Source of the DNA: an uncultured Methylocystis sp.
GTDB lineage: Bacteria; Pseudomonadota; Alphaproteobacteria; Rhizobiales; Beijerinckiaceae
Direction of reading: 5' to 3'
NCBI GenBank assembly: GCA_964628955.1
Contig: CAZVMY010000002.1
Location: 1-35,196 of the forward strand
Length of the DNA stretch: 35,196 nt
In this document: piece by piece, positions 1 through 35,196 of the stretch
Layout: each line of letters opens with the position of its first letter
Numbering within the stretch: the stretch's first letter is position 1
Position numbers and translations under genes: made by a program
The notes under the pieces: model-generated
What the model was told of the DNA's origin: nothing
The model's database searches: none
What the model saw: only the letters and a program-made list of their open reading frames with translations

Positions 1-62
1 ACCTGATCCCTGACCTGATCCCAGACCTGATCCCCGACCTGATCCCTGACCTGATTCCTGAC
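1..62. repeat. 12-bp tandem repeat GACCTGATCCCN, about 5 units. This is the left part of a junction-spanning array.
   Basis: Direct reading: acctgatccctg acctgatcccag acctgatccccg acctgatccctg acctgattcctg. The array lies in frame within a minus-strand CDS. Confidence 0.95.
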
Positions 63-317
63 CGCCGGCGCCTTCTTCATAACAGCATTTAGCATGTATG
101 CTGCCATCGCGCCATGCAACGGTGAGTTCATCCAAACGATGATCTTTGGTGGATCAAGTCCAGCAACGGTATATGCTGCGCGAACAGCGGCTTCGGCGCG
201 TGGGCGGTCTGCCGGCTCCGTCGACAGGCCGAATGCCAGAAACCGGTCACGAATGATCGGGATCATGGCTGCCTGTTCGGCCGTCAACGTCGTGATGCGC
301 GGGTCAGTCGAGGACAC
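1..317 (-). CDS. N-terminal part of the junction-spanning repeat protein. The full gene is 34401..35142 joined to 1..317, about 352 aa. It looks like the DUF6745 family; the family number is from memory.
   Basis: The frame is open from GTG at 317, which is preceded by GGGGAGG with 6-nt spacing; an alternative in-frame ATG lies at 335. Translation: VSSTDPRITTLTAEQAAMIPIIRDRFLAFGLSTEPADRPRAEAAVRAAYTVAGLDPPKIIVWMNSPLHGAMAAYMLNAVMKKAPAV, followed by (R/W/G)DQV repeats running off the left edge. The codon phase matches the ORF entering from the right edge. The ORF is absent from the track because it crosses the window edge. Confidence 0.75.
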   Translation of the reverse strand, partial: MSSTDPRITTLTAEQAAMIPIIRDRFLAFGLSTEPADRPRAEAAVRAAYTVAGLDPPKIIVWMNSPLHGAMAAYMLNAVMKKAPAVRNQVRDQVGDQVWDQVRDQ

Positions 318-660
318 GGCGCGCCTCCCCGGCATCGTATTCGCGCTGGGCGCGGACGCGGTACGTGCCGGCGGGCAGCACGATCGGATCGTGTTCCTCG
401 TGCAGCAGGGCTGCGGCCGCCCCTGCGATCTTGATGTGGCCGAGATACAGATCGGATGGCACGTCGCGCGCGAGCCCGTCGTCCCGAAACATCACCACGC
501 CGCCGCTATCGCCCGTGAAGCGATGGCGATGGCCGGTGACCTCGCCTTCGGCGAGGACGACACTGCCGTCGGCGTGCGGCGGGACCAGCTGGCCGGAAGG
601 CGCCGCCACGTCGGCCACGCGCTCCAGAAGCACGTCGCCCTGCAGGTAGAATTCCATCAT
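304..660 (-). CDS. Conserved small phage protein of unknown function, with QGDVLL and GEVTGHRH motifs. A beta-barrel or cupin-like fold is a guess.
   Basis: 118-aa ORF with GGAGA 7 nt upstream of the ATG. It is the second gene of the early minus-strand operon. The motif pattern recurs in phage hypothetical proteins, from memory. Confidence 0.8.
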   Translation of the reverse strand: MMEFYLQGDVLLERVADVAAPSGQLVPPHADGSVVLAEGEVTGHRHRFTGDSGGVVMFRDDGLARDVPSDLYLGHIKIAGAAAALLHEEHDPIVLPAGTYRVRAQREYDAGEARRVLD

Positions 661-690
661 CGGTCGTCTCCACTGTATTGACGCCGCGGA

Positions 691-933
691 CTATTCCGCG
701 GCCTCCCGCAAGGGCAGCGCTGAAAGCCCGTCCAGATAGGCGCGCATGGCGTCTTCTTCGGCGTGCAGCGCCCGGTCGAGTGCGGCGAGCGTCGACGCGC
801 GAGGATCGTTCACGCCCGTCAGAACCTTGCGCACGTTGTCCTCGTCGAGGCCGGCGCGTTCTGCCAGCGCCTTCACGGGCAGGCGGAGCGCGTCCTTTCG
901 TGCTCGCAGCGCGTGTCCGGTCATGCCCATCAT
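691..933 (-). CDS. Cro/XRE-like HTH regulator, first gene of the early lytic operon.
   Basis: MMGMTGHALRARKDALRLPVKALAERAGLDEDNVRKVLTG fits an HTH pattern. The gene is divergent from the CI-like gene across a 71-bp region containing a perfect palindrome. The start was chosen at the ATG cluster 924..933 rather than the track start at 1005. Confidence 0.7.
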   Translation of the reverse strand: MMGMTGHALRARKDALRLPVKALAERAGLDEDNVRKVLTGVNDPRASTLAALDRALHAEEDAMRAYLDGLSALPLREAAE

Positions 934-955
934 CGTGTTGCTAACCTGTTGATAA

Positions 956-969
956 CTGCATATATGCAG
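956..969. promoter_or_regulatory. Candidate operator: perfect 14-bp palindrome CTGCATATATGCAG in the cro/cI divergent intergenic region.
   Basis: Read directly. It lies between the divergent HTH regulator genes. A related site, CTGCATTATTGCAG, is at 2009..2022. Confidence 0.55.
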
Positions 970-1004
970 ACGTGCATCTGATTTTCGGGCGGCCGTCAAC
1001 TGCA

Positions 1005-1727
1005 ATGTTCACTGCTGCCGTCACCTGTCCACAGGGCCATAGTCACGCCGGCGTTCGTGCCGATCGGGGGCGGCTTTTGGCCAAGGCGGACACGGCGAAG
1101 CCGGCGCGCAGCGCCGCGCAGCAGGCCATCCAGGATGCGCAGCGGGCCTGGCTCGCCGAGGTGGTGCAGCAAACCGGCCTCTCGCCGACGCAGCTCGCGC
1201 GTCGCGTCGGCGTGTCCGACACGACGCTCTCCCGCTTCCTGAACAACGTCGACTATCGCGGGGTCCTGAACCCGCTGACCGTGCAGCAGATCAGCGAGTT
1301 CGCGGGCGTGGCCGGACCAGGCGCCGCGCTGGCACCCGACACGACCGGAAGCGTCAGGAGCTTCCGCGAGGAGGGTCGGCCCTTCCTGGCCGAACCGGGA
1401 GACCCGCGTCAGCGCGCGGTCGAGGCGCTGATCGGCGGGCGCAAGAGCGCGTTCGCCTGGGTCATGCGCACGGATATCCTCGCGCTGGCCGGCGTCCGGT
1501 CCGGCGACGTCCTGATCGTCGACCAGGCCGTGCCGGCGCACGACGGCGACGTCGTCTGCGCGCAGATCGAGCGAGGCCTCGGCGCCACCACGGTCTTCCG
1601 CATCTACCAGGCGCCGAACCTCGTGGCGGCCGCGTTCGATGCCCTGGCGGCGCGACCGGAGCCGGTCGACGGCCGCCGCGTTCGGATTGCTGGCGTGATG
1701 ACCGACCTCGTCCGGGGTCGGACATGA
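1005..1727 (+). CDS. CI-like repressor with an N-terminal HTH and a C-terminal LexA/S24-like domain whose catalytic residues appear degenerate.
   Basis: The HTH is GLSPTQLARRVGVSDTTLSRFLNN. The C-terminal segment FAWVMRTDILALAGVRSGDVLIVD...GDVVCAQI...TTVFRIY...RIAGVMTDLV follows the S24 topology. The start is uncertain: GTG at 972 or ATG at 1005. Confidence 0.8.
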   Translation: MFTAAVTCPQGHSHAGVRADRGRLLAKADTAKPARSAAQQAIQDAQRAWLAEVVQQTGLSPTQLARRVGVSDTTLSRFLNNVDYRGVLNPLTVQQISEFAGVAGPGAALAPDTTGSVRSFREEGRPFLAEPGDPRQRAVEALIGGRKSAFAWVMRTDILALAGVRSGDVLIVDQAVPAHDGDVVCAQIERGLGATTVFRIYQAPNLVAAAFDALAARPEPVDGRRVRIAGVMTDLVRGRT

Positions 1728-1999
1728 CCGAAGATGTGCTGGCCGTCTTCGCCGGCGGCGGCGTCATGCTCGCCATCGCGGCCGCCGCCTCGAGGCTGTC
1801 GGACCGGCCGGGCGAAGCGCTCGGCCGCGGCGCCTTCACACTCGCGATCGGCACGGCGGTGCTGGCCCTCGCCGACCTCGACATCTGGCGCCGGGGCAGC
1901 GGCACGCTCCGCTTTCTCGCGATCATCGGCGTGTTCACGGTCAGCTACGGCTTCACGCTCGTCGTCCAGTGGTCGATCGACCGGATGCGAGGCCGTTAA
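1724..1999 (+). CDS. Small integral membrane protein with 2-3 predicted TM helices, translationally coupled to the repressor gene.
   Basis: ATGA overlap with the cI stop at 1724..1727. Hydrophobic stretches are VLAVFAGGGVMLAIAAAA, AFTLAIGTAVLALA and FLAIIGVFTVSYGFTLVV. Confidence 0.65.
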   Translation: MTEDVLAVFAGGGVMLAIAAAASRLSDRPGEALGRGAFTLAIGTAVLALADLDIWRRGSGTLRFLAIIGVFTVSYGFTLVVQWSIDRMRGR

Positions 2000-2008
2000 A
2001 AACGATAC

Positions 2009-2022
2009 CTGCATTATTGCAG
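2009..2022. promoter_or_regulatory. Candidate operator CTGCATTATTGCAG upstream of the xis-like/int operon, with additional CTGCA half-sites at 2031 and 2054.
   Basis: Read directly. It has the same half-sites (CTGCA / TGCAG, 4-bp spacer) as the palindrome at 956..969. It lies in the 75-bp gap before the gene at 2075. Confidence 0.5.
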
Positions 2023-2074
2023 ATTGAAATCTGCATGATACAAAGGTTCTGTCCTGCAATGACGGAGCCGCTTC

Positions 2075-2356
2075 ATGCACACCTGCCTGACCTATGACAT
2101 CACCGAGCTGGCCGAAGCGTTGGGCATGGCGCCCGTCACGGTCCGCCGCCGCTTCCGCGACTGGATCGCGGACTGCGACTTCCCCCGGCCGCTGCCGATC
2201 GGTCTCTTGTGGTCGCGCGCCGCCGTCCACGCCTGGGTCGAGGGCCAGTTGGCGACCCCGGCCGCCGCCAACGACGCCTCGCCGATCCACGACGTCGTCG
2301 CCGCCCACAACCTCCGCCTCGTCTCCCGCTACGCCGCCCCGACGGTGACGCCATGA
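2075..2356 (+). CDS. AlpA/excisionase-type HTH DNA-binding protein (Xis candidate).
   Basis: YDITELAEALGMAPVTVRRRFRDWIADCDFPRPLPIGLLWSRAAVHAWVEG matches the HTH_17/AlpA pattern. It lies upstream of the integrase in the same orientation. Confidence 0.7.
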   Translation: MHTCLTYDITELAEALGMAPVTVRRRFRDWIADCDFPRPLPIGLLWSRAAVHAWVEGQLATPAAANDASPIHDVVAAHNLRLVSRYAAPTVTP

Positions 2357-2550
2357 CCGAGCGTGATCGCCTGGCGGAGGTTCTGCGCGGGGTCCGTACG
2401 CTTCTCGAGTGCATGGACCGTGACATCGGGCAGGTCGAGGACCTGATCGCACGCCATCGTGCGACGCTCGATCAGGTCGATCGACGCCTGTCGGAGATCG
2501 GACGTGAGCCGGCTCCGCGCCGGGTCGAACCCGGCTACGCGGAGGCGTGA
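2353..2550 (+). CDS. Small coiled-coil hypothetical protein (65 aa).
   Basis: ATGA overlap with the upstream stop and TGATG coupling to the downstream gene. No recognisable domain. Confidence 0.5.
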   Translation: MTERDRLAEVLRGVRTLLECMDRDIGQVEDLIARHRATLDQVDRRLSEIGREPAPRRVEPGYAEA

Positions 2551-2852
2551 TGCGGCACGATCTGCGGATTGCGCTCTGCGTCATGGCTGCGGAGCGCGGC
2601 CGCTGGCGGCGCCAGGGTCTGAGCCTCGACTTCGTCAGCGGCGCCGGCCGCGTCCCGATCGGCGCCGTGGTTCGGCTGCACCGGCTCAACCTCGCCCATG
2701 TCTATCGGCCGCGGCGCGACGGCGAGCTCGTGGCGGTCCTCACGACGGCGGGCCGGCACGCCGCGGCGCGGTTGGCGCCACTGTTGCCTGCCGAAACGCC
2801 CCGCACCATCATCGACCGCGTCGCGCCGGAGCCCGACTGCGACGTCGCATAG
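2550..2852 (+). CDS. Hypothetical protein (about 100 aa).
   Basis: Translationally coupled ORF between the xis-like gene and the integrase. No recognisable domain. Confidence 0.5.
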   Translation: MRHDLRIALCVMAAERGRWRRQGLSLDFVSGAGRVPIGAVVRLHRLNLAHVYRPRRDGELVAVLTTAGRHAAARLAPLLPAETPRTIIDRVAPEPDCDVA

Positions 2853-2873
2853 TGCCGCAGGACGGGGGTCCTC

Positions 2874-4154
2874 ATGACGAAGTCGATCAGCATCCGCCAC
2901 GTCTCGTGGCGCGACGGGCGGCCACGGATCACGCCGGGGCCGAAGATGCGCAAGCTCGGCTTCCAGTCGCGCGACCTCAAGCGCCCCGATGGTACATGGA
3001 TGAACGCTGGCGAGGCGCTGGCGGCGTCGCAGGCCCTCGACAGGGAGCTGGCGGCCCGCCGCGCCGCGATCGCCGCCGGCGGGCGCCTGAAGCCCCTGCC
3101 GCGCGGTCGCGCCATCACCATCGAGCATCTGTTCGAATTGTACTTGCGCGCGATCGGCCGTGCCGCCGTCACGGTCGGTAAGCGCAAGGAGCGTGGGCTC
3201 GCGCCGGCGACCATCCGCGACTACCGGCACAAGGCGCGCGTCATCGAACGGCACGACGTCGAGCTTTGGCAGTCGCCGGTCATGGCGCTGTCCCGCCCGA
3301 TCCTGATCGGCCTGTTCGAGCAGCTGTGGGAGGGCTACGGGCTCGCCTCCGCGCGCGGCGCCATGGCGACGCTCTCGGCCGCCATCACCTGGGGCATGGA
3401 CAAAGGCGAGCTTACCTTCACCCACAACCCCGCGCACCGGCTCGGCATGACGATGCCGACGCCGCGGCTCCGCGCCGCGACGCCGGCCGAGATCACGCAC
3501 CTCGTCGCGGCCGCCGACGCGCTCGGCCGCCACGACGTCGGCGACCTGATCGTGCTGGGCGTCTGGACCGGCCAGCGCCAGGCCGACCGCCTGAACCTCG
3601 TCGACCGCGGCCTCGTCGATCGCCGACGCGTGTTCGTGCAGCAGAAGACCCGGGCGATCGTCGCGATCCCCGAGACCGCGCAGCTGGCGGCCCGCCTGAC
3701 CGCCATGCGGGAGCGCCGCGCGGCGATGACGGTGGAATGGCCGCAAGCCTGCGTCTCCGAGGCGACGAACGTTCCATGGACCGGGAACCATTACCGCCAC
3801 GTGTTCGCCCGCGTCCGCGCCGCCGCCGCCGCGGGCATAGTAGAGCTCGACGGCGTGCGGATCGTCGTGCCGACGAAACCCGACGCCGGTCTCCGGAAGC
3901 GGCTGGCCGGCGCCACCTGGTTGATCCGGCCGCTCCCGTCGATCGCCGATCTGACCGATCAGGATCTGCGCGACACCTCGGTCACCTGGCTCGCCCGCGC
4001 CGGCTGCTCACTGCCCGAGATCGGCGCGATCACCGGCCACAGCCTGGCCTCGATCCATCAGATCATGCGCCACTACCTCGCCGCACACCCCGAGCTCGCC
4101 GACAACGCGATCGCGAAGCTCGTCACCTGGTACGAGAAGGAGACGTCGGCATGA
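2874..4154 (+). CDS. int: Tyrosine recombinase (phage integrase).
   Basis: Catalytic-domain signatures are WTGQRQADRLNL (box I Arg), HDLRDTSVTWLARAG (H-x-x-R) and ITGHSLASIHQIMRHYL (His and the nucleophile Tyr). It is adjacent to a tRNA-derived att core. Confidence 0.92.
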   Translation: MTKSISIRHVSWRDGRPRITPGPKMRKLGFQSRDLKRPDGTWMNAGEALAASQALDRELAARRAAIAAGGRLKPLPRGRAITIEHLFELYLRAIGRAAVTVGKRKERGLAPATIRDYRHKARVIERHDVELWQSPVMALSRPILIGLFEQLWEGYGLASARGAMATLSAAITWGMDKGELTFTHNPAHRLGMTMPTPRLRAATPAEITHLVAAADALGRHDVGDLIVLGVWTGQRQADRLNLVDRGLVDRRRVFVQQKTRAIVAIPETAQLAARLTAMRERRAAMTVEWPQACVSEATNVPWTGNHYRHVFARVRAAAAAGIVELDGVRIVVPTKPDAGLRKRLAGATWLIRPLPSIADLTDQDLRDTSVTWLARAGCSLPEIGAITGHSLASIHQIMRHYLAAHPELADNAIAKLVTWYEKETSA

Positions 4155-4378
4155 AGGTGCCAGTGTGCGCGCGATGCGGTCGCCCGGTCGAACGGTTCTT
4201 CCGAACCTGCAACGCCGGTCAGCGCTGGTGGCGGTTCATCGCTGAATGCCACGGCGATCGCCAGTCGGTCGTGATCGACGAGGAAGCGATCGTCGACGGG
4301 CAGGTCAGCCTCACGCTTGTCGAAGCTTTCAGCCATGCTGTCGCGATCGTCGCTGATCGCAGCGAGAACATCGTGTGA
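4151..4378 (+). CDS. Small hypothetical protein (75 aa) with an N-terminal CxxC.
   Basis: ATGA overlap with the int stop. Begins MKVPVCARCGRPVERFFRTCN. No other recognisable domain. Confidence 0.5.
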   Translation: MKVPVCARCGRPVERFFRTCNAGQRWWRFIAECHGDRQSVVIDEEAIVDGQVSLTLVEAFSHAVAIVADRSENIV

Positions 4379-4416
4379 CCGTGTGACCATCTGCGGTGGT
4401 CACACGCGGGTCACAC
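4373..4416. repeat. Two direct plus two inverted copies of the 8-mer GTGTGACC/GGTCACAC. These could be integrase or Xis arm-type sites, or a hairpin.
   Basis: GTGTGACC at 4373 and 4381; GGTCACAC at 4398 and 4409. The cluster lies between the int operon and the att core. Confidence 0.6.
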
Positions 4417-4477
4417 GTTCCACCCCCGTTCCGCCGCCGCTTTTGCCCGAAGGCGTTGATTTCACAAAGGGAAAGCT

Positions 4478-4522
4478 TGGTGAGCTCGGTGGGATTCGAA
4501 CCCACGACCCCATGATTAAAAG
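4478..4522 (-). other. attP core candidate: the 3' 45 nt of a tRNA-Lys(UUU) gene, from the anticodon loop through CCA. It is not a complete tRNA.
   Basis: The minus strand reads CTTTTAA TCATG GGGTC GTGGG TTCGAAT CCCAC CGAGCTC A CCA. That is the anticodon loop, 3' anticodon stem, variable loop, T arm, 3' acceptor strand, discriminator base and CCA. The upstream sequence lacks the matching 5' acceptor strand (GAGCTCG) and the 5' anticodon stem. Confidence 0.75.
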
Positions 4523-4590
4523 TTACAATCGACGCTAATGATTTCAATTATTTAGGATTGAGCGACGGGTAACGGTCGCACGATCTGCGA

Positions 4591-4866
4591 TCATTTGGGG
4601 CCGATCTGCATCGACAGCATCTTGTAGATCGTGGCGCCGAGCGCGCCAGCGACGAACAGCATTCCGCCGATCGCCCACCAGGCCCCGCGAGCCTTGTTCA
4701 GGAGGTCGAACACCTCCTTCATCTGTTTGGTCATGGCCGCGCGTTCGAGTGCGGCCTTGTCGGCCGCCTCCTTGGCTTCGATGCGATGAGCTGCGAGCAT
4801 GTCGCGCAGGTGGCTCATGTCGCGCTCCACGGCCGACAGCCGTTCGCCGATCGGCTGCGCCATCAC
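4591..4866 (-). CDS. Tail-anchored membrane protein with a coiled-coil N-terminus and one C-terminal TM helix. Putative holin or lysis regulator.
   Basis: ATGA coupling to the o-spanin stop. The TM segment is AWWAIGGMLFVAGALGATIY. It is the last gene of the late operon. Confidence 0.6.
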   Translation of the reverse strand: MMAQPIGERLSAVERDMSHLRDMLAAHRIEAKEAADKAALERAAMTKQMKEVFDLLNKARGAWWAIGGMLFVAGALGATIYKMLSMQIGPK

Positions 4867-5081
4867 ATCATGCTCCCGCGCGGCTGCGGTGGCTTCCAGC
4901 CGCAGAGCCTCTCGCCGGTGCGATTGTGCGCAAGAAATTGCCGCGCAGTGGTCGGCGTCAGGCTGTCCGCGGTCTCGATGGTGAGTGGCCGCGCGACCGC
5001 GCAGAACTCAGCGGCGGTCACGCAGCCACCTGTCGAGCTGGCGACCAACAGCAGGATCGTCCATCGCATCGATTTCCGCAT
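4863..5081 (-). CDS. Outer-membrane lipoprotein spanin (o-spanin, Rz1-like).
   Basis: Signal peptide plus lipobox-like MRKSMRWTILLLVASSTGGC. The start is embedded in the 3' end of the i-spanin gene, which is the overlapped spanin architecture. The C-terminus is Pro-rich. Confidence 0.7.
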   Translation of the reverse strand: MRKSMRWTILLLVASSTGGCVTAAEFCAVARPLTIETADSLTPTTARQFLAHNRTGERLCGWKPPQPRGSMM

Positions 5082-5259
5082 CTGCCTTCCTCCGGACTTC
5101 GATCGCGCGACGGCGCTCGCGTTCCTGTTCGTCCTTCATCGCGGCGATGCCGTCGCGCCGACCCTTCAGCCATATCGCGGCGAGCGCTGCCAGCATGACG
5201 CCGAGGCCGGCGAACCAGCCCGAAGCGCGACCCCACAGCGCGGACAGGATGGCGCTCAT
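5008..5259 (-). CDS. Inner-membrane spanin (i-spanin, Rz-like), 83 aa.
   Basis: N-terminal TM helix WFAGLGVMLAALAAIW followed by a charged coiled coil. The ATG at 5259 overlaps the endolysin stop. Only the last 84 codons of the track ORF 5008..5802 are used. Confidence 0.7.
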   Translation of the reverse strand: MSAILSALWGRASGWFAGLGVMLAALAAIWLKGRRDGIAAMKDEQERERRRAIEVRRKADAEIDAMDDPAVGRQLDRWLRDRR

Positions 5260-6089
5260 ATACCGTACCGCCGCGACTTCTTGACGCGCTCGGCGATCGT
5301 CCAGAGGCCGAAGCCGAGCACGGCGCCAGCGGTCAGGACGGCGGCGACGCGCCAGTCGAGATCGGCGACGGCGGTGCCGATCGGCGTGACGATCGCAGTG
5401 ACGATGCCGCCGACCTGCGCCCAGATCGTAGTGCTCAAGCCCGCCGGCTTGCCGGTCGTGACGGGCGCGTCGTCGGGTTCGGTAGCGGGCATGGCTGCGT
5501 CCACCTCTGCCGCGCGGCTGCGACCATGGGCTTGCACGAGGGCCGCGTAGAACTGCGTCGCCAGATCGGCGATCGCGCGCGCCCGGTCGGTGCCGTTCAC
5601 GATCCGCCGCGCCCCGACGAAGTCGTAGACGACGCCGTCGGCGATGTAATCGTCGAGACGCTTGCCGGTAAACCAGCCGCCGATCATGCCGGCGATCAGG
5701 ATCGCCACCGACGTCGCGGGGTCGAGCGCCAGATCGTAGTCGGCGATCAGACGGCCGCCGAGCCCGAGCTCGCGATCGGCGCGCTCGTAGTTGCGATCCC
5801 ACGTCAGCTGCACCAGGCCGCGACCGTAGGCCACCTGCCGATGGTTGCTACCGGACTTGCCGTACGGCTTGCCCTTGCCGCGCCCGATTTCGCGGACGGG
5901 CTGCATCGTGTGGGCGGTCTCCCACTTCGCGGTGGCGAACACATAGGCGAGCTGGGCGAGAGGCCGGTCGGCATGATGCTCCTGCCAGTAGTCGAGGATG
6001 CGGGTCATGCCGTCGACCTGCGCCTGGCCGAGGCGGCCGCCGAACGCGCCGTCACGTACGAGCCGGAAGAACAGCGCGCGGTCCATCAC
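5256..6089 (-). CDS. Endolysin: GH19-like lysozyme domain fused to two C-terminal transmembrane helices.
   Basis: FATAKWETAHTMQPVREIG...YGRGLVQLTWDRNY...GGWFTG resembles the GH19 muramidase/chitinase signature. The C-terminal stretches IWAQVGGIVTAIVTPIGTAV and VAAVLTAGAVLGFGLWTI are hydrophobic. Confidence 0.85.
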   Translation of the reverse strand: MMDRALFFRLVRDGAFGGRLGQAQVDGMTRILDYWQEHHADRPLAQLAYVFATAKWETAHTMQPVREIGRGKGKPYGKSGSNHRQVAYGRGLVQLTWDRNYERADRELGLGGRLIADYDLALDPATSVAILIAGMIGGWFTGKRLDDYIADGVVYDFVGARRIVNGTDRARAIADLATQFYAALVQAHGRSRAAEVDAAMPATEPDDAPVTTGKPAGLSTTIWAQVGGIVTAIVTPIGTAVADLDWRVAAVLTAGAVLGFGLWTIAERVKKSRRYGI

Positions 6090-6283
6090 GCGTCACCGCT
6101 CGGCATGACGGCGCCGTCCGGCCGGAGCGTCCAGCCGGGCATGGCGTCGGCGCTTTCGGCGATCCGCTCGCCCTCCTCGAGGAACGAGGCCAGATCTTCC
6201 CGGGAAATCCCCTTGTGCGCGCGAACGAAGCGGCCGGCCGCGTCGAACACGCACAACCGCAGCGCCGAATAATCGATGTCCAT
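6086..6283 (-). CDS. Small hypothetical protein (65 aa), with no TM helix.
   Basis: ATGA coupling to the endolysin start. No recognisable domain. Confidence 0.5.
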   Translation of the reverse strand: MDIDYSALRLCVFDAAGRFVRAHKGISREDLASFLEEGERIAESADAMPGWTLRPDGAVMPSGDA

Positions 6284-6296
6284 GCCGTCGCTCTCC

Positions 6297-7529
6297 TCAG
6301 AACATGGCCGCCACGGCCCGGATGCGTGTCGCGGCCGCGATGTGCGCCGCGCTCACGGGATGGACGCCGTCCGTCGTCTGGCCCGGCGCCCAGACTGACG
6401 GCGTCCCGGCATCGGCCCAAAGGCCGGCGTTGCAATCGATGACGCCGGCGACGTTGCCGGTGCTCACCTGCGTGTCGAGCCAGGTGTTGAACTGCTCGCG
6501 AATGCCGCCGGGCGCGAAGCCGGGGAGCGGTGTCTGATTGACGGCCGTCGCGAAGGCGTCGGTGGACGTCGTGCGCGGCGGGATGCGGACGTGCCAGCGC
6601 GGAATGCCGAGGCGGGCGAGCTGGCTCCAGATGCCCTGGGCATCGCCCTGCATCTGCGCGAGGGTTCGCCCGTTGTTGACGTCGTTCGTGCCGAGAGAAA
6701 TGATGCAGTGCGTGCAGGTCCACCAGTGGCCACGCTTGCGCGGCTGGATGTCCTGTGCCTGACCGCGCAGCTCGTCGGAGCCGCGAAAATGGCCGAGGCT
6801 CGGCAGTGCCGCACCGCGGATGCCGACGAGCGCGCGACGCGCCATGCCGCGGCTGCCGTCGCCGGCGGACACGTCACCTTGGCCATACGAAAAGCTGTCG
6901 CCGAGGATCAGCACGCTCGGCTGCCTGCGTCCGGCCTGACCGAAGACGCTGATGGGTCCGAAGCCGACCGGCTGCGCCGTACCGGTGATCGCGCCGGTGG
7001 CGGCCGCCTGCGTGGCGCCGCTGTCGGTCGTGGCCGCCTCGCCGGTAGCGTTCGACTGCATGCCGACCGGGATGAACTCGTTCGCGGCGACGAGCACCGA
7101 ACCACGGACCCACCATTCGCTGTTGGCGGGCAGGGTCGGATTGAACGGATCGGTCGTAGCCTCGCCGCCATCGGCGAGCGCCACCGTGCGCGAGCCACCG
7201 AACGTCAGCGGCACGGTGATCGGCACCACGGCGGCGTCGAAACGCGTCTGCGGCGTGGTGATCTCGATCGCCGCGTCGATCGTGAGGACGTTGCCGCTCC
7301 CGGCCTCCGTCCGGCCGGAGGTGATGTAGTAGTTGCCGAACACCAGCCGGACGTTGTTGAGCCCGCTCTCGGGCGCCGTCAGACGCCAGCGAAAGTGCAT
7401 TCGCGTGAAGCCGACCGCCTGCAGCAGGCCGTTCATCGAATGCGCGCGCGTGCCAACCTGCACATGATCATAGATCCTGTTGCGATCGCGAGCGCTCATA
7501 ACCAGACCGCCGCCGACCGTCAGGGTCAT
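6297..7529 (-). CDS. Tail-associated SGNH/GDSL hydrolase (esterase; candidate polysaccharide deacetylase) with an N-terminal beta-rich domain.
   Basis: SGNH blocks: VLILGDSFSYG (block I Ser), SLGTNDV (block III) and TDGVHPVSAAH (block V Asp-x-x-His). The start was taken at ATG 7529, which overlaps the upstream stop, rather than 7712. Confidence 0.85.
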   Translation of the reverse strand: MTLTVGGGLVMSARDRNRIYDHVQVGTRAHSMNGLLQAVGFTRMHFRWRLTAPESGLNNVRLVFGNYYITSGRTEAGSGNVLTIDAAIEITTPQTRFDAAVVPITVPLTFGGSRTVALADGGEATTDPFNPTLPANSEWWVRGSVLVAANEFIPVGMQSNATGEAATTDSGATQAAATGAITGTAQPVGFGPISVFGQAGRRQPSVLILGDSFSYGQGDVSAGDGSRGMARRALVGIRGAALPSLGHFRGSDELRGQAQDIQPRKRGHWWTCTHCIISLGTNDVNNGRTLAQMQGDAQGIWSQLARLGIPRWHVRIPPRTTSTDAFATAVNQTPLPGFAPGGIREQFNTWLDTQVSTGNVAGVIDCNAGLWADAGTPSVWAPGQTTDGVHPVSAAHIAAATRIRAVAAMF

Positions 7530-7786
7530 TTCGTCACCACGACGAAGGGATGCCCGGTCGTGGCGCTCCACGCGAGCAGCGACTGCCCCTCGGCCGGCCG
7601 GCGGCCCTGCGTCGCACCCGCCTCGATCGGGATACCGGTCGTCGCGGATGGAGGGTTGGCAGGATCGTCGGACACCATAAGCGTGGCGCCGCCGAGGTTG
7701 ATGATCGACCACTCGGAGAAGCCGCCGGCGGCGACCGCGACCTCTGCGGTGCCGCCGAGCGTGATGGTGCGGTTGACGATGCTCAT
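7526..7786 (-). CDS. Small beta-rich hypothetical protein (86 aa) between the tailspike and the SGNH esterase.
   Basis: Compact coupled ORF. No recognisable domain. Confidence 0.55.
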   Translation of the reverse strand: MSIVNRTITLGGTAEVAVAAGGFSEWSIINLGGATLMVSDDPANPPSATTGIPIEAGATQGRRPAEGQSLLAWSATTGHPFVVVTK

Positions 7787-7793
7787 GGGTGCC

Positions 7794-9896
7794 TCACGTC
7801 AGCAGGTTGTCGCCGGTGGAGCGGATCGGCGAGCCGCCGGTGTAGTCGTTCAGGACGGCCGTCAGGACGGTCATCTTGTTGTCGCGGACCATGTGACGGT
7901 TGCCGTTGCCGATGAGGATGCCGAAGTCGACGGTCCCGCACCGGGTGGCGTTGTTGCCGATCACCGACACGTGCTCGCAGCCGTCGATGTTGATGATCGC
8001 GGCCGTCCCGCTGACCTTGGTGATGCTGTCCGCTTCCAGCCCGGTGATCGTGAGAGCTTCGATACCGACGAAATAAAGCGCCGCGTTGCCGTCGGCCGGA
8101 TCGCACTGGATCAGGCCGAGGCCGCAGCCGTCGACGACGAACTGGCGGATCGACGCCGAGCCCGTCGACGTCGCGAAGATCGCCGGACCGGTGTAGTTGA
8201 CGAAGTACGGGCGCACGAAGTGGATCTGGAAGATCTGCGCCGTGTCGATCGCGGCGAAATCGACCGCGCGCTGGCCGGCCGGAGCGCCTGGTCCATCCCA
8301 TTGGGTGCCGAAAAACCAGATGTCGCCGATCTGCGACGATCCCGACGCCTCAAGGCGGGTGCCGGTCTTGTAGATCTTGGTGCCGTGAAAATGGAACCCG
8401 CGCGCCTGGCCGCTGCTCGCCGTGAGCACCCTCAGCGGTCGAACCGTCGCGTCGCCGGCAAACTCGCACGAATAGAAGACGAAGTCGCCGCAGAAGGAGT
8501 TCGCGGTGGTCGCCTGGAACAGCGCCGTGCCGGCACGGACGACCACGTTCCGGAAATCGATGTGCTTGGCCTCGTCAACCTGAAGGACGTTGCCTGCAGT
8601 GAAGCTCTCGAATTTCAGGTCGCGTACTTGCGAGAACGCGAAACTGGACGTGACGAGCCCGAAGGCACCGATCCGCAGCCCGGTCGCCGTCGTCGGCCCG
8701 AGAAAGCCGTCGAAATCGATACCGGAAATGTCCATGAGCGCGTCGCCGCGGCCGGTGTTGACGTCAGCCAGCAGGCAGCGCGGGACGATCGACAGGCCGC
8801 GGACGCCGGCGGCGACCCGAAACAGGCAGCCGTTGCCGCGCAGCCGCACCTGATAGGCCCGCGTATCGCTGGCCGACCGGCCGTGTTTCATGGTCAGCCC
8901 GGGCGCGCCGATGAGGTACCGGGCGCCCGGTTGCAGATCGACCCACAGATCGCGATCCTGCGCGAAGTCGATCGCCCGCTGGATCGCCGCAGTGGCGCTC
9001 ACGGCCTCGACCGTGTTCGGCTCGAACACCGACGCGTAGATCGTGTCCACCGGCCCCGGGCGCGGGTGCAGGTAGGTCTGCACGCCGGCGATGAAGCAGC
9101 GGCCGGGTCCCCACGTCTTGCCGAGCGTCGGCGGGACGGTGACGACGTAGGTGCCGGGCGGCACGTAGACCGAGGCGGAGGCCGCTTCCGCTGCCGCGAA
9201 GGCGGCGCTGTCGTCGGCGATGCCGTTGCCGACCGCGCCGAAGTCGAAGGGCGTGGTGACGAGCTGCTGTAACCGGGCGGGCAGCGGCTCGAGCGGCGCC
9301 AGCCGCGCATTGAGCTGCTGGAGCGGCACGGCCTGGAGCGGCGTCGTGGCATTCCCCGGCAGGAGCGGGAAGCCGGTGACCGGCAGCGCGACGCTTGGGT
9401 TGCCGTCCGCGTCGAACACGAAATAGGCGCCGGCGCGCGCGGCGACGGGCGGCAGGCGATCGGGCGGCGTCTCGCCGTCGGGCACGCGCAGCGTCGTCGT
9501 CTCGAGGTCCCGGATGTCGCGCCGCGCCTCCTGGAACAGGATCGTGTGGCGGTCGAACTCACGCTCGAGGAGCGCCGATCGCACCACCCCGGCGAGCGTC
9601 GCATCGAGAAGCCGCTCGTCGATGCGCTCGCCGCGCACGCGGATCGTCGTGCCGGCGACGGCGGGAACCGCGAGAGTGACGGTGGCGACGGCCGGCGCGG
9701 CGCCGCCCAGCGTCACGGTCGCGGCGACGACGACGAACTCGCTGCCGCCGGCTGGCCGGGCCAGCACGGCGACGTCCGCGGGCGCGTAGGCCCGCCAGTC
9801 GGTCGGGCCGAAGACGGTCTGGCCGCCGGCGGCCGTGTAGTCGTTCTGCCGCGTCTGGCGCGGGATGGGATAGGCGATCGACATGCGCGGCAGCAT
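7794..9896 (-). CDS. Tailspike or tail fibre with a right-handed beta-helix (pectate-lyase-type) depolymerase domain.
   Basis: FDFGAVGNGIADDSAAFAAAEAASASVYVPPGTYVV is the classic Pectate_lyase_3 / P22-tailspike-type N-cap motif. Periodic beta-helix-like repeats follow. It sits after the internal virion genes. The true start may be the ATG at 9884. Confidence 0.8.
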   Translation of the reverse strand: MLPRMSIAYPIPRQTRQNDYTAAGGQTVFGPTDWRAYAPADVAVLARPAGGSEFVVVAATVTLGGAAPAVATVTLAVPAVAGTTIRVRGERIDERLLDATLAGVVRSALLEREFDRHTILFQEARRDIRDLETTTLRVPDGETPPDRLPPVAARAGAYFVFDADGNPSVALPVTGFPLLPGNATTPLQAVPLQQLNARLAPLEPLPARLQQLVTTPFDFGAVGNGIADDSAAFAAAEAASASVYVPPGTYVVTVPPTLGKTWGPGRCFIAGVQTYLHPRPGPVDTIYASVFEPNTVEAVSATAAIQRAIDFAQDRDLWVDLQPGARYLIGAPGLTMKHGRSASDTRAYQVRLRGNGCLFRVAAGVRGLSIVPRCLLADVNTGRGDALMDISGIDFDGFLGPTTATGLRIGAFGLVTSSFAFSQVRDLKFESFTAGNVLQVDEAKHIDFRNVVVRAGTALFQATTANSFCGDFVFYSCEFAGDATVRPLRVLTASSGQARGFHFHGTKIYKTGTRLEASGSSQIGDIWFFGTQWDGPGAPAGQRAVDFAAIDTAQIFQIHFVRPYFVNYTGPAIFATSTGSASIRQFVVDGCGLGLIQCDPADGNAALYFVGIEALTITGLEADSITKVSGTAAIINIDGCEHVSVIGNNATRCGTVDFGILIGNGNRHMVRDNKMTVLTAVLNDYTGGSPIRSTGDNLLT

Positions 9897-9928
9897 GGCG
9901 CCGCCGGCGGGCCGTTAACCTTGGCGCG

Positions 9929-12388
9929 TCACGGCGCCCGCTGCGGCACCAGCTCGCCCGGGCGCCACCAGAATTCCTGCCCGGTTTCGCGCGCGAGGCG
10001 CCGTTCGCGCGTGCGGAAGGTGCGGTGTGCGTCGGGGTCGGCCAGATAGTCGAGCTGGTCGATGAACGCGCGCTGCCAGGCCAGTCGCGTGTACCAGAGC
10101 GACGAGATCACCGGCGTGTAGCGGGCCAGCTTGGTGACGTCGCCGCTGTTGACGTCGTCGCCCTTCAGCGGGCGATAGACGTTGCCGAGCGTCGCCTTGG
10201 TGACGTCGGACACGAGACCGAATGTTGGCCCGGCCATGGAGGTGATCGCGTCCTGGCCGAAGCGCGACTGGTCGGCGAACAGGAAGTCGCCGAACAGGCC
10301 CAGACCGCCGCCCGCCTTGGCCGCGGCGACCCAGAAGCGGGGATCGTCCATCGGCTGCGGGTCCTTACCGTTCAGCAGCTGCTTGATCTGGGTCGAAACC
10401 GCGCCGCCGAGCGTCAGCCCTAGCAGCAGCGCCCCGGCGTAACGAGCGCCGCGGACCTTGCCGAAATCGGCCGTCTCGCGGGCGACAGCTTCCAGCTGGA
10501 GCGATCCCAGCGAGAGCACGAAACCCTTGAACTGCATGAAGCTCGACACCAGCTCGCCGGTCACGGTTCCGGGCCGCGACCCGGCGCGGGTGAGCGAGCG
10601 CAGACGCTTGGTGCCGCTCGGCACCGCCCGCTCGGTCTCGCCGAGGATCATCTCGAGATACCGCTCTGCGGCCGCGCGATCGGTCAGCGCCACGTCGGCC
10701 GGGCGTACGAACAATGCACCAGGTGTCGGTTCGTGCGGCGTGACGCCGCGCACGGTGTTCCAGACGCCGGCATCGAAGCCGTAACCTTCCATAGTCCGGC
10801 GCAGGCGGGCGTCGAGCTTTGACCACTCGCTGCCGGCGTTCTCGGCGACCCAGCCTTGCAGCTCACGGCCGAAGATGAACTTACGCGCTTGCGTCCACGG
10901 CGCGAGGCCCGACAGCGTCAGCGTCCGATCGGCCAGCCAGTTCGTGGCGTTGGTCCCTTGCAGCGTGCCGACGTAGCGCGCCTCCTGTCCGAGCACGTGC
11001 ATGGCGTCGTCGAGGATCAGGCCGGATCGGACCATGTCGCGGCGCGAGCCGCCGGCGAGCGTCCGGACGATCTCCTCGACGATCGTGCGCGTCGGCAGCC
11101 CCGACAGGCGTTTGGCTGCGTTCGCGATGAATGGATCGGTGGCGATCGCCGTGACGCTGGCCGAGCCGAGCAGCGCCGACGTCAGCAGCGACCGGACGTT
11201 GGCGAACCCAGCAGCCCAGAAGGCGTTGACCTGGCCGACGCTGCGGATTTCGTTCCACAGCGCATCGACCTGATAGTCGACGGCGCCGCCAGCCTGAAAG
11301 GCACGTTCGGCGGTGTTCGCCTGGTACAGCGACGGCTGGCCGGCGGTCGCCTTGCCCTGTTCGATGCGCACCACCTGTTTCAGCCACTCGACCATGGCGC
11401 CGGGGTTCGGCCCGAGGATCTCCATCGCGGCGACGTCGCGCGCCATGCCGCGGACGTGGTTCATCATCGCCGCGAAGGCGTCGCCCTGGCCGAAGCTCGA
11501 CGCGTAGTCCTGCCACGCCGCGGCATCCCTGAAGATCAGGAAGCGATGGTCCGACCGCTGGCCGGCCAGGGCACCGCGGCCCTGCGGCAGTGCCTGCGGC
11601 GCCCGGTCGCCCCAGCCGTCGGAGACGATACGATCATAGGCGACGTCGAGCGCCGATTGCAGGCGCGCCGCCGTGAGCGGATCGCCGGTGAGCGGGTCGC
11701 GCATCCGCGCGAGGTCGAGGCGCGGGGCGATGAACTTCTTCCACTGGCCGCGACCGGCCCGGACCATGGCGCGCGGATCGTGCAGCTGCGGCAGCGCCCA
11801 GCCGTCGAGGTGGCCGATCTGGCCGCCGGCGGCGTTGAAGCGGCCGCGCAAATCCTCCGCGACGTCGCGGAAGGTCGAGGCGAACCCCTTGGCCGCGAGG
11901 TTCTTCGTGTCCTCGCCGTGCAACTCGCGCACCACCTCGGCCAGCGTCGCCTTGTTGCGCCGGGCGCCGGTCGCGAGGCTCCGGTCGAAGGTGTCGAGCA
12001 GGTCGGCCATGCGCGCGTGGGCGAGGCCGACGATCGACTTCATGCGCCCCTCGACCGAGGAATAGCCGCTGAAACCGAAGTGTTCGAGCAGTCGCAGCGT
12101 TCCCGAGAGCACGTCGGGCCGGCCCCGGGCGTCACGGTAGCCGGTGACGTCGGCGAGTGCCCGGTCGCGAGCCTGCCTGGTCAGCCCGATCAACCGGCGA
12201 TCCTCGATCGCCTCCAGCTTGAGTTCCCTGGCCAGACGGTCGCGGGCCGCACCGGCCGCGGCAGCATCGCCCAGTTCGAGCGCGAGCTGACCGCGCAGCT
12301 CCTGGTGACGACGAAGCAGCGCCTCCGCCTCGACGCCGGTGATGGCGCCCTGGTTCACGGCTGACTGGAGGCATGATGAGAGGGTCAT
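9929..12388 (-). CDS. Large virion or ejection-type protein (819 aa), function unknown.
   Basis: Called from its position in the tail/internal-protein block and tight coupling to neighbours. It has hydrophobic Gly/Ala-rich segments near the C-terminus (ALLLGLTLGGAV, GGLGLFGDFLF). No catalytic motif recognised. Confidence 0.7.
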   Translation of the reverse strand: MTLSSCLQSAVNQGAITGVEAEALLRRHQELRGQLALELGDAAAAGAARDRLARELKLEAIEDRRLIGLTRQARDRALADVTGYRDARGRPDVLSGTLRLLEHFGFSGYSSVEGRMKSIVGLAHARMADLLDTFDRSLATGARRNKATLAEVVRELHGEDTKNLAAKGFASTFRDVAEDLRGRFNAAGGQIGHLDGWALPQLHDPRAMVRAGRGQWKKFIAPRLDLARMRDPLTGDPLTAARLQSALDVAYDRIVSDGWGDRAPQALPQGRGALAGQRSDHRFLIFRDAAAWQDYASSFGQGDAFAAMMNHVRGMARDVAAMEILGPNPGAMVEWLKQVVRIEQGKATAGQPSLYQANTAERAFQAGGAVDYQVDALWNEIRSVGQVNAFWAAGFANVRSLLTSALLGSASVTAIATDPFIANAAKRLSGLPTRTIVEEIVRTLAGGSRRDMVRSGLILDDAMHVLGQEARYVGTLQGTNATNWLADRTLTLSGLAPWTQARKFIFGRELQGWVAENAGSEWSKLDARLRRTMEGYGFDAGVWNTVRGVTPHEPTPGALFVRPADVALTDRAAAERYLEMILGETERAVPSGTKRLRSLTRAGSRPGTVTGELVSSFMQFKGFVLSLGSLQLEAVARETADFGKVRGARYAGALLLGLTLGGAVSTQIKQLLNGKDPQPMDDPRFWVAAAKAGGGLGLFGDFLFADQSRFGQDAITSMAGPTFGLVSDVTKATLGNVYRPLKGDDVNSGDVTKLARYTPVISSLWYTRLAWQRAFIDQLDYLADPDAHRTFRTRERRLARETGQEFWWRPGELVPQRAP

Positions 12389-12390
12389 GA

Positions 12391-15300
12391 TCAGTCCAGC
12401 TTACACGACGCGACGAGGTCTCCGAACAGCTCCTTTTTGTCGGCCTCCACAAGCGCTTCGGCGATCGGCACCGGCCGCATGTCCCGCCCCCCCTCCGTCG
12501 CCGCCTGGGGCAACGTATCGAAGAAGGAGGGCTCGACGGCCGGGTCGCGAAGCTGCAGCTCGGGTGTCAGCGCGTCGGCCTGCGCGGCGGCTGCCGGACT
12601 GCCGGGCTCGACCGGCGAGGCCGTTCGCAGAGACGGGCTGGCCGACAGCGCGTCGAGGCCGTCGCGCTGGATCAGGTCCAGCACGTCCTGCGTGAACCGG
12701 TCGGCCACGGCGTTCGTCCTGCCACCTTCCGCGAGAGCGACGGCCGCGCGGTTGAGCGCGTCCGAAACCGGTCCGGTTCGGGTCGCGAGCTTCTCGAGCA
12801 GGAAGCGCAGACGGTCCGCAGTGTCGCGTCGGCCCGCGTTGGCGACCGTGTCGAGCTGGTTCCCGGCAGCCTCGATCGCCGTCGCCCGGTCCGTGAGGAC
12901 GGAAAACAGACGCTTGTCCTGTTCGAGCCGCTTCATCGCAGCGGTGAAGATCCGCGCGCGTTCCGGTGCCAGCGACAGCGTCGTCTCCAGCTGGCCGAAC
13001 AACGTCTCCTGCACTTCGGTTCGAAATCCGGCCACGATCGCGTCGGAGATGGCGAACCGGGCCGCGGCCTCGCTGTCCGGTCGTACCCGCACGAGGCTTT
13101 CGACGATCGCGCCGTGCAGCTCCGGTTGGTTCGGCAGCTGGCGGCCGATCCATGCCGCGTGGTTTGCCTCGACGCGCTCGTTGATCACGGCCGACCATGC
13201 GACGTCCGACAGCCGTGCCAGCCCGACGGCCTGCTGGATGCGGCCGTCCGAGAGCGGGAGCGACGCGTCGAACAGATCGGGTCTGTCCCTGATGATCCGC
13301 GCGGTATCCAGCAGCGTGCCACTGCCCTCCTGGAGGTTCTTCTTGGCGGCGATCGCACGTACGTCCGCCGGTGTCCAGCCGTCCGCCTCGCGGAACACGT
13401 AGGCGTCGAGGCGGATGTCCTGGGCGGGGCTCTCCCTCAGCAGCCGTCTGGCGAGACCGAGCCGCTGGTGACCGTCGGCGATGACGCGGCTGCCGTCGGA
13501 GCGCTCGTAGACGACGGCTTTTCCGGCGGCTAGCGGGTCCCATGAACCGACCGACCGCAATCGATCAGTCACGCCAGCGGCGTCGCCAGCACTCTTGTAT
13601 TGAAATGTCAAGGCGTCTGTCGTAAGGCTTGTTGCGGGCACGCTCTCGAATGCGACTGGCCGATCGAGCACGCGGAACCGCACAGGCTCGCTGGACAGCG
13701 CCTCTCCGCCAGAAGGACGATCAATGACAGCCAATTGGGCCGTAGGTACCTGGGAAGGCGACCCGGTGCTGTTTTCGCCCAGCGCAGCTTTCGCGCTGAT
13801 AGATGGACGCTGGACGCTCGTCGACGAGGCGGACGTTCTGACGTCGGGCAAGGTGATGACGCCGGAGGCGTTCGAGGCGACGTTCCCTTCGTTGCCGATA
13901 TTTCCGCCGATGCCCCGCCAGGCGTCGGACAGACCCGAGCGTATTCGCGCATAGAGCGCCTGCATTTCCGCAAGCGCCCGGTCTCGCTCCGCGCCGGGCG
14001 ACAATGTACGAAACCGCTCGTAAAGCGCGTGGCCACCGCCTGTCTCCTTGGCCTTGTAAAGCGACGGCTCCCAGAATTGCACTTCACCGAGCTGGCCGTC
14101 GGGAAACCGGACGATCAGCTTGCGGTCTACGTAGCCCGCGAAGGTTTCGCTCCAGCCCTCGTCGATGATTTCAAACCGCTGGCGCAGGTCGGCCACGACG
14201 CGGTCGGCATCGGCGGGTGACCGCACGTTGAAGCCGCCGCGAACGATGTCGGTGATGTCGCTTGCATTGACGTAGCCTTTGACCGCCAGCTTCCGCGCTG
14301 CACTTTCCCGCGTCTTGATGCCGGGGTCGGTGAACGTCAGCCCGTAGCGAGCGCCGATTTCATCGGCTGCGGCCGCAAGTCGCGCCTGATTGGCAGGCGC
14401 CGCCTTAAACTGGCTGTCGATCGTCGTGAAGGGGACCTGCTGTTTGAACGCGGCGAGCTGACGCTTGACCTCGACCGGATCGGCCAGGACTGGCGGAGCA
14501 GCAGGCGCAGGCAACGGCGACACCGGGGAAGGGGCGTCGGGATCGATCGCGTGGCGCAGCGCGTCGTCGATCGTGTCCAGATGGTCGATTGCGGCCACTC
14601 CCGCGGGCGCCGGCGGCAGATCGGCGGCCTGGGCCTCCACTCTGGCTGCCGCATCGAGCTGCCGTCCGGCGTCGTCGTTGAGCGGCGCGCCGAGGGTGTC
14701 GATCACCTGACGCGCCTCGGCGGCCGTGCCGCGGCCCGACAGCACGCGGTCGACGGTGTCGGCCAGGGCCACCGCCTCCGGCCGGCGCAGCGCCGCCTGA
14801 AGGCCGCCGACCGCCCCGCCGAACACGCCGCCGATCAGCGCCGCCATGCCGACGTTCTCGATCGCCGGTTCGACCCCGTTGACGAGCCCCAGTTCGCGAC
14901 GCCAGGCCTGCACCACCGGCTGCTGCAGCGCGGTCACTCCGGCGTTGATCGCGGCCTCGCGCAGCGCCACCGACGTCACCTGGCCGACGACGCTCCTGGC
15001 GGCGGACGGGCCGGCGCCGAGCGCCAGGCTCGCCAGCGTGACGGGATCGGAGAGGGAGCCGAGCACGCTCGCCGCGCCCTCGACGGCGAAGCCCGCGGCA
15101 CCGCCCGGGCCGGTTGACCGGGCCTGCGTCAGCTCGGCTTCGGCGTTGCCGGCGATGGCACGGGCCTGTTCCTGCGGCGTCTGGTAGAACTGGAGCGCCT
15201 GCGCCCATTCCGGCTTCTGCGCCGCCAGCTCCGCGACCGCGGCGTCGAAGGCCCGGCGCTGGAGATCGGGCGACACCCGCGCGAAACTCTCGGCGTAAGT

Positions 15301-15696
15301 CGTGAAGTCGATCTCGCCGGCTTGCAGACGCTGGAGCCACATGGCGCGCGCCTCCCGCTCGAACCCGTTGTGCTCAGGGTTTTCCAGACTGACGCCGGTG
15401 ACCGACCGCACCACGTCCCGGCGCCGGTCGTAGGCGGCCGTCAGCGCCTCCGATCGGGCGTTCGTGTTGTCGACCAGCTGCTGGCTGCGCCGGGCGGCCT
15501 CGAACAGCCGGTCGCTGCGCCGGCGCGGCTCCTCGAGGAGCGCGGCCTGTTCGTCCCCGGTGAGCGCGAAACCGCGGCGGGCCGATCCGCCCGCGTCGGC
15601 CGCCACCTCGCGCAGCGTCTCGCCGAAGGTCAGGAACTCGTCGGGGCTGGCGACGGTGTCGAACGCGCGGTCGCGCGGCGCTTCCTCGAGGATCAC
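12391..15696 (-). CDS. Polyvalent internal-virion-type protein (1101 aa) carrying a RelA/SpoT-like nucleotidyltransferase domain (aa ~425-590) and a ParB/Srx-like domain (aa ~675-800).
   Basis: RSH-like motif series: GIKTRESAARKLAVKG, then ITDIVRGGFNV, then AGYVDRKLIV, then GEVQFWE, then GHALYERFR. These correspond to the RelQ motifs GRVK..S...K, DIAGLRI, GYRSYHLVV, EIQIRT and H..YKY. The ParB-like motif is KAVVYERSDGSRVIADGHQRLGLARRL. It occupies a gp16-like position after the gp14/gp15-like genes. Confidence 0.8.
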   Translation of the reverse strand: MILEEAPRDRAFDTVASPDEFLTFGETLREVAADAGGSARRGFALTGDEQAALLEEPRRRSDRLFEAARRSQQLVDNTNARSEALTAAYDRRRDVVRSVTGVSLENPEHNGFEREARAMWLQRLQAGEIDFTTYAESFARVSPDLQRRAFDAAVAELAAQKPEWAQALQFYQTPQEQARAIAGNAEAELTQARSTGPGGAAGFAVEGAASVLGSLSDPVTLASLALGAGPSAARSVVGQVTSVALREAAINAGVTALQQPVVQAWRRELGLVNGVEPAIENVGMAALIGGVFGGAVGGLQAALRRPEAVALADTVDRVLSGRGTAAEARQVIDTLGAPLNDDAGRQLDAAARVEAQAADLPPAPAGVAAIDHLDTIDDALRHAIDPDAPSPVSPLPAPAAPPVLADPVEVKRQLAAFKQQVPFTTIDSQFKAAPANQARLAAAADEIGARYGLTFTDPGIKTRESAARKLAVKGYVNASDITDIVRGGFNVRSPADADRVVADLRQRFEIIDEGWSETFAGYVDRKLIVRFPDGQLGEVQFWEPSLYKAKETGGGHALYERFRTLSPGAERDRALAEMQALYARIRSGLSDAWRGIGGNIGNEGNVASNASGVITLPDVRTSASSTSVQRPSISAKAALGENSTGSPSQVPTAQLAVIDRPSGGEALSSEPVRFRVLDRPVAFESVPATSLTTDALTFQYKSAGDAAGVTDRLRSVGSWDPLAAGKAVVYERSDGSRVIADGHQRLGLARRLLRESPAQDIRLDAYVFREADGWTPADVRAIAAKKNLQEGSGTLLDTARIIRDRPDLFDASLPLSDGRIQQAVGLARLSDVAWSAVINERVEANHAAWIGRQLPNQPELHGAIVESLVRVRPDSEAAARFAISDAIVAGFRTEVQETLFGQLETTLSLAPERARIFTAAMKRLEQDKRLFSVLTDRATAIEAAGNQLDTVANAGRRDTADRLRFLLEKLATRTGPVSDALNRAAVALAEGGRTNAVADRFTQDVLDLIQRDGLDALSASPSLRTASPVEPGSPAAAAQADALTPELQLRDPAVEPSFFDTLPQAATEGGRDMRPVPIAEALVEADKKELFGDLVASCKLD

Positions 15697-15697
15697 G

Positions 15698-17926
15698 TCA
15701 GTTCCCCAAAAACGCGCCCGGCACGCGGCCGCGCAGCGTCGGCAGCAGCGGGTCGAGGTCGAGGGTGAACGGCTGGCCGTCGGCGCGCGGGATGAACTTT
15801 GGCGGATCGCGCTCGGGGTTCGTACTCGAGAAGCGGTATCCGGTGCCGACGCGTACGGGGAAAGCGCGCGCCAGCGCCCGCGGGCCGAAGACGGTCCCGT
15901 CCGGTGCCTGCGGCCGGTTGGGACCCAGCGCGGCGAGATCGGCCTCGGTCAGGGCACCGATCACGTCCATGAAGCGATCGGCGCGCACCTCTTGGGGCAC
16001 GAGCACCTTGGCGCCCGACGAGAGCCAGCCGCCCTGGACGGTGCCGACCCCACCATATCGGGTCTTCTGTACCGTGGCCTGGCCGGCCGCCTGCTCGTAG
16101 GCGCGGCGCAGCTCCTCCTGCGCGTCGGCCGATCCGGGTTCGACGTTGAAGCGGCTGACCCTCGCCTGCCAGATCGCGGTGGCAGCGACGTCCAGTCGCG
16201 CCCGGCTCTCCGGCAGCTCGGCATAGGCCCGGCCCACCACCTCGGACCTGATCTTGTCGACGTCCTCGCGTCTGGGCTGCGGCAGCCTGGCGCCGGGGAT
16301 CGCCTTGATCCGGTAGCCCTCGAGCAGGTCGCGCGCGGTATCGCGCTGGCCCGGGGTGCCGGCGGCGACCAGCTGGCCGGCGACGGCCAGTTCGGGCGCG
16401 CCTTCGCCGAGCTCGGCGAGTATGGCCGGCGCGTCGCGGCCGGCGCCCCTGACGATGCCGCGGATCAATCCGAGGGCGCGATCGGGGTCCTTCTTCAGTT
16501 CGGTCCGGAGCCGGTTCACGTCGTCGGGCTGCAGGAACTGCGGCGGACGGTTGAGGCCCTGTCCGATGCTGCGGCCCAGCGCCGTGCGGGCGGCGATCTG
16601 CGCCTCGAAGCTGCGGTCGTCGGCCATGGGATCGATGGGCACCACCTGCACCAGCCCCTGTTTCTGGACGTGGCCCAGCTGGTCGGTGGCGATCGCCTTG
16701 CGCGTCTCGTCGCGCAGCTCCTCGAGATACCGGACCGTGTCGGCTTCGGCCTCGCTGCTGCCCCCGGTGCGCGCCTGGCGCTGGCGCACGAGATTGAGCG
16801 CGAGGTCGATGTCCTCGGGCGGCCGGCCGCGGAGCGAGCGCGTCACGCCGATGCGCCGCTCCGCCCGGTCGATCAGCGCCGCGCCGCCGGGCGCGCGCTC
16901 GGCGAGGATGCGCAGCTGCGCCAGCTCCTCGGCCGGGACCGTGAAGCCCTCGCGCTCGCGCTGGATCGCGCTGTCGATCGCCTTGCCCAGCCGGCCCGCG
17001 TCCGCCCCGGTGGCGATGGTCAGCTGTCGTCGGCGCCTGTCGTAGGCCGCGTCGATCTTGTCGATGGTGTCGGCCGTCAGTTCCTTGAGCCCACCGCTCT
17101 TCAGCCCCTCGCGGTACTGCGCCTCGTGAGCGTCGAGCTCGCTGAGACTGCCGATCCTGTCGAGCCGTGCCTCGACGATCCGCTGCTGCGTCTCGGTCCG
17201 GGCATCGTCGCGCAGCTTCTGACCGGTGACGGCCGTGATCGTGCCGCGCCGCACCAGGCGGTCGGTGCGGGCATCGATCGACGCCTGCTCCTGCCGCAGC
17301 GCCTCCTGGGCCTCGGGTGTGTCGGCGCCGCCGGAGGTCAGGCGCGCGATCGCGCCGCGGCTCGTATTGATCGCCTCGATCGCCGAGACACGCTCGGCGT
17401 CGAGGGTCCTGGCCTGCAGGTCGTCGGCCGCGGACTTCAGATGCGGCCGGGCGAGGGTCGCGAAGCGCGCCTCGGTCTGGCCGCGGATCTCCGGAAACGC
17501 GTCGTCGTCGAGGATCTTCGTCTTCGCGGCCTCGAACTGCCGCTGCAACGCCGACGGGTTGCGCTGGTCCGCCGGGAGTGCCGAGTAGTCCGTATAGAGC
17601 TGTGTGACCACGCTGCTGATCTTGGCGTCCAGCTTGTCGGCGTAGACCGTGGTCGCCGCCTTGTCGAAGGCTTGGGCACGCAGGGTGCCGGCTCCCGACG
17701 GCCGGAACGCCGGGTCGTTTCCTGCCACCTTGCCGGCGTTGGTCGCCTCGTTCTCGACGAACTGGTCGGCCAGACGGCCGAACTTCGACGATACTTCCTC
17801 GAGCGCGCGGGCCGTCTGGCGGTCGGCCTCGCCGCCGAGGTAATCGACCTGGACGTTGCCTTCGGGCAGCAGCGGCCGCGGCCTGAACTCCTCGACCTGA
17901 ATACCGGACGCGCGCCGATTGACCAT
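15698..17926 (-). CDS. Internal virion or ejection protein (742 aa, gp15-like position).
   Basis: Called by position and size. It is long, alpha-helical and charged. No catalytic motif recognised. Confidence 0.7.
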   Translation of the reverse strand: MVNRRASGIQVEEFRPRPLLPEGNVQVDYLGGEADRQTARALEEVSSKFGRLADQFVENEATNAGKVAGNDPAFRPSGAGTLRAQAFDKAATTVYADKLDAKISSVVTQLYTDYSALPADQRNPSALQRQFEAAKTKILDDDAFPEIRGQTEARFATLARPHLKSAADDLQARTLDAERVSAIEAINTSRGAIARLTSGGADTPEAQEALRQEQASIDARTDRLVRRGTITAVTGQKLRDDARTETQQRIVEARLDRIGSLSELDAHEAQYREGLKSGGLKELTADTIDKIDAAYDRRRRQLTIATGADAGRLGKAIDSAIQREREGFTVPAEELAQLRILAERAPGGAALIDRAERRIGVTRSLRGRPPEDIDLALNLVRQRQARTGGSSEAEADTVRYLEELRDETRKAIATDQLGHVQKQGLVQVVPIDPMADDRSFEAQIAARTALGRSIGQGLNRPPQFLQPDDVNRLRTELKKDPDRALGLIRGIVRGAGRDAPAILAELGEGAPELAVAGQLVAAGTPGQRDTARDLLEGYRIKAIPGARLPQPRREDVDKIRSEVVGRAYAELPESRARLDVAATAIWQARVSRFNVEPGSADAQEELRRAYEQAAGQATVQKTRYGGVGTVQGGWLSSGAKVLVPQEVRADRFMDVIGALTEADLAALGPNRPQAPDGTVFGPRALARAFPVRVGTGYRFSSTNPERDPPKFIPRADGQPFTLDLDPLLPTLRGRVPGAFLGN

Positions 17927-17928
17927 GG

Positions 17929-18546
17929 TCAGCCCCGCCGCAGGACGGAAGCGCCGGTTTCGAGGAGCTGCCCGGCCGCTCTGGCGAGCGAGCCGCGACG
18001 GGCCTCTCCGCCCTGCAACCTGAGCAGGTCCGCGCGCTGGCGCAACCGCGACACCCGGAAGTCCGTCGTGCCCTGGTCGATCCCCAGCGCACGCTCGCCG
18101 TCCTCGACGGCCGCGCGACGCGCCTCCCGGGCGGTGCCGAAGGACAGATCGAGGCCGGAGGCCGCGGTCGCGACGTCCCGCTCCGCCAGCGCCTCGAGGA
18201 GACCGCGGCGCAGCGTGTTCTGGCGTTCGTTGCCCTGGACGCGTTCGGCGAGGATGTCCTGGCCGACGTCGAGCGCCTTCTCGTTCAGCCCGGCCGCTTC
18301 GGCCTGACCCTGGCGGATCGACGCGAAGGCCGACGCCAGCCCCGCACCGCCCGAGACGACCGACGCCAGCGAGCCGGCGGAGAACAGACTGGACAGCGTG
18401 CCGCCGGCGGCCGATGCGGCCGGCAGGGTGCTGAAAGCGGTGGCCGCGAGGTTGAGCGGCGCGCCCACCGCGGCGGAACCGACGCCGAGCGCGCTGCCGA
18501 TGCTGGACGCGAGGGAGCCGAGGGCGGCGGAGGCGAATTCGACCAT
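17929..18546 (-). CDS. Internal virion protein (205 aa, gp14-like position) with a Gly/Ala/Ser-rich hydrophobic N-terminal half.
   Basis: It follows the tail tubular B gene, with a 1-nt overlap to the upstream stop. Called on composition and position only. Confidence 0.65.
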   Translation of the reverse strand: MVEFASAALGSLASSIGSALGVGSAAVGAPLNLAATAFSTLPAASAAGGTLSSLFSAGSLASVVSGGAGLASAFASIRQGQAEAAGLNEKALDVGQDILAERVQGNERQNTLRRGLLEALAERDVATAASGLDLSFGTAREARRAAVEDGERALGIDQGTTDFRVSRLRQRADLLRLQGGEARRGSLARAAGQLLETGASVLRRG

Positions 18547-20963
18547 CAGGTCCTCGCTTCGACGATGACGTCGCGGATCGCCAGGCGCCCGGGCATGATC
18601 TGGCCGATGGTGACCTGTGCGTCGGGACTGTAGCCGCGGATGCCGGTCACCACGATCTCGCCGGTCACCGCGCGCTGCGGCTGGTCGACCGGATCACCGG
18701 CACGGTAGAGCGGCACGGCGCGCAGCGGCTGGCCGTTGGCGCCGACCGCGAGGCTGGTGACGCCCAGCCCGTGCAGCCTGACGGTGTGGACGCGCGCCGG
18801 CCGGCGCAGCACGGTGCGGTCCGCGACCTCGCGCGGGAGCGGCAGGGTGACGAGCTCTGGCGCGGTCCAGCGGCCGACCGAGATCGTCGCTGCCGCGACC
18901 GGCAGCGTGATCGCGCCGCCGGCAACCGTGAACGGTCCGAGGGTGTAGCCATCGGCCTCGGCATGGACGACTGCGCCCTCGTGGGCCGCGAGCCCGGTCA
19001 CGAGCGTGCGCGGCGCGCCCGTACTCGTCACGGTGCCGTCGAGGATCAGGTCGGGTTCGAGACGCTCGAACCGCAGGCGCTGCGCGCCGGCGATCGTGCG
19101 TTCGACCGCGAGATACGGATCGTTCCGGCCATCGACCATGACGGCCCGGACGGCGCCGGCCGTCTCCCAGCGGACGAACCCGGTCACGTCCTGATTGCGG
19201 ATCAGCACGCCGATCACGACGGTCCCGTCGTCGCGCACGAGCCAGAGGCGGGCGGCGTCGCCATCGTCGGTCGCGCGCTGGAGCGCGGCGCCGATCAGGC
19301 CGTTGCAGAGATGGCTGGCGAGCAGCGACAGCGGCTGGCTGTCGTAGGCCTGGCTGACGTCGGAATAGGTCGCGGCATAGATCGTGCCGCGGTTGCGCGC
19401 CACGTAGATCAGCGAGCCCTCATTCTCGACAACGGGCACCAGCTCGCTGCTGCCGTTGCGCGACGACTGGACGATGTTCGGCACCGCCGTCTTCGAGACG
19501 GCCCTGTCGGCGAGATAGTATTCCGCGTCGGTCGTGAAGAGGCAGAGGTGCCTCGCCCGCTCCATGTGGATGATCCGCTCGGCGCCGTCGGTGTCGAGGT
19601 TGTAGAGGATGGCGCCATCCGCCGTCGGAATGGCAATGTTCAGATTGAAGTAATCAGCGGTGACCGATGCGAGGAACGCAGAGACCTTGGAGCGGAAGCC
19701 GCCCTCGAACAGCCGGTCCTGGTAGAACACCCCGACGCTGGGGTAGCCGCGAACCGTGCCGAACAGGTTCTCACCGCCGGTCGAACCGTTCACCGACTTG
19801 ACCACGTTCGCGTTTGCGTCGGGCGTCGACGGGATGCGCGCCGACAGCGCAAAGGTGGCTCCCGTGTTGCCGGTGCCGGTGAAGGCGATGCTGACCACTG
19901 CCAGGAGCCCTGCGACGGCGACCGAGACGGTGAGGCCGGTCTCGACGGACGCCATGCTTTCGAGCGACGCCTTGATGGCGACGCCGAACGCGACCCAGTC
20001 CGGTCCGGCGGGGACCTGCACACCCGGCGCATCGAGCCCGTTGACCGAGATCACGAGGGTGATCGCCTCGGGCGATGTCGTCGCGCCATAGCGGATATAG
20101 ACGTCGAAGGCGTCGGGGACGTTGACGTAGACGCCGCCGTAATCGACCTGCGGCACGTCCGTGTAGGGTACCGCCGTCACCGCCCATTCGTGGTCGGCGT
20201 CGACGCGCAGCACACGCAACTGCGGATAGTTCTGATGATAGACGATCATGCTGTCGGCGCGCTGCTCGGTCTTGATCGCCGGCACGTCCGCGCCCGCATA
20301 GGTGATCGCGCAGCAGCCGACGAAAGCGCCTTCGCGCCAGAAGTCGACGGCGCCGGGCGTCAGCACCGCCTGGTAGGCCACGCCCGACGCCGAAGTGAAC
20401 GGCACGAGGCGCACCGGCTGGACGCCCGGTGTCTCGACGAACGCGGCGAGTGTGGCGGCGATCGCGGTCGCGGCCGGCGGCGCGCCGACGAGTCGCAGCC
20501 GCACGAACCTGGCCGTGACCGTGACGCCTGGCGCCAGCGCCGCTCGGCGCGCCCGGGCCGTGGCGCTCGCGGAGAACGGCGGTGCCAGCGCCTGCCAGAG
20601 GCCGGTCGACACATTCAGCGCCTCGACGGACAGCAGCCCGGCGAGCGTCTGGGCGGATGTGAGCCCGAGCAGGTCGACACCGGCGATCGCGACGTCGGCA
20701 CCCATGTCGAGCGTGCCGACGGTGCCGGCCGCGCCGAGGGTCGCCGCGACCGCTCCCGAGGCGCCCGGGGTCAGGCCGCCACGGACGGCGCCGACGTCGC
20801 GGGTACGGGGTGCCAGCCGGAAGCCGCCTTGGGGCACCGGCTCGACGTTGAGCATGCGCGCGGCTCCGGAGAAGAACGTCTTCAGCTCGGTACGGCCGTG
20901 CAGCTCCGGCGCCTGTTCGCCGGCGTTGAACGACCCTTGCAGTTTTCCCGGGCGCGCGACCAC
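18546..20963 (-). CDS. Tail tubular protein B / nozzle (805 aa).
   Basis: Called from size and position directly after the adaptor-like gene in a podovirus (T7-type) gene order. No motif-level proof. Confidence 0.7.
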   Translation of the reverse strand: MVARPGKLQGSFNAGEQAPELHGRTELKTFFSGAARMLNVEPVPQGGFRLAPRTRDVGAVRGGLTPGASGAVAATLGAAGTVGTLDMGADVAIAGVDLLGLTSAQTLAGLLSVEALNVSTGLWQALAPPFSASATARARRAALAPGVTVTARFVRLRLVGAPPAATAIAATLAAFVETPGVQPVRLVPFTSASGVAYQAVLTPGAVDFWREGAFVGCCAITYAGADVPAIKTEQRADSMIVYHQNYPQLRVLRVDADHEWAVTAVPYTDVPQVDYGGVYVNVPDAFDVYIRYGATTSPEAITLVISVNGLDAPGVQVPAGPDWVAFGVAIKASLESMASVETGLTVSVAVAGLLAVVSIAFTGTGNTGATFALSARIPSTPDANANVVKSVNGSTGGENLFGTVRGYPSVGVFYQDRLFEGGFRSKVSAFLASVTADYFNLNIAIPTADGAILYNLDTDGAERIIHMERARHLCLFTTDAEYYLADRAVSKTAVPNIVQSSRNGSSELVPVVENEGSLIYVARNRGTIYAATYSDVSQAYDSQPLSLLASHLCNGLIGAALQRATDDGDAARLWLVRDDGTVVIGVLIRNQDVTGFVRWETAGAVRAVMVDGRNDPYLAVERTIAGAQRLRFERLEPDLILDGTVTSTGAPRTLVTGLAAHEGAVVHAEADGYTLGPFTVAGGAITLPVAAATISVGRWTAPELVTLPLPREVADRTVLRRPARVHTVRLHGLGVTSLAVGANGQPLRAVPLYRAGDPVDQPQRAVTGEIVVTGIRGYSPDAQVTIGQIMPGRLAIRDVIVEART

Positions 20964-20964
20964 G

Positions 20965-21612
20965 TCAGGCGCCGTACCACGGGCCGGCCGGATGCAGGCG
21001 GGCGTCGTTCAGCGGGTCCGAGGCATAGAGCGGCGCGTGCACCTGATGCTGGCGCAGGTCGGCAGCCGCCGCCTGGGCGAACAGGCCCCCGCGGCCCTGT
21101 TCGGCCGGCGAGCCATAGGCCATCGCAGTGTAATGCTCGGCGAGCACGCGGTCCTGGGCCACCGGCAGCGCCAGCGCGCCGGCGAGCGCTGCCACGAAGC
21201 AGGCCTGGAACACCGGCGGCCAGATACGCGGTTCGACCGGGAAGCGGAAGGTCGCGTAGACCGTCTCCGCGTTGGCAAACAGGAAGCCCTCCTCGATGGC
21301 GAAATAGCGCAACGGCTGGTCCGGCTGCGCGGGCCGCTCGATGACGCGGGACGGACCGTCGATGCGGTCGCCCGGCATCTCGTAGGCGAAGGTCCAGCCG
21401 TTCTCGAATGTCAGCGCGCTGCGGGTGAGCCGGACCGTCCGGCGCGCGAAGTTCCAGTCGAACTTGCCGAACAGGAGCCCGAGCTCGGTGTCGTAGACGG
21501 CGTCGACCGTCGCGGCGAGTTCGGTCTCCTCGTCGCGCGCGAAAATCGGCGGCGCGCCGAGCCGGGCGAGAGCGCGGTTGATGAGCGTGACGTGATCGAT
21601 CTCGCCCGCCAT
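20965..21612 (-). CDS. Tail tubular protein A / adaptor (215 aa).
   Basis: Called from its position between the head genes and the nozzle gene, and its size typical of gp11-like adaptors. Confidence 0.65.
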   Translation of the reverse strand: MAGEIDHVTLINRALARLGAPPIFARDEETELAATVDAVYDTELGLLFGKFDWNFARRTVRLTRSALTFENGWTFAYEMPGDRIDGPSRVIERPAQPDQPLRYFAIEEGFLFANAETVYATFRFPVEPRIWPPVFQACFVAALAGALALPVAQDRVLAEHYTAMAYGSPAEQGRGGLFAQAAAADLRQHQVHAPLYASDPLNDARLHPAGPWYGA

Positions 21613-21662
21613 GCGCGGTCTCCTCCGGTCGTGCGCGCCGCCAGTCGGCCCGGGTCAGGGGC

Positions 21663-21959
21663 TCAGCCTGCGGCGGTGGCCTGCAGGCCGATGGTGACGT
21701 TGCCGGTCGCCGGCACCGTCAGCACCACGTAGGTCTTGGTGACCGGGGTGCCGCCATAGACCATGGTCGCGTTTATGATGTCGCCGACACGCAGGAGCGC
21801 GCGGGCGCTGTTGAAGTACCCCGCCGCCTCGACCACGGCGGCCGCGTCTGCGGTGCCGTAGAGGTGGTAGGACAGCATGACGCCGGGCGTCGGTTCGCCG
21901 GCGGCGCTGCCCGGCGAAATCTGCGTGATGCGGATCAGGGATCGGAGAGAGAGAGCCAT
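21663..21959 (-). CDS. Small head-associated protein (98 aa), a possible decoration or cement protein.
   Basis: Immediately downstream of the major capsid gene. Beta-rich. Positional inference only. Confidence 0.55.
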   Translation of the reverse strand: MALSLRSLIRITQISPGSAAGEPTPGVMLSYHLYGTADAAAVVEAAGYFNSARALLRVGDIINATMVYGGTPVTKTYVVLTVPATGNVTIGLQATAAG

Positions 21960-21976
21960 GGGTCAGCCTCGATCGG

Positions 21977-22837
21977 TTACGGGGTCGGACGGGTGAGCGC
22001 CGTCGGCGTCAGGAAGCGCATGCGGCGGACGGCGTTGGGCAGGATCGTCACCGCCGCGGCGCCCATGTTGTTGGCCGCGAACCATGCGGTCTTTTCCGCC
22101 ACGTAATCGATCCGGCTGTTCAGCTTGTAGTTGCTGGCGAAGCCGACGCCGGATTGCAGCCACATGTACGTGTCGAACTGGCCAGCGGCCGGGATGGCGA
22201 ACTGCTCGTCGGGCAGCGGGATGAAGTCGATGCCGAGGAACGAGCGGGCGCCGATCCGCTTCATCAGCGGCCGGTCGTCTACATAGTCGGCGTTGGCGAA
22301 TTCCCGGAACAGCAGCAGCTGCGCCATCCACATCGTCGGGATCGCCATGCTGATCTTCGGCATCGAGGTATACCCGGTCGACAGGATGCGGGCCTGCGCC
22401 TCGATGGCGTCGACGATGGAAATCACCGCGGCACCGGTGCCCAGTGTCGTGATCGCGGCGCCCGACGCGTTCATGGCGCCCATGATGATCTGGTCGAACC
22501 GGCGGCCCATGGCATAGGCCGCCGTCTGCTGCGCGATCTGCTGCTCGTTCTCCGACATCTTCTCGAGGTCGGTGACGTTGATCCATTCGTTGGCCTCGTA
22601 ATCGACCATGGTAACGGGCACGAGCTGGCGGTCAGCGTTCATCACCGGCCGGTTCTCGATCGCGGTCGACTTGACCGTCGCGGAGCCGGAGCCGGCGACC
22701 TTGAAGTTGACGATGTTGCCCTTGATTTCGGCGGGCATCATCGCCGTGCCCTGGAGGCGGTAACCCTCGTCCTGAAGGACGTGGGTGACGCCGTCGACGT
22801 ATTTGGTTTCGAACCATGCGGGAGCGCGGGAGCTCAT
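21977..22837 (-). CDS. Major capsid protein (286 aa).
   Basis: Follows the scaffold gene. It has its own AGGGA ribosome-binding site after a 150-nt structured gap. Called on composition and position. Confidence 0.8.
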   Translation of the reverse strand: MSSRAPAWFETKYVDGVTHVLQDEGYRLQGTAMMPAEIKGNIVNFKVAGSGSATVKSTAIENRPVMNADRQLVPVTMVDYEANEWINVTDLEKMSENEQQIAQQTAAYAMGRRFDQIIMGAMNASGAAITTLGTGAAVISIVDAIEAQARILSTGYTSMPKISMAIPTMWMAQLLLFREFANADYVDDRPLMKRIGARSFLGIDFIPLPDEQFAIPAAGQFDTYMWLQSGVGFASNYKLNSRIDYVAEKTAWFAANNMGAAAVTILPNAVRRMRFLTPTALTRPTP

Positions 22838-22987
22838 TGTCGGGTTTCCCTGATGTGAAAAGGATCACGTCAGGCTGAGGGCTGTGCCGTCGCGCGGTCC
22901 GGCGGGGCCGGAGGGCACGCGGACGGGGTCAGGTCCGCCATTCGCTGATGGCGAACGATGCGGCAACCGTCAGAGCGTTAACCTTCG

Positions 22988-23848
22988 TCAGCTGCCGTAG
23001 TGCTTGCGGTAGAGCGCCGACGTCTCCGCGGCGAAGTCGGGATCGTACTTCGGGCTCGCGATCTGGTTTCGCGGATCCGCCTGGCGCTGGCGGAGCTGCT
23101 GAGGCGTGATCGCCTCCTGCGTGCCGCCGCCGAGTGCCGGCGGGGTCTCGCGGCCGATGCCCTTGATCCACTCGACGACGCGGTTGCCGGCGGCCGTATC
23201 GAGCAGCGATTGCAGGGCGATCTTCTCGTCCTTGCCGAGCACCTTCTCGTCCAGCGCGTCCACGAACGCCACGTTCTCGCGGATGCGGCGCTCACGCGCG
23301 GTGGCCTGTTGCCCGGCGTCCAGTGCCTTGGCGGCATCGGGCACCAGTTTCGCGAGCTCCGCTTCGAGGTCGACCGGCTTCTGCACGAGCTCCATCTCGA
23401 GCATGCGTTCGAACGCCGCGTTGAGGAAACCGTTGAACTGCTTGTCGGGGATCTTGTGTGCCAGTGCGTCGGCCCGGATGCCCCTGAACAGCTCGTCCTT
23501 CTCGAACGATCCGGCGAAGGCGCTGAGCTTTTCCGACGGCGTGAACGTGTAGCCGTCCGCGTCCTTCGGCACGCTGCCACGCTCCGCCATCTCGCGGCGC
23601 GCGCCGTCATACGCCTTGAAGACCCGATCGAGCGTCTCTCGCTCATCCTTGCCGGCCAGGTGTTCGGGCAGCCCGTCCGGACGGTAGGACGGGGGCGGCT
23701 GCGCGCCCGGATCGGGCTGCCCTGCCGGCGGCTTGCCCTCGGAGCCAGGGCCGTCACCGGGTTTCGGTGCCACGGGCGGCTGAGACGGTGCCGACGTGGG
23801 AGGTGCTGCTGCGGCGGCCGCCGCGTCGAGAAGCGGGTTGCTGTCCAT
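22988..23848 (-). CDS. Scaffolding protein (286 aa).
   Basis: Pro/Ala-rich N-terminus followed by an acidic, helical body. It lies between the portal and capsid genes. Confidence 0.7.
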   Translation of the reverse strand: MDSNPLLDAAAAAAAPPTSAPSQPPVAPKPGDGPGSEGKPPAGQPDPGAQPPPSYRPDGLPEHLAGKDERETLDRVFKAYDGARREMAERGSVPKDADGYTFTPSEKLSAFAGSFEKDELFRGIRADALAHKIPDKQFNGFLNAAFERMLEMELVQKPVDLEAELAKLVPDAAKALDAGQQATARERRIRENVAFVDALDEKVLGKDEKIALQSLLDTAAGNRVVEWIKGIGRETPPALGGGTQEAITPQQLRQRQADPRNQIASPKYDPDFAAETSALYRKHYGS

Positions 23849-23860
23849 CGGTTCCCCTCG

Positions 23861-24265
23861 TCAGGTGGTTTCGCGGACGGGCGGCGCCTCCTGCCGGCCC
23901 TCCGCGATCAGCTTCAGGATCGTGTGCACGATCGCGTTCTGGCCCTCGCGATGGCAGCCGATGCCGTAGGCCTGGTGCATCGGCAGGTTCACCAGGGCGA
24001 TGAAGGTCGGCCGCCGCAGGGTCAGGTCGCACAGGTGCTCGAGCACGACGCGGCCCTCCGGCGTGTCGAACACGCGCGCGAAGATCATCGCGCGGTCGCT
24101 GGCGTCGGCCTCGAGCTTCTCGGTCCACATCCGCCGTGTGGTGTCCGCCGCTCCCGGGACGACGTGCTCGGCGAAGAAGTCCCAGCCAGCACCGGCCGCA
24201 GCGGCCGTCAGCGCGTCGAGCGGCATCGCCGGGTTCGGTTTCGGGCTGAGGTCGCGATCGCTCAT
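23861..24265 (-). CDS. Hypothetical head-module protein (134 aa) between portal and scaffold.
   Basis: ATGA coupling to the portal stop. A gene in this position is reminiscent of the Bbp19-like genes of BPP-1-type phages, from memory only. Confidence 0.6.
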   Translation of the reverse strand: MSDRDLSPKPNPAMPLDALTAAAAGAGWDFFAEHVVPGAADTTRRMWTEKLEADASDRAMIFARVFDTPEGRVVLEHLCDLTLRRPTFIALVNLPMHQAYGIGCHREGQNAIVHTILKLIAEGRQEAPPVRETT

Positions 24266-25869
24266 GCGGGCACTCCGGCCAGCGCGGTCGCGGCGGGATC
24301 GCCCGCGGCGGACTGCTGCAACGCTTGCGATGCGGCGAAGGCGAGCGCAGCCGTCTGGACCTGTTTCGCCTCCAGCGCCTGACGCTCATCGGCCGTTGGC
24401 CGGAGGCTCTGGGGGACGCCCATGGCCTCGCCGAGCCGGTCGAGGGCTTCCGGCCGCTTGACGTGCATGTCGATCGAGGCTGGTGCGGCCGAGACCTGGG
24501 CGCAGACCGCGATGTAATTGATGACAGGCTCGACGTGGGCGAGACGCAGCGCGGCCGCCATCGGCGACAGCACCTCGGTCTGCACGAGCAGCTGATCGAT
24601 TGCGATCTCGTTCTGGAGCAGCCTCGCATTGTAGAGGATTTCGATGACGCGCCGGACGGCGACCGGTACGATCTCGTGAATGAGCCGGCCGTAAGCTCCG
24701 ACGTAGTTCTGCTGCACCTGCTTCATGCGGGCAATGACCTCCGACGCGGAGACCGGCGTCGCCCCTTTGTCGGGCAGGGACTGGTCATGCATCGCCGCCT
24801 GCACCTGGGCGCGAAGGTCCTGCAGGATGATGTTCGACACGTCGATCCGGCCGGTCGCCGGGTCGAGGCGCTGGACGTCAGGCCCGAGCACCCCGCCAGT
24901 CGATTGCAGCGCCCAGAACACGCCGGGCGCGATCCGCGCCGTGTCGGGGTTGAAGCTGCCGCCCGGCCGGTAACCCCAGATGCCCAGCATCTGGATCGCG
25001 GCCGCCTTCAGCGTAAGTTCCATCGCCTTGTTCAGCGTCTTGATCATCGGCAGGGCGAGCAGGATCGGGCCGCGGCCGTACTCCTCGCCCGGAACCCTGT
25101 AGTAGCGCGGCGCAAGAAACGGCCGGGTCCGGTAGCGCTGCGTGACGATCGGTTCGACCGATCCGGTCGTGTAGGCCATCAGCCGCCAGCCGCCACCCTC
25201 GACGACGAAGGCCTGCACGAGCTCGCATTCATCGTTCTGCTGCTGGTCGGTGTCGTCCGCCCAGGTGGTCGGGAACCGACCGGACGGGAACGCCATCCGC
25301 ACCGCCCGCTTGCGCATCTTCGTGCGCCAGAACAGCGCCATGATCTCGCCGTATCCGTCCTGTTCCAGCGCGATCTCGTCGATCGGCAGCGTGACGAAGC
25401 GCACGGGGCGATCGGCGGTCCCCTCGAGGATGAGCATGCAGCCCGTGCCGGCGCCGAGATCGACGCACATCTCGTGCATCGCCTGGTCCCATTCGCCCGA
25501 CATGAAGAACGGCTCGACGAACCGCGACACGGCCTCGAGTTGCAGCTTGATCGGTTCCTGTTCCTTCGCCTGCGCCAGCCGCGTCACCGGACCGGGCCGG
25601 AGCGCGAAGAACGGCTGGCCGGGCGGGAACAGGTCCTGCTGGAGCTGGCCCGCGAACCGCATCGCCGACGTGATCGCCGTGCTGTCGAACAGCCTGTCGA
25701 CGCGGTTCGCGCCGCGGCTGACCTGACGCGGCGGCCGGCGGTAGGGGATCGCGAACTCGTAGGCATCGTCGTAGAGGCTCTGCCAGGCCTGCTTGTCTAT
25801 CCACGCGCGGTCGGCGCGGCGCATGACGTCGGCGAGCGGCGTGGTCGTGTTCGGGGCTGCGTCGGCCAT
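24262..25869 (-). CDS. Portal protein (podovirus head-to-tail connector type, 535 aa).
   Basis: The N-terminus ...WIDKQAWQSLYDDAYEFAIPYRRP... is typical of T7 gp8-like connectors. Size and position after terL also fit. Confidence 0.88.
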   Translation of the reverse strand: MADAAPNTTTPLADVMRRADRAWIDKQAWQSLYDDAYEFAIPYRRPPRQVSRGANRVDRLFDSTAITSAMRFAGQLQQDLFPPGQPFFALRPGPVTRLAQAKEQEPIKLQLEAVSRFVEPFFMSGEWDQAMHEMCVDLGAGTGCMLILEGTADRPVRFVTLPIDEIALEQDGYGEIMALFWRTKMRKRAVRMAFPSGRFPTTWADDTDQQQNDECELVQAFVVEGGGWRLMAYTTGSVEPIVTQRYRTRPFLAPRYYRVPGEEYGRGPILLALPMIKTLNKAMELTLKAAAIQMLGIWGYRPGGSFNPDTARIAPGVFWALQSTGGVLGPDVQRLDPATGRIDVSNIILQDLRAQVQAAMHDQSLPDKGATPVSASEVIARMKQVQQNYVGAYGRLIHEIVPVAVRRVIEILYNARLLQNEIAIDQLLVQTEVLSPMAAALRLAHVEPVINYIAVCAQVSAAPASIDMHVKRPEALDRLGEAMGVPQSLRPTADERQALEAKQVQTAALAFAASQALQQSAAGDPAATALAGVPA

Positions 25870-25870
25870 G

Positions 25871-26128
25871 TCAGCCGAGCGTCTGCTGGGCGCCGACTGC
25901 GGGAGCGCCAGCCGCCTCGAGGAGCCGGCGGCCCTTCGGCGTGCGGCGTGCGCGGCCGAGCTGCACCTCCTGCTGCGCCTGCTCGGCCTGCTGCGCCTCG
26001 ATCTGCTTGCCCTGCGCGAGCGTCTGCGTCTCGCGCTGCTGCGCGGCGATGTTGCCCTGCTGGATCTGGGCCAGTCGGGCGTTACGCCCCGAGAACAGGT
26101 TGCCGATCGCCTTGGCGAAACCGCTCAT
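25871..26128 (-). CDS. Small Gln-rich coiled-coil protein (85 aa).
   Basis: ATGA coupling at 26125..26128 favours the start at 26128. Function unknown. Confidence 0.5.
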   Translation of the reverse strand: MSGFAKAIGNLFSGRNARLAQIQQGNIAAQQRETQTLAQGKQIEAQQAEQAQQEVQLGRARRTPKGRRLLEAAGAPAVGAQQTLG

Positions 26129-26559
26129 TCCGGACCCCCCGTCCATTCCCAGCGACCGAACGCTCCGTCCCGGCCGGCCGGCAGCAGCCCGATCAGGCGC
26201 GCCAGGCGCTCGCCCGGCGCATGCCCGACCCGTACAAACGACCGGACCCGGACCACGCCACCATGCGCCGACCGGCGTAAGGTTAACCTTGCCAGCCTGA
26301 CGAGACCCGGAAGCCGCGGCGCAATGTCGGGCCGGCAGAGAAACCAGAGTTCGGTCAGCTCTTCACCCGGCCGCTCCGCTGGTAGCGGCACCATGCCGAT
26401 GACCACCAGCACAGTGCCGCGCTCGTCGGCAAACGCGACCGTTGCGCCCATGACGGCCTGGAGAAACAAAACCCGGCTCTGCAACGGCTTCAGGTAGCCT
26501 GCCGGCGCCGCGAGGCGCAGGATGTCCGCGAGCGGCGCCGGCTCGATCGCATGAAGCAT
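26125..26559 (-). CDS. Hypothetical protein (144 aa). A GNAT-like fold is only a weak guess.
   Basis: TGATG coupling at 26559 favours the internal ATG (MLHAIEP...) over the track start at 26589. Confidence 0.55.
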   Translation of the reverse strand: MLHAIEPAPLADILRLAAPAGYLKPLQSRVLFLQAVMGATVAFADERGTVLVVIGMVPLPAERPGEELTELWFLCRPDIAPRLPGLVRLARLTLRRSAHGGVVRVRSFVRVGHAPGERLARLIGLLPAGRDGAFGRWEWTGGPE

Positions 26560-26756
26560 CAGCGGCGCCGCAGCCAGGCGAAGGACCACGGGTCCTCGAT
26601 CGGTTCCATCTTGAAGCCGCAGCCGCCCGCAAGATCAGGCCTACGGTCCGCGTTCAGGCGCTCGACGACGCATCGGGTGCGCGTGCCACGCTCGATGCTC
26701 AGCCTCACGTACGCGTCGCGGCGGATCGGTCGGCCGCTCGGATGCTCGGTCATCAC
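26559..26756 (-). CDS. Small hypothetical protein (65 aa).
   Basis: ATGA overlap with the terL stop. No recognisable domain. Confidence 0.45.
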   Translation of the reverse strand: MMTEHPSGRPIRRDAYVRLSIERGTRTRCVVERLNADRRPDLAGGCGFKMEPIEDPWSFAWLRRR

Positions 26757-28261
26757 ACGCCCCAGACGTTGAAGTCGCCGCGCACCGGACGGCCGCTGGA
26801 GAGCGGCACCACGTTTCCGGCGCGACCGGCCTTGGCGGCGGCGTTGATGACGTCAGCGCGCCCGCGGGCGCCGAGCATGAGATACTGGCCGGCGTCGTGC
26901 ACGTGTGAGGCGCCGTTCTTCACAGGCCGGTCCGTGCGATAACTGCCGTCGTTGTTGCGCTGCCACTTGTACTCGCTCACGAAGCCTTCGATCGTCGTCT
27001 CCATCGACGGATCGATGGTCAGCACGGGAACGCCGTCGATCAGCGTCTTGAGGCCGAGGTCGACCGCTTCGATCCGGATGCCGGTCTCGTTGGACGGCGC
27101 CGGCATGATGTTGACGTTGAGCGCGCGGCCGACCGCCTCCATCCACGCCAGCTCGCCCGCCTGGCGGTCGGCGCCGTAGAACGCGGACGGGTCGCCCCAG
27201 CCATGCGAGATCGCGTGGCCGCGCAGGTCCGTCGCGAGCAGATGGAGCACGAGTTCGACGAACCGGCCGATGCCCGTGCCGGGCTCCGCGCAGACCTCGC
27301 GGAGCCAGCGCAGATGGCCCGACGGCAGCTGCTGCCCGATGACCATCGCCGGCGACCCGCCGGCGTCGCAGCCGATGATCAACGGCAGGCCCTCTGCCGG
27401 CTTCATCGGCGCCTTCGGGACATGGATCGCGTGCTTGAAGTTTCGGTATACCGGCTTGCCGTCGCGCGAGTATCCGAACTGTCCGTGCACCATGCGCATG
27501 ATGTCGAGCTCGTCCTCCGCGAGCTCCGCTTCGCGCTCGTATTCGACCCTGGGCTTGCCCTTTCGGTTTTCGCCTTCGGGCGCGAGGCCGGAGGGCTGCC
27601 AGAAGAAGTTCCAACCCTTCTGCTTCTTTCGCACGCAGGTGTCGTAGAGCCAGTGCTTGACCGATGGAGGGTTCGTGTCGCCGAAGACGATGCGCGGCAT
27701 CAGCACGTCGGGGTCCATCAGCTCTTCGCGCGGAGGATAGCGCCCCGTCCTCCCGAAGAAGAACGTCACGACCTCTTTCGGCAGACTGTTGAACTCGTTG
27801 AGATAGACCCAGCTCGTCTCGTAGCTCTTGAGCGCGTTCTCGTAGTCGAAGTCCTTGACCGCGAACATATCTACGAGAAGCTCGACCGGTGCCTGGCGCT
27901 CCTCGTTGAAGAACCGGAGCGTCTGTTCGATCGGGCGACCCACGCCGCCCTGGAAGTCGCTTGCGGGAAATTCCTTCGGAAACCAGCGCTGCCATGTCTT
28001 GAGCGTCGTCCGGAAAAGCTCCGTGTACGTGTCGCGGACGATCGTGCCCTTGGCGCGGATCACGCCGTCGCGGCAGATCGGCATGAGCGCCGTCGTGATG
28101 ATCAGGCCCTTGTAGACGCTGGCGACCGACTTGCCGGAGCCGCCTGGCCCCATGATGAGATCGATCGGGCCAAAGCTCTCGCAATAGGCGCCGCCGATCG
28201 GGCCGGGATATTCGTAGCTGTAGATTGAGAAGTTGGGCTCGGAGAGCTTAACCCTGGACAC
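26753..28261 (-). CDS. terL: Terminase large subunit.
   Basis: Walker A motif IMGPGGSGKSV near the N-terminus. The C-terminal nuclease-type region contains IIGCDAGGSPA and HVHDAGQY. 502 aa, GTG start. Confidence 0.92.
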   Translation of the reverse strand: MSRVKLSEPNFSIYSYEYPGPIGGAYCESFGPIDLIMGPGGSGKSVASVYKGLIITTALMPICRDGVIRAKGTIVRDTYTELFRTTLKTWQRWFPKEFPASDFQGGVGRPIEQTLRFFNEERQAPVELLVDMFAVKDFDYENALKSYETSWVYLNEFNSLPKEVVTFFFGRTGRYPPREELMDPDVLMPRIVFGDTNPPSVKHWLYDTCVRKKQKGWNFFWQPSGLAPEGENRKGKPRVEYEREAELAEDELDIMRMVHGQFGYSRDGKPVYRNFKHAIHVPKAPMKPAEGLPLIIGCDAGGSPAMVIGQQLPSGHLRWLREVCAEPGTGIGRFVELVLHLLATDLRGHAISHGWGDPSAFYGADRQAGELAWMEAVGRALNVNIMPAPSNETGIRIEAVDLGLKTLIDGVPVLTIDPSMETTIEGFVSEYKWQRNNDGSYRTDRPVKNGASHVHDAGQYLMLGARGRADVINAAAKAGRAGNVVPLSSGRPVRGDFNVWGV

Positions 28262-28518
28262 GCCGACCCCCGTACCCCGAGCCCGTCAGGCGGGTGACAG
28301 TGGCGACCCCGCAACCCGAGGTCCCGCGGCCGCCTGTTCCGATTTTTTTTCTATGTCCGGAAGATGTCCATGTGTGCCGGGGTACCCCCCGGAGGGGGAT
28401 GGTGGTTTTCGGTTTCCGGGGCCGGCCGGTGGGGCTGGCGCGACCCGGGGAGGGGGGGGAGGGGCGACCGGCGGCAGACCGGCCGGCCACGGAACGCAGC
28501 TGATTTGCAATCATGTGC

Positions 28519-29214
28519 TCAACCGCCCGTTTCCTCAATTATATCAATTACTTGGCTATCTTCATGCGACATCACATCGTGCGACCGTTCGACACGATCG
28601 ACGCTATCCCCTTGCGAATACTGCGCTTTTTCAAACCGTGACCGCAGTTCGGCGTGCCGCCGCGGCGGATCGCCTGCGGCGCCCAGGCCCGCGTGCTCGA
28701 CCCGCTCCGCATAGCCCGCCGTGGCCGCGATCGTGATCCGCGGCACGGCCACCTGCCCCTTGTCGTCGACCGGCGCCAGACGCGCCCGCACGTAGGGCAG
28801 CGAGGCTTCCATGCACTGCCGCTTGAACACCAGCAGGTCCATGACCGTGAGGTCGCCCCGCGGGATGCCGGTGCGCGCGGCGATCTCGATGACCGCGACG
28901 GCGAGCTCTGCCACGTCGCCCATGCCGAGGCTCAACAGCCCCTCGACCGGGTCGCCGTAGCGGCGCATGAGATACTCGGCGCTGGCCAGCGTGCGTTTGT
29001 TCAGCGATCCCGGCCGTCGGCCCGGCCCCCGCCTGGCGATCCCCGGCACCGGCAGAAGCCCGGGTTCCGTCGCCTCCTCGGCCCCATCCTCCGCCGACAG
29101 CAGATCGCCCTGTGTGCCACCTCCCTCCCGAGCTTCGATCGTCTCGCGCAGTCGAGCGGCCGCATCCGATCGCTCCAGCGCCGCCGTCAACCCCGCTTTC
29201 GGACCCACGCTCAT
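28519..29214 (-). CDS. Putative terminase small subunit / DNA-recognition protein (231 aa).
   Basis: It lies upstream of terL. The basic motif RRGPGRRPGSLNKRT resembles motifs common in TerS N-terminal regions. The last ~40 codons lie in an atypically AT-rich patch. Confidence 0.6.
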   Translation of the reverse strand: MSVGPKAGLTAALERSDAAARLRETIEAREGGGTQGDLLSAEDGAEEATEPGLLPVPGIARRGPGRRPGSLNKRTLASAEYLMRRYGDPVEGLLSLGMGDVAELAVAVIEIAARTGIPRGDLTVMDLLVFKRQCMEASLPYVRARLAPVDDKGQVAVPRITIAATAGYAERVEHAGLGAAGDPPRRHAELRSRFEKAQYSQGDSVDRVERSHDVMSHEDSQVIDIIEETGG

Positions 29215-29235
29215 AAAAACCCTTTTGTTTTCAAC

Positions 29236-29497
29236 GCGGTTACAGCTGTAACCGGGTGTAACCGTCGCTGTAACCGAGTTTTCTCTGTATTATCAGACAC
29301 TTATCTAGCCGGTTACACGGTTACAGACATTGACCCATCGCGCTACGCGCACGCACATGCACGGATGACGCGCACGGGCGCGCGCGCGTAGCGCGAGGCA
29401 GTTTTGCTGTAACCGTGTAACCATTTGGCTATGCCCATGATATATATGATAAATTGCGGTTACAGCGACGGTTACACCCGGTTACAGCTGTAACCGC
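29236..29497. repeat. 262-bp nested palindrome made of 12 GGTTACA/TGTAACC heptamers, two AT-rich spacers and a central GC hairpin. Candidate replication origin, pac site or late-control region.
   Basis: 29236..29276 is the exact reverse complement of 29457..29497 (41 nt). 29311..29326 pairs with 29407..29422 (16 nt). 29338..29350 pairs with 29384..29396 (13 nt). The outer and middle pairs share one symmetry centre; the inner pair is offset by half a bp. There is no credible ORF in 29215..29677. Confidence 0.9.
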
Positions 29498-29677
29498 ATC
29501 CCCCCGCACCCGCTGGAGCAGCCCTGCACCGTGGCGCAACCGCCAGCGCATTAACCTTCGCGCGCGGCTGCAATCGTGGATACGGACGCTTTGGTCAGGC
29601 CAGCGCGCGACATCGTTTCTTCTCAACGGGTTGGGGTCGGGCGGACTAAAGCTGGGTTTGGCAGGCCTTTCGTCCCT

Positions 29678-31495
29678 TTAGCCGCCGGAGACGAGCCGAT
29701 CGAACGCCACGAGGTCGACGAGCAGGCAGCGGCAGGCCACCCGGTTGATCTTGACGACCGCAGCAGGGCCTTCGCTGCGCAGCACGACGTCCGGCGGCCC
29801 CTGGCGCAGTGCACCGGTCCACACGCCGCCTGCCCAGACCTGACCGGCTAACAGGCGCTCCAGCAGCGGCCCCTTCTGTGGCACCGCGAGCTGCCAGCGG
29901 CCGTCGCGCTCGACGATGCCGAGGCCGGCCGCGCCGAGCTGCGCCCGCGCCTGTCCGGGCTCCATGACGCCCGCCTCGAGCTGATGCAGCACCAGGCCGA
30001 CGATCGGCTTCTCGCCGCCCTTCCACGCGTCGATCGTGCTGGAGAGCATGTGCTCGAGGCAGGCTCGCCAGTTATCCTCCTGTTCGGCGCGCTCGTCGGC
30101 GGTCGCGTCGGCTATGGCGCGGCCGAGCCGGCCTGCGTCGGTCACCGGCAGGCCTGCCGCCTCCATCGCCTCGTGCCCAAGCAGCAGGTCGGCCACGGCC
30201 AGCAGCACGCCGTAGGTGTCCTGGGCGCGCCCGTCGAGCCCTGCCGTCCGCAGCACCGCGCGCCAGTCGTCGAACGTCCCCTGGAAGCGGGGCCAGGCGT
30301 CCATGAGCGCGCGGAGCAGCATGCGGCCGACGACCGCGAAGTCGAGCGCGCCAAACGCGTCGGCGCTCATGCGGGCTGGATCGAGGCGCGCGAGATTGAG
30401 GATCGCCATCCGGCTGCGGTCCTGCGGCCGCACCGGCGGCATGTTGATCGACGAAAAGAAAAAGCAGTTGATCGCGCGGAACTGCACGCCCTCGTGTTCG
30501 GCGCCGCCGCGGAACATCATGGCGCCGCTCGCTGCGAGCCGCGCGAGCTCGATCACGCCCCGGGTCTTGCGGCTGTCGGGATCGGCCTCCAGCTCGTCGA
30601 CCGCGACCGGCAGACTGTCCTGTCTCACCCGCTGATAGATGCCGGCGGCGGTCGTGTCGGCAGACGCGTGGACGGCGTTCCCGTAGAGTTCCTTGATGAT
30701 CCCCTGCAGGCGGCTCTTGCCGACCCCCTTGTCGCCCGTCGCGAACAGCGTCGGGCGCCAGGGCAGGGCGCCGCCGAGGAACCCGGCGCCGATCTGGCCG
30801 ATCAGCAGCACGGGGTCGAGGGCCGGCCGCTCCCAGGACCAGGTGCGGAATGCGCCGAGCAGCTGGTGTACGGGGCTGTCGTCGGGACCGACGGGCTCCT
30901 GCCACGGTTCCAGGACCGCCGGCCGCCGCGGATAGAACACGCCGTCGACCGTACCCGTCGGGGCCGCGCGCAGGCGCTTGCCCTCGACCGTCAACAGCCG
31001 GTCGCCCGAGTGCCAGATGAAGCGGCCGGCCTTGTCGCACCAGCCGCCGCGGCCGCGCACGCTCTCGGTCGCGTCGAACAGGCCGCGCTCGCTCGCGGCC
31101 TTGATCAGACACGCATGGGCGTCGTCCACCTCGAGGCCGTTGATCATCGCCGGCCGGCTCTTGCTAGGCTGGCTCCAGCGCGGCCAGGCCCAGTAGAGGT
31201 AGTTTGGACGCAGCGCGAACAGCTGCGTCAAAATCTTCTTCCCCCACTCCGACGCGTCCACGCCGATCAGCTGGCCGGCGCTGTCGACGAACCAGCTGCG
31301 CTTGCCGTCGATGCCGAGCGGGATCACGGGGCAGTCGGGCGGCATCCGTTCGACGGGCGCGCCGGGCCACAACCCGGCCCGGATCCCATCGCGCTCGATC
31401 TCGGGCGGCGGGTCCAGGGCAGGCTGGCGACGGTCGAGCGTATCGCGGGCATCCGCGAATATGGCGCGGATGCCTTTGGTGCCGGTCTGGACCAT
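29678..31495 (-). CDS. Replicative SF3-type helicase (DUF927 / P4-alpha/D5-like NTPase), 605 aa.
   Basis: Walker A is ATGDKGVGKS and Walker B is LPVAVDELE. It lies downstream of a Toprim primase gene. Confidence 0.85.
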   Translation of the reverse strand: MVQTGTKGIRAIFADARDTLDRRQPALDPPPEIERDGIRAGLWPGAPVERMPPDCPVIPLGIDGKRSWFVDSAGQLIGVDASEWGKKILTQLFALRPNYLYWAWPRWSQPSKSRPAMINGLEVDDAHACLIKAASERGLFDATESVRGRGGWCDKAGRFIWHSGDRLLTVEGKRLRAAPTGTVDGVFYPRRPAVLEPWQEPVGPDDSPVHQLLGAFRTWSWERPALDPVLLIGQIGAGFLGGALPWRPTLFATGDKGVGKSRLQGIIKELYGNAVHASADTTAAGIYQRVRQDSLPVAVDELEADPDSRKTRGVIELARLAASGAMMFRGGAEHEGVQFRAINCFFFSSINMPPVRPQDRSRMAILNLARLDPARMSADAFGALDFAVVGRMLLRALMDAWPRFQGTFDDWRAVLRTAGLDGRAQDTYGVLLAVADLLLGHEAMEAAGLPVTDAGRLGRAIADATADERAEQEDNWRACLEHMLSSTIDAWKGGEKPIVGLVLHQLEAGVMEPGQARAQLGAAGLGIVERDGRWQLAVPQKGPLLERLLAGQVWAGGVWTGALRQGPPDVVLRSEGPAAVVKINRVACRCLLVDLVAFDRLVSGG

Positions 31496-31522
31496 GGAAT
31501 TCCGACGTGCGTGGCTGAGGGA

Positions 31523-32080
31523 TCACGCCGCGGGCGGCTTGCTGCGTCTGGGCGATGCAGGCAGCGCCGCGGCCGCCGGCCAGGCGCTGTCGATCGGATC
31601 CAACATGCTGCCGACGCCGGCGAGGATGGTGTCCTCGATGGCCGTCGCCGGCGGCGGCGACGGCTGGCTCACCGGTACCGGGCGCAGGGCGCGGAGCTGC
31701 ATCAGCTGCGCATGCATGGCCGTGACCGCGATCAGAAGGAAATCCCATTCTATCCGCTCCAGCACCGGCAGCGCCTCGAAGCCCTGCGGATCGCGATCGT
31801 GCAGGCCGATCGCCGAGGCGCGGCGGAACGCGGCCTCCGCGCTGGTTATCCTGTGATCGATCACGAAGCGCACCAGGTCGAGCAGCTGTCCGCGTGTGCA
31901 GTCGGCCCAGTATCGGGCGAGATCGTGATCGGTTTGCGGCAGGAACCGCATGACGACCGACGCCTGTCTCATGGTCGCATCGGCAAATTCGGCGCATGCC
32001 TCGACGATCGCCGCATCGTCGTGCAGGTCCTGCGTCACCCACCCGGCCGCCGCCGTCGTTTTGTCGAGCGCGTTCGTCAT
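31523..32080 (-). CDS. Hypothetical protein (185 aa) in the replication module.
   Basis: ATGA coupling to the primase stop. No recognisable domain. Confidence 0.55.
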   Translation of the reverse strand: MTNALDKTTAAAGWVTQDLHDDAAIVEACAEFADATMRQASVVMRFLPQTDHDLARYWADCTRGQLLDLVRFVIDHRITSAEAAFRRASAIGLHDRDPQGFEALPVLERIEWDFLLIAVTAMHAQLMQLRALRPVPVSQPSPPPATAIEDTILAGVGSMLDPIDSAWPAAAALPASPRRSKPPAA

Positions 32081-33171
32081 CTCGTCCCTCTCAGCAGGTC
32101 GTTCGTGTCCTTGCCGTGGTGCGATCGCGCCACGGCCACCGGCTTGTCGTGACTCTCCAGGCCTTCGACGGCGGCTTCGAGCGCATCCATCGCCTGCGGC
32201 CTGGACCAGTCGTTGTCGGCACCGACGACGACCGCGCGGACGCAGGGATGCCAGACCGGCGCATGGATCAGATTAGACAGGCTGGTCGCCGCCCACACGC
32301 GGGCGTCCGGGACCGCGAGCGCCCAGGACAGGCCATCCTCGATGCCCTCGCACAGGATGAGCACGCCGCTCTGGCCGGCGTCGCCTGCATCCTCGACGCG
32401 CATGTTGGACGGCCCGCGCGCGAGGCGGATCACGCCGCCCTTGACCGCGCCGAACATCAGTTTCGGCTTGTCGACCGGAGCCTTGCCGGCGCCGTCCTGC
32501 GCCAGGTAGGTGCAGTGGACGCCGGTGACGGCGCCTCGGCCGTCCCGGATCGCCGCCACGATCGCGGGATACCTTGGCCCGCTCGCGGTCTTGCGCCGCG
32601 CGCTGCCGGCGCCCGTGTACACGGCGCCTTCCCACCACTCGAGGTCGGGCGAGAAGCGCAGCTCGCCGCGCTCCGGGTTCGGCACGTCTGCAATCGGAAT
32701 GCCGCGCGCGGCGAGATAGGTCTCGGCTGGCGTGCCGCTGATGGACTGCCTGGCGCCCAGCCAGAGCTCGAAGGCTCTGCGCTGCCGCTCCGCCAGCCGC
32801 AGATGTTCGGCCCGTTCCGCCGCCTGCCGGTCGACGGCTGCCCGGCGCTTCATCTGCGCCAGCTGCCTCGGGCTGAGCTCGCGCAGCCCGAGAAAGTCCT
32901 TGGCGTACCGCACCGCCCCGGCGGTGTCGGTGCCGACCACGTAGGCGATCAGGTCGAGGATCGAGCCCTTGTCACCGGTCGCGTAGTCCTTCCACGCGCC
33001 GTTTTTCACCCATACGCAGAAGCTGCCGGGCTGGGCGTCCGCGCGCGTCGGGTTCCGCGCCATCCACCGCGGCCCGGTCCGCTTGCCGTCAGGCAGCAGT
33101 TGCCTGACCAGCGCCTCCGGTCGCGTGCCTTCCTGCAACATGGCCTTGATCTCATTAGCGGTCAGACGCAT
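32077..33171 (-). CDS. Toprim-domain DNA primase (P4-alpha N-terminal-like), 364 aa.
   Basis: The N-terminus reads NPTRADAQPGSFCVWVKNGAWKDYATGDKGSILDLIAYV. Toprim motifs are LILCEGIEDGLS and VVVGADNDWSRPQ. The start was taken at ATG 33171 rather than the track start at 33360. Confidence 0.85.
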   Translation of the reverse strand: MRLTANEIKAMLQEGTRPEALVRQLLPDGKRTGPRWMARNPTRADAQPGSFCVWVKNGAWKDYATGDKGSILDLIAYVVGTDTAGAVRYAKDFLGLRELSPRQLAQMKRRAAVDRQAAERAEHLRLAERQRRAFELWLGARQSISGTPAETYLAARGIPIADVPNPERGELRFSPDLEWWEGAVYTGAGSARRKTASGPRYPAIVAAIRDGRGAVTGVHCTYLAQDGAGKAPVDKPKLMFGAVKGGVIRLARGPSNMRVEDAGDAGQSGVLILCEGIEDGLSWALAVPDARVWAATSLSNLIHAPVWHPCVRAVVVGADNDWSRPQAMDALEAAVEGLESHDKPVAVARSHHGKDTNDLLRGTR

Positions 33172-33730
33172 GGCCGCTTCCCGTGACGAGGCCGGCGACG
33201 CGCGCGAGCCGGCCGTCCGTGACCGCGTCGTCACGCGAGGCCTCGACGCTGGCGACGATCCTGTTGACCATGGGCGGCGATATCCCGAACAGCCGGGCGA
33301 TCGTCGCCTGCGCCACCGCCAGCTCGGTGTTGACGAGATAGATCGCCTCCCGGCGGACACGTTCGGCGGCGATCAGGTCGGCGGTCTTGGCCCTGAGGCC
33401 GCGCCGTGGCACGCGACCGCCCGTGCTCACGACCGCCGGCACGGTGCGCGGATCGAGCCCGCTCTCGATCGCGAGCGCCGCGGCGAAACCGCAGTAGGCA
33501 CTCCGGATCATGCAGTCGGCGAGCACGTCGTCCGGCAGCGCGACCGCGATCGTCTGCCAGCCGCGGATCACTTCGCGCACCACCCACTCGCGCGCGGCGT
33601 CCGGCGCGGTTATGGCCAGGCGATAGGTGTCGGGATGGATGCCGGCCGCCAGCGCCAGGCGCGTGCGCGGCACGCCGACGCGCTCCCGCAGCTGCTCGAT
33701 CGCCAGGAGTGCGAACGCACCGGGGCTCAT
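33155..33730 (-). CDS. HTH DNA-binding protein (191 aa). Candidate replication initiator or regulator.
   Basis: The C-terminal segment EAIYLVNTELAVAQATIARLFGISPPMVNRIV looks like a DnaA-domain-IV or sigma-r4-type HTH. It is the first gene of the replication block. Confidence 0.6.
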   Translation of the reverse strand: MSPGAFALLAIEQLRERVGVPRTRLALAAGIHPDTYRLAITAPDAAREWVVREVIRGWQTIAVALPDDVLADCMIRSAYCGFAAALAIESGLDPRTVPAVVSTGGRVPRRGLRAKTADLIAAERVRREAIYLVNTELAVAQATIARLFGISPPMVNRIVASVEASRDDAVTDGRLARVAGLVTGSGHASDR

Positions 33731-33733
33731 GGG

Positions 33734-33958
33734 TCAGGCATCGGCCGTGTAGGCGCCGCACCATTCGGCGGCATAGGCCAGCGGCCAGCGGTCGTCGCAG
33801 ACGACGGTCAACCCGTCCGCCACCGGCACCTCGAGATGGCGCGTCGGGCGCCCCGGCGGCGCGTGGCGACACGCGCCGAGCTCGGTCGCGCCATGCCGGG
33901 ACCAGTGGACGCAGGTCAGGCATACCCGGTTCGGATCGCGGTCAAGGCGCTTCATCAT
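33734..33958 (-). CDS. Small Cys-rich protein (74 aa).
   Basis: CLTCVHW...C..H pattern. It is a coupled ORF in the early operon. Confidence 0.5.
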   Translation of the reverse strand: MMKRLDRDPNRVCLTCVHWSRHGATELGACRHAPPGRPTRHLEVPVADGLTVVCDDRWPLAYAAEWCGAYTADA

Positions 33959-34404
33959 TGCACCGTCTCGCGGCCGGTCGGCGCGGCCTCTCCTGACATC
34001 CGTCGGTCACCCTCCCGGGCCTGCTGCCGGGCGGCGGTGATCCGCCCTCGCACCAGCACGCGGGCGGTGAGATACGGCCGACGCTCGAGCACCTCGCCCG
34101 GCGGCCGCCAGCTGCGGCGACCCGCGCGCTGCCGGGCGTCTTCGTCGCGGAAGCCGCTGGCGAGGCGTGCCAGACAACCCCAGAGGCGCAGCTTTGACGC
34201 CAGCGTGCGCTCGAACCGGCAGGCCATGAAGAGGTCGTAGAGTTCGGCACCCCGGCTCTTGCGCCGGTTGTTGAACGCGTGCCGGCAGGCGGCGCAGCAG
34301 AACCCGCCGGCGTCAGCCGACGCCGGGAGGACTGCGTCACACTCGGCGCACCACGCGTGTACACGGCGGCTCGGGGACGCAGCAGTGGCGACGATGCCGG
34401 TCAC
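33955..34404 (-). CDS. Zinc-ribbon-containing hypothetical protein (149 aa).
   Basis: CAECDAVLPASADAGGFCCAACRHAFNNRR provides four Cys. ATGA coupling on both sides. Confidence 0.55.
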   Translation of the reverse strand: MTGIVATAASPSRRVHAWCAECDAVLPASADAGGFCCAACRHAFNNRRKSRGAELYDLFMACRFERTLASKLRLWGCLARLASGFRDEDARQRAGRRSWRPPGEVLERRPYLTARVLVRGRITAARQQAREGDRRMSGEAAPTGRETVQ

Positions 34405-35196
34405 GTCCGCACCCCCTCATGGTACGTCGCCGGATCGATGCCGTAGGTCCAGGCGACGGCTTCGTGCGGCGTCCGAACATCGGGCGGTACCAGCAGGTGA
34501 TAGGCCTTACGACTGCCGTCCGGTTCGAGCGTTCCGTTCAGCACCTCGCAGATCGCCATCGGCTCCGACGCGCCATAGCTGACGTGCCACAGCCGCCGAG
34601 GCTGGCCATGTTCGATATCCTCCGCGATAAGCGTCCTGCGCCTGCCCATCTCGCTCAGGACGCGGTCTCGGCCAAATATCTCCATCAGGCAGCGCCGCAG
34701 TTCCTGATTTTTCTCGGCGAATATCAGTTTCGGCGTGATGCGCGCCGGCTCCTCGATGAACCAGGCGGGCACGCGGATGCCGTGCCAGGCGTAAACCGCG
34801 AACCCGTCACGGTAGCGCAGCGCAGGTCCGGTTGCAGAATGCAGCCGTCGCCTGTCGTCCCTGTTCAAGGTGTCGGGTCGGTCGGTCAGAATGCAGGCGC
34901 CGCGGAATGGGAAGTACCAGCCCGCCGTAGCGCACAGATCGATCAGCGGCGTCAGTTTTCGCGCAGCCTCCAATCCGCATGCATCGCGCCAGAATGCATA
35001 GAACGACAGCCAGCCCGCGTCGTACTGCCCATACCCGCACTGGCGGACGGCTTCCCCGACCTGAACCCTGACCTGATCCCTGACCTGATCCCTGACCTGA
35101 TCCCAGACCTGATCCCAGACCTGATCCCTGACCTGATCCCAGACCTGATCCCTGACCTGATCCCAGACCTGATCCCCGACCTGATCCCTGACCTGA
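34401..35196 (-). CDS. C-terminal part of the junction-spanning repeat protein: the repeat array plus a conserved C-terminal domain. It looks like the DUF6745 family; the family number is from memory.
   Basis: The frame is open from the right edge to the stop at 34401. Translation: (R/W/G)DQV repeats, then GEAVRQCGYGQYDAGWLSFYAFWRDACGL...AGWYFPFRGACILTDRPDTLNRDDRRRLHSATGPALRYRDGFAVYAWHGIRVP. The track ORF 34401..34973 is only its TTG-truncated tail. Confidence 0.8.
   Translation of the reverse strand, partial: QVRDQVGDQVWDQVRDQVWDQVRDQVWDQVWDQVRDQVRDQVRVQVGEAVRQCGYGQYDAGWLSFYAFWRDACGLEAARKLTPLIDLCATAGWYFPFRGACILTDRPDTLNRDDRRRLHSATGPALRYRDGFAVYAWHGIRVPAWFIEEPARITPKLIFAEKNQELRRCLMEIFGRDRVLSEMGRRRTLIAEDIEHGQPRRLWHVSYGASEPMAICEVLNGTLEPDGSRKAYHLLVPPDVRTPHEAVAWTYGIDPATYHEGVRT
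35058..35196. repeat. 12-bp tandem repeat GACCTGATCCCN, about 11.6 units. This is the right part of the same array, and its last 54 nt duplicate 1..54.
   Basis: Direct reading from 35058. The non-redundant array is 147 nt, or 12 units. The ten internal units differ only at the 12th base (T/A/C). Confidence 0.95.

Follow-up and report, generated by a model that had tools for sequence, protein, structure and literature searches.

Tas1-like SYNTH domains are found on diverse delivery modules. They define the family of exported alarmone synthetases (EAS), in which the published carriers are a Sec signal peptide, LXG, XopAD, MuF, DUF4157 and Rhs/PAAR (PMC12691689). Enzymes of the Tas1 clade yield (p)ppApp, (p)ppGpp or both, and the EAS products vary between ppGpp only and both (PMC12691689). 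In temperate phages MuF-fused (p)ppApp synthetases (Apk2) have been described (Ahmad 2023, PMC10083569; Paulet 2025, PMC12226406; also Bartoli 2023), and whether phage-borne RSH toxins travel in virions and are injected was left open (PMC10083569). [quoted passage not shown] Ejection of the core proteins is known for T7, P22 and epsilon15; in the case of T7 gp16 the C-terminal portion is cytoplasmic and binds DNA (PMC8954989).

Here we consider a gene within a window of 35,196 nucleotides from an uncultured Methylocystis sp. (contig CAZVMY010000002.1). The original prediction placed a 1101-aa open reading frame at 12391..15696 in the gp16-like slot of a T7-type tail and internal-protein block. 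The reading frame exists, with the correction that it lies on the minus strand. The gene and its neighbours are as follows.

9929..12388, minus: 819-aa virion structural protein (PHROG 684), directly after the target gene
12391..15696, minus: target gene, putative internal-virion (ejection-slot) protein, 1101 aa; GTG start, GC3 0.84, synteny
15698..17926, minus: 742-aa protein in the epsilon15 gp15 slot, with no library match
17929..18546, minus: gp14-like internal virion protein (PHROG 418)

The genes are tightly packed, with 1 nt between the stop of the upstream gene and the start of the target gene and 2 nt between the target stop and the next start. The order tubular A/B, PHROG 418 internal virion protein, 742-aa protein, target and PHROG 684 protein is identical to that of phiV10/epsilon15 genes 11 to 17, and the 819-aa protein is a homologue of phiV10 gp20, the epsilon15 gp17-slot protein. 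The target thus follows the tubular tail proteins and the gp14/gp15-like genes and precedes the tail fibre, so that synteny agrees with the predicted slot, more exactly that of epsilon15 gp16. The same tail/core neighbourhood accompanies the RSH domain in most of the 88 loci carrying it that were retrieved. It is from its gene position that we infer the label of ejection protein. No homology of aa 1-399 to T7 gp16 or to any library family was detected using Pfam, PHROG and NCBIfam; there was no sequence homology to a lytic transglycosylase or T7 gp16 elsewhere, and the sole PHROG match (10691, function unknown) falls on the C-terminal part. The element is temperate, carrying an integrase and a CI/LexA-like repressor, and ARAGORN found no candidate tRNA for an attachment site. 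A plus-strand reading frame at 6591-9272 was rejected as a gene, as GC3 places the real genes there on the minus strand.

The protein is divided into the following modules, all on the minus strand and listed from the N-terminus.

14500..15696, minus: N-terminal anchor module, aa 1-399; no match in any library
14986..15075, minus: Gly/Ala-rich, moderately hydrophobic segment within the anchor, aa 208-237; Kyte-Doolittle maximum 1.33
14785..14865, minus: second hydrophobic, glycine-zipper-like segment, aa 278-304, NVGMAALIGGVFGGAVGGLQAAL; Kyte-Doolittle maximum 1.59
13936..14478, minus: Tas1-like RSH synthetase domain, aa 407-587, assigned by profile, AF2 and Foldseek
13660..13935, minus: Ser/Thr/Gly-rich tail, aa 588-679, which travels with the RSH domain
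13282..13659, minus: ParB/Srx-fold domain, aa 680-805, assigned by fold search and missed by Pfam
12562..13281, minus: conserved helical region, aa 806-1045, always after the ParB-like domain (PHROG 10691)
12394..12561, minus: C-terminal end, aa 1046-1101, from the alignment with the closest full-length relative

The anchor is common to the related proteins of ~1100 aa, whatever the order of their cargo. It is 40% identical over aa 60-383 to that of the closest full-length relative, P0085, in which the glycine-zipper-like segment is also kept; the segment at aa 208-237 may be a membrane-inserting helix.

The ordered set of RSH motifs quoted in the original prediction was found complete in the reading frame. 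The first, GIKTRESAARKLAVKG, lies at aa 459-474 (14275-14322), followed by ITDIVRGGFNV (aa 481-491), AGYVDRKLIV (aa 520-529), GEVQFWE (aa 537-543) and GHALYERFR (aa 555-563). With the target sequence by itself Tas1 was already the best match in the PDB, at a marginal E=0.015. A profile of aa 400-600 with 39 homologues (i.e. 40 sequences, the relatives being 32-49% identical to the target's domain) matched Tas1 (6OX6) with E=1.3e-19 and SaEAS with E=7e-7. The AF2 model of the domain has a pLDDT of 96 and a pTM of 0.90. In a Foldseek search with this model, proposed beforehand as a check, Tas1 came first (E=1.6e-8, TM 0.65-0.67), followed by the exported Streptomyces synthetase SaEAS and then Rel, RelQ, RelP, SpoT and RelA; the top ~40 PDB matches are all RSH synthetases. 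The structural alignment with Tas1 is only ~23% identical. At the level of the model this confirms the Pol-beta-like SYNTH fold of Rel, RelA, SpoT, RelQ, RelP and Tas1. The expected match to PF04607 (RelA_SpoT) did not appear at E<=10 for either the whole protein or aa 400-600, and that family matches only 2 of the 40 relatives (best E=0.001). The miss is a limit of the sensitivity of the Pfam model, and is outweighed by the evidence of fold and profile. Of the earlier label, toxSAS-like, the assignment as an RSH synthetase stands; the nearest relatives, however, are the clade of Tas1, Apk and the exported synthetases, and not the toxSAS of toxin-antitoxin systems.

The syn motifs are present in order, with basic residues binding the ATP phosphates, a Mg-binding Asp, the catalytic Glu-x-Gln and the H/Y motif. 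K461, K469, D483, R486, D524, E538, G555 and Y559 are invariant in the 40 sequences, and Q540 is at least 90% conserved. Of these, K461, K469, D483, R486, E538, Q540 and Y559 align with the Tas1 motifs KSRERAMQK, KDLAR, GEIQ and GHKYYE, so that the Glu, the Gln and the basic residues line up as had been anticipated, and from the sequence the domain is predicted to be catalytically intact. The acceptor site is different. Guanosine-specific enzymes have SxH and IR, while GxN is combined with YH or VN in the adenosine-specific Apk enzymes. The family signature here, GYxDRK / EVQFW, is unlike both patterns. The Apk syn2/3/4 signature RYT; GxN; YH (PMC12226406) is absent and is replaced by RGG, DRK and FW (in TDIVRGGF, GYVDRK and EVQFW); Tas1 has RNT, GVN and VN at the same positions. 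Since the signature fits neither the G type nor the A type, the sequence gives no call on the product.

The original prediction also had a ParB/Srx-like domain, at aa 725-750. The fold and the DGHQR motif were found, with the domain extending over ~aa 680-805 and no match to PF02195. The motif sequence VIADGHQRLGLARRL is at aa 738-752 (13441-13485). Within DGHQR (aa 741-745) the G, H and R are invariant and the D and Q at least 90% conserved in 23 sequences, and the FQxK motif of the domain is invariant; the conserved Gly-x-x-Arg active-site/NTP-binding motif of the ParB/sulfiredoxin superfamily is thus present. The AF2 model of aa 680-1045 has a pLDDT of 87. In Foldseek it matched Noc (E=3.2e-5, TM 0.56 on the target) and KorB (E ~4e-4), and then pNOB8 ParB-N (0.05) and sulfiredoxin (0.07-0.2). 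Within the helical region (aa 806-1045) a part lines up with the half of Noc and KorB that binds DNA. Neither ParBc (PF02195) nor another ParB-type Pfam model matched the target or 22 homologous segments at E<=0.1. A profile of the region found no match among PDB sequences and fold search alone succeeded; the ParB/Srx identity is therefore confirmed at the level of the modelled fold only.

Between the two cargo domains, the Ser/Gly linker predicted after the RSH region proved to be the Ser/Thr/Gly-rich tail at aa 588-679, a module that moves together with the RSH domain. The TAGRPSQ motif conserved in the family is present here in degenerate form, as STGSPSQ (aa 643-649, 13750-13770). In P0085 the RSH domain with its tail and the ParB module are in swapped order relative to the target, while the N-terminal anchor and the last ~23 residues hold their position. 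The target's final ~23 residues (aa 1078-1100, IAEALVEADKKELFGDLVASCKL) align with the last 23 of P0085, with a common core GDLVA[SA]CK[LV]. The drop in GC content noted earlier within the gene is real by both GC and GC3: positions 13450-14500 have a GC of 0.62-0.65 and the flanks 0.69-0.76. For GC3 the RSH domain has 0.77 and the linker 0.73, compared with 0.90-0.91 over the first 400 aa and a gene median of 0.88. Because of the GC3 dip over the RSH domain and tail together with the module swap relative to P0085, the sequences support cassette shuffling, and the earlier suggestion of an acquired cassette fits with this.

An exhaustive homologue search placed the RSH domain family at 812 clusters at 50% identity, 494 of them at E<=1e-10. 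The domain was present in at least 126 viral contigs, where it usually occupies the epsilon15 gp16 slot, and it occurs in alphaproteobacterial prophages, including those of the culturable Methylobacterium, Rhodoblastus and Ancylobacter. A word-indexed search returned few homologues, 3 for the whole protein and 13 for the profile. Stand-alone versions of ~280-300 aa are also found in phages, and larger relatives of 2300-3000 aa carry LPD38 and ART-PolyVal domains. Against 50,697 deposited phage records, tblastn with the RSH domain gave nothing better than E=0.07 and megablast with 20 kb of the window gave no match. Neither of the two domains of the target was matched by Pfam (whole protein and three pieces, E<=10), NCBIfam or PADLOC, and because these libraries miss the RSH family it is currently under-annotated. 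In UniProt, proteins of ~1100 aa from uncultured phages with the same fold are auto-named 'RelA/SpoT' or 'DdrB-like domain-containing', as the original prediction had foreseen. Its estimate of novelty was too high, given the 2017 polyvalent-protein paper and the MuF papers of 2023-2025. Our search of the literature for RelA/SpoT or alarmone in internal virion or ejection proteins gave only papers on MuF toxins, in which 'ejection protein' occurs in passing. Taking PMC5512222 and the MuF-(p)ppApp synthetase papers together, the target is a variant of an idea already described: an injected phage RSH has already been proposed in print, and the podovirus core-protein carrier itself is undescribed.

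Tas1 and Apk2 are toxins with dedicated immunity genes, and a corresponding gene was sought here. No immunity or antitoxin gene was found using Pfam on the other called reading frames and PDB phmmer on the small ones, and the gene junction provided no candidate in the 88 loci inspected. In ~50 related loci the downstream structural gene begins -3 to +5 nt from the stop. Pfam detected no HD/SAH domain within the window, and no small reading frame had a PDB-detectable Tis1 or hydrolase homologue, a search that a very divergent Tis1-like protein could escape. PADLOC gave no defence match for the target. A toxSAS toxin-antitoxin pair was rejected, these searches having found no antitoxin and the domain lying inside a 1101-aa protein of a structural operon, and a CapRel-type defence system was rejected by genomic context and by the ranking of the matches.

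The immunity search bears directly on the strongest alternative, that the domain is not injected and acts in the cell that expresses it, as a prophage toxin, as a module of abortive infection or superinfection exclusion like PhRel of mycobacteriophage, or as a polymorphic toxin, the role suggested for MuF-Apk2. The toxin character of Apk2 and Tas1, the temperate nature of the element and the stand-alone versions in phages all speak for it. We nevertheless consider it unlikely, as no candidate for immunity or antitoxin came up, the stop is followed after 2 nt by a structural gene, neither an HD hydrolase (Pfam) nor a Tis1-like or hydrolase-like reading frame (PDB search) was found, and the domain is fused in frame inside a conserved late structural operon rather than being a moron with its own promoter. 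Somewhat less probable again is that the RSH domain acts as a pyrophosphokinase on the 3'-CCA of tRNA, in the manner of CapRel, FaRel2 and PhRel2; once injected it would block host translation instead of making alarmones. The superfamily fold is the same and CapRel appears at Foldseek ranks 38-42; moreover, the DRK and FW motifs fall outside both the G-type and the A-type signatures, which leaves room for an unusual acceptor. Yet CapRel is a much poorer Foldseek match than Tas1, SaEAS, Rel and RelQ (E ~4e-3 compared with 1.6e-8), the profile found no CapRel chain at E<=10, PADLOC gave no match, and the closest characterised proteins, Tas1 and SaEAS, pyrophosphorylate nucleotides.

Two further explanations would deny the domain an enzymatic role. 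It might be catalytically inactive and serve the core protein as structure or scaffold, given that activity is predicted from sequence and that Pfam misses the domain. We think this very improbable, as the Mg/ATP-binding and catalytic residues are invariant in relatives of 32-49% overall identity, and the fold is predicted with a pLDDT of 96 in a large conserved family (494 clusters at E<=1e-10). A chance or low-complexity resemblance, which could have been argued from the marginal match of the lone sequence, is refuted by the profile (E=1.3e-19), the AF2 model and the fold search, structure prediction and fold search reaching the same family independently; its probability is negligible.

We therefore favour the interpretation that the target is a modular core (ejection) protein of a temperate podovirus of the epsilon15/T7 type that injects RSH and ParB cargo, with a probability of roughly 0.55. 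The analysis shows the folds, the invariant catalytic residues, the position of the gene, its conservation and its modularity. That the protein is packaged, reaches the cytoplasm by ejection and is active, as well as what it makes and how this affects the host, we infer, and these steps might be connected as follows. The N-terminal anchor, with its two hydrophobic glycine-rich helices, would build the protein into the core stack. Behind it would lie the cargo, i.e. the Tas1-like RSH domain with its Ser/Thr-rich tail, and the ParB/Srx-fold NTP-binding domain with the DNA-binding-like helical region. At infection the protein would leave through the tail along with the other core proteins, and its C-terminal modules, like the corresponding part of T7 gp16, would arrive in the cytoplasm. 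For this the RSH enzyme would have to unfold for the tail channel and refold afterwards. The RSH domain would then move pyrophosphate from ATP onto the 3'-OH of a purine nucleotide, giving (p)ppApp and/or (p)ppGpp. A few molecules of a very fast enzyme might drain ATP or raise alarmone quickly, stalling host growth and ATP-dependent defences ahead of any phage gene expression, while the ParB-like module might bind the incoming DNA or NTP. An immunity protein would be unneeded because the target is a late gene, silent in lysogens.

The kcat of SaEAS is ~1e5 per minute (PMC12691689), and P22 injects 12-30 copies of each ejection protein (PMC8402733). From these values virion-borne copies could turn over the ATP pool of the cell within minutes. 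The phage seems to rely on the host RNA polymerase. Massive depletion of ATP would harm the phage too, so the activity would necessarily be transient or moderate. A more far-reaching proposal is that the target is the first recognized member of a very large, unstudied family of podovirus ejection proteins that inject a Tas1-like pyrophosphokinase into the host cytoplasm as the DNA enters, with no immunity partner, that the GYxDRK/EVQFW site gives a product spectrum or regulation of an alarmone burst unlike those of Apk1 and Apk2, and that the ParB-fold NTP-binding module acts like a clamp on the entering genome; this we regard as tentative, and doubtful in its entirety.

If the interpretation is correct, alarmone biology would be tied to the earliest seconds of phage infection. 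Under the more far-reaching proposal, environmental podoviruses would commonly open host takeover or anti-defence with injected alarmone synthesis, and such synthesis would not be solely an interbacterial toxin activity. The missing immunity gene and the distinct acceptor-site signature should be notable for biochemistry. MuF proteins are a weak system for the question of injection, whereas core proteins of the T7, P22 and epsilon15 type are known to be ejected; a Tas1-like enzyme within such a protein would allow the injection of an alarmone synthetase to be tested more cleanly and directly.

Among known systems, Apk2 is also a Tas1-like RSH domain of temperate phages fused to a protein expected inside the capsid, and the same hypothesis of co-injection has been made for it. 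Its carrier is a MuF/SPP1 gp7 head protein, whereas the target is a podoviral core protein with no MuF match. The RSH domain of Apk2 is C-terminal, while that of the target is internal and co-fused with a ParB-like module. Apk2 has Tis1-like/Aph1 immunity and GxN/YH, in contrast to the DRK/FW of the target and its lack of an immunity gene. Tas1 (Apk1; 6OX6) of the Pseudomonas aeruginosa T6SS is the best profile and structural match and is likewise an enzyme delivered into another cell; it differs in PAAR/T6SS delivery, in its immunity protein Tis1 and in the acceptor-site residues. Neither the N-terminal PAAR domain of Apk1 nor the MuF domain of Apk2 is found in aa 1-399 of the target.

The resemblance to polyvalent proteins lies in the multidomain organization, the late/structural context and the predicted packaging and injection, and the RSH and ParB-fold modules are in a single reading frame between core and tail genes. 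A lineage of T7/epsilon15-type core proteins is not part of PMC5512222, and the target's ParB-like domain is outside the Pfam models including ParBc. With T7/epsilon15 gp16 the target shares operon position and a large modular mosaic architecture. T7 gp16, however, has a transglycosylase and a cytoplasmic DNA-binding C-terminal part, while the cargo here would be a pyrophosphokinase and a ParB-like module with no detectable homology to it. T4 Alt, a packaged ADP-ribosyltransferase, and the N4 virion RNA polymerase are capsid enzymes that act before phage gene expression, as is proposed here, with other chemistry and other targets; packaging of the target is predicted. SaEAS (PDB 8VX3; mBio 2025, PMC12691689) is the second-best match. 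A podovirus ejection protein is not among the published EAS carriers, and would add a seventh delivery route to those described for Tas1-like synthetases.

GC3 analysis identifies the 1101-aa ORF at 12391-15696 as a genuine gene (GC3 0.84), as originally predicted, with its orientation corrected to the minus strand, where it is read from a GTG start. It begins 1 nt past the stop of the upstream 742-aa gene and ends 2 nt before the 819-aa gene downstream begins. At ~70% GC a mechanical ORF list includes many long but spurious opposite-strand ORFs, and the 893-aa ORF at 6591-9272 (+) was ruled out as a gene by GC3, the real genes there lying on the minus strand.

The window represents a temperate podovirus with an epsilon15/T7-type structural plan and the following features.

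Features of the phage element
(+), CI/LexA-like repressor: HTH_3 plus a weak, sub-threshold Peptidase_S24 match
(+), tyrosine integrase
(-), primase/helicase genes, first in minus-strand order
26753-28261 (-), Walker-A terminase-like protein, 502 aa, GPGGSGKS motif, upstream of the portal
(-), portal, after the terminase-like protein
23861-24265 (-), Bbp19-like protein (Pfam family named for a Bordetella phage protein), between portal and putative scaffold
(-), putative scaffold, by position only
(-), capsid, Phage_capsid_2
(-), tail tubular A, then B, after the capsid
(-), PHROG 418 internal virion protein, after tail tubular A/B
(-), 742-aa protein, between the PHROG 418 protein and the 1101-aa protein
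12391-15696 (-), the 1101-aa protein
(-), PHROG 684 virion structural protein, 819 aa, directly after the 1101-aa protein
6297-7712 and 7794-9896 (both -), pectate-lyase-like tailspike and GDSL/SGNH esterase-like protein, after the PHROG 684 protein
(-), endolysin-like protein, then lipoprotein, past the tailspike and esterase
34401-34973 (-), DUF6745 protein (E=1e-49), at the early-gene end of the element

The 502-aa Walker-A protein is presumably the large terminase; it has no match in Pfam at E<=0.01 or in PHROG at E<=0.001. The tailspike and esterase together point to an ability to depolymerise and deacetylate a surface polysaccharide receptor. The gene order is the same as that of Escherichia phage phiV10 (Uetakevirus, epsilon15-like), which runs tail, tail, two internal virion proteins, gp15, gp16, gp17, tail fibre, endolysin, Rz, integrase. 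The phiV10 counterpart of the PHROG 684 protein is gp20, at the position of epsilon15 gp17; this correspondence and the shared gene order place the 1101-aa protein in the epsilon15 gp16 slot, so that the proposed gp16-like position in a T7-type block is borne out. The core proteins of T7, P22 and epsilon15 are ejected into the host, and the C-terminal part of T7 gp16 reaches the cytoplasm and binds DNA (PMC8954989).

Every motif quoted in the original prediction is found, within aa 459-563 or aa 738-752. The first set lies in a RelA/SpoT-homologue (RSH) synthetase domain that has no match in Pfam, NCBIfam or PADLOC, and for which the best PDB match of the single sequence is Tas1 (6OX6, E=0.015). 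Exhaustive HMMER searching with aa 400-600 gathered 812 representative clusters at E<=1e-3 (122 at E<=1e-30), whose parent proteins span 118-3023 aa with a median of 1044 aa. A profile made from a 40-sequence alignment of the domain matched Tas1 in the PDB with E=1.3e-19, in two stretches over profile positions 21-190, and the Streptomyces exported alarmone synthetase SaEAS (8VX3) with E=7e-7; RelQ/RelP-type enzymes matched weakly. An AlphaFold2 model from the same alignment (pLDDT 96, pTM 0.90) converges on this result. In Foldseek against the PDB, Tas1 (E=1.6e-8, TM 0.65-0.67) and SaEAS rank first, followed by ~40 Rel/RelQ/RelP/SpoT/RelA/CapRel chains ahead of any other fold. Thus the RSH-like domain is real, and the fold expected of it is found by model and structure search, though not by Pfam.

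Eight residues (K461, K469, D483, R486, D524, E538, G555 and Y559) are invariant in the 40-sequence alignment, and conservation reaches at least 90% at Q540, R525, K526 and W542. In an HMM alignment these map to the KSRERAMQK, KDLAR, GEIQ and GHKYYE motifs of Tas1. From RelSeq and RelQ, these motifs are taken to provide ATP-phosphate binding, the Asp that binds Mg and the catalytic Glu-x-Gln. The invariant residues fall on the Tas1 catalytic motifs, so the domain is very probably an active pyrophosphokinase.

The product is less easily read. Guanosine-specific RSH enzymes carry AVR, SxH and IR at syn2, syn3 and syn4, and the adenosine-specific Apk2 enzymes (MuF-fused (p)ppApp synthetases of temperate phages) carry RYT, GxN and YH (PMC12226406); Tas1 has RNT, GVN and VN by profile alignment. 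In the present family these positions are RGG, D-R-K and F-W, nearly invariant among the 40 sequences. Exchange of syn motifs left nucleotide specificity unconverted (PMC12226406). Within the Tas1 clade, (p)ppApp is the sole product of Tas1 and Apk2 and (p)ppGpp that of VpEAS and AaEAS, while SaEAS makes both with a preference for guanylates (PMC12691689). Since the signature is unlike the others, motif swaps do not convert specificity and products vary within the clade, the product cannot be read from sequence. We therefore commit only to a predicted 3'-pyrophosphorylation of purine nucleotides from ATP, leaning toward (p)ppApp and/or (p)ppGpp as the probable product; pyrophosphorylation of tRNA by the same domain would be a minor alternative to these alarmones.

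The second domain, predicted to be ParB/Srx-like, belongs to a single conserved unit, aa 680-1045, which has matches in PHROG 10691 (function unknown), in a 3912-aa protein from Ruegeria phage 45A6 and in the 792-aa protein that 'Dunaliella viridis virus SI2' carries at the syntenic position. No ParBc or other ParB-type Pfam model matches the protein or 22 homologous segments, and a profile of the region matches no PDB sequence. The AlphaFold2 model (pLDDT 87) does match, by fold, Noc (E=3.2e-5 over 224 aligned columns), KorB (~4e-4), the pNOB8 ParB N-domain and sulfiredoxin. Three residues of the DGHQR motif (G, H and R) are invariant, with D and Q at least 90% conserved. Membership of the ParB/Srx superfamily is thus supported at the level of predicted fold and motif, and the prediction holds in these terms, while the Pfam check of it (PF02195) was negative. 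Noc, KorB and ParB are CTP-dependent DNA clamps; considered with the DNA binding of the C-terminal part of T7 gp16, this leads us to speculate that the module might provide an NTP-gated grip on the entering genome. The Pfam and PDB-profile searches do not establish a place in the DdrB-like clade of Iyer et al. We note that the 792-aa slot protein of 'Dunaliella viridis virus SI2' (L002, 7993-10371) has the ParB-like module without RSH. Although deposited as an algal virus, that contig shares synteny with the window across a structural module of bacterial podovirus type, and its listed host is probably wrong.

BLASTP comparison with the closest full-length relative, P0085 (1222 aa), reveals a clean module swap. 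The N-terminal anchor (aa 60-383) and the final ~23 residues stay in place, and RSH plus tail (aa 381-655) is exchanged with ParB plus helical region (aa 679-1064). Identity is 55% for the ParB module and 40% for both the anchor and RSH plus tail. The terminal residues (aa 1078-1100, 12397-12465), IAEALVEADKKELFGDLVASCKL, align with the last 23 residues of P0085, LLEAIRAAERTDGLGDLVAACKV, and may act as a tag of position, used in assembly or in contact with the next core protein. GC3 is 0.90-0.91 in the N-terminal 400 aa, 0.77 in the RSH domain, 0.73 in the tail (minimum 0.60 at aa 651-700) and 0.81-0.85 in the ParB module. Together the swap and this dip support the proposal of a domain cassette, while giving no date for the event. 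The Ser/Thr/Gly-rich tail (~70-90 aa, 13660-13935) follows the RSH domain family-wide (P0004-P0056) and travels with it when modules shuffle. Its pattern is G.GG..PN...S..P.S.TS..ST..Q..PG....TAGRPSQ..N, with STGSPSQ in place of TAGRPSQ in the window (13750-13770). The tail might serve as a site of cleavage, as a leader for threading or as an autoinhibitor.

A scan found the RSH domain in at least 126 IMG/VR contigs. Among the 88 fetched loci with the domain, the ORF is usually 1040-1240 aa, with a ParB-like module upstream and RSH near the C-terminus; tubular B lies upstream, and a PHROG 684 homologue usually begins at -3 to +5 nt relative to the stop. The order in the window, RSH before ParB, recurs in just three of these (L015, L027, L075). 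Eight bacterial genome records have the domain, among them those of Ancylobacter crimeensis 6x-1, Rhodoblastus acidophilus DSM 137 and Methylobacterium jeotgali LMG 23639, all three with related prophages, and records assigned below phylum level are all Alphaproteobacteria except one gammaproteobacterial MAG. The domain is absent from 50,697 deposited phage genomes, no tblastn match being better than E=0.07. Uncultured-Caudovirales proteins of 981-1129 aa with the same RSH fold are present in BFVD, automatically named 'RelA/SpoT', 'DdrB-like domain-containing' or 'ART-PolyVal-like', together with a 204-aa 'Tas1' entry. Larger relatives contain LPD38 and ART-PolyVal domains, which puts the family in the 'polyvalent protein' class.

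In the R. acidophilus DSM 137 prophage (L085 / L023), whose host can be cultured, the slot is arranged differently again: a 982-aa RSH ORF lacks the ParB-like module, and ~2 kb of other coding sequence lies between it and the PHROG 684 homologue. Stand-alone RSH domains of 279-300 aa occur in phage contigs L092 (2788-3627), L034, L036 and L037, one of them immediately following the gene for a large terminase. The L092 copy is followed by small convergent ORFs of unknown function, which are possible candidates for immunity genes.

The genes for Tas1 and Apk2 are accompanied by immunity genes of the Tis1-like and/or Aph1 hydrolase type (Apk2: PMC10083569). Here there is no room for one at either junction of the gene, a Pfam search finds no HD hydrolase anywhere in the window, and in a PDB search its small ORFs resemble no solved structure. 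On the simplest reading, a late gene of a temperate phage would be silent in lysogens, and immunity would not be needed. This reading argues for an injected effector and against a resident toxin. Few molecules might suffice. SaEAS turns over ~1e5 per minute (PMC12691689); the T7 core has four gp16 (PMC8954989), and P22 injects each of its ejection proteins in 12-30 copies (PMC8402733). By analogy, ten copies at the SaEAS rate would consume of the order of 1e6 ATP per minute, by our own estimate comparable to the ATP pool of a bacterial cell. Such a burst would also harm the phage, so some limitation is expected, perhaps by the tail, membrane tethering or instability.

The prediction of an injected RSH effector is correct as to fold and slot, but its novelty is reduced because the concept is already published. 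Iyer et al. 2017 listed RelA/SpoT and ParB-superfamily domains among the cargo of phage-type polyvalent proteins, and proposed injection and an alarmone-like shutdown (PMC5512222). A literature search for RSH domains with internal virion or ejection proteins found no paper linking the two. MuF-fused (p)ppApp synthetases have been described (Jamet 2017; Ahmad 2023, PMC10083569; Bartoli 2023; Paulet 2025, PMC12226406), and a 2025 census of exported alarmone synthetases recognised six delivery modules for Tas1-like domains, none of them a podoviral core protein (PMC12691689). What is new here is the carrier, the absence of immunity, the distinct acceptor signature and a large unannotated family, with functions predicted from sequence and structural models.

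What the first reader, a model, noticed from the sequence alone, without database searches (positions are those of the whole stretch)
29215..29677. 262-bp nested palindrome of 12 GGTTACA/TGTAACC heptamers between the replication and packaging modules
This is the only large non-coding region of the genome. It has a highly symmetric architecture:
- a 41-bp arm with four heptamers (29236..29276; heptamer starts at 29238, 29247, 29257 and 29269, roughly one helical turn apart)
- a 34-nt AT-rich spacer
- a 16-bp arm with two heptamers (29311..29326)
- a central 13-bp stem around a 33-nt GC-rich loop (29338..29396)
- the exact mirror image of the above, ending at 29497

The outer arms contain the 16-bp perfect palindrome GGTTACAGCTGTAACC. 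The right spacer includes ATGATATATATGATAAATT.

The region sits directly downstream of the helicase gene and 22 bp upstream of the terS start codon. Three functions are plausible:
1. An iteron-type origin with AT-rich unwinding elements.
2. A TerS recognition (pac) array.
3. A binding array for a late-gene regulator.

The whole region could also extrude as a cruciform. The HTH protein at 33155..33730 and the putative TerS are the obvious candidate binders.
Basis: seen in the sequence. Interest (0 to 1): 0.7.

Follow-up and report, generated by a model that had tools for sequence, protein, structure and literature searches.

The report
Phage replication origin with twelve iterons
The mirror-symmetric array of twelve GGTTACA heptamers is most likely the phage's replication origin, read by a small hairpin at the tail of the neighbouring helicase; about 140 related prophages share its layout, each with its own heptamer.

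Summary
Twelve of the window's 13 GGTTACA copies lie in 29238-29495 (0.44 expected by chance), in a mirror layout of 4 + 2 heptamers, a centre, then 2 + 4.

The layout is a family trait. Of 147 non-redundant related prophage and phage loci, 143 carry a ~250-bp array of the same design. There are about 60 different heptamers, most often six per half.

The design reads: outer block, AT-rich spacer with an IHF-like site, inner block, an alternating purine-pyrimidine GC-rich core, then the mirror image.

The heptamer co-varies with residues 580-587 of the adjacent 605-aa protein, not with the putative TerS, TerL or primase. That protein is predicted to be an SF3 helicase (fold matches NrS-1, poxvirus D5/E5 and SaPI Rep). 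Residues 580-587 lie in a beta-hairpin of its C-terminal winged-helix-like domain. Examples are Arg with G, Gln with T, Glu with G and Ser with C, each repeated in several lineages.

Best explanation: an iteron origin on which a self-loading helicase assembles as two hexamers, as at SaPI and P4 origins. It is a new variant, because the centre is GC-rich rather than AT-rich, the spacers look like IHF sites, and the array always abuts the first late gene. A pac or late-regulator role is not supported but not excluded.

The parts
29458..29497 (.). Helicase-proximal outer iteron block: four CGGTTACA units (29458+, 29470+, 29480+, 29489-), including the palindrome GGTTACAGCTGTAACC
   Evidence: An outer block of 3-4 units of mixed orientation is conserved in relatives.
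29423..29457 (.). AT-rich spacer (31% GC). It holds only a weak IHF-like element in this phage.
   Evidence: In the family the spacers are ~36-38 nt and carry AAATCAAnnnnTTA-like elements.
29408..29422 (-). Inner iteron block: two heptamers on the minus strand, 8-bp period, pointing at the core
29327..29407 (.). GC-rich core (68% GC). It has alternating purine-pyrimidine runs at 29344-29363 (20 nt, the longest in the window) and 29378-29390, and an imperfect stem 29338-29354 / 29380-29396.
   Evidence: An alternating run of at least 12 nt is present in 103 of 107 relatives against 1% of control segments.
29311..29326 (+). Inner iteron block: two heptamers on the plus strand, 8-bp period, pointing at the core
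29277..29310 (.). AT-rich spacer (35% GC) with a perfect IHF-consensus match, TATCAGACACTTA, at 29291-29303, oriented from outer block to inner block
   Evidence: family pattern
29236..29276 (.). Late-gene-proximal outer iteron block: four heptamers (29238+, 29247-, 29257-, 29269-). It ends 21 nt before the ORF-A start codon.
29678..31495 (-). 605-aa predicted SF3 (D5/DUF927-like) helicase, the proposed origin-binding initiator
   Evidence: PHROG hits; AF2 model with pLDDT 83.7; Foldseek matches to NrS-1, MPXV E5/D5, SaPI PriRep and AAV Rep
29714..29779 (-). Codons for helicase residues 573-594: the loop and beta-hairpin (strands 580-583 and 586-594) of the C-terminal winged-helix-like domain. 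This is the proposed heptamer-reading element.
   Evidence: The top co-varying columns are 587, 580, 579, 582 and 573.
32077..33171 (-). Toprim/DUF7146 primase, upstream in the same operon. The layout is pri, then a 185-aa ORF, then the helicase, then the origin.
   Evidence: 364-aa gene call in L001
28519..29214 (-). ORF-A, 231 aa: the first gene after the array and the putative TerS by position only. It has an AT-hook (RRGPGRRPGSLNKRT) and a confident four-helix domain.
   Evidence: It is conserved immediately downstream of the array in 143 loci.
26753..28261 (-). TerL (context: the start of the packaging and structural genes)
   Evidence: tblastn gives 31% identity to annotated large terminases of BcepC6B-like phages

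Best explanation
The array is the phage's origin of replication, an iteron origin for a self-loading SF3 helicase.

Proposed mechanism. The 605-aa helicase carries a C-terminal winged-helix-like domain. Its beta-hairpin (residues ~580-590) reads the heptamer CGGTTACA. Each half of the array offers six sites (4 + 2 here), one per subunit of a hexamer. An IHF-type bend in each AT-rich spacer folds the outer block back onto the inner block. Two hexamers then assemble head to head across the alternating purine-pyrimidine core and open the DNA for bidirectional replication, primed by the Toprim primase encoded upstream.

What is shown: the array and its statistics, its conservation and layout in ~140 relatives, the SF3 fold prediction, and the co-variation between hairpin residues and heptamer bases.

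What is inferred: physical binding, the six-sites-per-hexamer logic, IHF involvement, and where melting starts.
For: 1. Enrichment. Twelve of 13 GGTTACA copies fall in 262 bp, against 0.44 expected.

2. Family trait. 143 of 147 non-redundant loci that encode the helicase and ORF-A have a 228-282-bp array (10th-90th percentile) of one locus-specific heptamer, with about 60 types in all.

3. Conserved layout. The pattern is outer block, spacer of ~36 nt, inner block, core, then the mirror image. The inner units point at the core. 107 of 138 loci parse as canonical.

4. Units per half. The mode is 6 (125 of 214 halves). The (6,6) arrangement is the commonest whether a half is split 4+2 or 3+3.

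5. Global co-variation. With backbone identity regressed out, 1361 variable columns of ORF-A, helicase, primase and TerL were scored. The top two are helicase residues 587 (z = 7.1) and 580 (z = 5.3); 579, 582 and 573 are also high. A sliding-window nearest-neighbour predictor peaks at helicase 560-600 (0.70-0.71 against a baseline of ~0.60).

6. Rhodobacterales clade. At the column matching residue 582, Arg goes with G at motif position 3 (5 of 5 loci, at least 3 lineages). Thr, Ser or Tyr goes with A (17 of 17). At column 585, Arg goes with T at position 2 in 3 separate lineages.

7. GTGTC[N]C group. At column 587, Gln goes with T (16 loci, at least 5 lineages), Ser with C, Glu with G, and Lys with GTGTTCC. 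The Gln-T set includes L106, L123 and L205, whose arrays lie 1.1-2.2 kb from the helicase gene.

8. Structure. In the AF2 model, residues 580-583 and 586-594 form a beta-hairpin after two helices, which is winged-helix-like. The whole model matches SF3 helicases, including the SaPI5 PriRep and PriRep1-dsDNA structures.

9. Precedent. At SaPI origins, 6-12 iterons lie just downstream of rep, half on each side of a centre, with at least two per side pointing in opposite directions. They are read by the winged helix of the Rep C-terminal domain (PMC9371898). P4 alpha has the same order of SF3 helicase followed by a winged helix (PMC2777425).

10. Gene order. Primase, helicase, array, as in pri-rep-ori of SaPIs.
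Against: 1. Position. The array is tied to the start of ORF-A (median gap 41 nt, IQR 22-56). Its distance from the helicase stop varies from 22 to 4183 nt. For a rep-linked origin one would expect the opposite.

2. Centre. The centre is GC-rich (68% here, 60% family mean), not an AT-rich unwinding element.

3. Weak subset. When the global column test is restricted to the 56 loci whose array is more than 800 nt from the helicase gene, the hairpin columns no longer top the list; only residue 573 appears, at z = 3.0. Part of the global signal could therefore reflect physical linkage. The clade tables do include distant arrays.

4. ORF-A power. ORF-A aligns poorly (mean column identity 17-20%), so the power to see co-variation there is lower.

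5. No experimental data of any kind. GC skew is uninformative.
Confidence: 0.78

Rival explanations
1. Packaging recognition site (pac or cos). The heptamers would be bound by the small terminase (ORF-A), IHF would bend the spacers, and TerL would cut in the alternating purine-pyrimidine core, much as at P1 pac or lambda cosB/cosN.
For: - The array ends 22-56 nt (IQR) upstream of ORF-A in 143 loci, and ORF-A is followed by TerL. Inserted genes always lie on the helicase side.
- ORF-A has an AT-hook that could sit in the AT-rich spacers.
- Repeat clusters flanking a centre, plus IHF-like sites, resemble P1 pac (own knowledge: Skorupski et al. 1994).
- Public contigs break inside the arms, although a 41-bp inverted repeat explains that by itself.
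Against: - No ORF-A column co-varies with the heptamer above background; the maximum is z = 2.9 among 1361 columns.
- ORF-A types are mismatched to heptamers. L082 carries GGTTACA with the ORF-A type otherwise seen with GGTTATG. L106 and L123 carry TGTCT motifs with a different ORF-A type from L043-L047.
- L220 and L239 differ at motif position 3 while their ORF-A helical domains are nearly the same.
- ORF-A is not detectably a TerS: no Pfam hit, PHROG family of unknown function, no hhalign match to the Terminase_2 TerS of BcepC6B, no fold match.
- The window assembled through the array as a circle.
Confidence: 0.1
2. Late-operon control region. The array would be an operator or enhancer for the packaging and structural genes, bound by a dedicated regulator (for example the 191-aa HTH protein). 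Alternatively it would be bound by the helicase acting as a transcription switch, without being the origin.
For: - It lies exactly at the early/late boundary, with only RBS-sized room before ORF-A.
- An AATAAAA-type element recurs between the array and the ORF-A start: 39 of 143 loci for the exact hexamer ATAAAA, against 0.6% of control windows.
- SV40 large T antigen uses its origin sites for transcription control as well (own knowledge).
Against: - No sigma-70-like promoter was found in 28900-29900.
- Two-fold symmetry, six sites per half and an SF3-helicase reader are what helicase loading needs, not a directional promoter.
- The heptamer is absent from the repressor/cro region and elsewhere in the window.
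- No family stood out among the 16 ORF families present in at least 40 loci; the 191-aa HTH protein was not identified among them or tested separately.
Confidence: 0.08
3. A structural or recombination site unrelated to replication: a cruciform-forming palindrome, an attP-like intasome site, a telomere-resolution site or a partition centromere.
For: - Single strands of 29230-29503 fold to -104 kcal/mol (z = -17.7).
- Arm-type repeats, IHF-like sites and a core resemble lambda attP. Heptamer boxes around an IHF site resemble P1 parS (own knowledge).
Against: - The array is intact inside integrated prophages on large bacterial contigs, so it is not the attP used for integration.
- The centre is not a perfect palindrome, as a telomere-resolution site requires.
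- Spacers and core are not conserved as complementary sequence, only as site layout.
- The phage integrates (integrase at 2874-4154), so it has no evident need for a centromere.
Confidence: 0.03

Closest known systems
SaPI (Staphylococcus aureus pathogenicity island) pri-rep-ori replicon
   Same: - Gene order is primase, SF3 helicase-initiator, origin.
- There are 6-12 short iterons, half on each side of a centre, with at least two per side pointing in opposite directions.
- Specificity resides in a C-terminal winged-helix domain of the helicase, and many element-specific specificities exist (PMC9371898).
- The predicted fold of the window's helicase matches PriRep5 (7ola) and PriRep1-dsDNA (7pds).
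   Different: - The centre here is a GC-rich alternating purine-pyrimidine tract, not an AT-rich melt region.
- There are four blocks with two AT-rich spacers that look like IHF sites.
- The units are heptamers or octamers.
- In relatives the array stays next to the first late gene and can lie up to 4 kb from the helicase gene.
- The host is an alphaproteobacterial temperate podovirus, not a Gram-positive satellite.
- There is no detectable sequence homology.
Satellite phage P4 alpha protein with ori/crr type I iterons
   Same: Primase and SF3 helicase functions come with a C-terminal winged-helix origin-binding domain that reads short repeated octamers (PMC2777425; iteron details from own knowledge).
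   Different: - P4 fuses the primase and helicase in one protein and needs a second cis site (crr).
- Here the primase and helicase are separate genes, and no second heptamer cluster exists in the genome.
Polyomavirus (SV40) core origin and large T antigen
   Same: Inverted sets of short repeats (GAGGC) nucleate a head-to-head SF3 double hexamer. The origin lies between the early and late transcription units (own knowledge).
   Different: - The SV40 pentamers are adjacent, and the flanking AT tract and early palindrome melt.
- Here the inverted inner blocks are ~55-80 bp apart, and additional outer blocks exist.
Phage P1 pac site and lambda cosB
   Same: Clusters of short repeats lie on both sides of a central site (P1), or repeats are separated by an IHF bend (lambda R3-I1-R2). 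Both lie next to the terminase genes (own knowledge).
   Different: Those repeats are read by the small terminase. Here the co-variation points to the helicase, not the putative TerS.

Membership tests
Iteron origin of a self-loading SF3 helicase (SaPI Rep / P4 alpha type) | Six to twelve copies of a short (5-8 bp) repeat clustered in a non-coding stretch | tested here: met
   Twelve heptamers in 262 bp against 0.44 expected. Relatives have a median of 8 exact copies and a mode of 12 when one mismatch is allowed.
Iteron origin of a self-loading SF3 helicase (SaPI Rep / P4 alpha type) | Repeats in two sets around a centre, with at least two per side pointing in opposite directions | tested here: met
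   Inner blocks at 29311/29319 (+) and 29408/29416 (-). The same pattern holds in 107 of 138 relatives.
Iteron origin of a self-loading SF3 helicase (SaPI Rep / P4 alpha type) | Located immediately downstream of the initiator-helicase gene | tested here: inconclusive
   In the window the array starts 181 nt after the helicase stop. In relatives the distance is 22-4183 nt, while the distance to ORF-A is constant.
Iteron origin of a self-loading SF3 helicase (SaPI Rep / P4 alpha type) | AT-rich central region that melts | tested here: not met
   The core is 68% GC with alternating purine-pyrimidine runs. The AT-rich parts are the two lateral spacers.
Iteron origin of a self-loading SF3 helicase (SaPI Rep / P4 alpha type) | The initiator is an SF3 helicase with a C-terminal winged-helix DNA-binding domain | tested here: met
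   The AF2 model has pLDDT 83.7, with a C-terminal helix-helix-beta-hairpin. Foldseek matches NrS-1, D5/E5, SaPI PriRep and AAV Rep at E of about 1e-6 to 1e-7. This rests on prediction only, and the winged-helix label is by topology.
Iteron origin of a self-loading SF3 helicase (SaPI Rep / P4 alpha type) | The initiator's C-terminal domain specifically recognises the iterons | tested here: met
   Indirect evidence, by co-variation. Hairpin columns 587 and 580 rank top of 1361. Residue-base codes recur in several lineages. Physical binding cannot be tested with these tools.
Iteron origin of a self-loading SF3 helicase (SaPI Rep / P4 alpha type) | The sequence supports initiator-dependent replication | not testable with these tools
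   Needs a plasmid replication assay or origin mapping.
Terminase recognition site (pac/cos; P1 pac, lambda cosB, SPP1 pac) | Repeats recognised by the small terminase subunit | tested here: inconclusive
   No ORF-A column co-varies above background, and ORF-A types mismatch heptamer types. The ORF-A alignment is weak, and its TerS identity is unproven.
Terminase recognition site (pac/cos; P1 pac, lambda cosB, SPP1 pac) | Virion DNA ends or the packaging series start at the site | not testable with these tools
   No reads are available. The contig is circular. Contig breaks in the arms are explained by the repeats.
Lambda-type attP | The site is split into attL and attR in the integrated prophage | tested here: not met
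   The arrays are intact inside prophages on bacterial contigs of up to several Mb.
Telomere-resolution site (telRL of N15-type phages) | Perfect dyad symmetry through the centre, plus a protelomerase | tested here: not met
   The centre (29355-29379) is not palindromic. The phage has an integrase and integrates.

The most novel reading that the evidence does not exclude
The array may be more than an origin: a coupled origin and late-gene switch. The helicase double hexamer would assemble on 2 x 6 iterons folded by IHF. It would open or flip the Z-DNA-prone purine-pyrimidine core, rather than an AT-rich element. That event would license transcription, or packaging, of the gene that always starts ~40 nt away.

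This would explain why the origin is welded to the first late gene rather than to its own initiator gene. Separately, the hairpin residue-to-base relations amount to a readable specificity code across ~60 natural, mutually orthogonal initiator-origin pairs.
Probability: 0.2. Interest if true: 0.8.

Novelty: new variant of a known kind. Interest (0 to 1): 0.6.

Why it matters
- It assigns a replication origin and its initiator to a large family of alphaproteobacterial temperate podoviruses and prophages with no cultured relative in the phage collection searched. The hosts include Methylobacterium, Bosea, Rhodopseudomonas, Aurantimonas, Stappia and many Rhodobacterales.

- It shows a conserved origin design: 2 x 6 sites, IHF-like bends and a GC-rich alternating core. 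This differs from the textbook design of iterons plus an AT-rich unwinding element.

- The family offers about 60 natural helicase-iteron specificities, with simple residue-to-base relations in a single beta-hairpin. That is a testable recognition code and a possible source of orthogonal replicons for alphaproteobacteria.

- It raises a concrete question: why is the origin locked to the first late gene?

Tried and rejected
- DNA similarity of 28400-30400 to cultured phages: no match.
- Close-relative search with the single helicase protein in IMG/VR: nothing.
- Scan of IMG/VR for GGTTACAGCTGTAACC: five single chance palindromes, no arrays.
- Promoter and terminator scan of 28900-29900: no sigma-70-like promoter and one weak terminator-like site inside ORF-A.
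- ORF-A identification. Pfam, PHROGs, NCBIfam, a PDB profile search, a single-sequence homologue search, hhalign against the BcepC6B TerS, and an AF2 model with Foldseek were all tried. They gave only an AT-hook match and an unknown-function PHROG.
- Whole-protein Mantel-type correlations and nearest-neighbour prediction over 16 ORF families: all about equal, because phylogeny dominates. They could not identify the binder.
- Searching for closely related pairs with different heptamers: none closer than 76% helicase identity.
- Cumulative GC skew: uninformative, since nearly all genes are on one strand.
- Sequence search of the helicase profile against PDB: only a P-loop match.
- Two SaPI origin papers could not be read.
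- attP, telomere-resolution and centromere readings were considered and rejected (see rival explanations).

Full report
**1. What is in the window**

The window is a circularly assembled genome of ~35.1 kb. It has a 54-bp terminal overlap that runs through a 12-bp tandem repeat.

It encodes a temperate podovirus-like phage:
- A CI-like HTH/S24 repressor (972-1727, plus strand) and an integrase (2874-4154, plus strand).
- On the minus strand, lysis and tail genes, the major head protein (21977-22837) and a T7-type portal (24262-25869).
- A large terminase (26753-28261), 31% identical to annotated TerL of BcepC6B-like phages.
- A 231-aa ORF (28519-29214, here called ORF-A), followed upstream by the 463-nt gap that holds the finding.
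- A 605-aa helicase-like ORF (29678-31495), a 185-aa ORF, a Toprim/DUF7146 primase and small early genes.

Read on the coding (minus) strand, the order is therefore primase, helicase, array, ORF-A, TerL.

**2.

GGTTACA occurs 13 times in the window, and 12 of these lie between 29238 and 29495. Shuffles give 0.44 on average and never more than 2.

The heptamer blocks are exact mirror images: 29236-29276 with 29458-29497, and 29311-29326 with 29408-29422. The AT-rich spacers (35% and 31% GC) and the 68%-GC core are not exact mirror images. The central stem is 17 nt with a 25-nt loop.

This is the largest but not the only non-coding gap. As single strands the region folds to -104 kcal/mol (z = -17.7).

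**3. The array is a family trait, and each phage has its own heptamer**

The helicase has more than 500 homologues. None is in a cultured phage apart from two unannotated faecal contigs at ~35% identity.

I fetched 234 related loci from bacterial genomes, IMG/VR and metagenomes. They are prophages of Hyphomicrobiales, Rhodobacterales and other alphaproteobacteria.

Of 147 non-redundant loci with both helicase and ORF-A, 143 carry at least 5 exact copies of a single heptamer within 320 bp, between helicase and ORF-A. There are about 60 heptamer types, for example:
- GGTTACA, GGTTATG, GGTTAG, GGTTGAA
- GTGTCTC, GTGTCCC, GTGTCGC
- TGGAACG, TGTCTAA, CCACAACG, CCACGACA.

The layout is conserved:
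- An outer block of 3-4 units in mixed orientation.
- A spacer of ~36 nt.
- An inner block of 2-3 direct units, mostly with an 8-bp period, pointing at the centre.
- A core gap of ~55 nt.
- The mirror image of the above (spacer ~38 nt).

107 of 138 loci parse as canonical. Allowing one mismatch, the number of units per half has a sharp mode at six (125 of 214 halves). The (6,6) arrangement is the commonest, whether a half is split 4+2 or 3+3.

**4.

*The core.* It is an alternating purine-pyrimidine tract. The longest alternating run has a median of 23 nt, against 6 nt in control segments of the same loci. A run of at least 12 nt occurs in 103 of 107 cores, against 1% of controls. In the window the runs are 29344-29363 (the longest in the whole window) and 29378-29390.

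*The spacers.* Both carry, in mirror orientation (outer to inner), an element with consensus AAATCAAnnnnTTA at a fixed offset of ~15 nt from the outer block. A match with at most one mismatch to the IHF consensus WATCARNNNNTTR is found in 48% of helicase-side spacers and 34% of ORF-A-side spacers. Composition-matched shuffles give 3%. The window has a perfect match at 29291-29303, one of only three in 35 kb, against 0.12 expected.

**5. Where the array sits**

The gap from array end to ORF-A start is nearly constant (median 41 nt, IQR 22-56). The gap from helicase stop to array ranges from 22 to 4183 nt, so extra genes are always inserted on the helicase side.

Taken alone, this favours a link with ORF-A and TerL. 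I therefore tested the pac idea seriously.

**6. Who reads the heptamer**

ORF-A is a fast-evolving family, with a mean column identity of 17-20%. It has an HMG-I/Y-like AT-hook (GRGRPKGxxNK) and a confident four-helix domain. It has no Pfam or NCBIfam family and only an unknown-function PHROG. It shows no similarity to the Terminase_2 TerS of BcepC6B and has no fold match.

Whole-protein correlations could not separate candidates, because phylogeny dominates. Finer tests did:
- *Sliding-window predictor.* A nearest-neighbour predictor peaks at helicase residues 560-600 (0.70-0.71 against a baseline of ~0.60). The ORF-A maximum is 0.66.
- *Column test.* With backbone identity regressed out, the top two of 1361 variable columns are helicase residues 587 (z = 7.1) and 580 (z = 5.3). 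Residues 579, 582 and 573 also rank high. The best ORF-A column reaches z = 2.9.
- *Rhodobacterales clade* (motif C[C/T][A/G]C[A/G/T]AC). The two best column-to-base associations across all four proteins are both in this hairpin. Arg at the column of residue 582 goes with G at motif position 3 (5 of 5). Thr, Ser or Tyr goes with A (17 of 17). Arg at column 585 goes with T at position 2.
- *Independent switches.* On a tree built from helicase residues 1-540, these switches occur in at least three separate lineages each. One example is the closest pair, L220 and L239.
- *GTGTC[N]C group.* Column 587 is Gln with T (16 loci, at least 5 lineages), Ser with C, Glu with G and Lys with GTGTTCC. The Gln-T set includes loci whose array lies 1.1-2.2 kb from the helicase gene (L106, L123, L205). 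The ORF-A of L106 and L123 is of a different type from that of other TGTCT loci.

Caveat: the global column test loses the hairpin signal when restricted to the 56 loci with arrays more than 800 nt from the helicase gene. Linkage may therefore contribute to the global statistic.

**7. What the helicase is**

The AF2 model (pLDDT 83.7) has a P-loop core. Its C-terminal module comprises helices 543-548 and 558-564 and a beta-hairpin at 580-583 and 586-594. The co-varying residues lie on the two strands and the tip of that hairpin.

Foldseek matches SF3 helicases: NrS-1, monkeypox E5 and vaccinia D5, ASFV PrimPol, AAV Rep, and the SaPI5 PriRep and PriRep1-dsDNA structures.

**8. Comparison with what is known**

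SaPI Reps are self-loading SF3 helicases whose C-terminal winged helix reads penta- or hexanucleotide iterons. Six to twelve iterons lie just downstream of rep, half on each side of a centre, with at least two per side pointing in opposite directions (PMC9371898). P4 alpha has the same order of SF3 helicase followed by a winged helix (PMC2777425).

The window's array meets the repeat number, the two-sided inverted layout, the initiator type and (indirectly) the specificity criterion.

It does not meet the AT-rich-centre criterion, and its position relative to the helicase gene is not conserved. It adds IHF-like spacers, outer blocks and a purine-pyrimidine core. I therefore file it as a new variant of a known kind, not as a SaPI-type origin in the strict sense.

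**9. Mechanism proposed, with shown and inferred steps marked**

Shown:
- The site array, its conservation and its symmetry.
- Six units per half.
- The SF3 fold prediction.
- The hairpin-heptamer co-variation.

Inferred:
- Each half-origin presents six sites to the six C-terminal domains of one hexamer.
- An IHF-type U-turn in the spacer brings the outer block alongside the inner block.
- Two hexamers face each other across the core and open it, or the adjacent AT-rich spacers.
- The separate Toprim primase primes synthesis.

Unexplained: why the origin is welded to the first late gene. One possibility, by analogy with SV40, is that initiator binding or origin firing also controls late transcription. 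A recurrent AATAAAA element between the array and ORF-A may belong to that function.

**10. Verdict**

Confidence that this is a helicase-bound iteron origin is about 0.78. The pac/cos reading stands at about 0.10 and a pure late-regulator reading at about 0.08.

Interest is moderate to high. The kind is known, but the design, the breadth of the family and the readable specificity code are new and directly testable.

Noticed in passing
window 1-63 and 35053-35196: A 12-bp tandem repeat (ACCTGATCCCTG, about 17 copies in all) spans the junction of the circular assembly. The 54-bp terminal overlap lies inside it. It may be a coding repeat, and copy number may be collapsed by the assembler.
   Followed up: partly
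window 28262-28518: A 257-nt stretch between ORF-A and TerL has no convincing ORF and contains C-rich/G-rich hairpin-like sequence (CCCCCTCCGGGGGG). In many relatives a small ORF of 60-135 aa occupies this position. It could be the true small terminase or a regulatory element.
   Followed up: partly
window 29215-29235, and the equivalent position in loci such as L013, L015, L024, L029-L035: A recurrent (C/G)AATAAAA(A/T)A element followed by GGGG lies between the array and the ORF-A start. The exact ATAAAA hexamer is found in 39 of 143 loci, against 0.6% of control windows. It may be a late-promoter or translation-initiation element. The window has a weaker variant, TTGAAAACAAAAGGG.
   Followed up: partly
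window 28519-29214 (minus strand), residues ~60-75: ORF-A and its ~190 relatives carry a eukaryote-like AT-hook (RGRPKGxxNK; best PDB profile match HMG-I/Y, E = 0.04), followed by a confidently predicted four-helix domain and an acidic tail. The family is annotated only as hypothetical (phrog_15261).
   Followed up: partly
window 942-954 (minus strand): A perfect IHF-consensus match (TATCAACAGGTTA) lies just upstream of the CI-like repressor start (972), in the 311-nt repressor-side intergenic region. It is one of only three matches in the window.
   Followed up: no
L001 and L002 (Logan contigs carrying the identical helicase): Both public contigs end exactly 210 nt after the helicase stop, inside the helicase-proximal 41-bp arm. 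This is what k-mer assemblers do at inverted repeats, so such origins will often be missing or split in short-read assemblies.
   Followed up: partly
window 32077-33360 against 33155-33730 (minus strand): The longest primase ORF (427 aa) overlaps the 191-aa HTH ORF by about 200 nt. The gene call on L001 gives a 364-aa primase (window 32077-33171), which removes most of the overlap.
   Followed up: partly
MT835534.1 and MT835930.1 (human faecal 'Bacteriophage sp.' records): These are the only records in the cultured/GenBank phage collection with a helicase of this family (~35% identity). MT835534 also has the related TerL about 2.2 kb downstream, so the synteny may extend beyond alphaproteobacterial hosts. 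I did not check them for an array.
   Followed up: no

Follow-up and report, generated by a model that had tools for sequence, protein, structure and literature searches.

One gene across the junction of the contig ends

The stretch of DNA analysed here, 35,196 nt in length and referred to below as the window, both begins and ends within a 12-bp tandem repeat. This raises the question of whether the two ends carry the halves of a single gene and, if so, what a phage protein interrupted by an array of near-identical tetrapeptides might do. The first 54 nt of the window match its last 54 nt exactly (35143..35196 duplicates 1..54), the match lying inside the array, and joining the ends through this overlap yields a circle of 35,142 bp. 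The initial annotation had proposed that one open reading frame crosses the junction in phase, and the same frame was recovered on the minus strand (34401..35142 plus 1..317; 1059 nt, 352 aa, 12 units), with its stop codon at 34401..34403. At period 12, TRF located 12.0 copies of the unit at the 3' end of the window (35053..35196, minus strand) and 5.2 copies at 1..63 (minus strand), the N-terminal-side end of the array, which reads RNQV, RDQV, GDQV onwards. The sense unit, NGGGATCAGGTC, encodes (R/W/G)DQV. A pattern of two consecutive units matched the window 13 times, always within the array, and did not match any of 100 shuffled sequences. The gene starts with GTG (315..317), preceded by GGAGG 6 nt upstream (324..328); an alternative ATG lies at 333..335. 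The start geometry is identical in the closest relative (locus L002).

Two other readings of the junction were considered, namely that it is an assembly artefact or that the plus-strand (DLIP)n frame is the one expressed. Both contig ends indeed consist of repeat sequence, and the plus-strand frame is free of stops over 319 aa. However, each end holds one half of a conserved protein, in the correct order and in phase, and identical flanks enter the array in four other samples. The plus-strand ORF, which had been flagged for checking, is an Arg-rich antisense shadow of a high-GC gene, without homologue support. Given the in-phase conserved halves and the lack of (DLIP)n homologues, we find both readings barely credible and have rejected them outright.

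The window represents a temperate, podovirus-like phage whose genome closes into a circle. A megablast search of a phage collection with 20 kb of the window returned no match, and a scan for tRNA and Rfam families found none. The phage is contained in 22 sequencing runs. In Logan contigs (k = 31) of four other samples the flanks agree with the window and every contig ends inside the array, either at 35099 or after matching the first three N-side units. A contig break inside an array that spans, in the joined form, 153 nt of a 35-kb circle points to an unresolved assembly graph, and array unitigs have a depth 1.5–3.8 times that of the flanks. Moreover, the window ends match exactly over an alternative overlap of 18 nt as well, which yields 15 units. 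Since every assembly ends inside the array and this second overlap exists, 12 units is the count of one assembly and not a measured value. The unit count of the window array is thus not reliable, as had been cautioned. Estimates from k-mer mass (~12 units in one run and ~17 in another) were not relied on, because the unit may also occur in other phages of these samples. Such arrays break metagenomic assemblies and create false contig ends, which matters when viral genomes are called circular or complete.

A DUF6745 protein with an inserted array

The joined protein matches the Pfam family DUF6745 (PF20530), scoring 179.9 bits where the cut-off is 27 (E 5.1e-53; profile positions 10–202 of 206). 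The model aligns to the C-terminal half only (aa 149–354 in the ATG-start version), which is encoded at 34401..35052 on the minus strand. Both halves had been assigned to DUF6745; the assignment holds for the C-terminal half, while the N-terminal domain (~85 aa; 64..317, minus strand), although conserved in the family, is not part of the Pfam model. Searches with the whole protein retrieved 1,257 homologues, the best of which shares 63% identity across 98% of its length; coverage of the query exceeds 90% in most of the 120 matches listed and reaches 98–100%, and nearly all of these matches possess an array. Since homologues span 98% of the joined protein, its N- and C-terminal halves belong together, and all 30 homologue sequences inspected contain N-domain, array and C-domain. 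Within the C-terminal domain, H207, Y216 and D218 are conserved in 99–100% of 152 relatives, and R194, R255 and R256 of the protein are universally conserved as well. With more than 1,200 protein matches and with loci on viral contigs (177) and in genomes (109), the family extends over phages of Proteobacteria, Actinomycetota, Cyanobacteria, Chloroflexota and CPR bacteria. Judged by these sequence comparisons, the window gene is an ordinary DUF6745 member with a short array, composed of an 85-aa N-domain, the inserted array and a 210-aa C-domain.

The AlphaFold model of the joined protein (pLDDT 84.7, pTM 0.77) is confident in both domains (pLDDT >90; 96–98 in the N-domain, mostly >90 in the C-domain). 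The two halves are thus modelled confidently in one chain, in agreement with the earlier proposal that they belong to a single family. Judging from the pTM, the two domains probably pack as one globular body. The array lies between helices 66–94 and 122–139 with a pLDDT of ~43, and at this low confidence the geometry of any arm that it forms is a guess. A glycine share of ~30% is unusual for a helix.

Foldseek searches of the PDB with the models of this protein and of its neighbour (see below) gave no match at E values up to 0.001, and a BFVD structure search with the DUF6745 model retrieved other DUF6745 proteins only. Profile searches against PDB sequences yielded low-complexity proteins only. 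In NCBIfam the DUF6745 protein had a sub-threshold match to GvpQ (17.9 bits; cut-off 100), and no signal peptide was seen on direct reading of its sequence. A literature search for DUF6745, for strings such as DQVWDQV and for phage tetrapeptide repeats found no relevant paper.

An alphabet of residues in a fast-changing array

The units of the window array read RNQV RDQV GDQV WDQV RDQV WDQV RDQV WDQV WDQV RDQV RDQV RVQV. As reported previously, the ten internal units vary at base 1 only (A, T or G, giving AGG, TGG or GGG); base 5 and base 8, both adenine, stay constant in the window. The toggle is no recent quirk of the window gene. Over 3,381 units, position 1 is occupied by R (31%), W (28%) or G (27%) and position 2 by D (50%) or A (29%), followed by Q (96%) and V (95%). 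The R/W/G set is kept in all of the QV, SV and QL flavours of the array, gp38 of prophiGD102-1 having 46 (R/W/G)(D/G)QL units, and degenerate arrays retain R and G through other codons. The toggle is thus an old alphabet that the whole family shares.

At the DNA level, the units within one array are alike except at bases 1 and 5 (77 arrays). Position-1 codons are nearly all NGG in these arrays (97% of Arg and Gly codons), and the remaining ten bases are constant within arrays; one array of 60 units (L083) comprises 6 distinct DNA units. Arginine is encoded by AGG only in 45 arrays, by CGG only in 25 and by both in 6. Synonymous sites are uniform inside each array and differ from array to array. 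Unit identity within arrays, together with synonymous differences between them, indicates concerted evolution plus maintained diversity. The order of units is near random, with identical neighbours avoided (z = -5.4), and per-array composition shows a binomial spread around one third for each residue, without excess variance.

Relatives had been expected to carry xDxV-type repeats, and across the family the array indeed ranges from 0 to 70 units. Members from Bradyrhizobium, Amycolatopsis and phage Ma-LMM01 do not have a homogenised array, which shows that the core activity can do without it. Actinobacterial members display a hydrophobic period of 4 residues without any DNA repeat. Length polymorphism, also predicted, is found between relatives: copies with 99.7–100% identical flanks contain 30 versus 29, 31 versus 30, 26 versus 32 and 11 versus 21 units. 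Unit counts differ even between array copies within one genome, and copies with near-identical flanks also differ in unit order, although for many of these differences the source is a short-read assembly, in which such repeats can be misordered; the pairs on long contigs are L093/L096 and L099/L100 only. In these comparisons the number and order of units evolve faster than the flanks.

A conserved two-gene module

The initial annotation overlooked a gene located directly upstream of the array gene on the same strand (304..660, 118 aa, phrog_27831), with an overlap of 14 nt between its stop and the start of the array gene. The array gene is translationally coupled to this upstream partner. The partner family (~115 aa; more than 6,000 cluster representatives) has the motif QGD...GE.TGH.H...H.EH and the invariant residues Q7, G8, D9, E13, E40, H44, H46, H75, H87, H90, R103, Q105, R106 and D118, five of them histidines; by motif, size and adjacency, the window gene belongs to the module. 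Among 84 loci of viral and other origin, 73 have a partner homologue next to the array gene and the remaining 11 are truncated; among 80 genome loci, the two genes are adjacent in 68. The partner is equally conserved beside DUF6745 members that have no array, and in one case (P0378) the partner and DUF6745 are naturally fused. Wherever adjacency could be assessed, then, the partner is an obligate neighbour of the DUF6745 gene in phages and prophages of many phyla.

Searches of Pfam and NCBIfam with the partner found no family. Its AlphaFold model is all-beta and confident (pLDDT 88.9). A cupin identity, which the GH.H and H.EH motifs brought to mind, was dropped because this model finds no cupin in the PDB. 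DUF6745 and its partner thus constitute an obligate module of two genes, with two confident models that have no match in the PDB. The family itself had already been named DUF6745; what is new is its pairing with the partner and the fast-changing array of fixed alphabet.

As claimed previously, the array gene is the third of the early operon. This operon, on the minus strand, opens with a cro-like HTH gene (691..933; Pfam HTH_31, E 8.5e-9), which is followed by the partner gene and the array gene; the pair precedes the primase gene. Opposite to it lies a divergent gene for a CI/LexA-like repressor (972..1727, plus strand) with an HTH and an S24/UmuD-like C-terminus, supported by PHROG matches to UmuD-like proteins and transcriptional repressors. 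The module, which is common in prophages, is found among genes of replication and recombination; elsewhere it adjoins genes for YqaJ or DUF3799 exonucleases, Lar, methylases and RNase T. In Mycobacterium prophage prophiGD102-1 the partner gp37 (E 4e-24) is directly upstream of the DUF6745 gene gp38. In Ma-LMM01 the partner gp175 (E 1.6e-31) is directly upstream of the DUF6745 gene gp174, and the pair is located between the genes for DNA polymerase and UDG; gp38 and gp174 both have the same layout of N-domain, insert and C-domain as the window protein, but the insert of gp174 is non-repetitive. Both Ma-LMM01 genes fall into the middle/replication expression class B5 (PMC5780444).

Possible function of the module

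Our best inference is that the two proteins of the module provide a conserved activity that is linked to DNA metabolism and furnished with a rapidly diversifying interaction arm. The globular body and the partner would together act, in a conserved and metal-dependent manner, on a ligand such as a nucleic acid or a nucleotide-like molecule. The array may form an arm of variable length that leaves the body, probably prolonging its two flanking helices. Replication slippage and unequal recombination would homogenise the units and alter their number, and selection at the protein level would uphold the alphabet. In this way the arm could act as a fast-diversifying contact surface for a variable target of the host or of a competitor. 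The activity would be deployed early in lytic growth, alongside the replication and recombination genes of the phage, and may serve host takeover or counter-defence. Taken as a whole, this explanation is the one that we favour, tentatively and at somewhat less than an even chance. If the array is such an adaptive surface, it offers a simple natural system in which binding elements are diversified without dedicated mutagenesis machinery.

Alternatively, the array might be a passive spacer of variable length, with inconsequential slippage and with R/W/G and D/A as tolerated noise. The range of 0 to 70 units among functional-looking homologues, the members without a homogenised array, the near-random unit order with binomial composition and the low AlphaFold confidence of the array would all fit. 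Noise, however, should add second- and third-base as well as synonymous changes, whereas Arg and Gly codons are almost invariably NGG and the other ten bases do not vary within arrays. Likewise, neutral homogenisation should fix one type of unit, yet all three stay at about one third with no excess variance. Together with the recurrence of the same three residues across the QV, SV and QL flavours and across phyla, and with the avoidance of identical neighbours, this makes a spacer unlikely, although it still deserves some weight. Nor do we think that the constraint acts on the nucleic acid, so that a GGG every 12 nt of the sense strand would give rise to G-rich DNA or RNA structures, to ribosome pausing on the rare codons AGG or GGG, or to a recombination hot spot, with the peptide of secondary importance. 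NGG at position 1 followed by a G-initial codon at position 2 does create a GGG in each unit of the QV, SV and QL arrays, and the rare codons AGG and GAT are used in spite of a genome with ~88% GC3. But three degenerate arrays (L013, L067 and L082) keep Arg, Gly and Trp by means of CGT, AGA, GGT and GGA, and the GGG tract is therefore missing there. The array is, moreover, always in frame between two conserved domains, and the actinobacterial members show their four-residue periodicity without a DNA repeat; a nucleic-acid constraint is hence quite improbable.

A different role for the whole module, in prophage defence or superinfection exclusion, would have the array sense components of incoming phages, with the partner or the DUF6745 body as effector. 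Sensors built of hypervariable repeats are characteristic of defence proteins, and the module is frequent in prophages and strictly composed of two genes. In the window, however, it follows cro within the early operon of the lytic programme and does not occupy a lysogeny-expressed position, and the strictly lytic Ma-LMM01 has the module and expresses it with replication genes. Searches with PADLOC-DB v2 HMMs at E values up to 0.1 gave no match to the DUF6745 protein, the partner or the downstream 149-aa gene, and on balance a defence role seems improbable. The strictly adjacent, enzyme-like partner with its five invariant histidines, the short repeated peptides of fixed alphabet and the natural fusion would also agree with an array that is a multi-copy substrate, modified post-translationally by the partner in the manner of a multi-core precursor. 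Because the partner is just as conserved beside array-less members, and protease, leader, export features and signal peptide are absent, we consider such a substrate highly improbable. Some ideas about the form of the array were dropped as well: a DNA mimic (each unit has a net charge of no more than about -0.2), a salt-bridged single helix (D is not coupled to the following R; chi-square p = 0.05) and a beta-solenoid with three units per turn (the lag-3 signal is weak, z = 2.7).

Comparison with known repeat and diversification systems

Phage coding diversity focused on particular nucleotides is also characteristic of the variable regions of diversity-generating retroelements (DGRs), and base-1 variation by such targeted hypermutation would be consistent with the one or two variable nucleotides per unit and with base 1 being A in the commonest unit. 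The window, in contrast, contains no second (template) copy of the unit, and PHROG or Pfam scans of ~35 ORFs revealed no reverse transcriptase. The variation is not adenine-specific, base 5 and base 8 being constantly A in the window, and it does not extend to four bases. If base 1 mutated at random, the synonymous pair should occur mixed, yet 70 of 76 arrays use AGG or CGG exclusively. With neither a template repeat in the window nor a reverse transcriptase among the scanned ORFs, and with only three base-1 alleles per array, a DGR was rejected outright as having practically no likelihood.

In evolutionary pattern the array resembles the TAL effectors of Xanthomonas, which likewise consist of near-identical DNA units with two adjacent hypervariable residues, reshuffled in number and order by recombination. 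TAL units, however, are 34 aa long and form a DNA-reading alpha-solenoid, whereas those of the window are 4 aa long, and the window array showed no Pfam or Foldseek similarity to TAL-like repeats, so that the evolutionary pattern alone is alike. To our knowledge, the array is the shortest TAL-like arrangement, with two hypervariable positions and a fixed 3 x 2 alphabet whose residues keep an even frequency. By analogy, it could be a programmable recognition module of TAL/PPR type, in which each unit would read one element of a linear polymer through a six-letter code (R/W/G x D/A). A rise of about 6 Å over four helical residues comes near the length per nucleotide in stretched single-stranded DNA, and the polymer would therefore most plausibly be a nucleic-acid strand. 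Slippage and recombination might then rewrite the code in very few generations and retarget the conserved two-protein enzyme. We regard this reading as very unlikely.

Pentapeptide repeats (PF00805; Qnr, MfpA) share with the array a very short period and one conserved hydrophobic position, and some pentapeptide-repeat proteins interfere with DNA enzymes. They differ in having a period of 5 instead of 4, a quadrilateral beta-helix and DNA units that are not homogenised; no PF00805 match was obtained with Pfam at E values up to 1 or with Foldseek. Coding VNTRs and contingency repeats, such as the collagen-like GXY of phage fibres and the arrays of surface proteins, resemble the array in their DNA-identical in-frame units and slippage-driven length. 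Those proteins, however, are surface or virion components under immune or receptor pressure and have no fixed two-position alphabet, whereas the DUF6745 array protein is cytoplasmic and belongs to the early/replication expression class.

A gene spanning the ends of the contig

The first 54 nt of the window are identical to its last 54 nt, and joining the ends through this overlap yields a circle of 35,142 bp, in which the period-12 tandem repeats at the 3′ end (positions 35053–35196; 12.0 copies) and the 5′ end (1–63; 5.2 copies) form one period-12 array. The same join reproduced the single minus-strand ORF claimed in the initial annotation (34401–35142 plus 1–317; 1059 nt, 352 aa). The ORF starts with GTG at 317, with GGAGG six nucleotides upstream, and there is a 14-nt overlap between its start and the stop of the gene before it. 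The closest relative shows the same arrangement. The twelve encoded units read RNQV RDQV GDQV WDQV RDQV WDQV RDQV WDQV WDQV RDQV RDQV RVQV, and their listing bears out the earlier statement that the ten internal units vary solely at the first base of the AGG/TGG/GGG codon. Within the window the unit is confined to the array, and it had zero occurrences in shuffled sequence. We are nearly certain that the gene and its architecture are as described; a junction artefact or expression of the antisense frame is very unlikely. The plus-strand (DLIP)n frame, stop-free over 319 aa, was rejected as an Arg-rich antisense shadow with no homologue support. The initial observation and most of its interpretation stand.

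A second exact terminal overlap, of 18 nt, gives 15 units and is also in frame. The chance that a random contig break falls inside the 153-nt array of a 35-kb circle is ∼0.4%, so that the break signals an unresolved graph. More than a dozen runs from biofilters, biofilms and drinking water contain the phage, where it is represented solely by k = 31 contigs. The contig on the C-terminal side ends at 35099 in four runs and that on the N-terminal side after the third unit in four samples; the array unitigs are 37–68 nt long, reach 1.5–3.8 times the depth of the flanks and in some cases differ from the window by 1–2 bases. Both flanks and the outermost three or four units are reproducible, but the interior count is not. 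Contig ends also lie inside the array in about ten of 80 related viral loci (L016, L054, L060, L061, L063, L066, L068, L069, L078 and L080 of IMG/VR). The tetrapeptide array routinely breaks short-read assemblies, and it can create spurious terminal overlaps that are taken for circularity. In one biofilter run (X2) both flanks are present at full identity; no contig of that run was at least 90% alike over the stretch encoding the N-terminal domain (69–301), which may reflect a variant domain or a gap in the contigs of the run.

The DUF6745 family and its partner

Pfam family DUF6745 matches the C-terminal half of the joined protein (E = 5e-53), in agreement with the membership given in the initial annotation. 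Protein searches retrieved 1,257 homologues, the best of which is 63% identical and covers 98% of the joined protein, showing that its N- and C-terminal halves belong to one family, as had been proposed; the three-part layout is common to all 30 homologues examined in full. In the AlphaFold model (pLDDT 84.7, pTM 0.77) the N-terminal (residues ∼10–85) and C-terminal (∼135–345) domains have pLDDT values above 90, and we infer from the pTM that they are confidently placed relative to each other. The array (residues 89–129; pLDDT ∼43) has helices on either side (66–94 and 122–139). No relative of the array protein was found by Foldseek against the PDB, by a PDB sequence profile search or in NCBIfam and PADLOC, and BFVD matches to the model were other DUF6745 proteins only. 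In a set of 152 diverse members, H207 and D218 never vary; conservation is 99% for Y216, G219 and G227 and 92% for R194, R255 and R256. Within this catalogued but uncharacterised family, the gene is an ordinary member with a short array.

When all ORFs within 3 kb of the DUF6745 gene were clustered for 84 loci, a single cluster dominated: a ∼115-aa protein encoded in the same orientation and immediately next to the DUF6745 gene, on its upstream or downstream side. Its HMM matched in 73 of the 84 loci, the remaining 11 being cut by a contig end beside the DUF6745 gene, and the two genes adjoin in 68 of 80 genome loci. DUF6745 genes have this partner as an obligate neighbour. The partner is the better conserved of the two (53–70% identity in the best 120 matches), and its family comprises 6,184 cluster representatives. 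The invariant residues Q7, G8, D9, E13, E40, H44, H46, H75, H87, H90, R103, Q105, R106 and D118 include five histidines. No Pfam family was found for the partner in the window (304–660), and its all-beta AlphaFold model (pLDDT 88.9) had no PDB match. In P0378 (565 aa) the partner forms the N-terminal ∼145 aa, followed by a full DUF6745 protein; this natural fusion, a lone example that could be a gene-call or frameshift artefact, suggests that the two proteins work together physically. In P0365 (232 aa) an N-terminal HNH_3 endonuclease domain is fused to a partner homologue, and HNH-like genes adjoin the two-gene module in seven loci, which may represent homing-endonuclease traffic. Other neighbours, some identified by our own reading of the sequence, are YqaJ or DUF3799 exonucleases, RNase T, methylases, Lar and SSB-like genes.

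Genome matches came from Alpha- and Deltaproteobacteria, Actinomycetota, Chloroflexota, Acidobacteriota, Planctomycetota, Cyanobacteria and CPR bacteria. Many members, such as those of Bradyrhizobium and Amycolatopsis, lack a homogenised array, and their insert is non-repetitive or degenerate with V, I or L at each fourth residue; the module is therefore old, with the homogenised array representing a derived and dynamic version of the insert. Practical entry points for experiments are two cultured phages with the module: Ma-LMM01 (L165; gp175/gp174), without an array, and the Mycobacterium prophage prophiGD102-1 (L166; gp37/gp38), with 46 (R/W/G)(D/G)QL units. A search for literature on DUF6745, the partner and the tetrapeptide array found no paper in the searchable library. 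For specialists, the points of interest at the family level are the obligate partner, two predicted folds without a PDB match and a tetrapeptide array that is homogenised and changes fast and whose alphabet is evenly mixed.

Composition and change of the array

Among 3,381 units from 121 proteins, position 1 is R (31%), W (28%) or G (27%), position 2 mostly D (50%) or A (29%), position 3 Q (96%) and position 4 V (95%). Proteins contain 0–70 units (median 25), which places the twelve units of the window at the low end. In the DNA of 77 arrays (1,901 units), the units of any one array are identical save at base 1, which has three alleles, and at base 5, which is usually A or C; L083, for example, has 6 distinct units among 60. 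Synonymous sites (GAT/GAC, GTC/GTG, TCG/TCC/AGC) vary between arrays and not within them, a signature of concerted evolution. Three array flavours exist (QV, SV and QL) and R, W and G each make up about one third in all, so that conservation is higher for the "variable" alphabet than for the "constant" residues. Unit order is near random, with avoidance of same-type neighbours (z = −5.4) and a weak lag-3 excess; no D–R coupling between units was detected.

Unit number changes rapidly. Loci with identical flanks have 30 and 29 units (L018/L024), and 11 and 21 units occur between flanks 99.8% identical (L028/L032); at the latter identity L070 and L079 differ in unit order. Misassembled short reads may exaggerate some of the differences; long contigs gave 31 and 30 units for two loci of one 2.6-Mb contig (L099/L100; flanks 99.7–100% identical) and 26 and 32 for two of one MAG (L093/L096; flanks 100% identical).

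Possible function and alternatives

Slippage and unequal recombination among the 12-bp units would homogenise the array and alter its length, and selection on the protein would hold the three-by-two alphabet evenly mixed. The array may protrude as an exposed arm, variable in length, from a conserved core of two proteins. The invariant His, Asp, Tyr and Arg residues of this core and its genomic setting suggest a metal-dependent activity directed at nucleic acids or nucleotides and exerted during early lytic growth. This functional reading is tentative and may well prove wrong.

One alternative is that the constraint acts on the nucleic acid. Position-1 codons are almost exclusively NGG (AGG 401, CGG 204 and other Arg codons 18; GGG 557 and other Gly codons 17; TGG 555); degenerate low-GC arrays retain R, G and W with different codons, a sign of selection at the protein level. 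Introduction of the variation by a DGR is very unlikely; Arg is encoded by AGG only in 45 arrays, by CGG only in 25 and by both in just 6, which argues against random mutation of base 1. The array might also be a passive spacer. Under neutral homogenisation, however, a single unit type would come to predominate, and per-array composition shows exactly binomial spread about one third, so that something keeps the mixture even.

Two further alternatives concern the module as a whole. It might serve in prophage defence; against this, genes gp173–gp178 of Ma-LMM01, gp174/gp175 among them, all fall in transcriptome subclass B5, the middle/replication class that also contains DNA polymerase and UDG (PMC5780444, text and supplementary file 4). 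The array might instead be a substrate modified by the partner.

Phage genome and early operon

The window is a temperate podovirus-like phage, with identified genes for an integrase, a CI/LexA-like repressor, a primase, a portal, a major head protein, tail tube B and a pectate-lyase-like spike. The array gene does occupy the third place in the minus-strand early operon assigned to it earlier, after a cro-like HTH gene (691–933) and the 118-aa partner gene. Its GC content is 62%, versus 69% for the genome, and its array uses the rare codons AGG, GGG and GAT, a composition that suggests lateral origin or homogenisation outrunning codon adaptation. Directly downstream on the same strand lies a 149-aa gene (33955–34404; phrog_20494, E = 3e-29), which shows a weak, sub-threshold likeness to the putative nuclease YbcO.

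A lysophospholipase L1-like (SGNH-type) esterase and an adjoining 700-aa protein with a pectate-lyase-like domain (6297–7712 and 7794–9896, minus strand) are probably a tail spike and a surface-polysaccharide-modifying enzyme. Three more short tandem repeats, all in coding regions (2263–2308, 15470–15529 and 25970–26044), have periods of 18, 30 and 33 bp and 2–2.6 copies. The primase ORF (DUF7146 and Toprim; 32077–33360, minus strand) overlaps by ∼200 nt the upstream 191-aa HTH-like ORF (33155–33730, minus strand), and the primase probably starts further downstream than listed.
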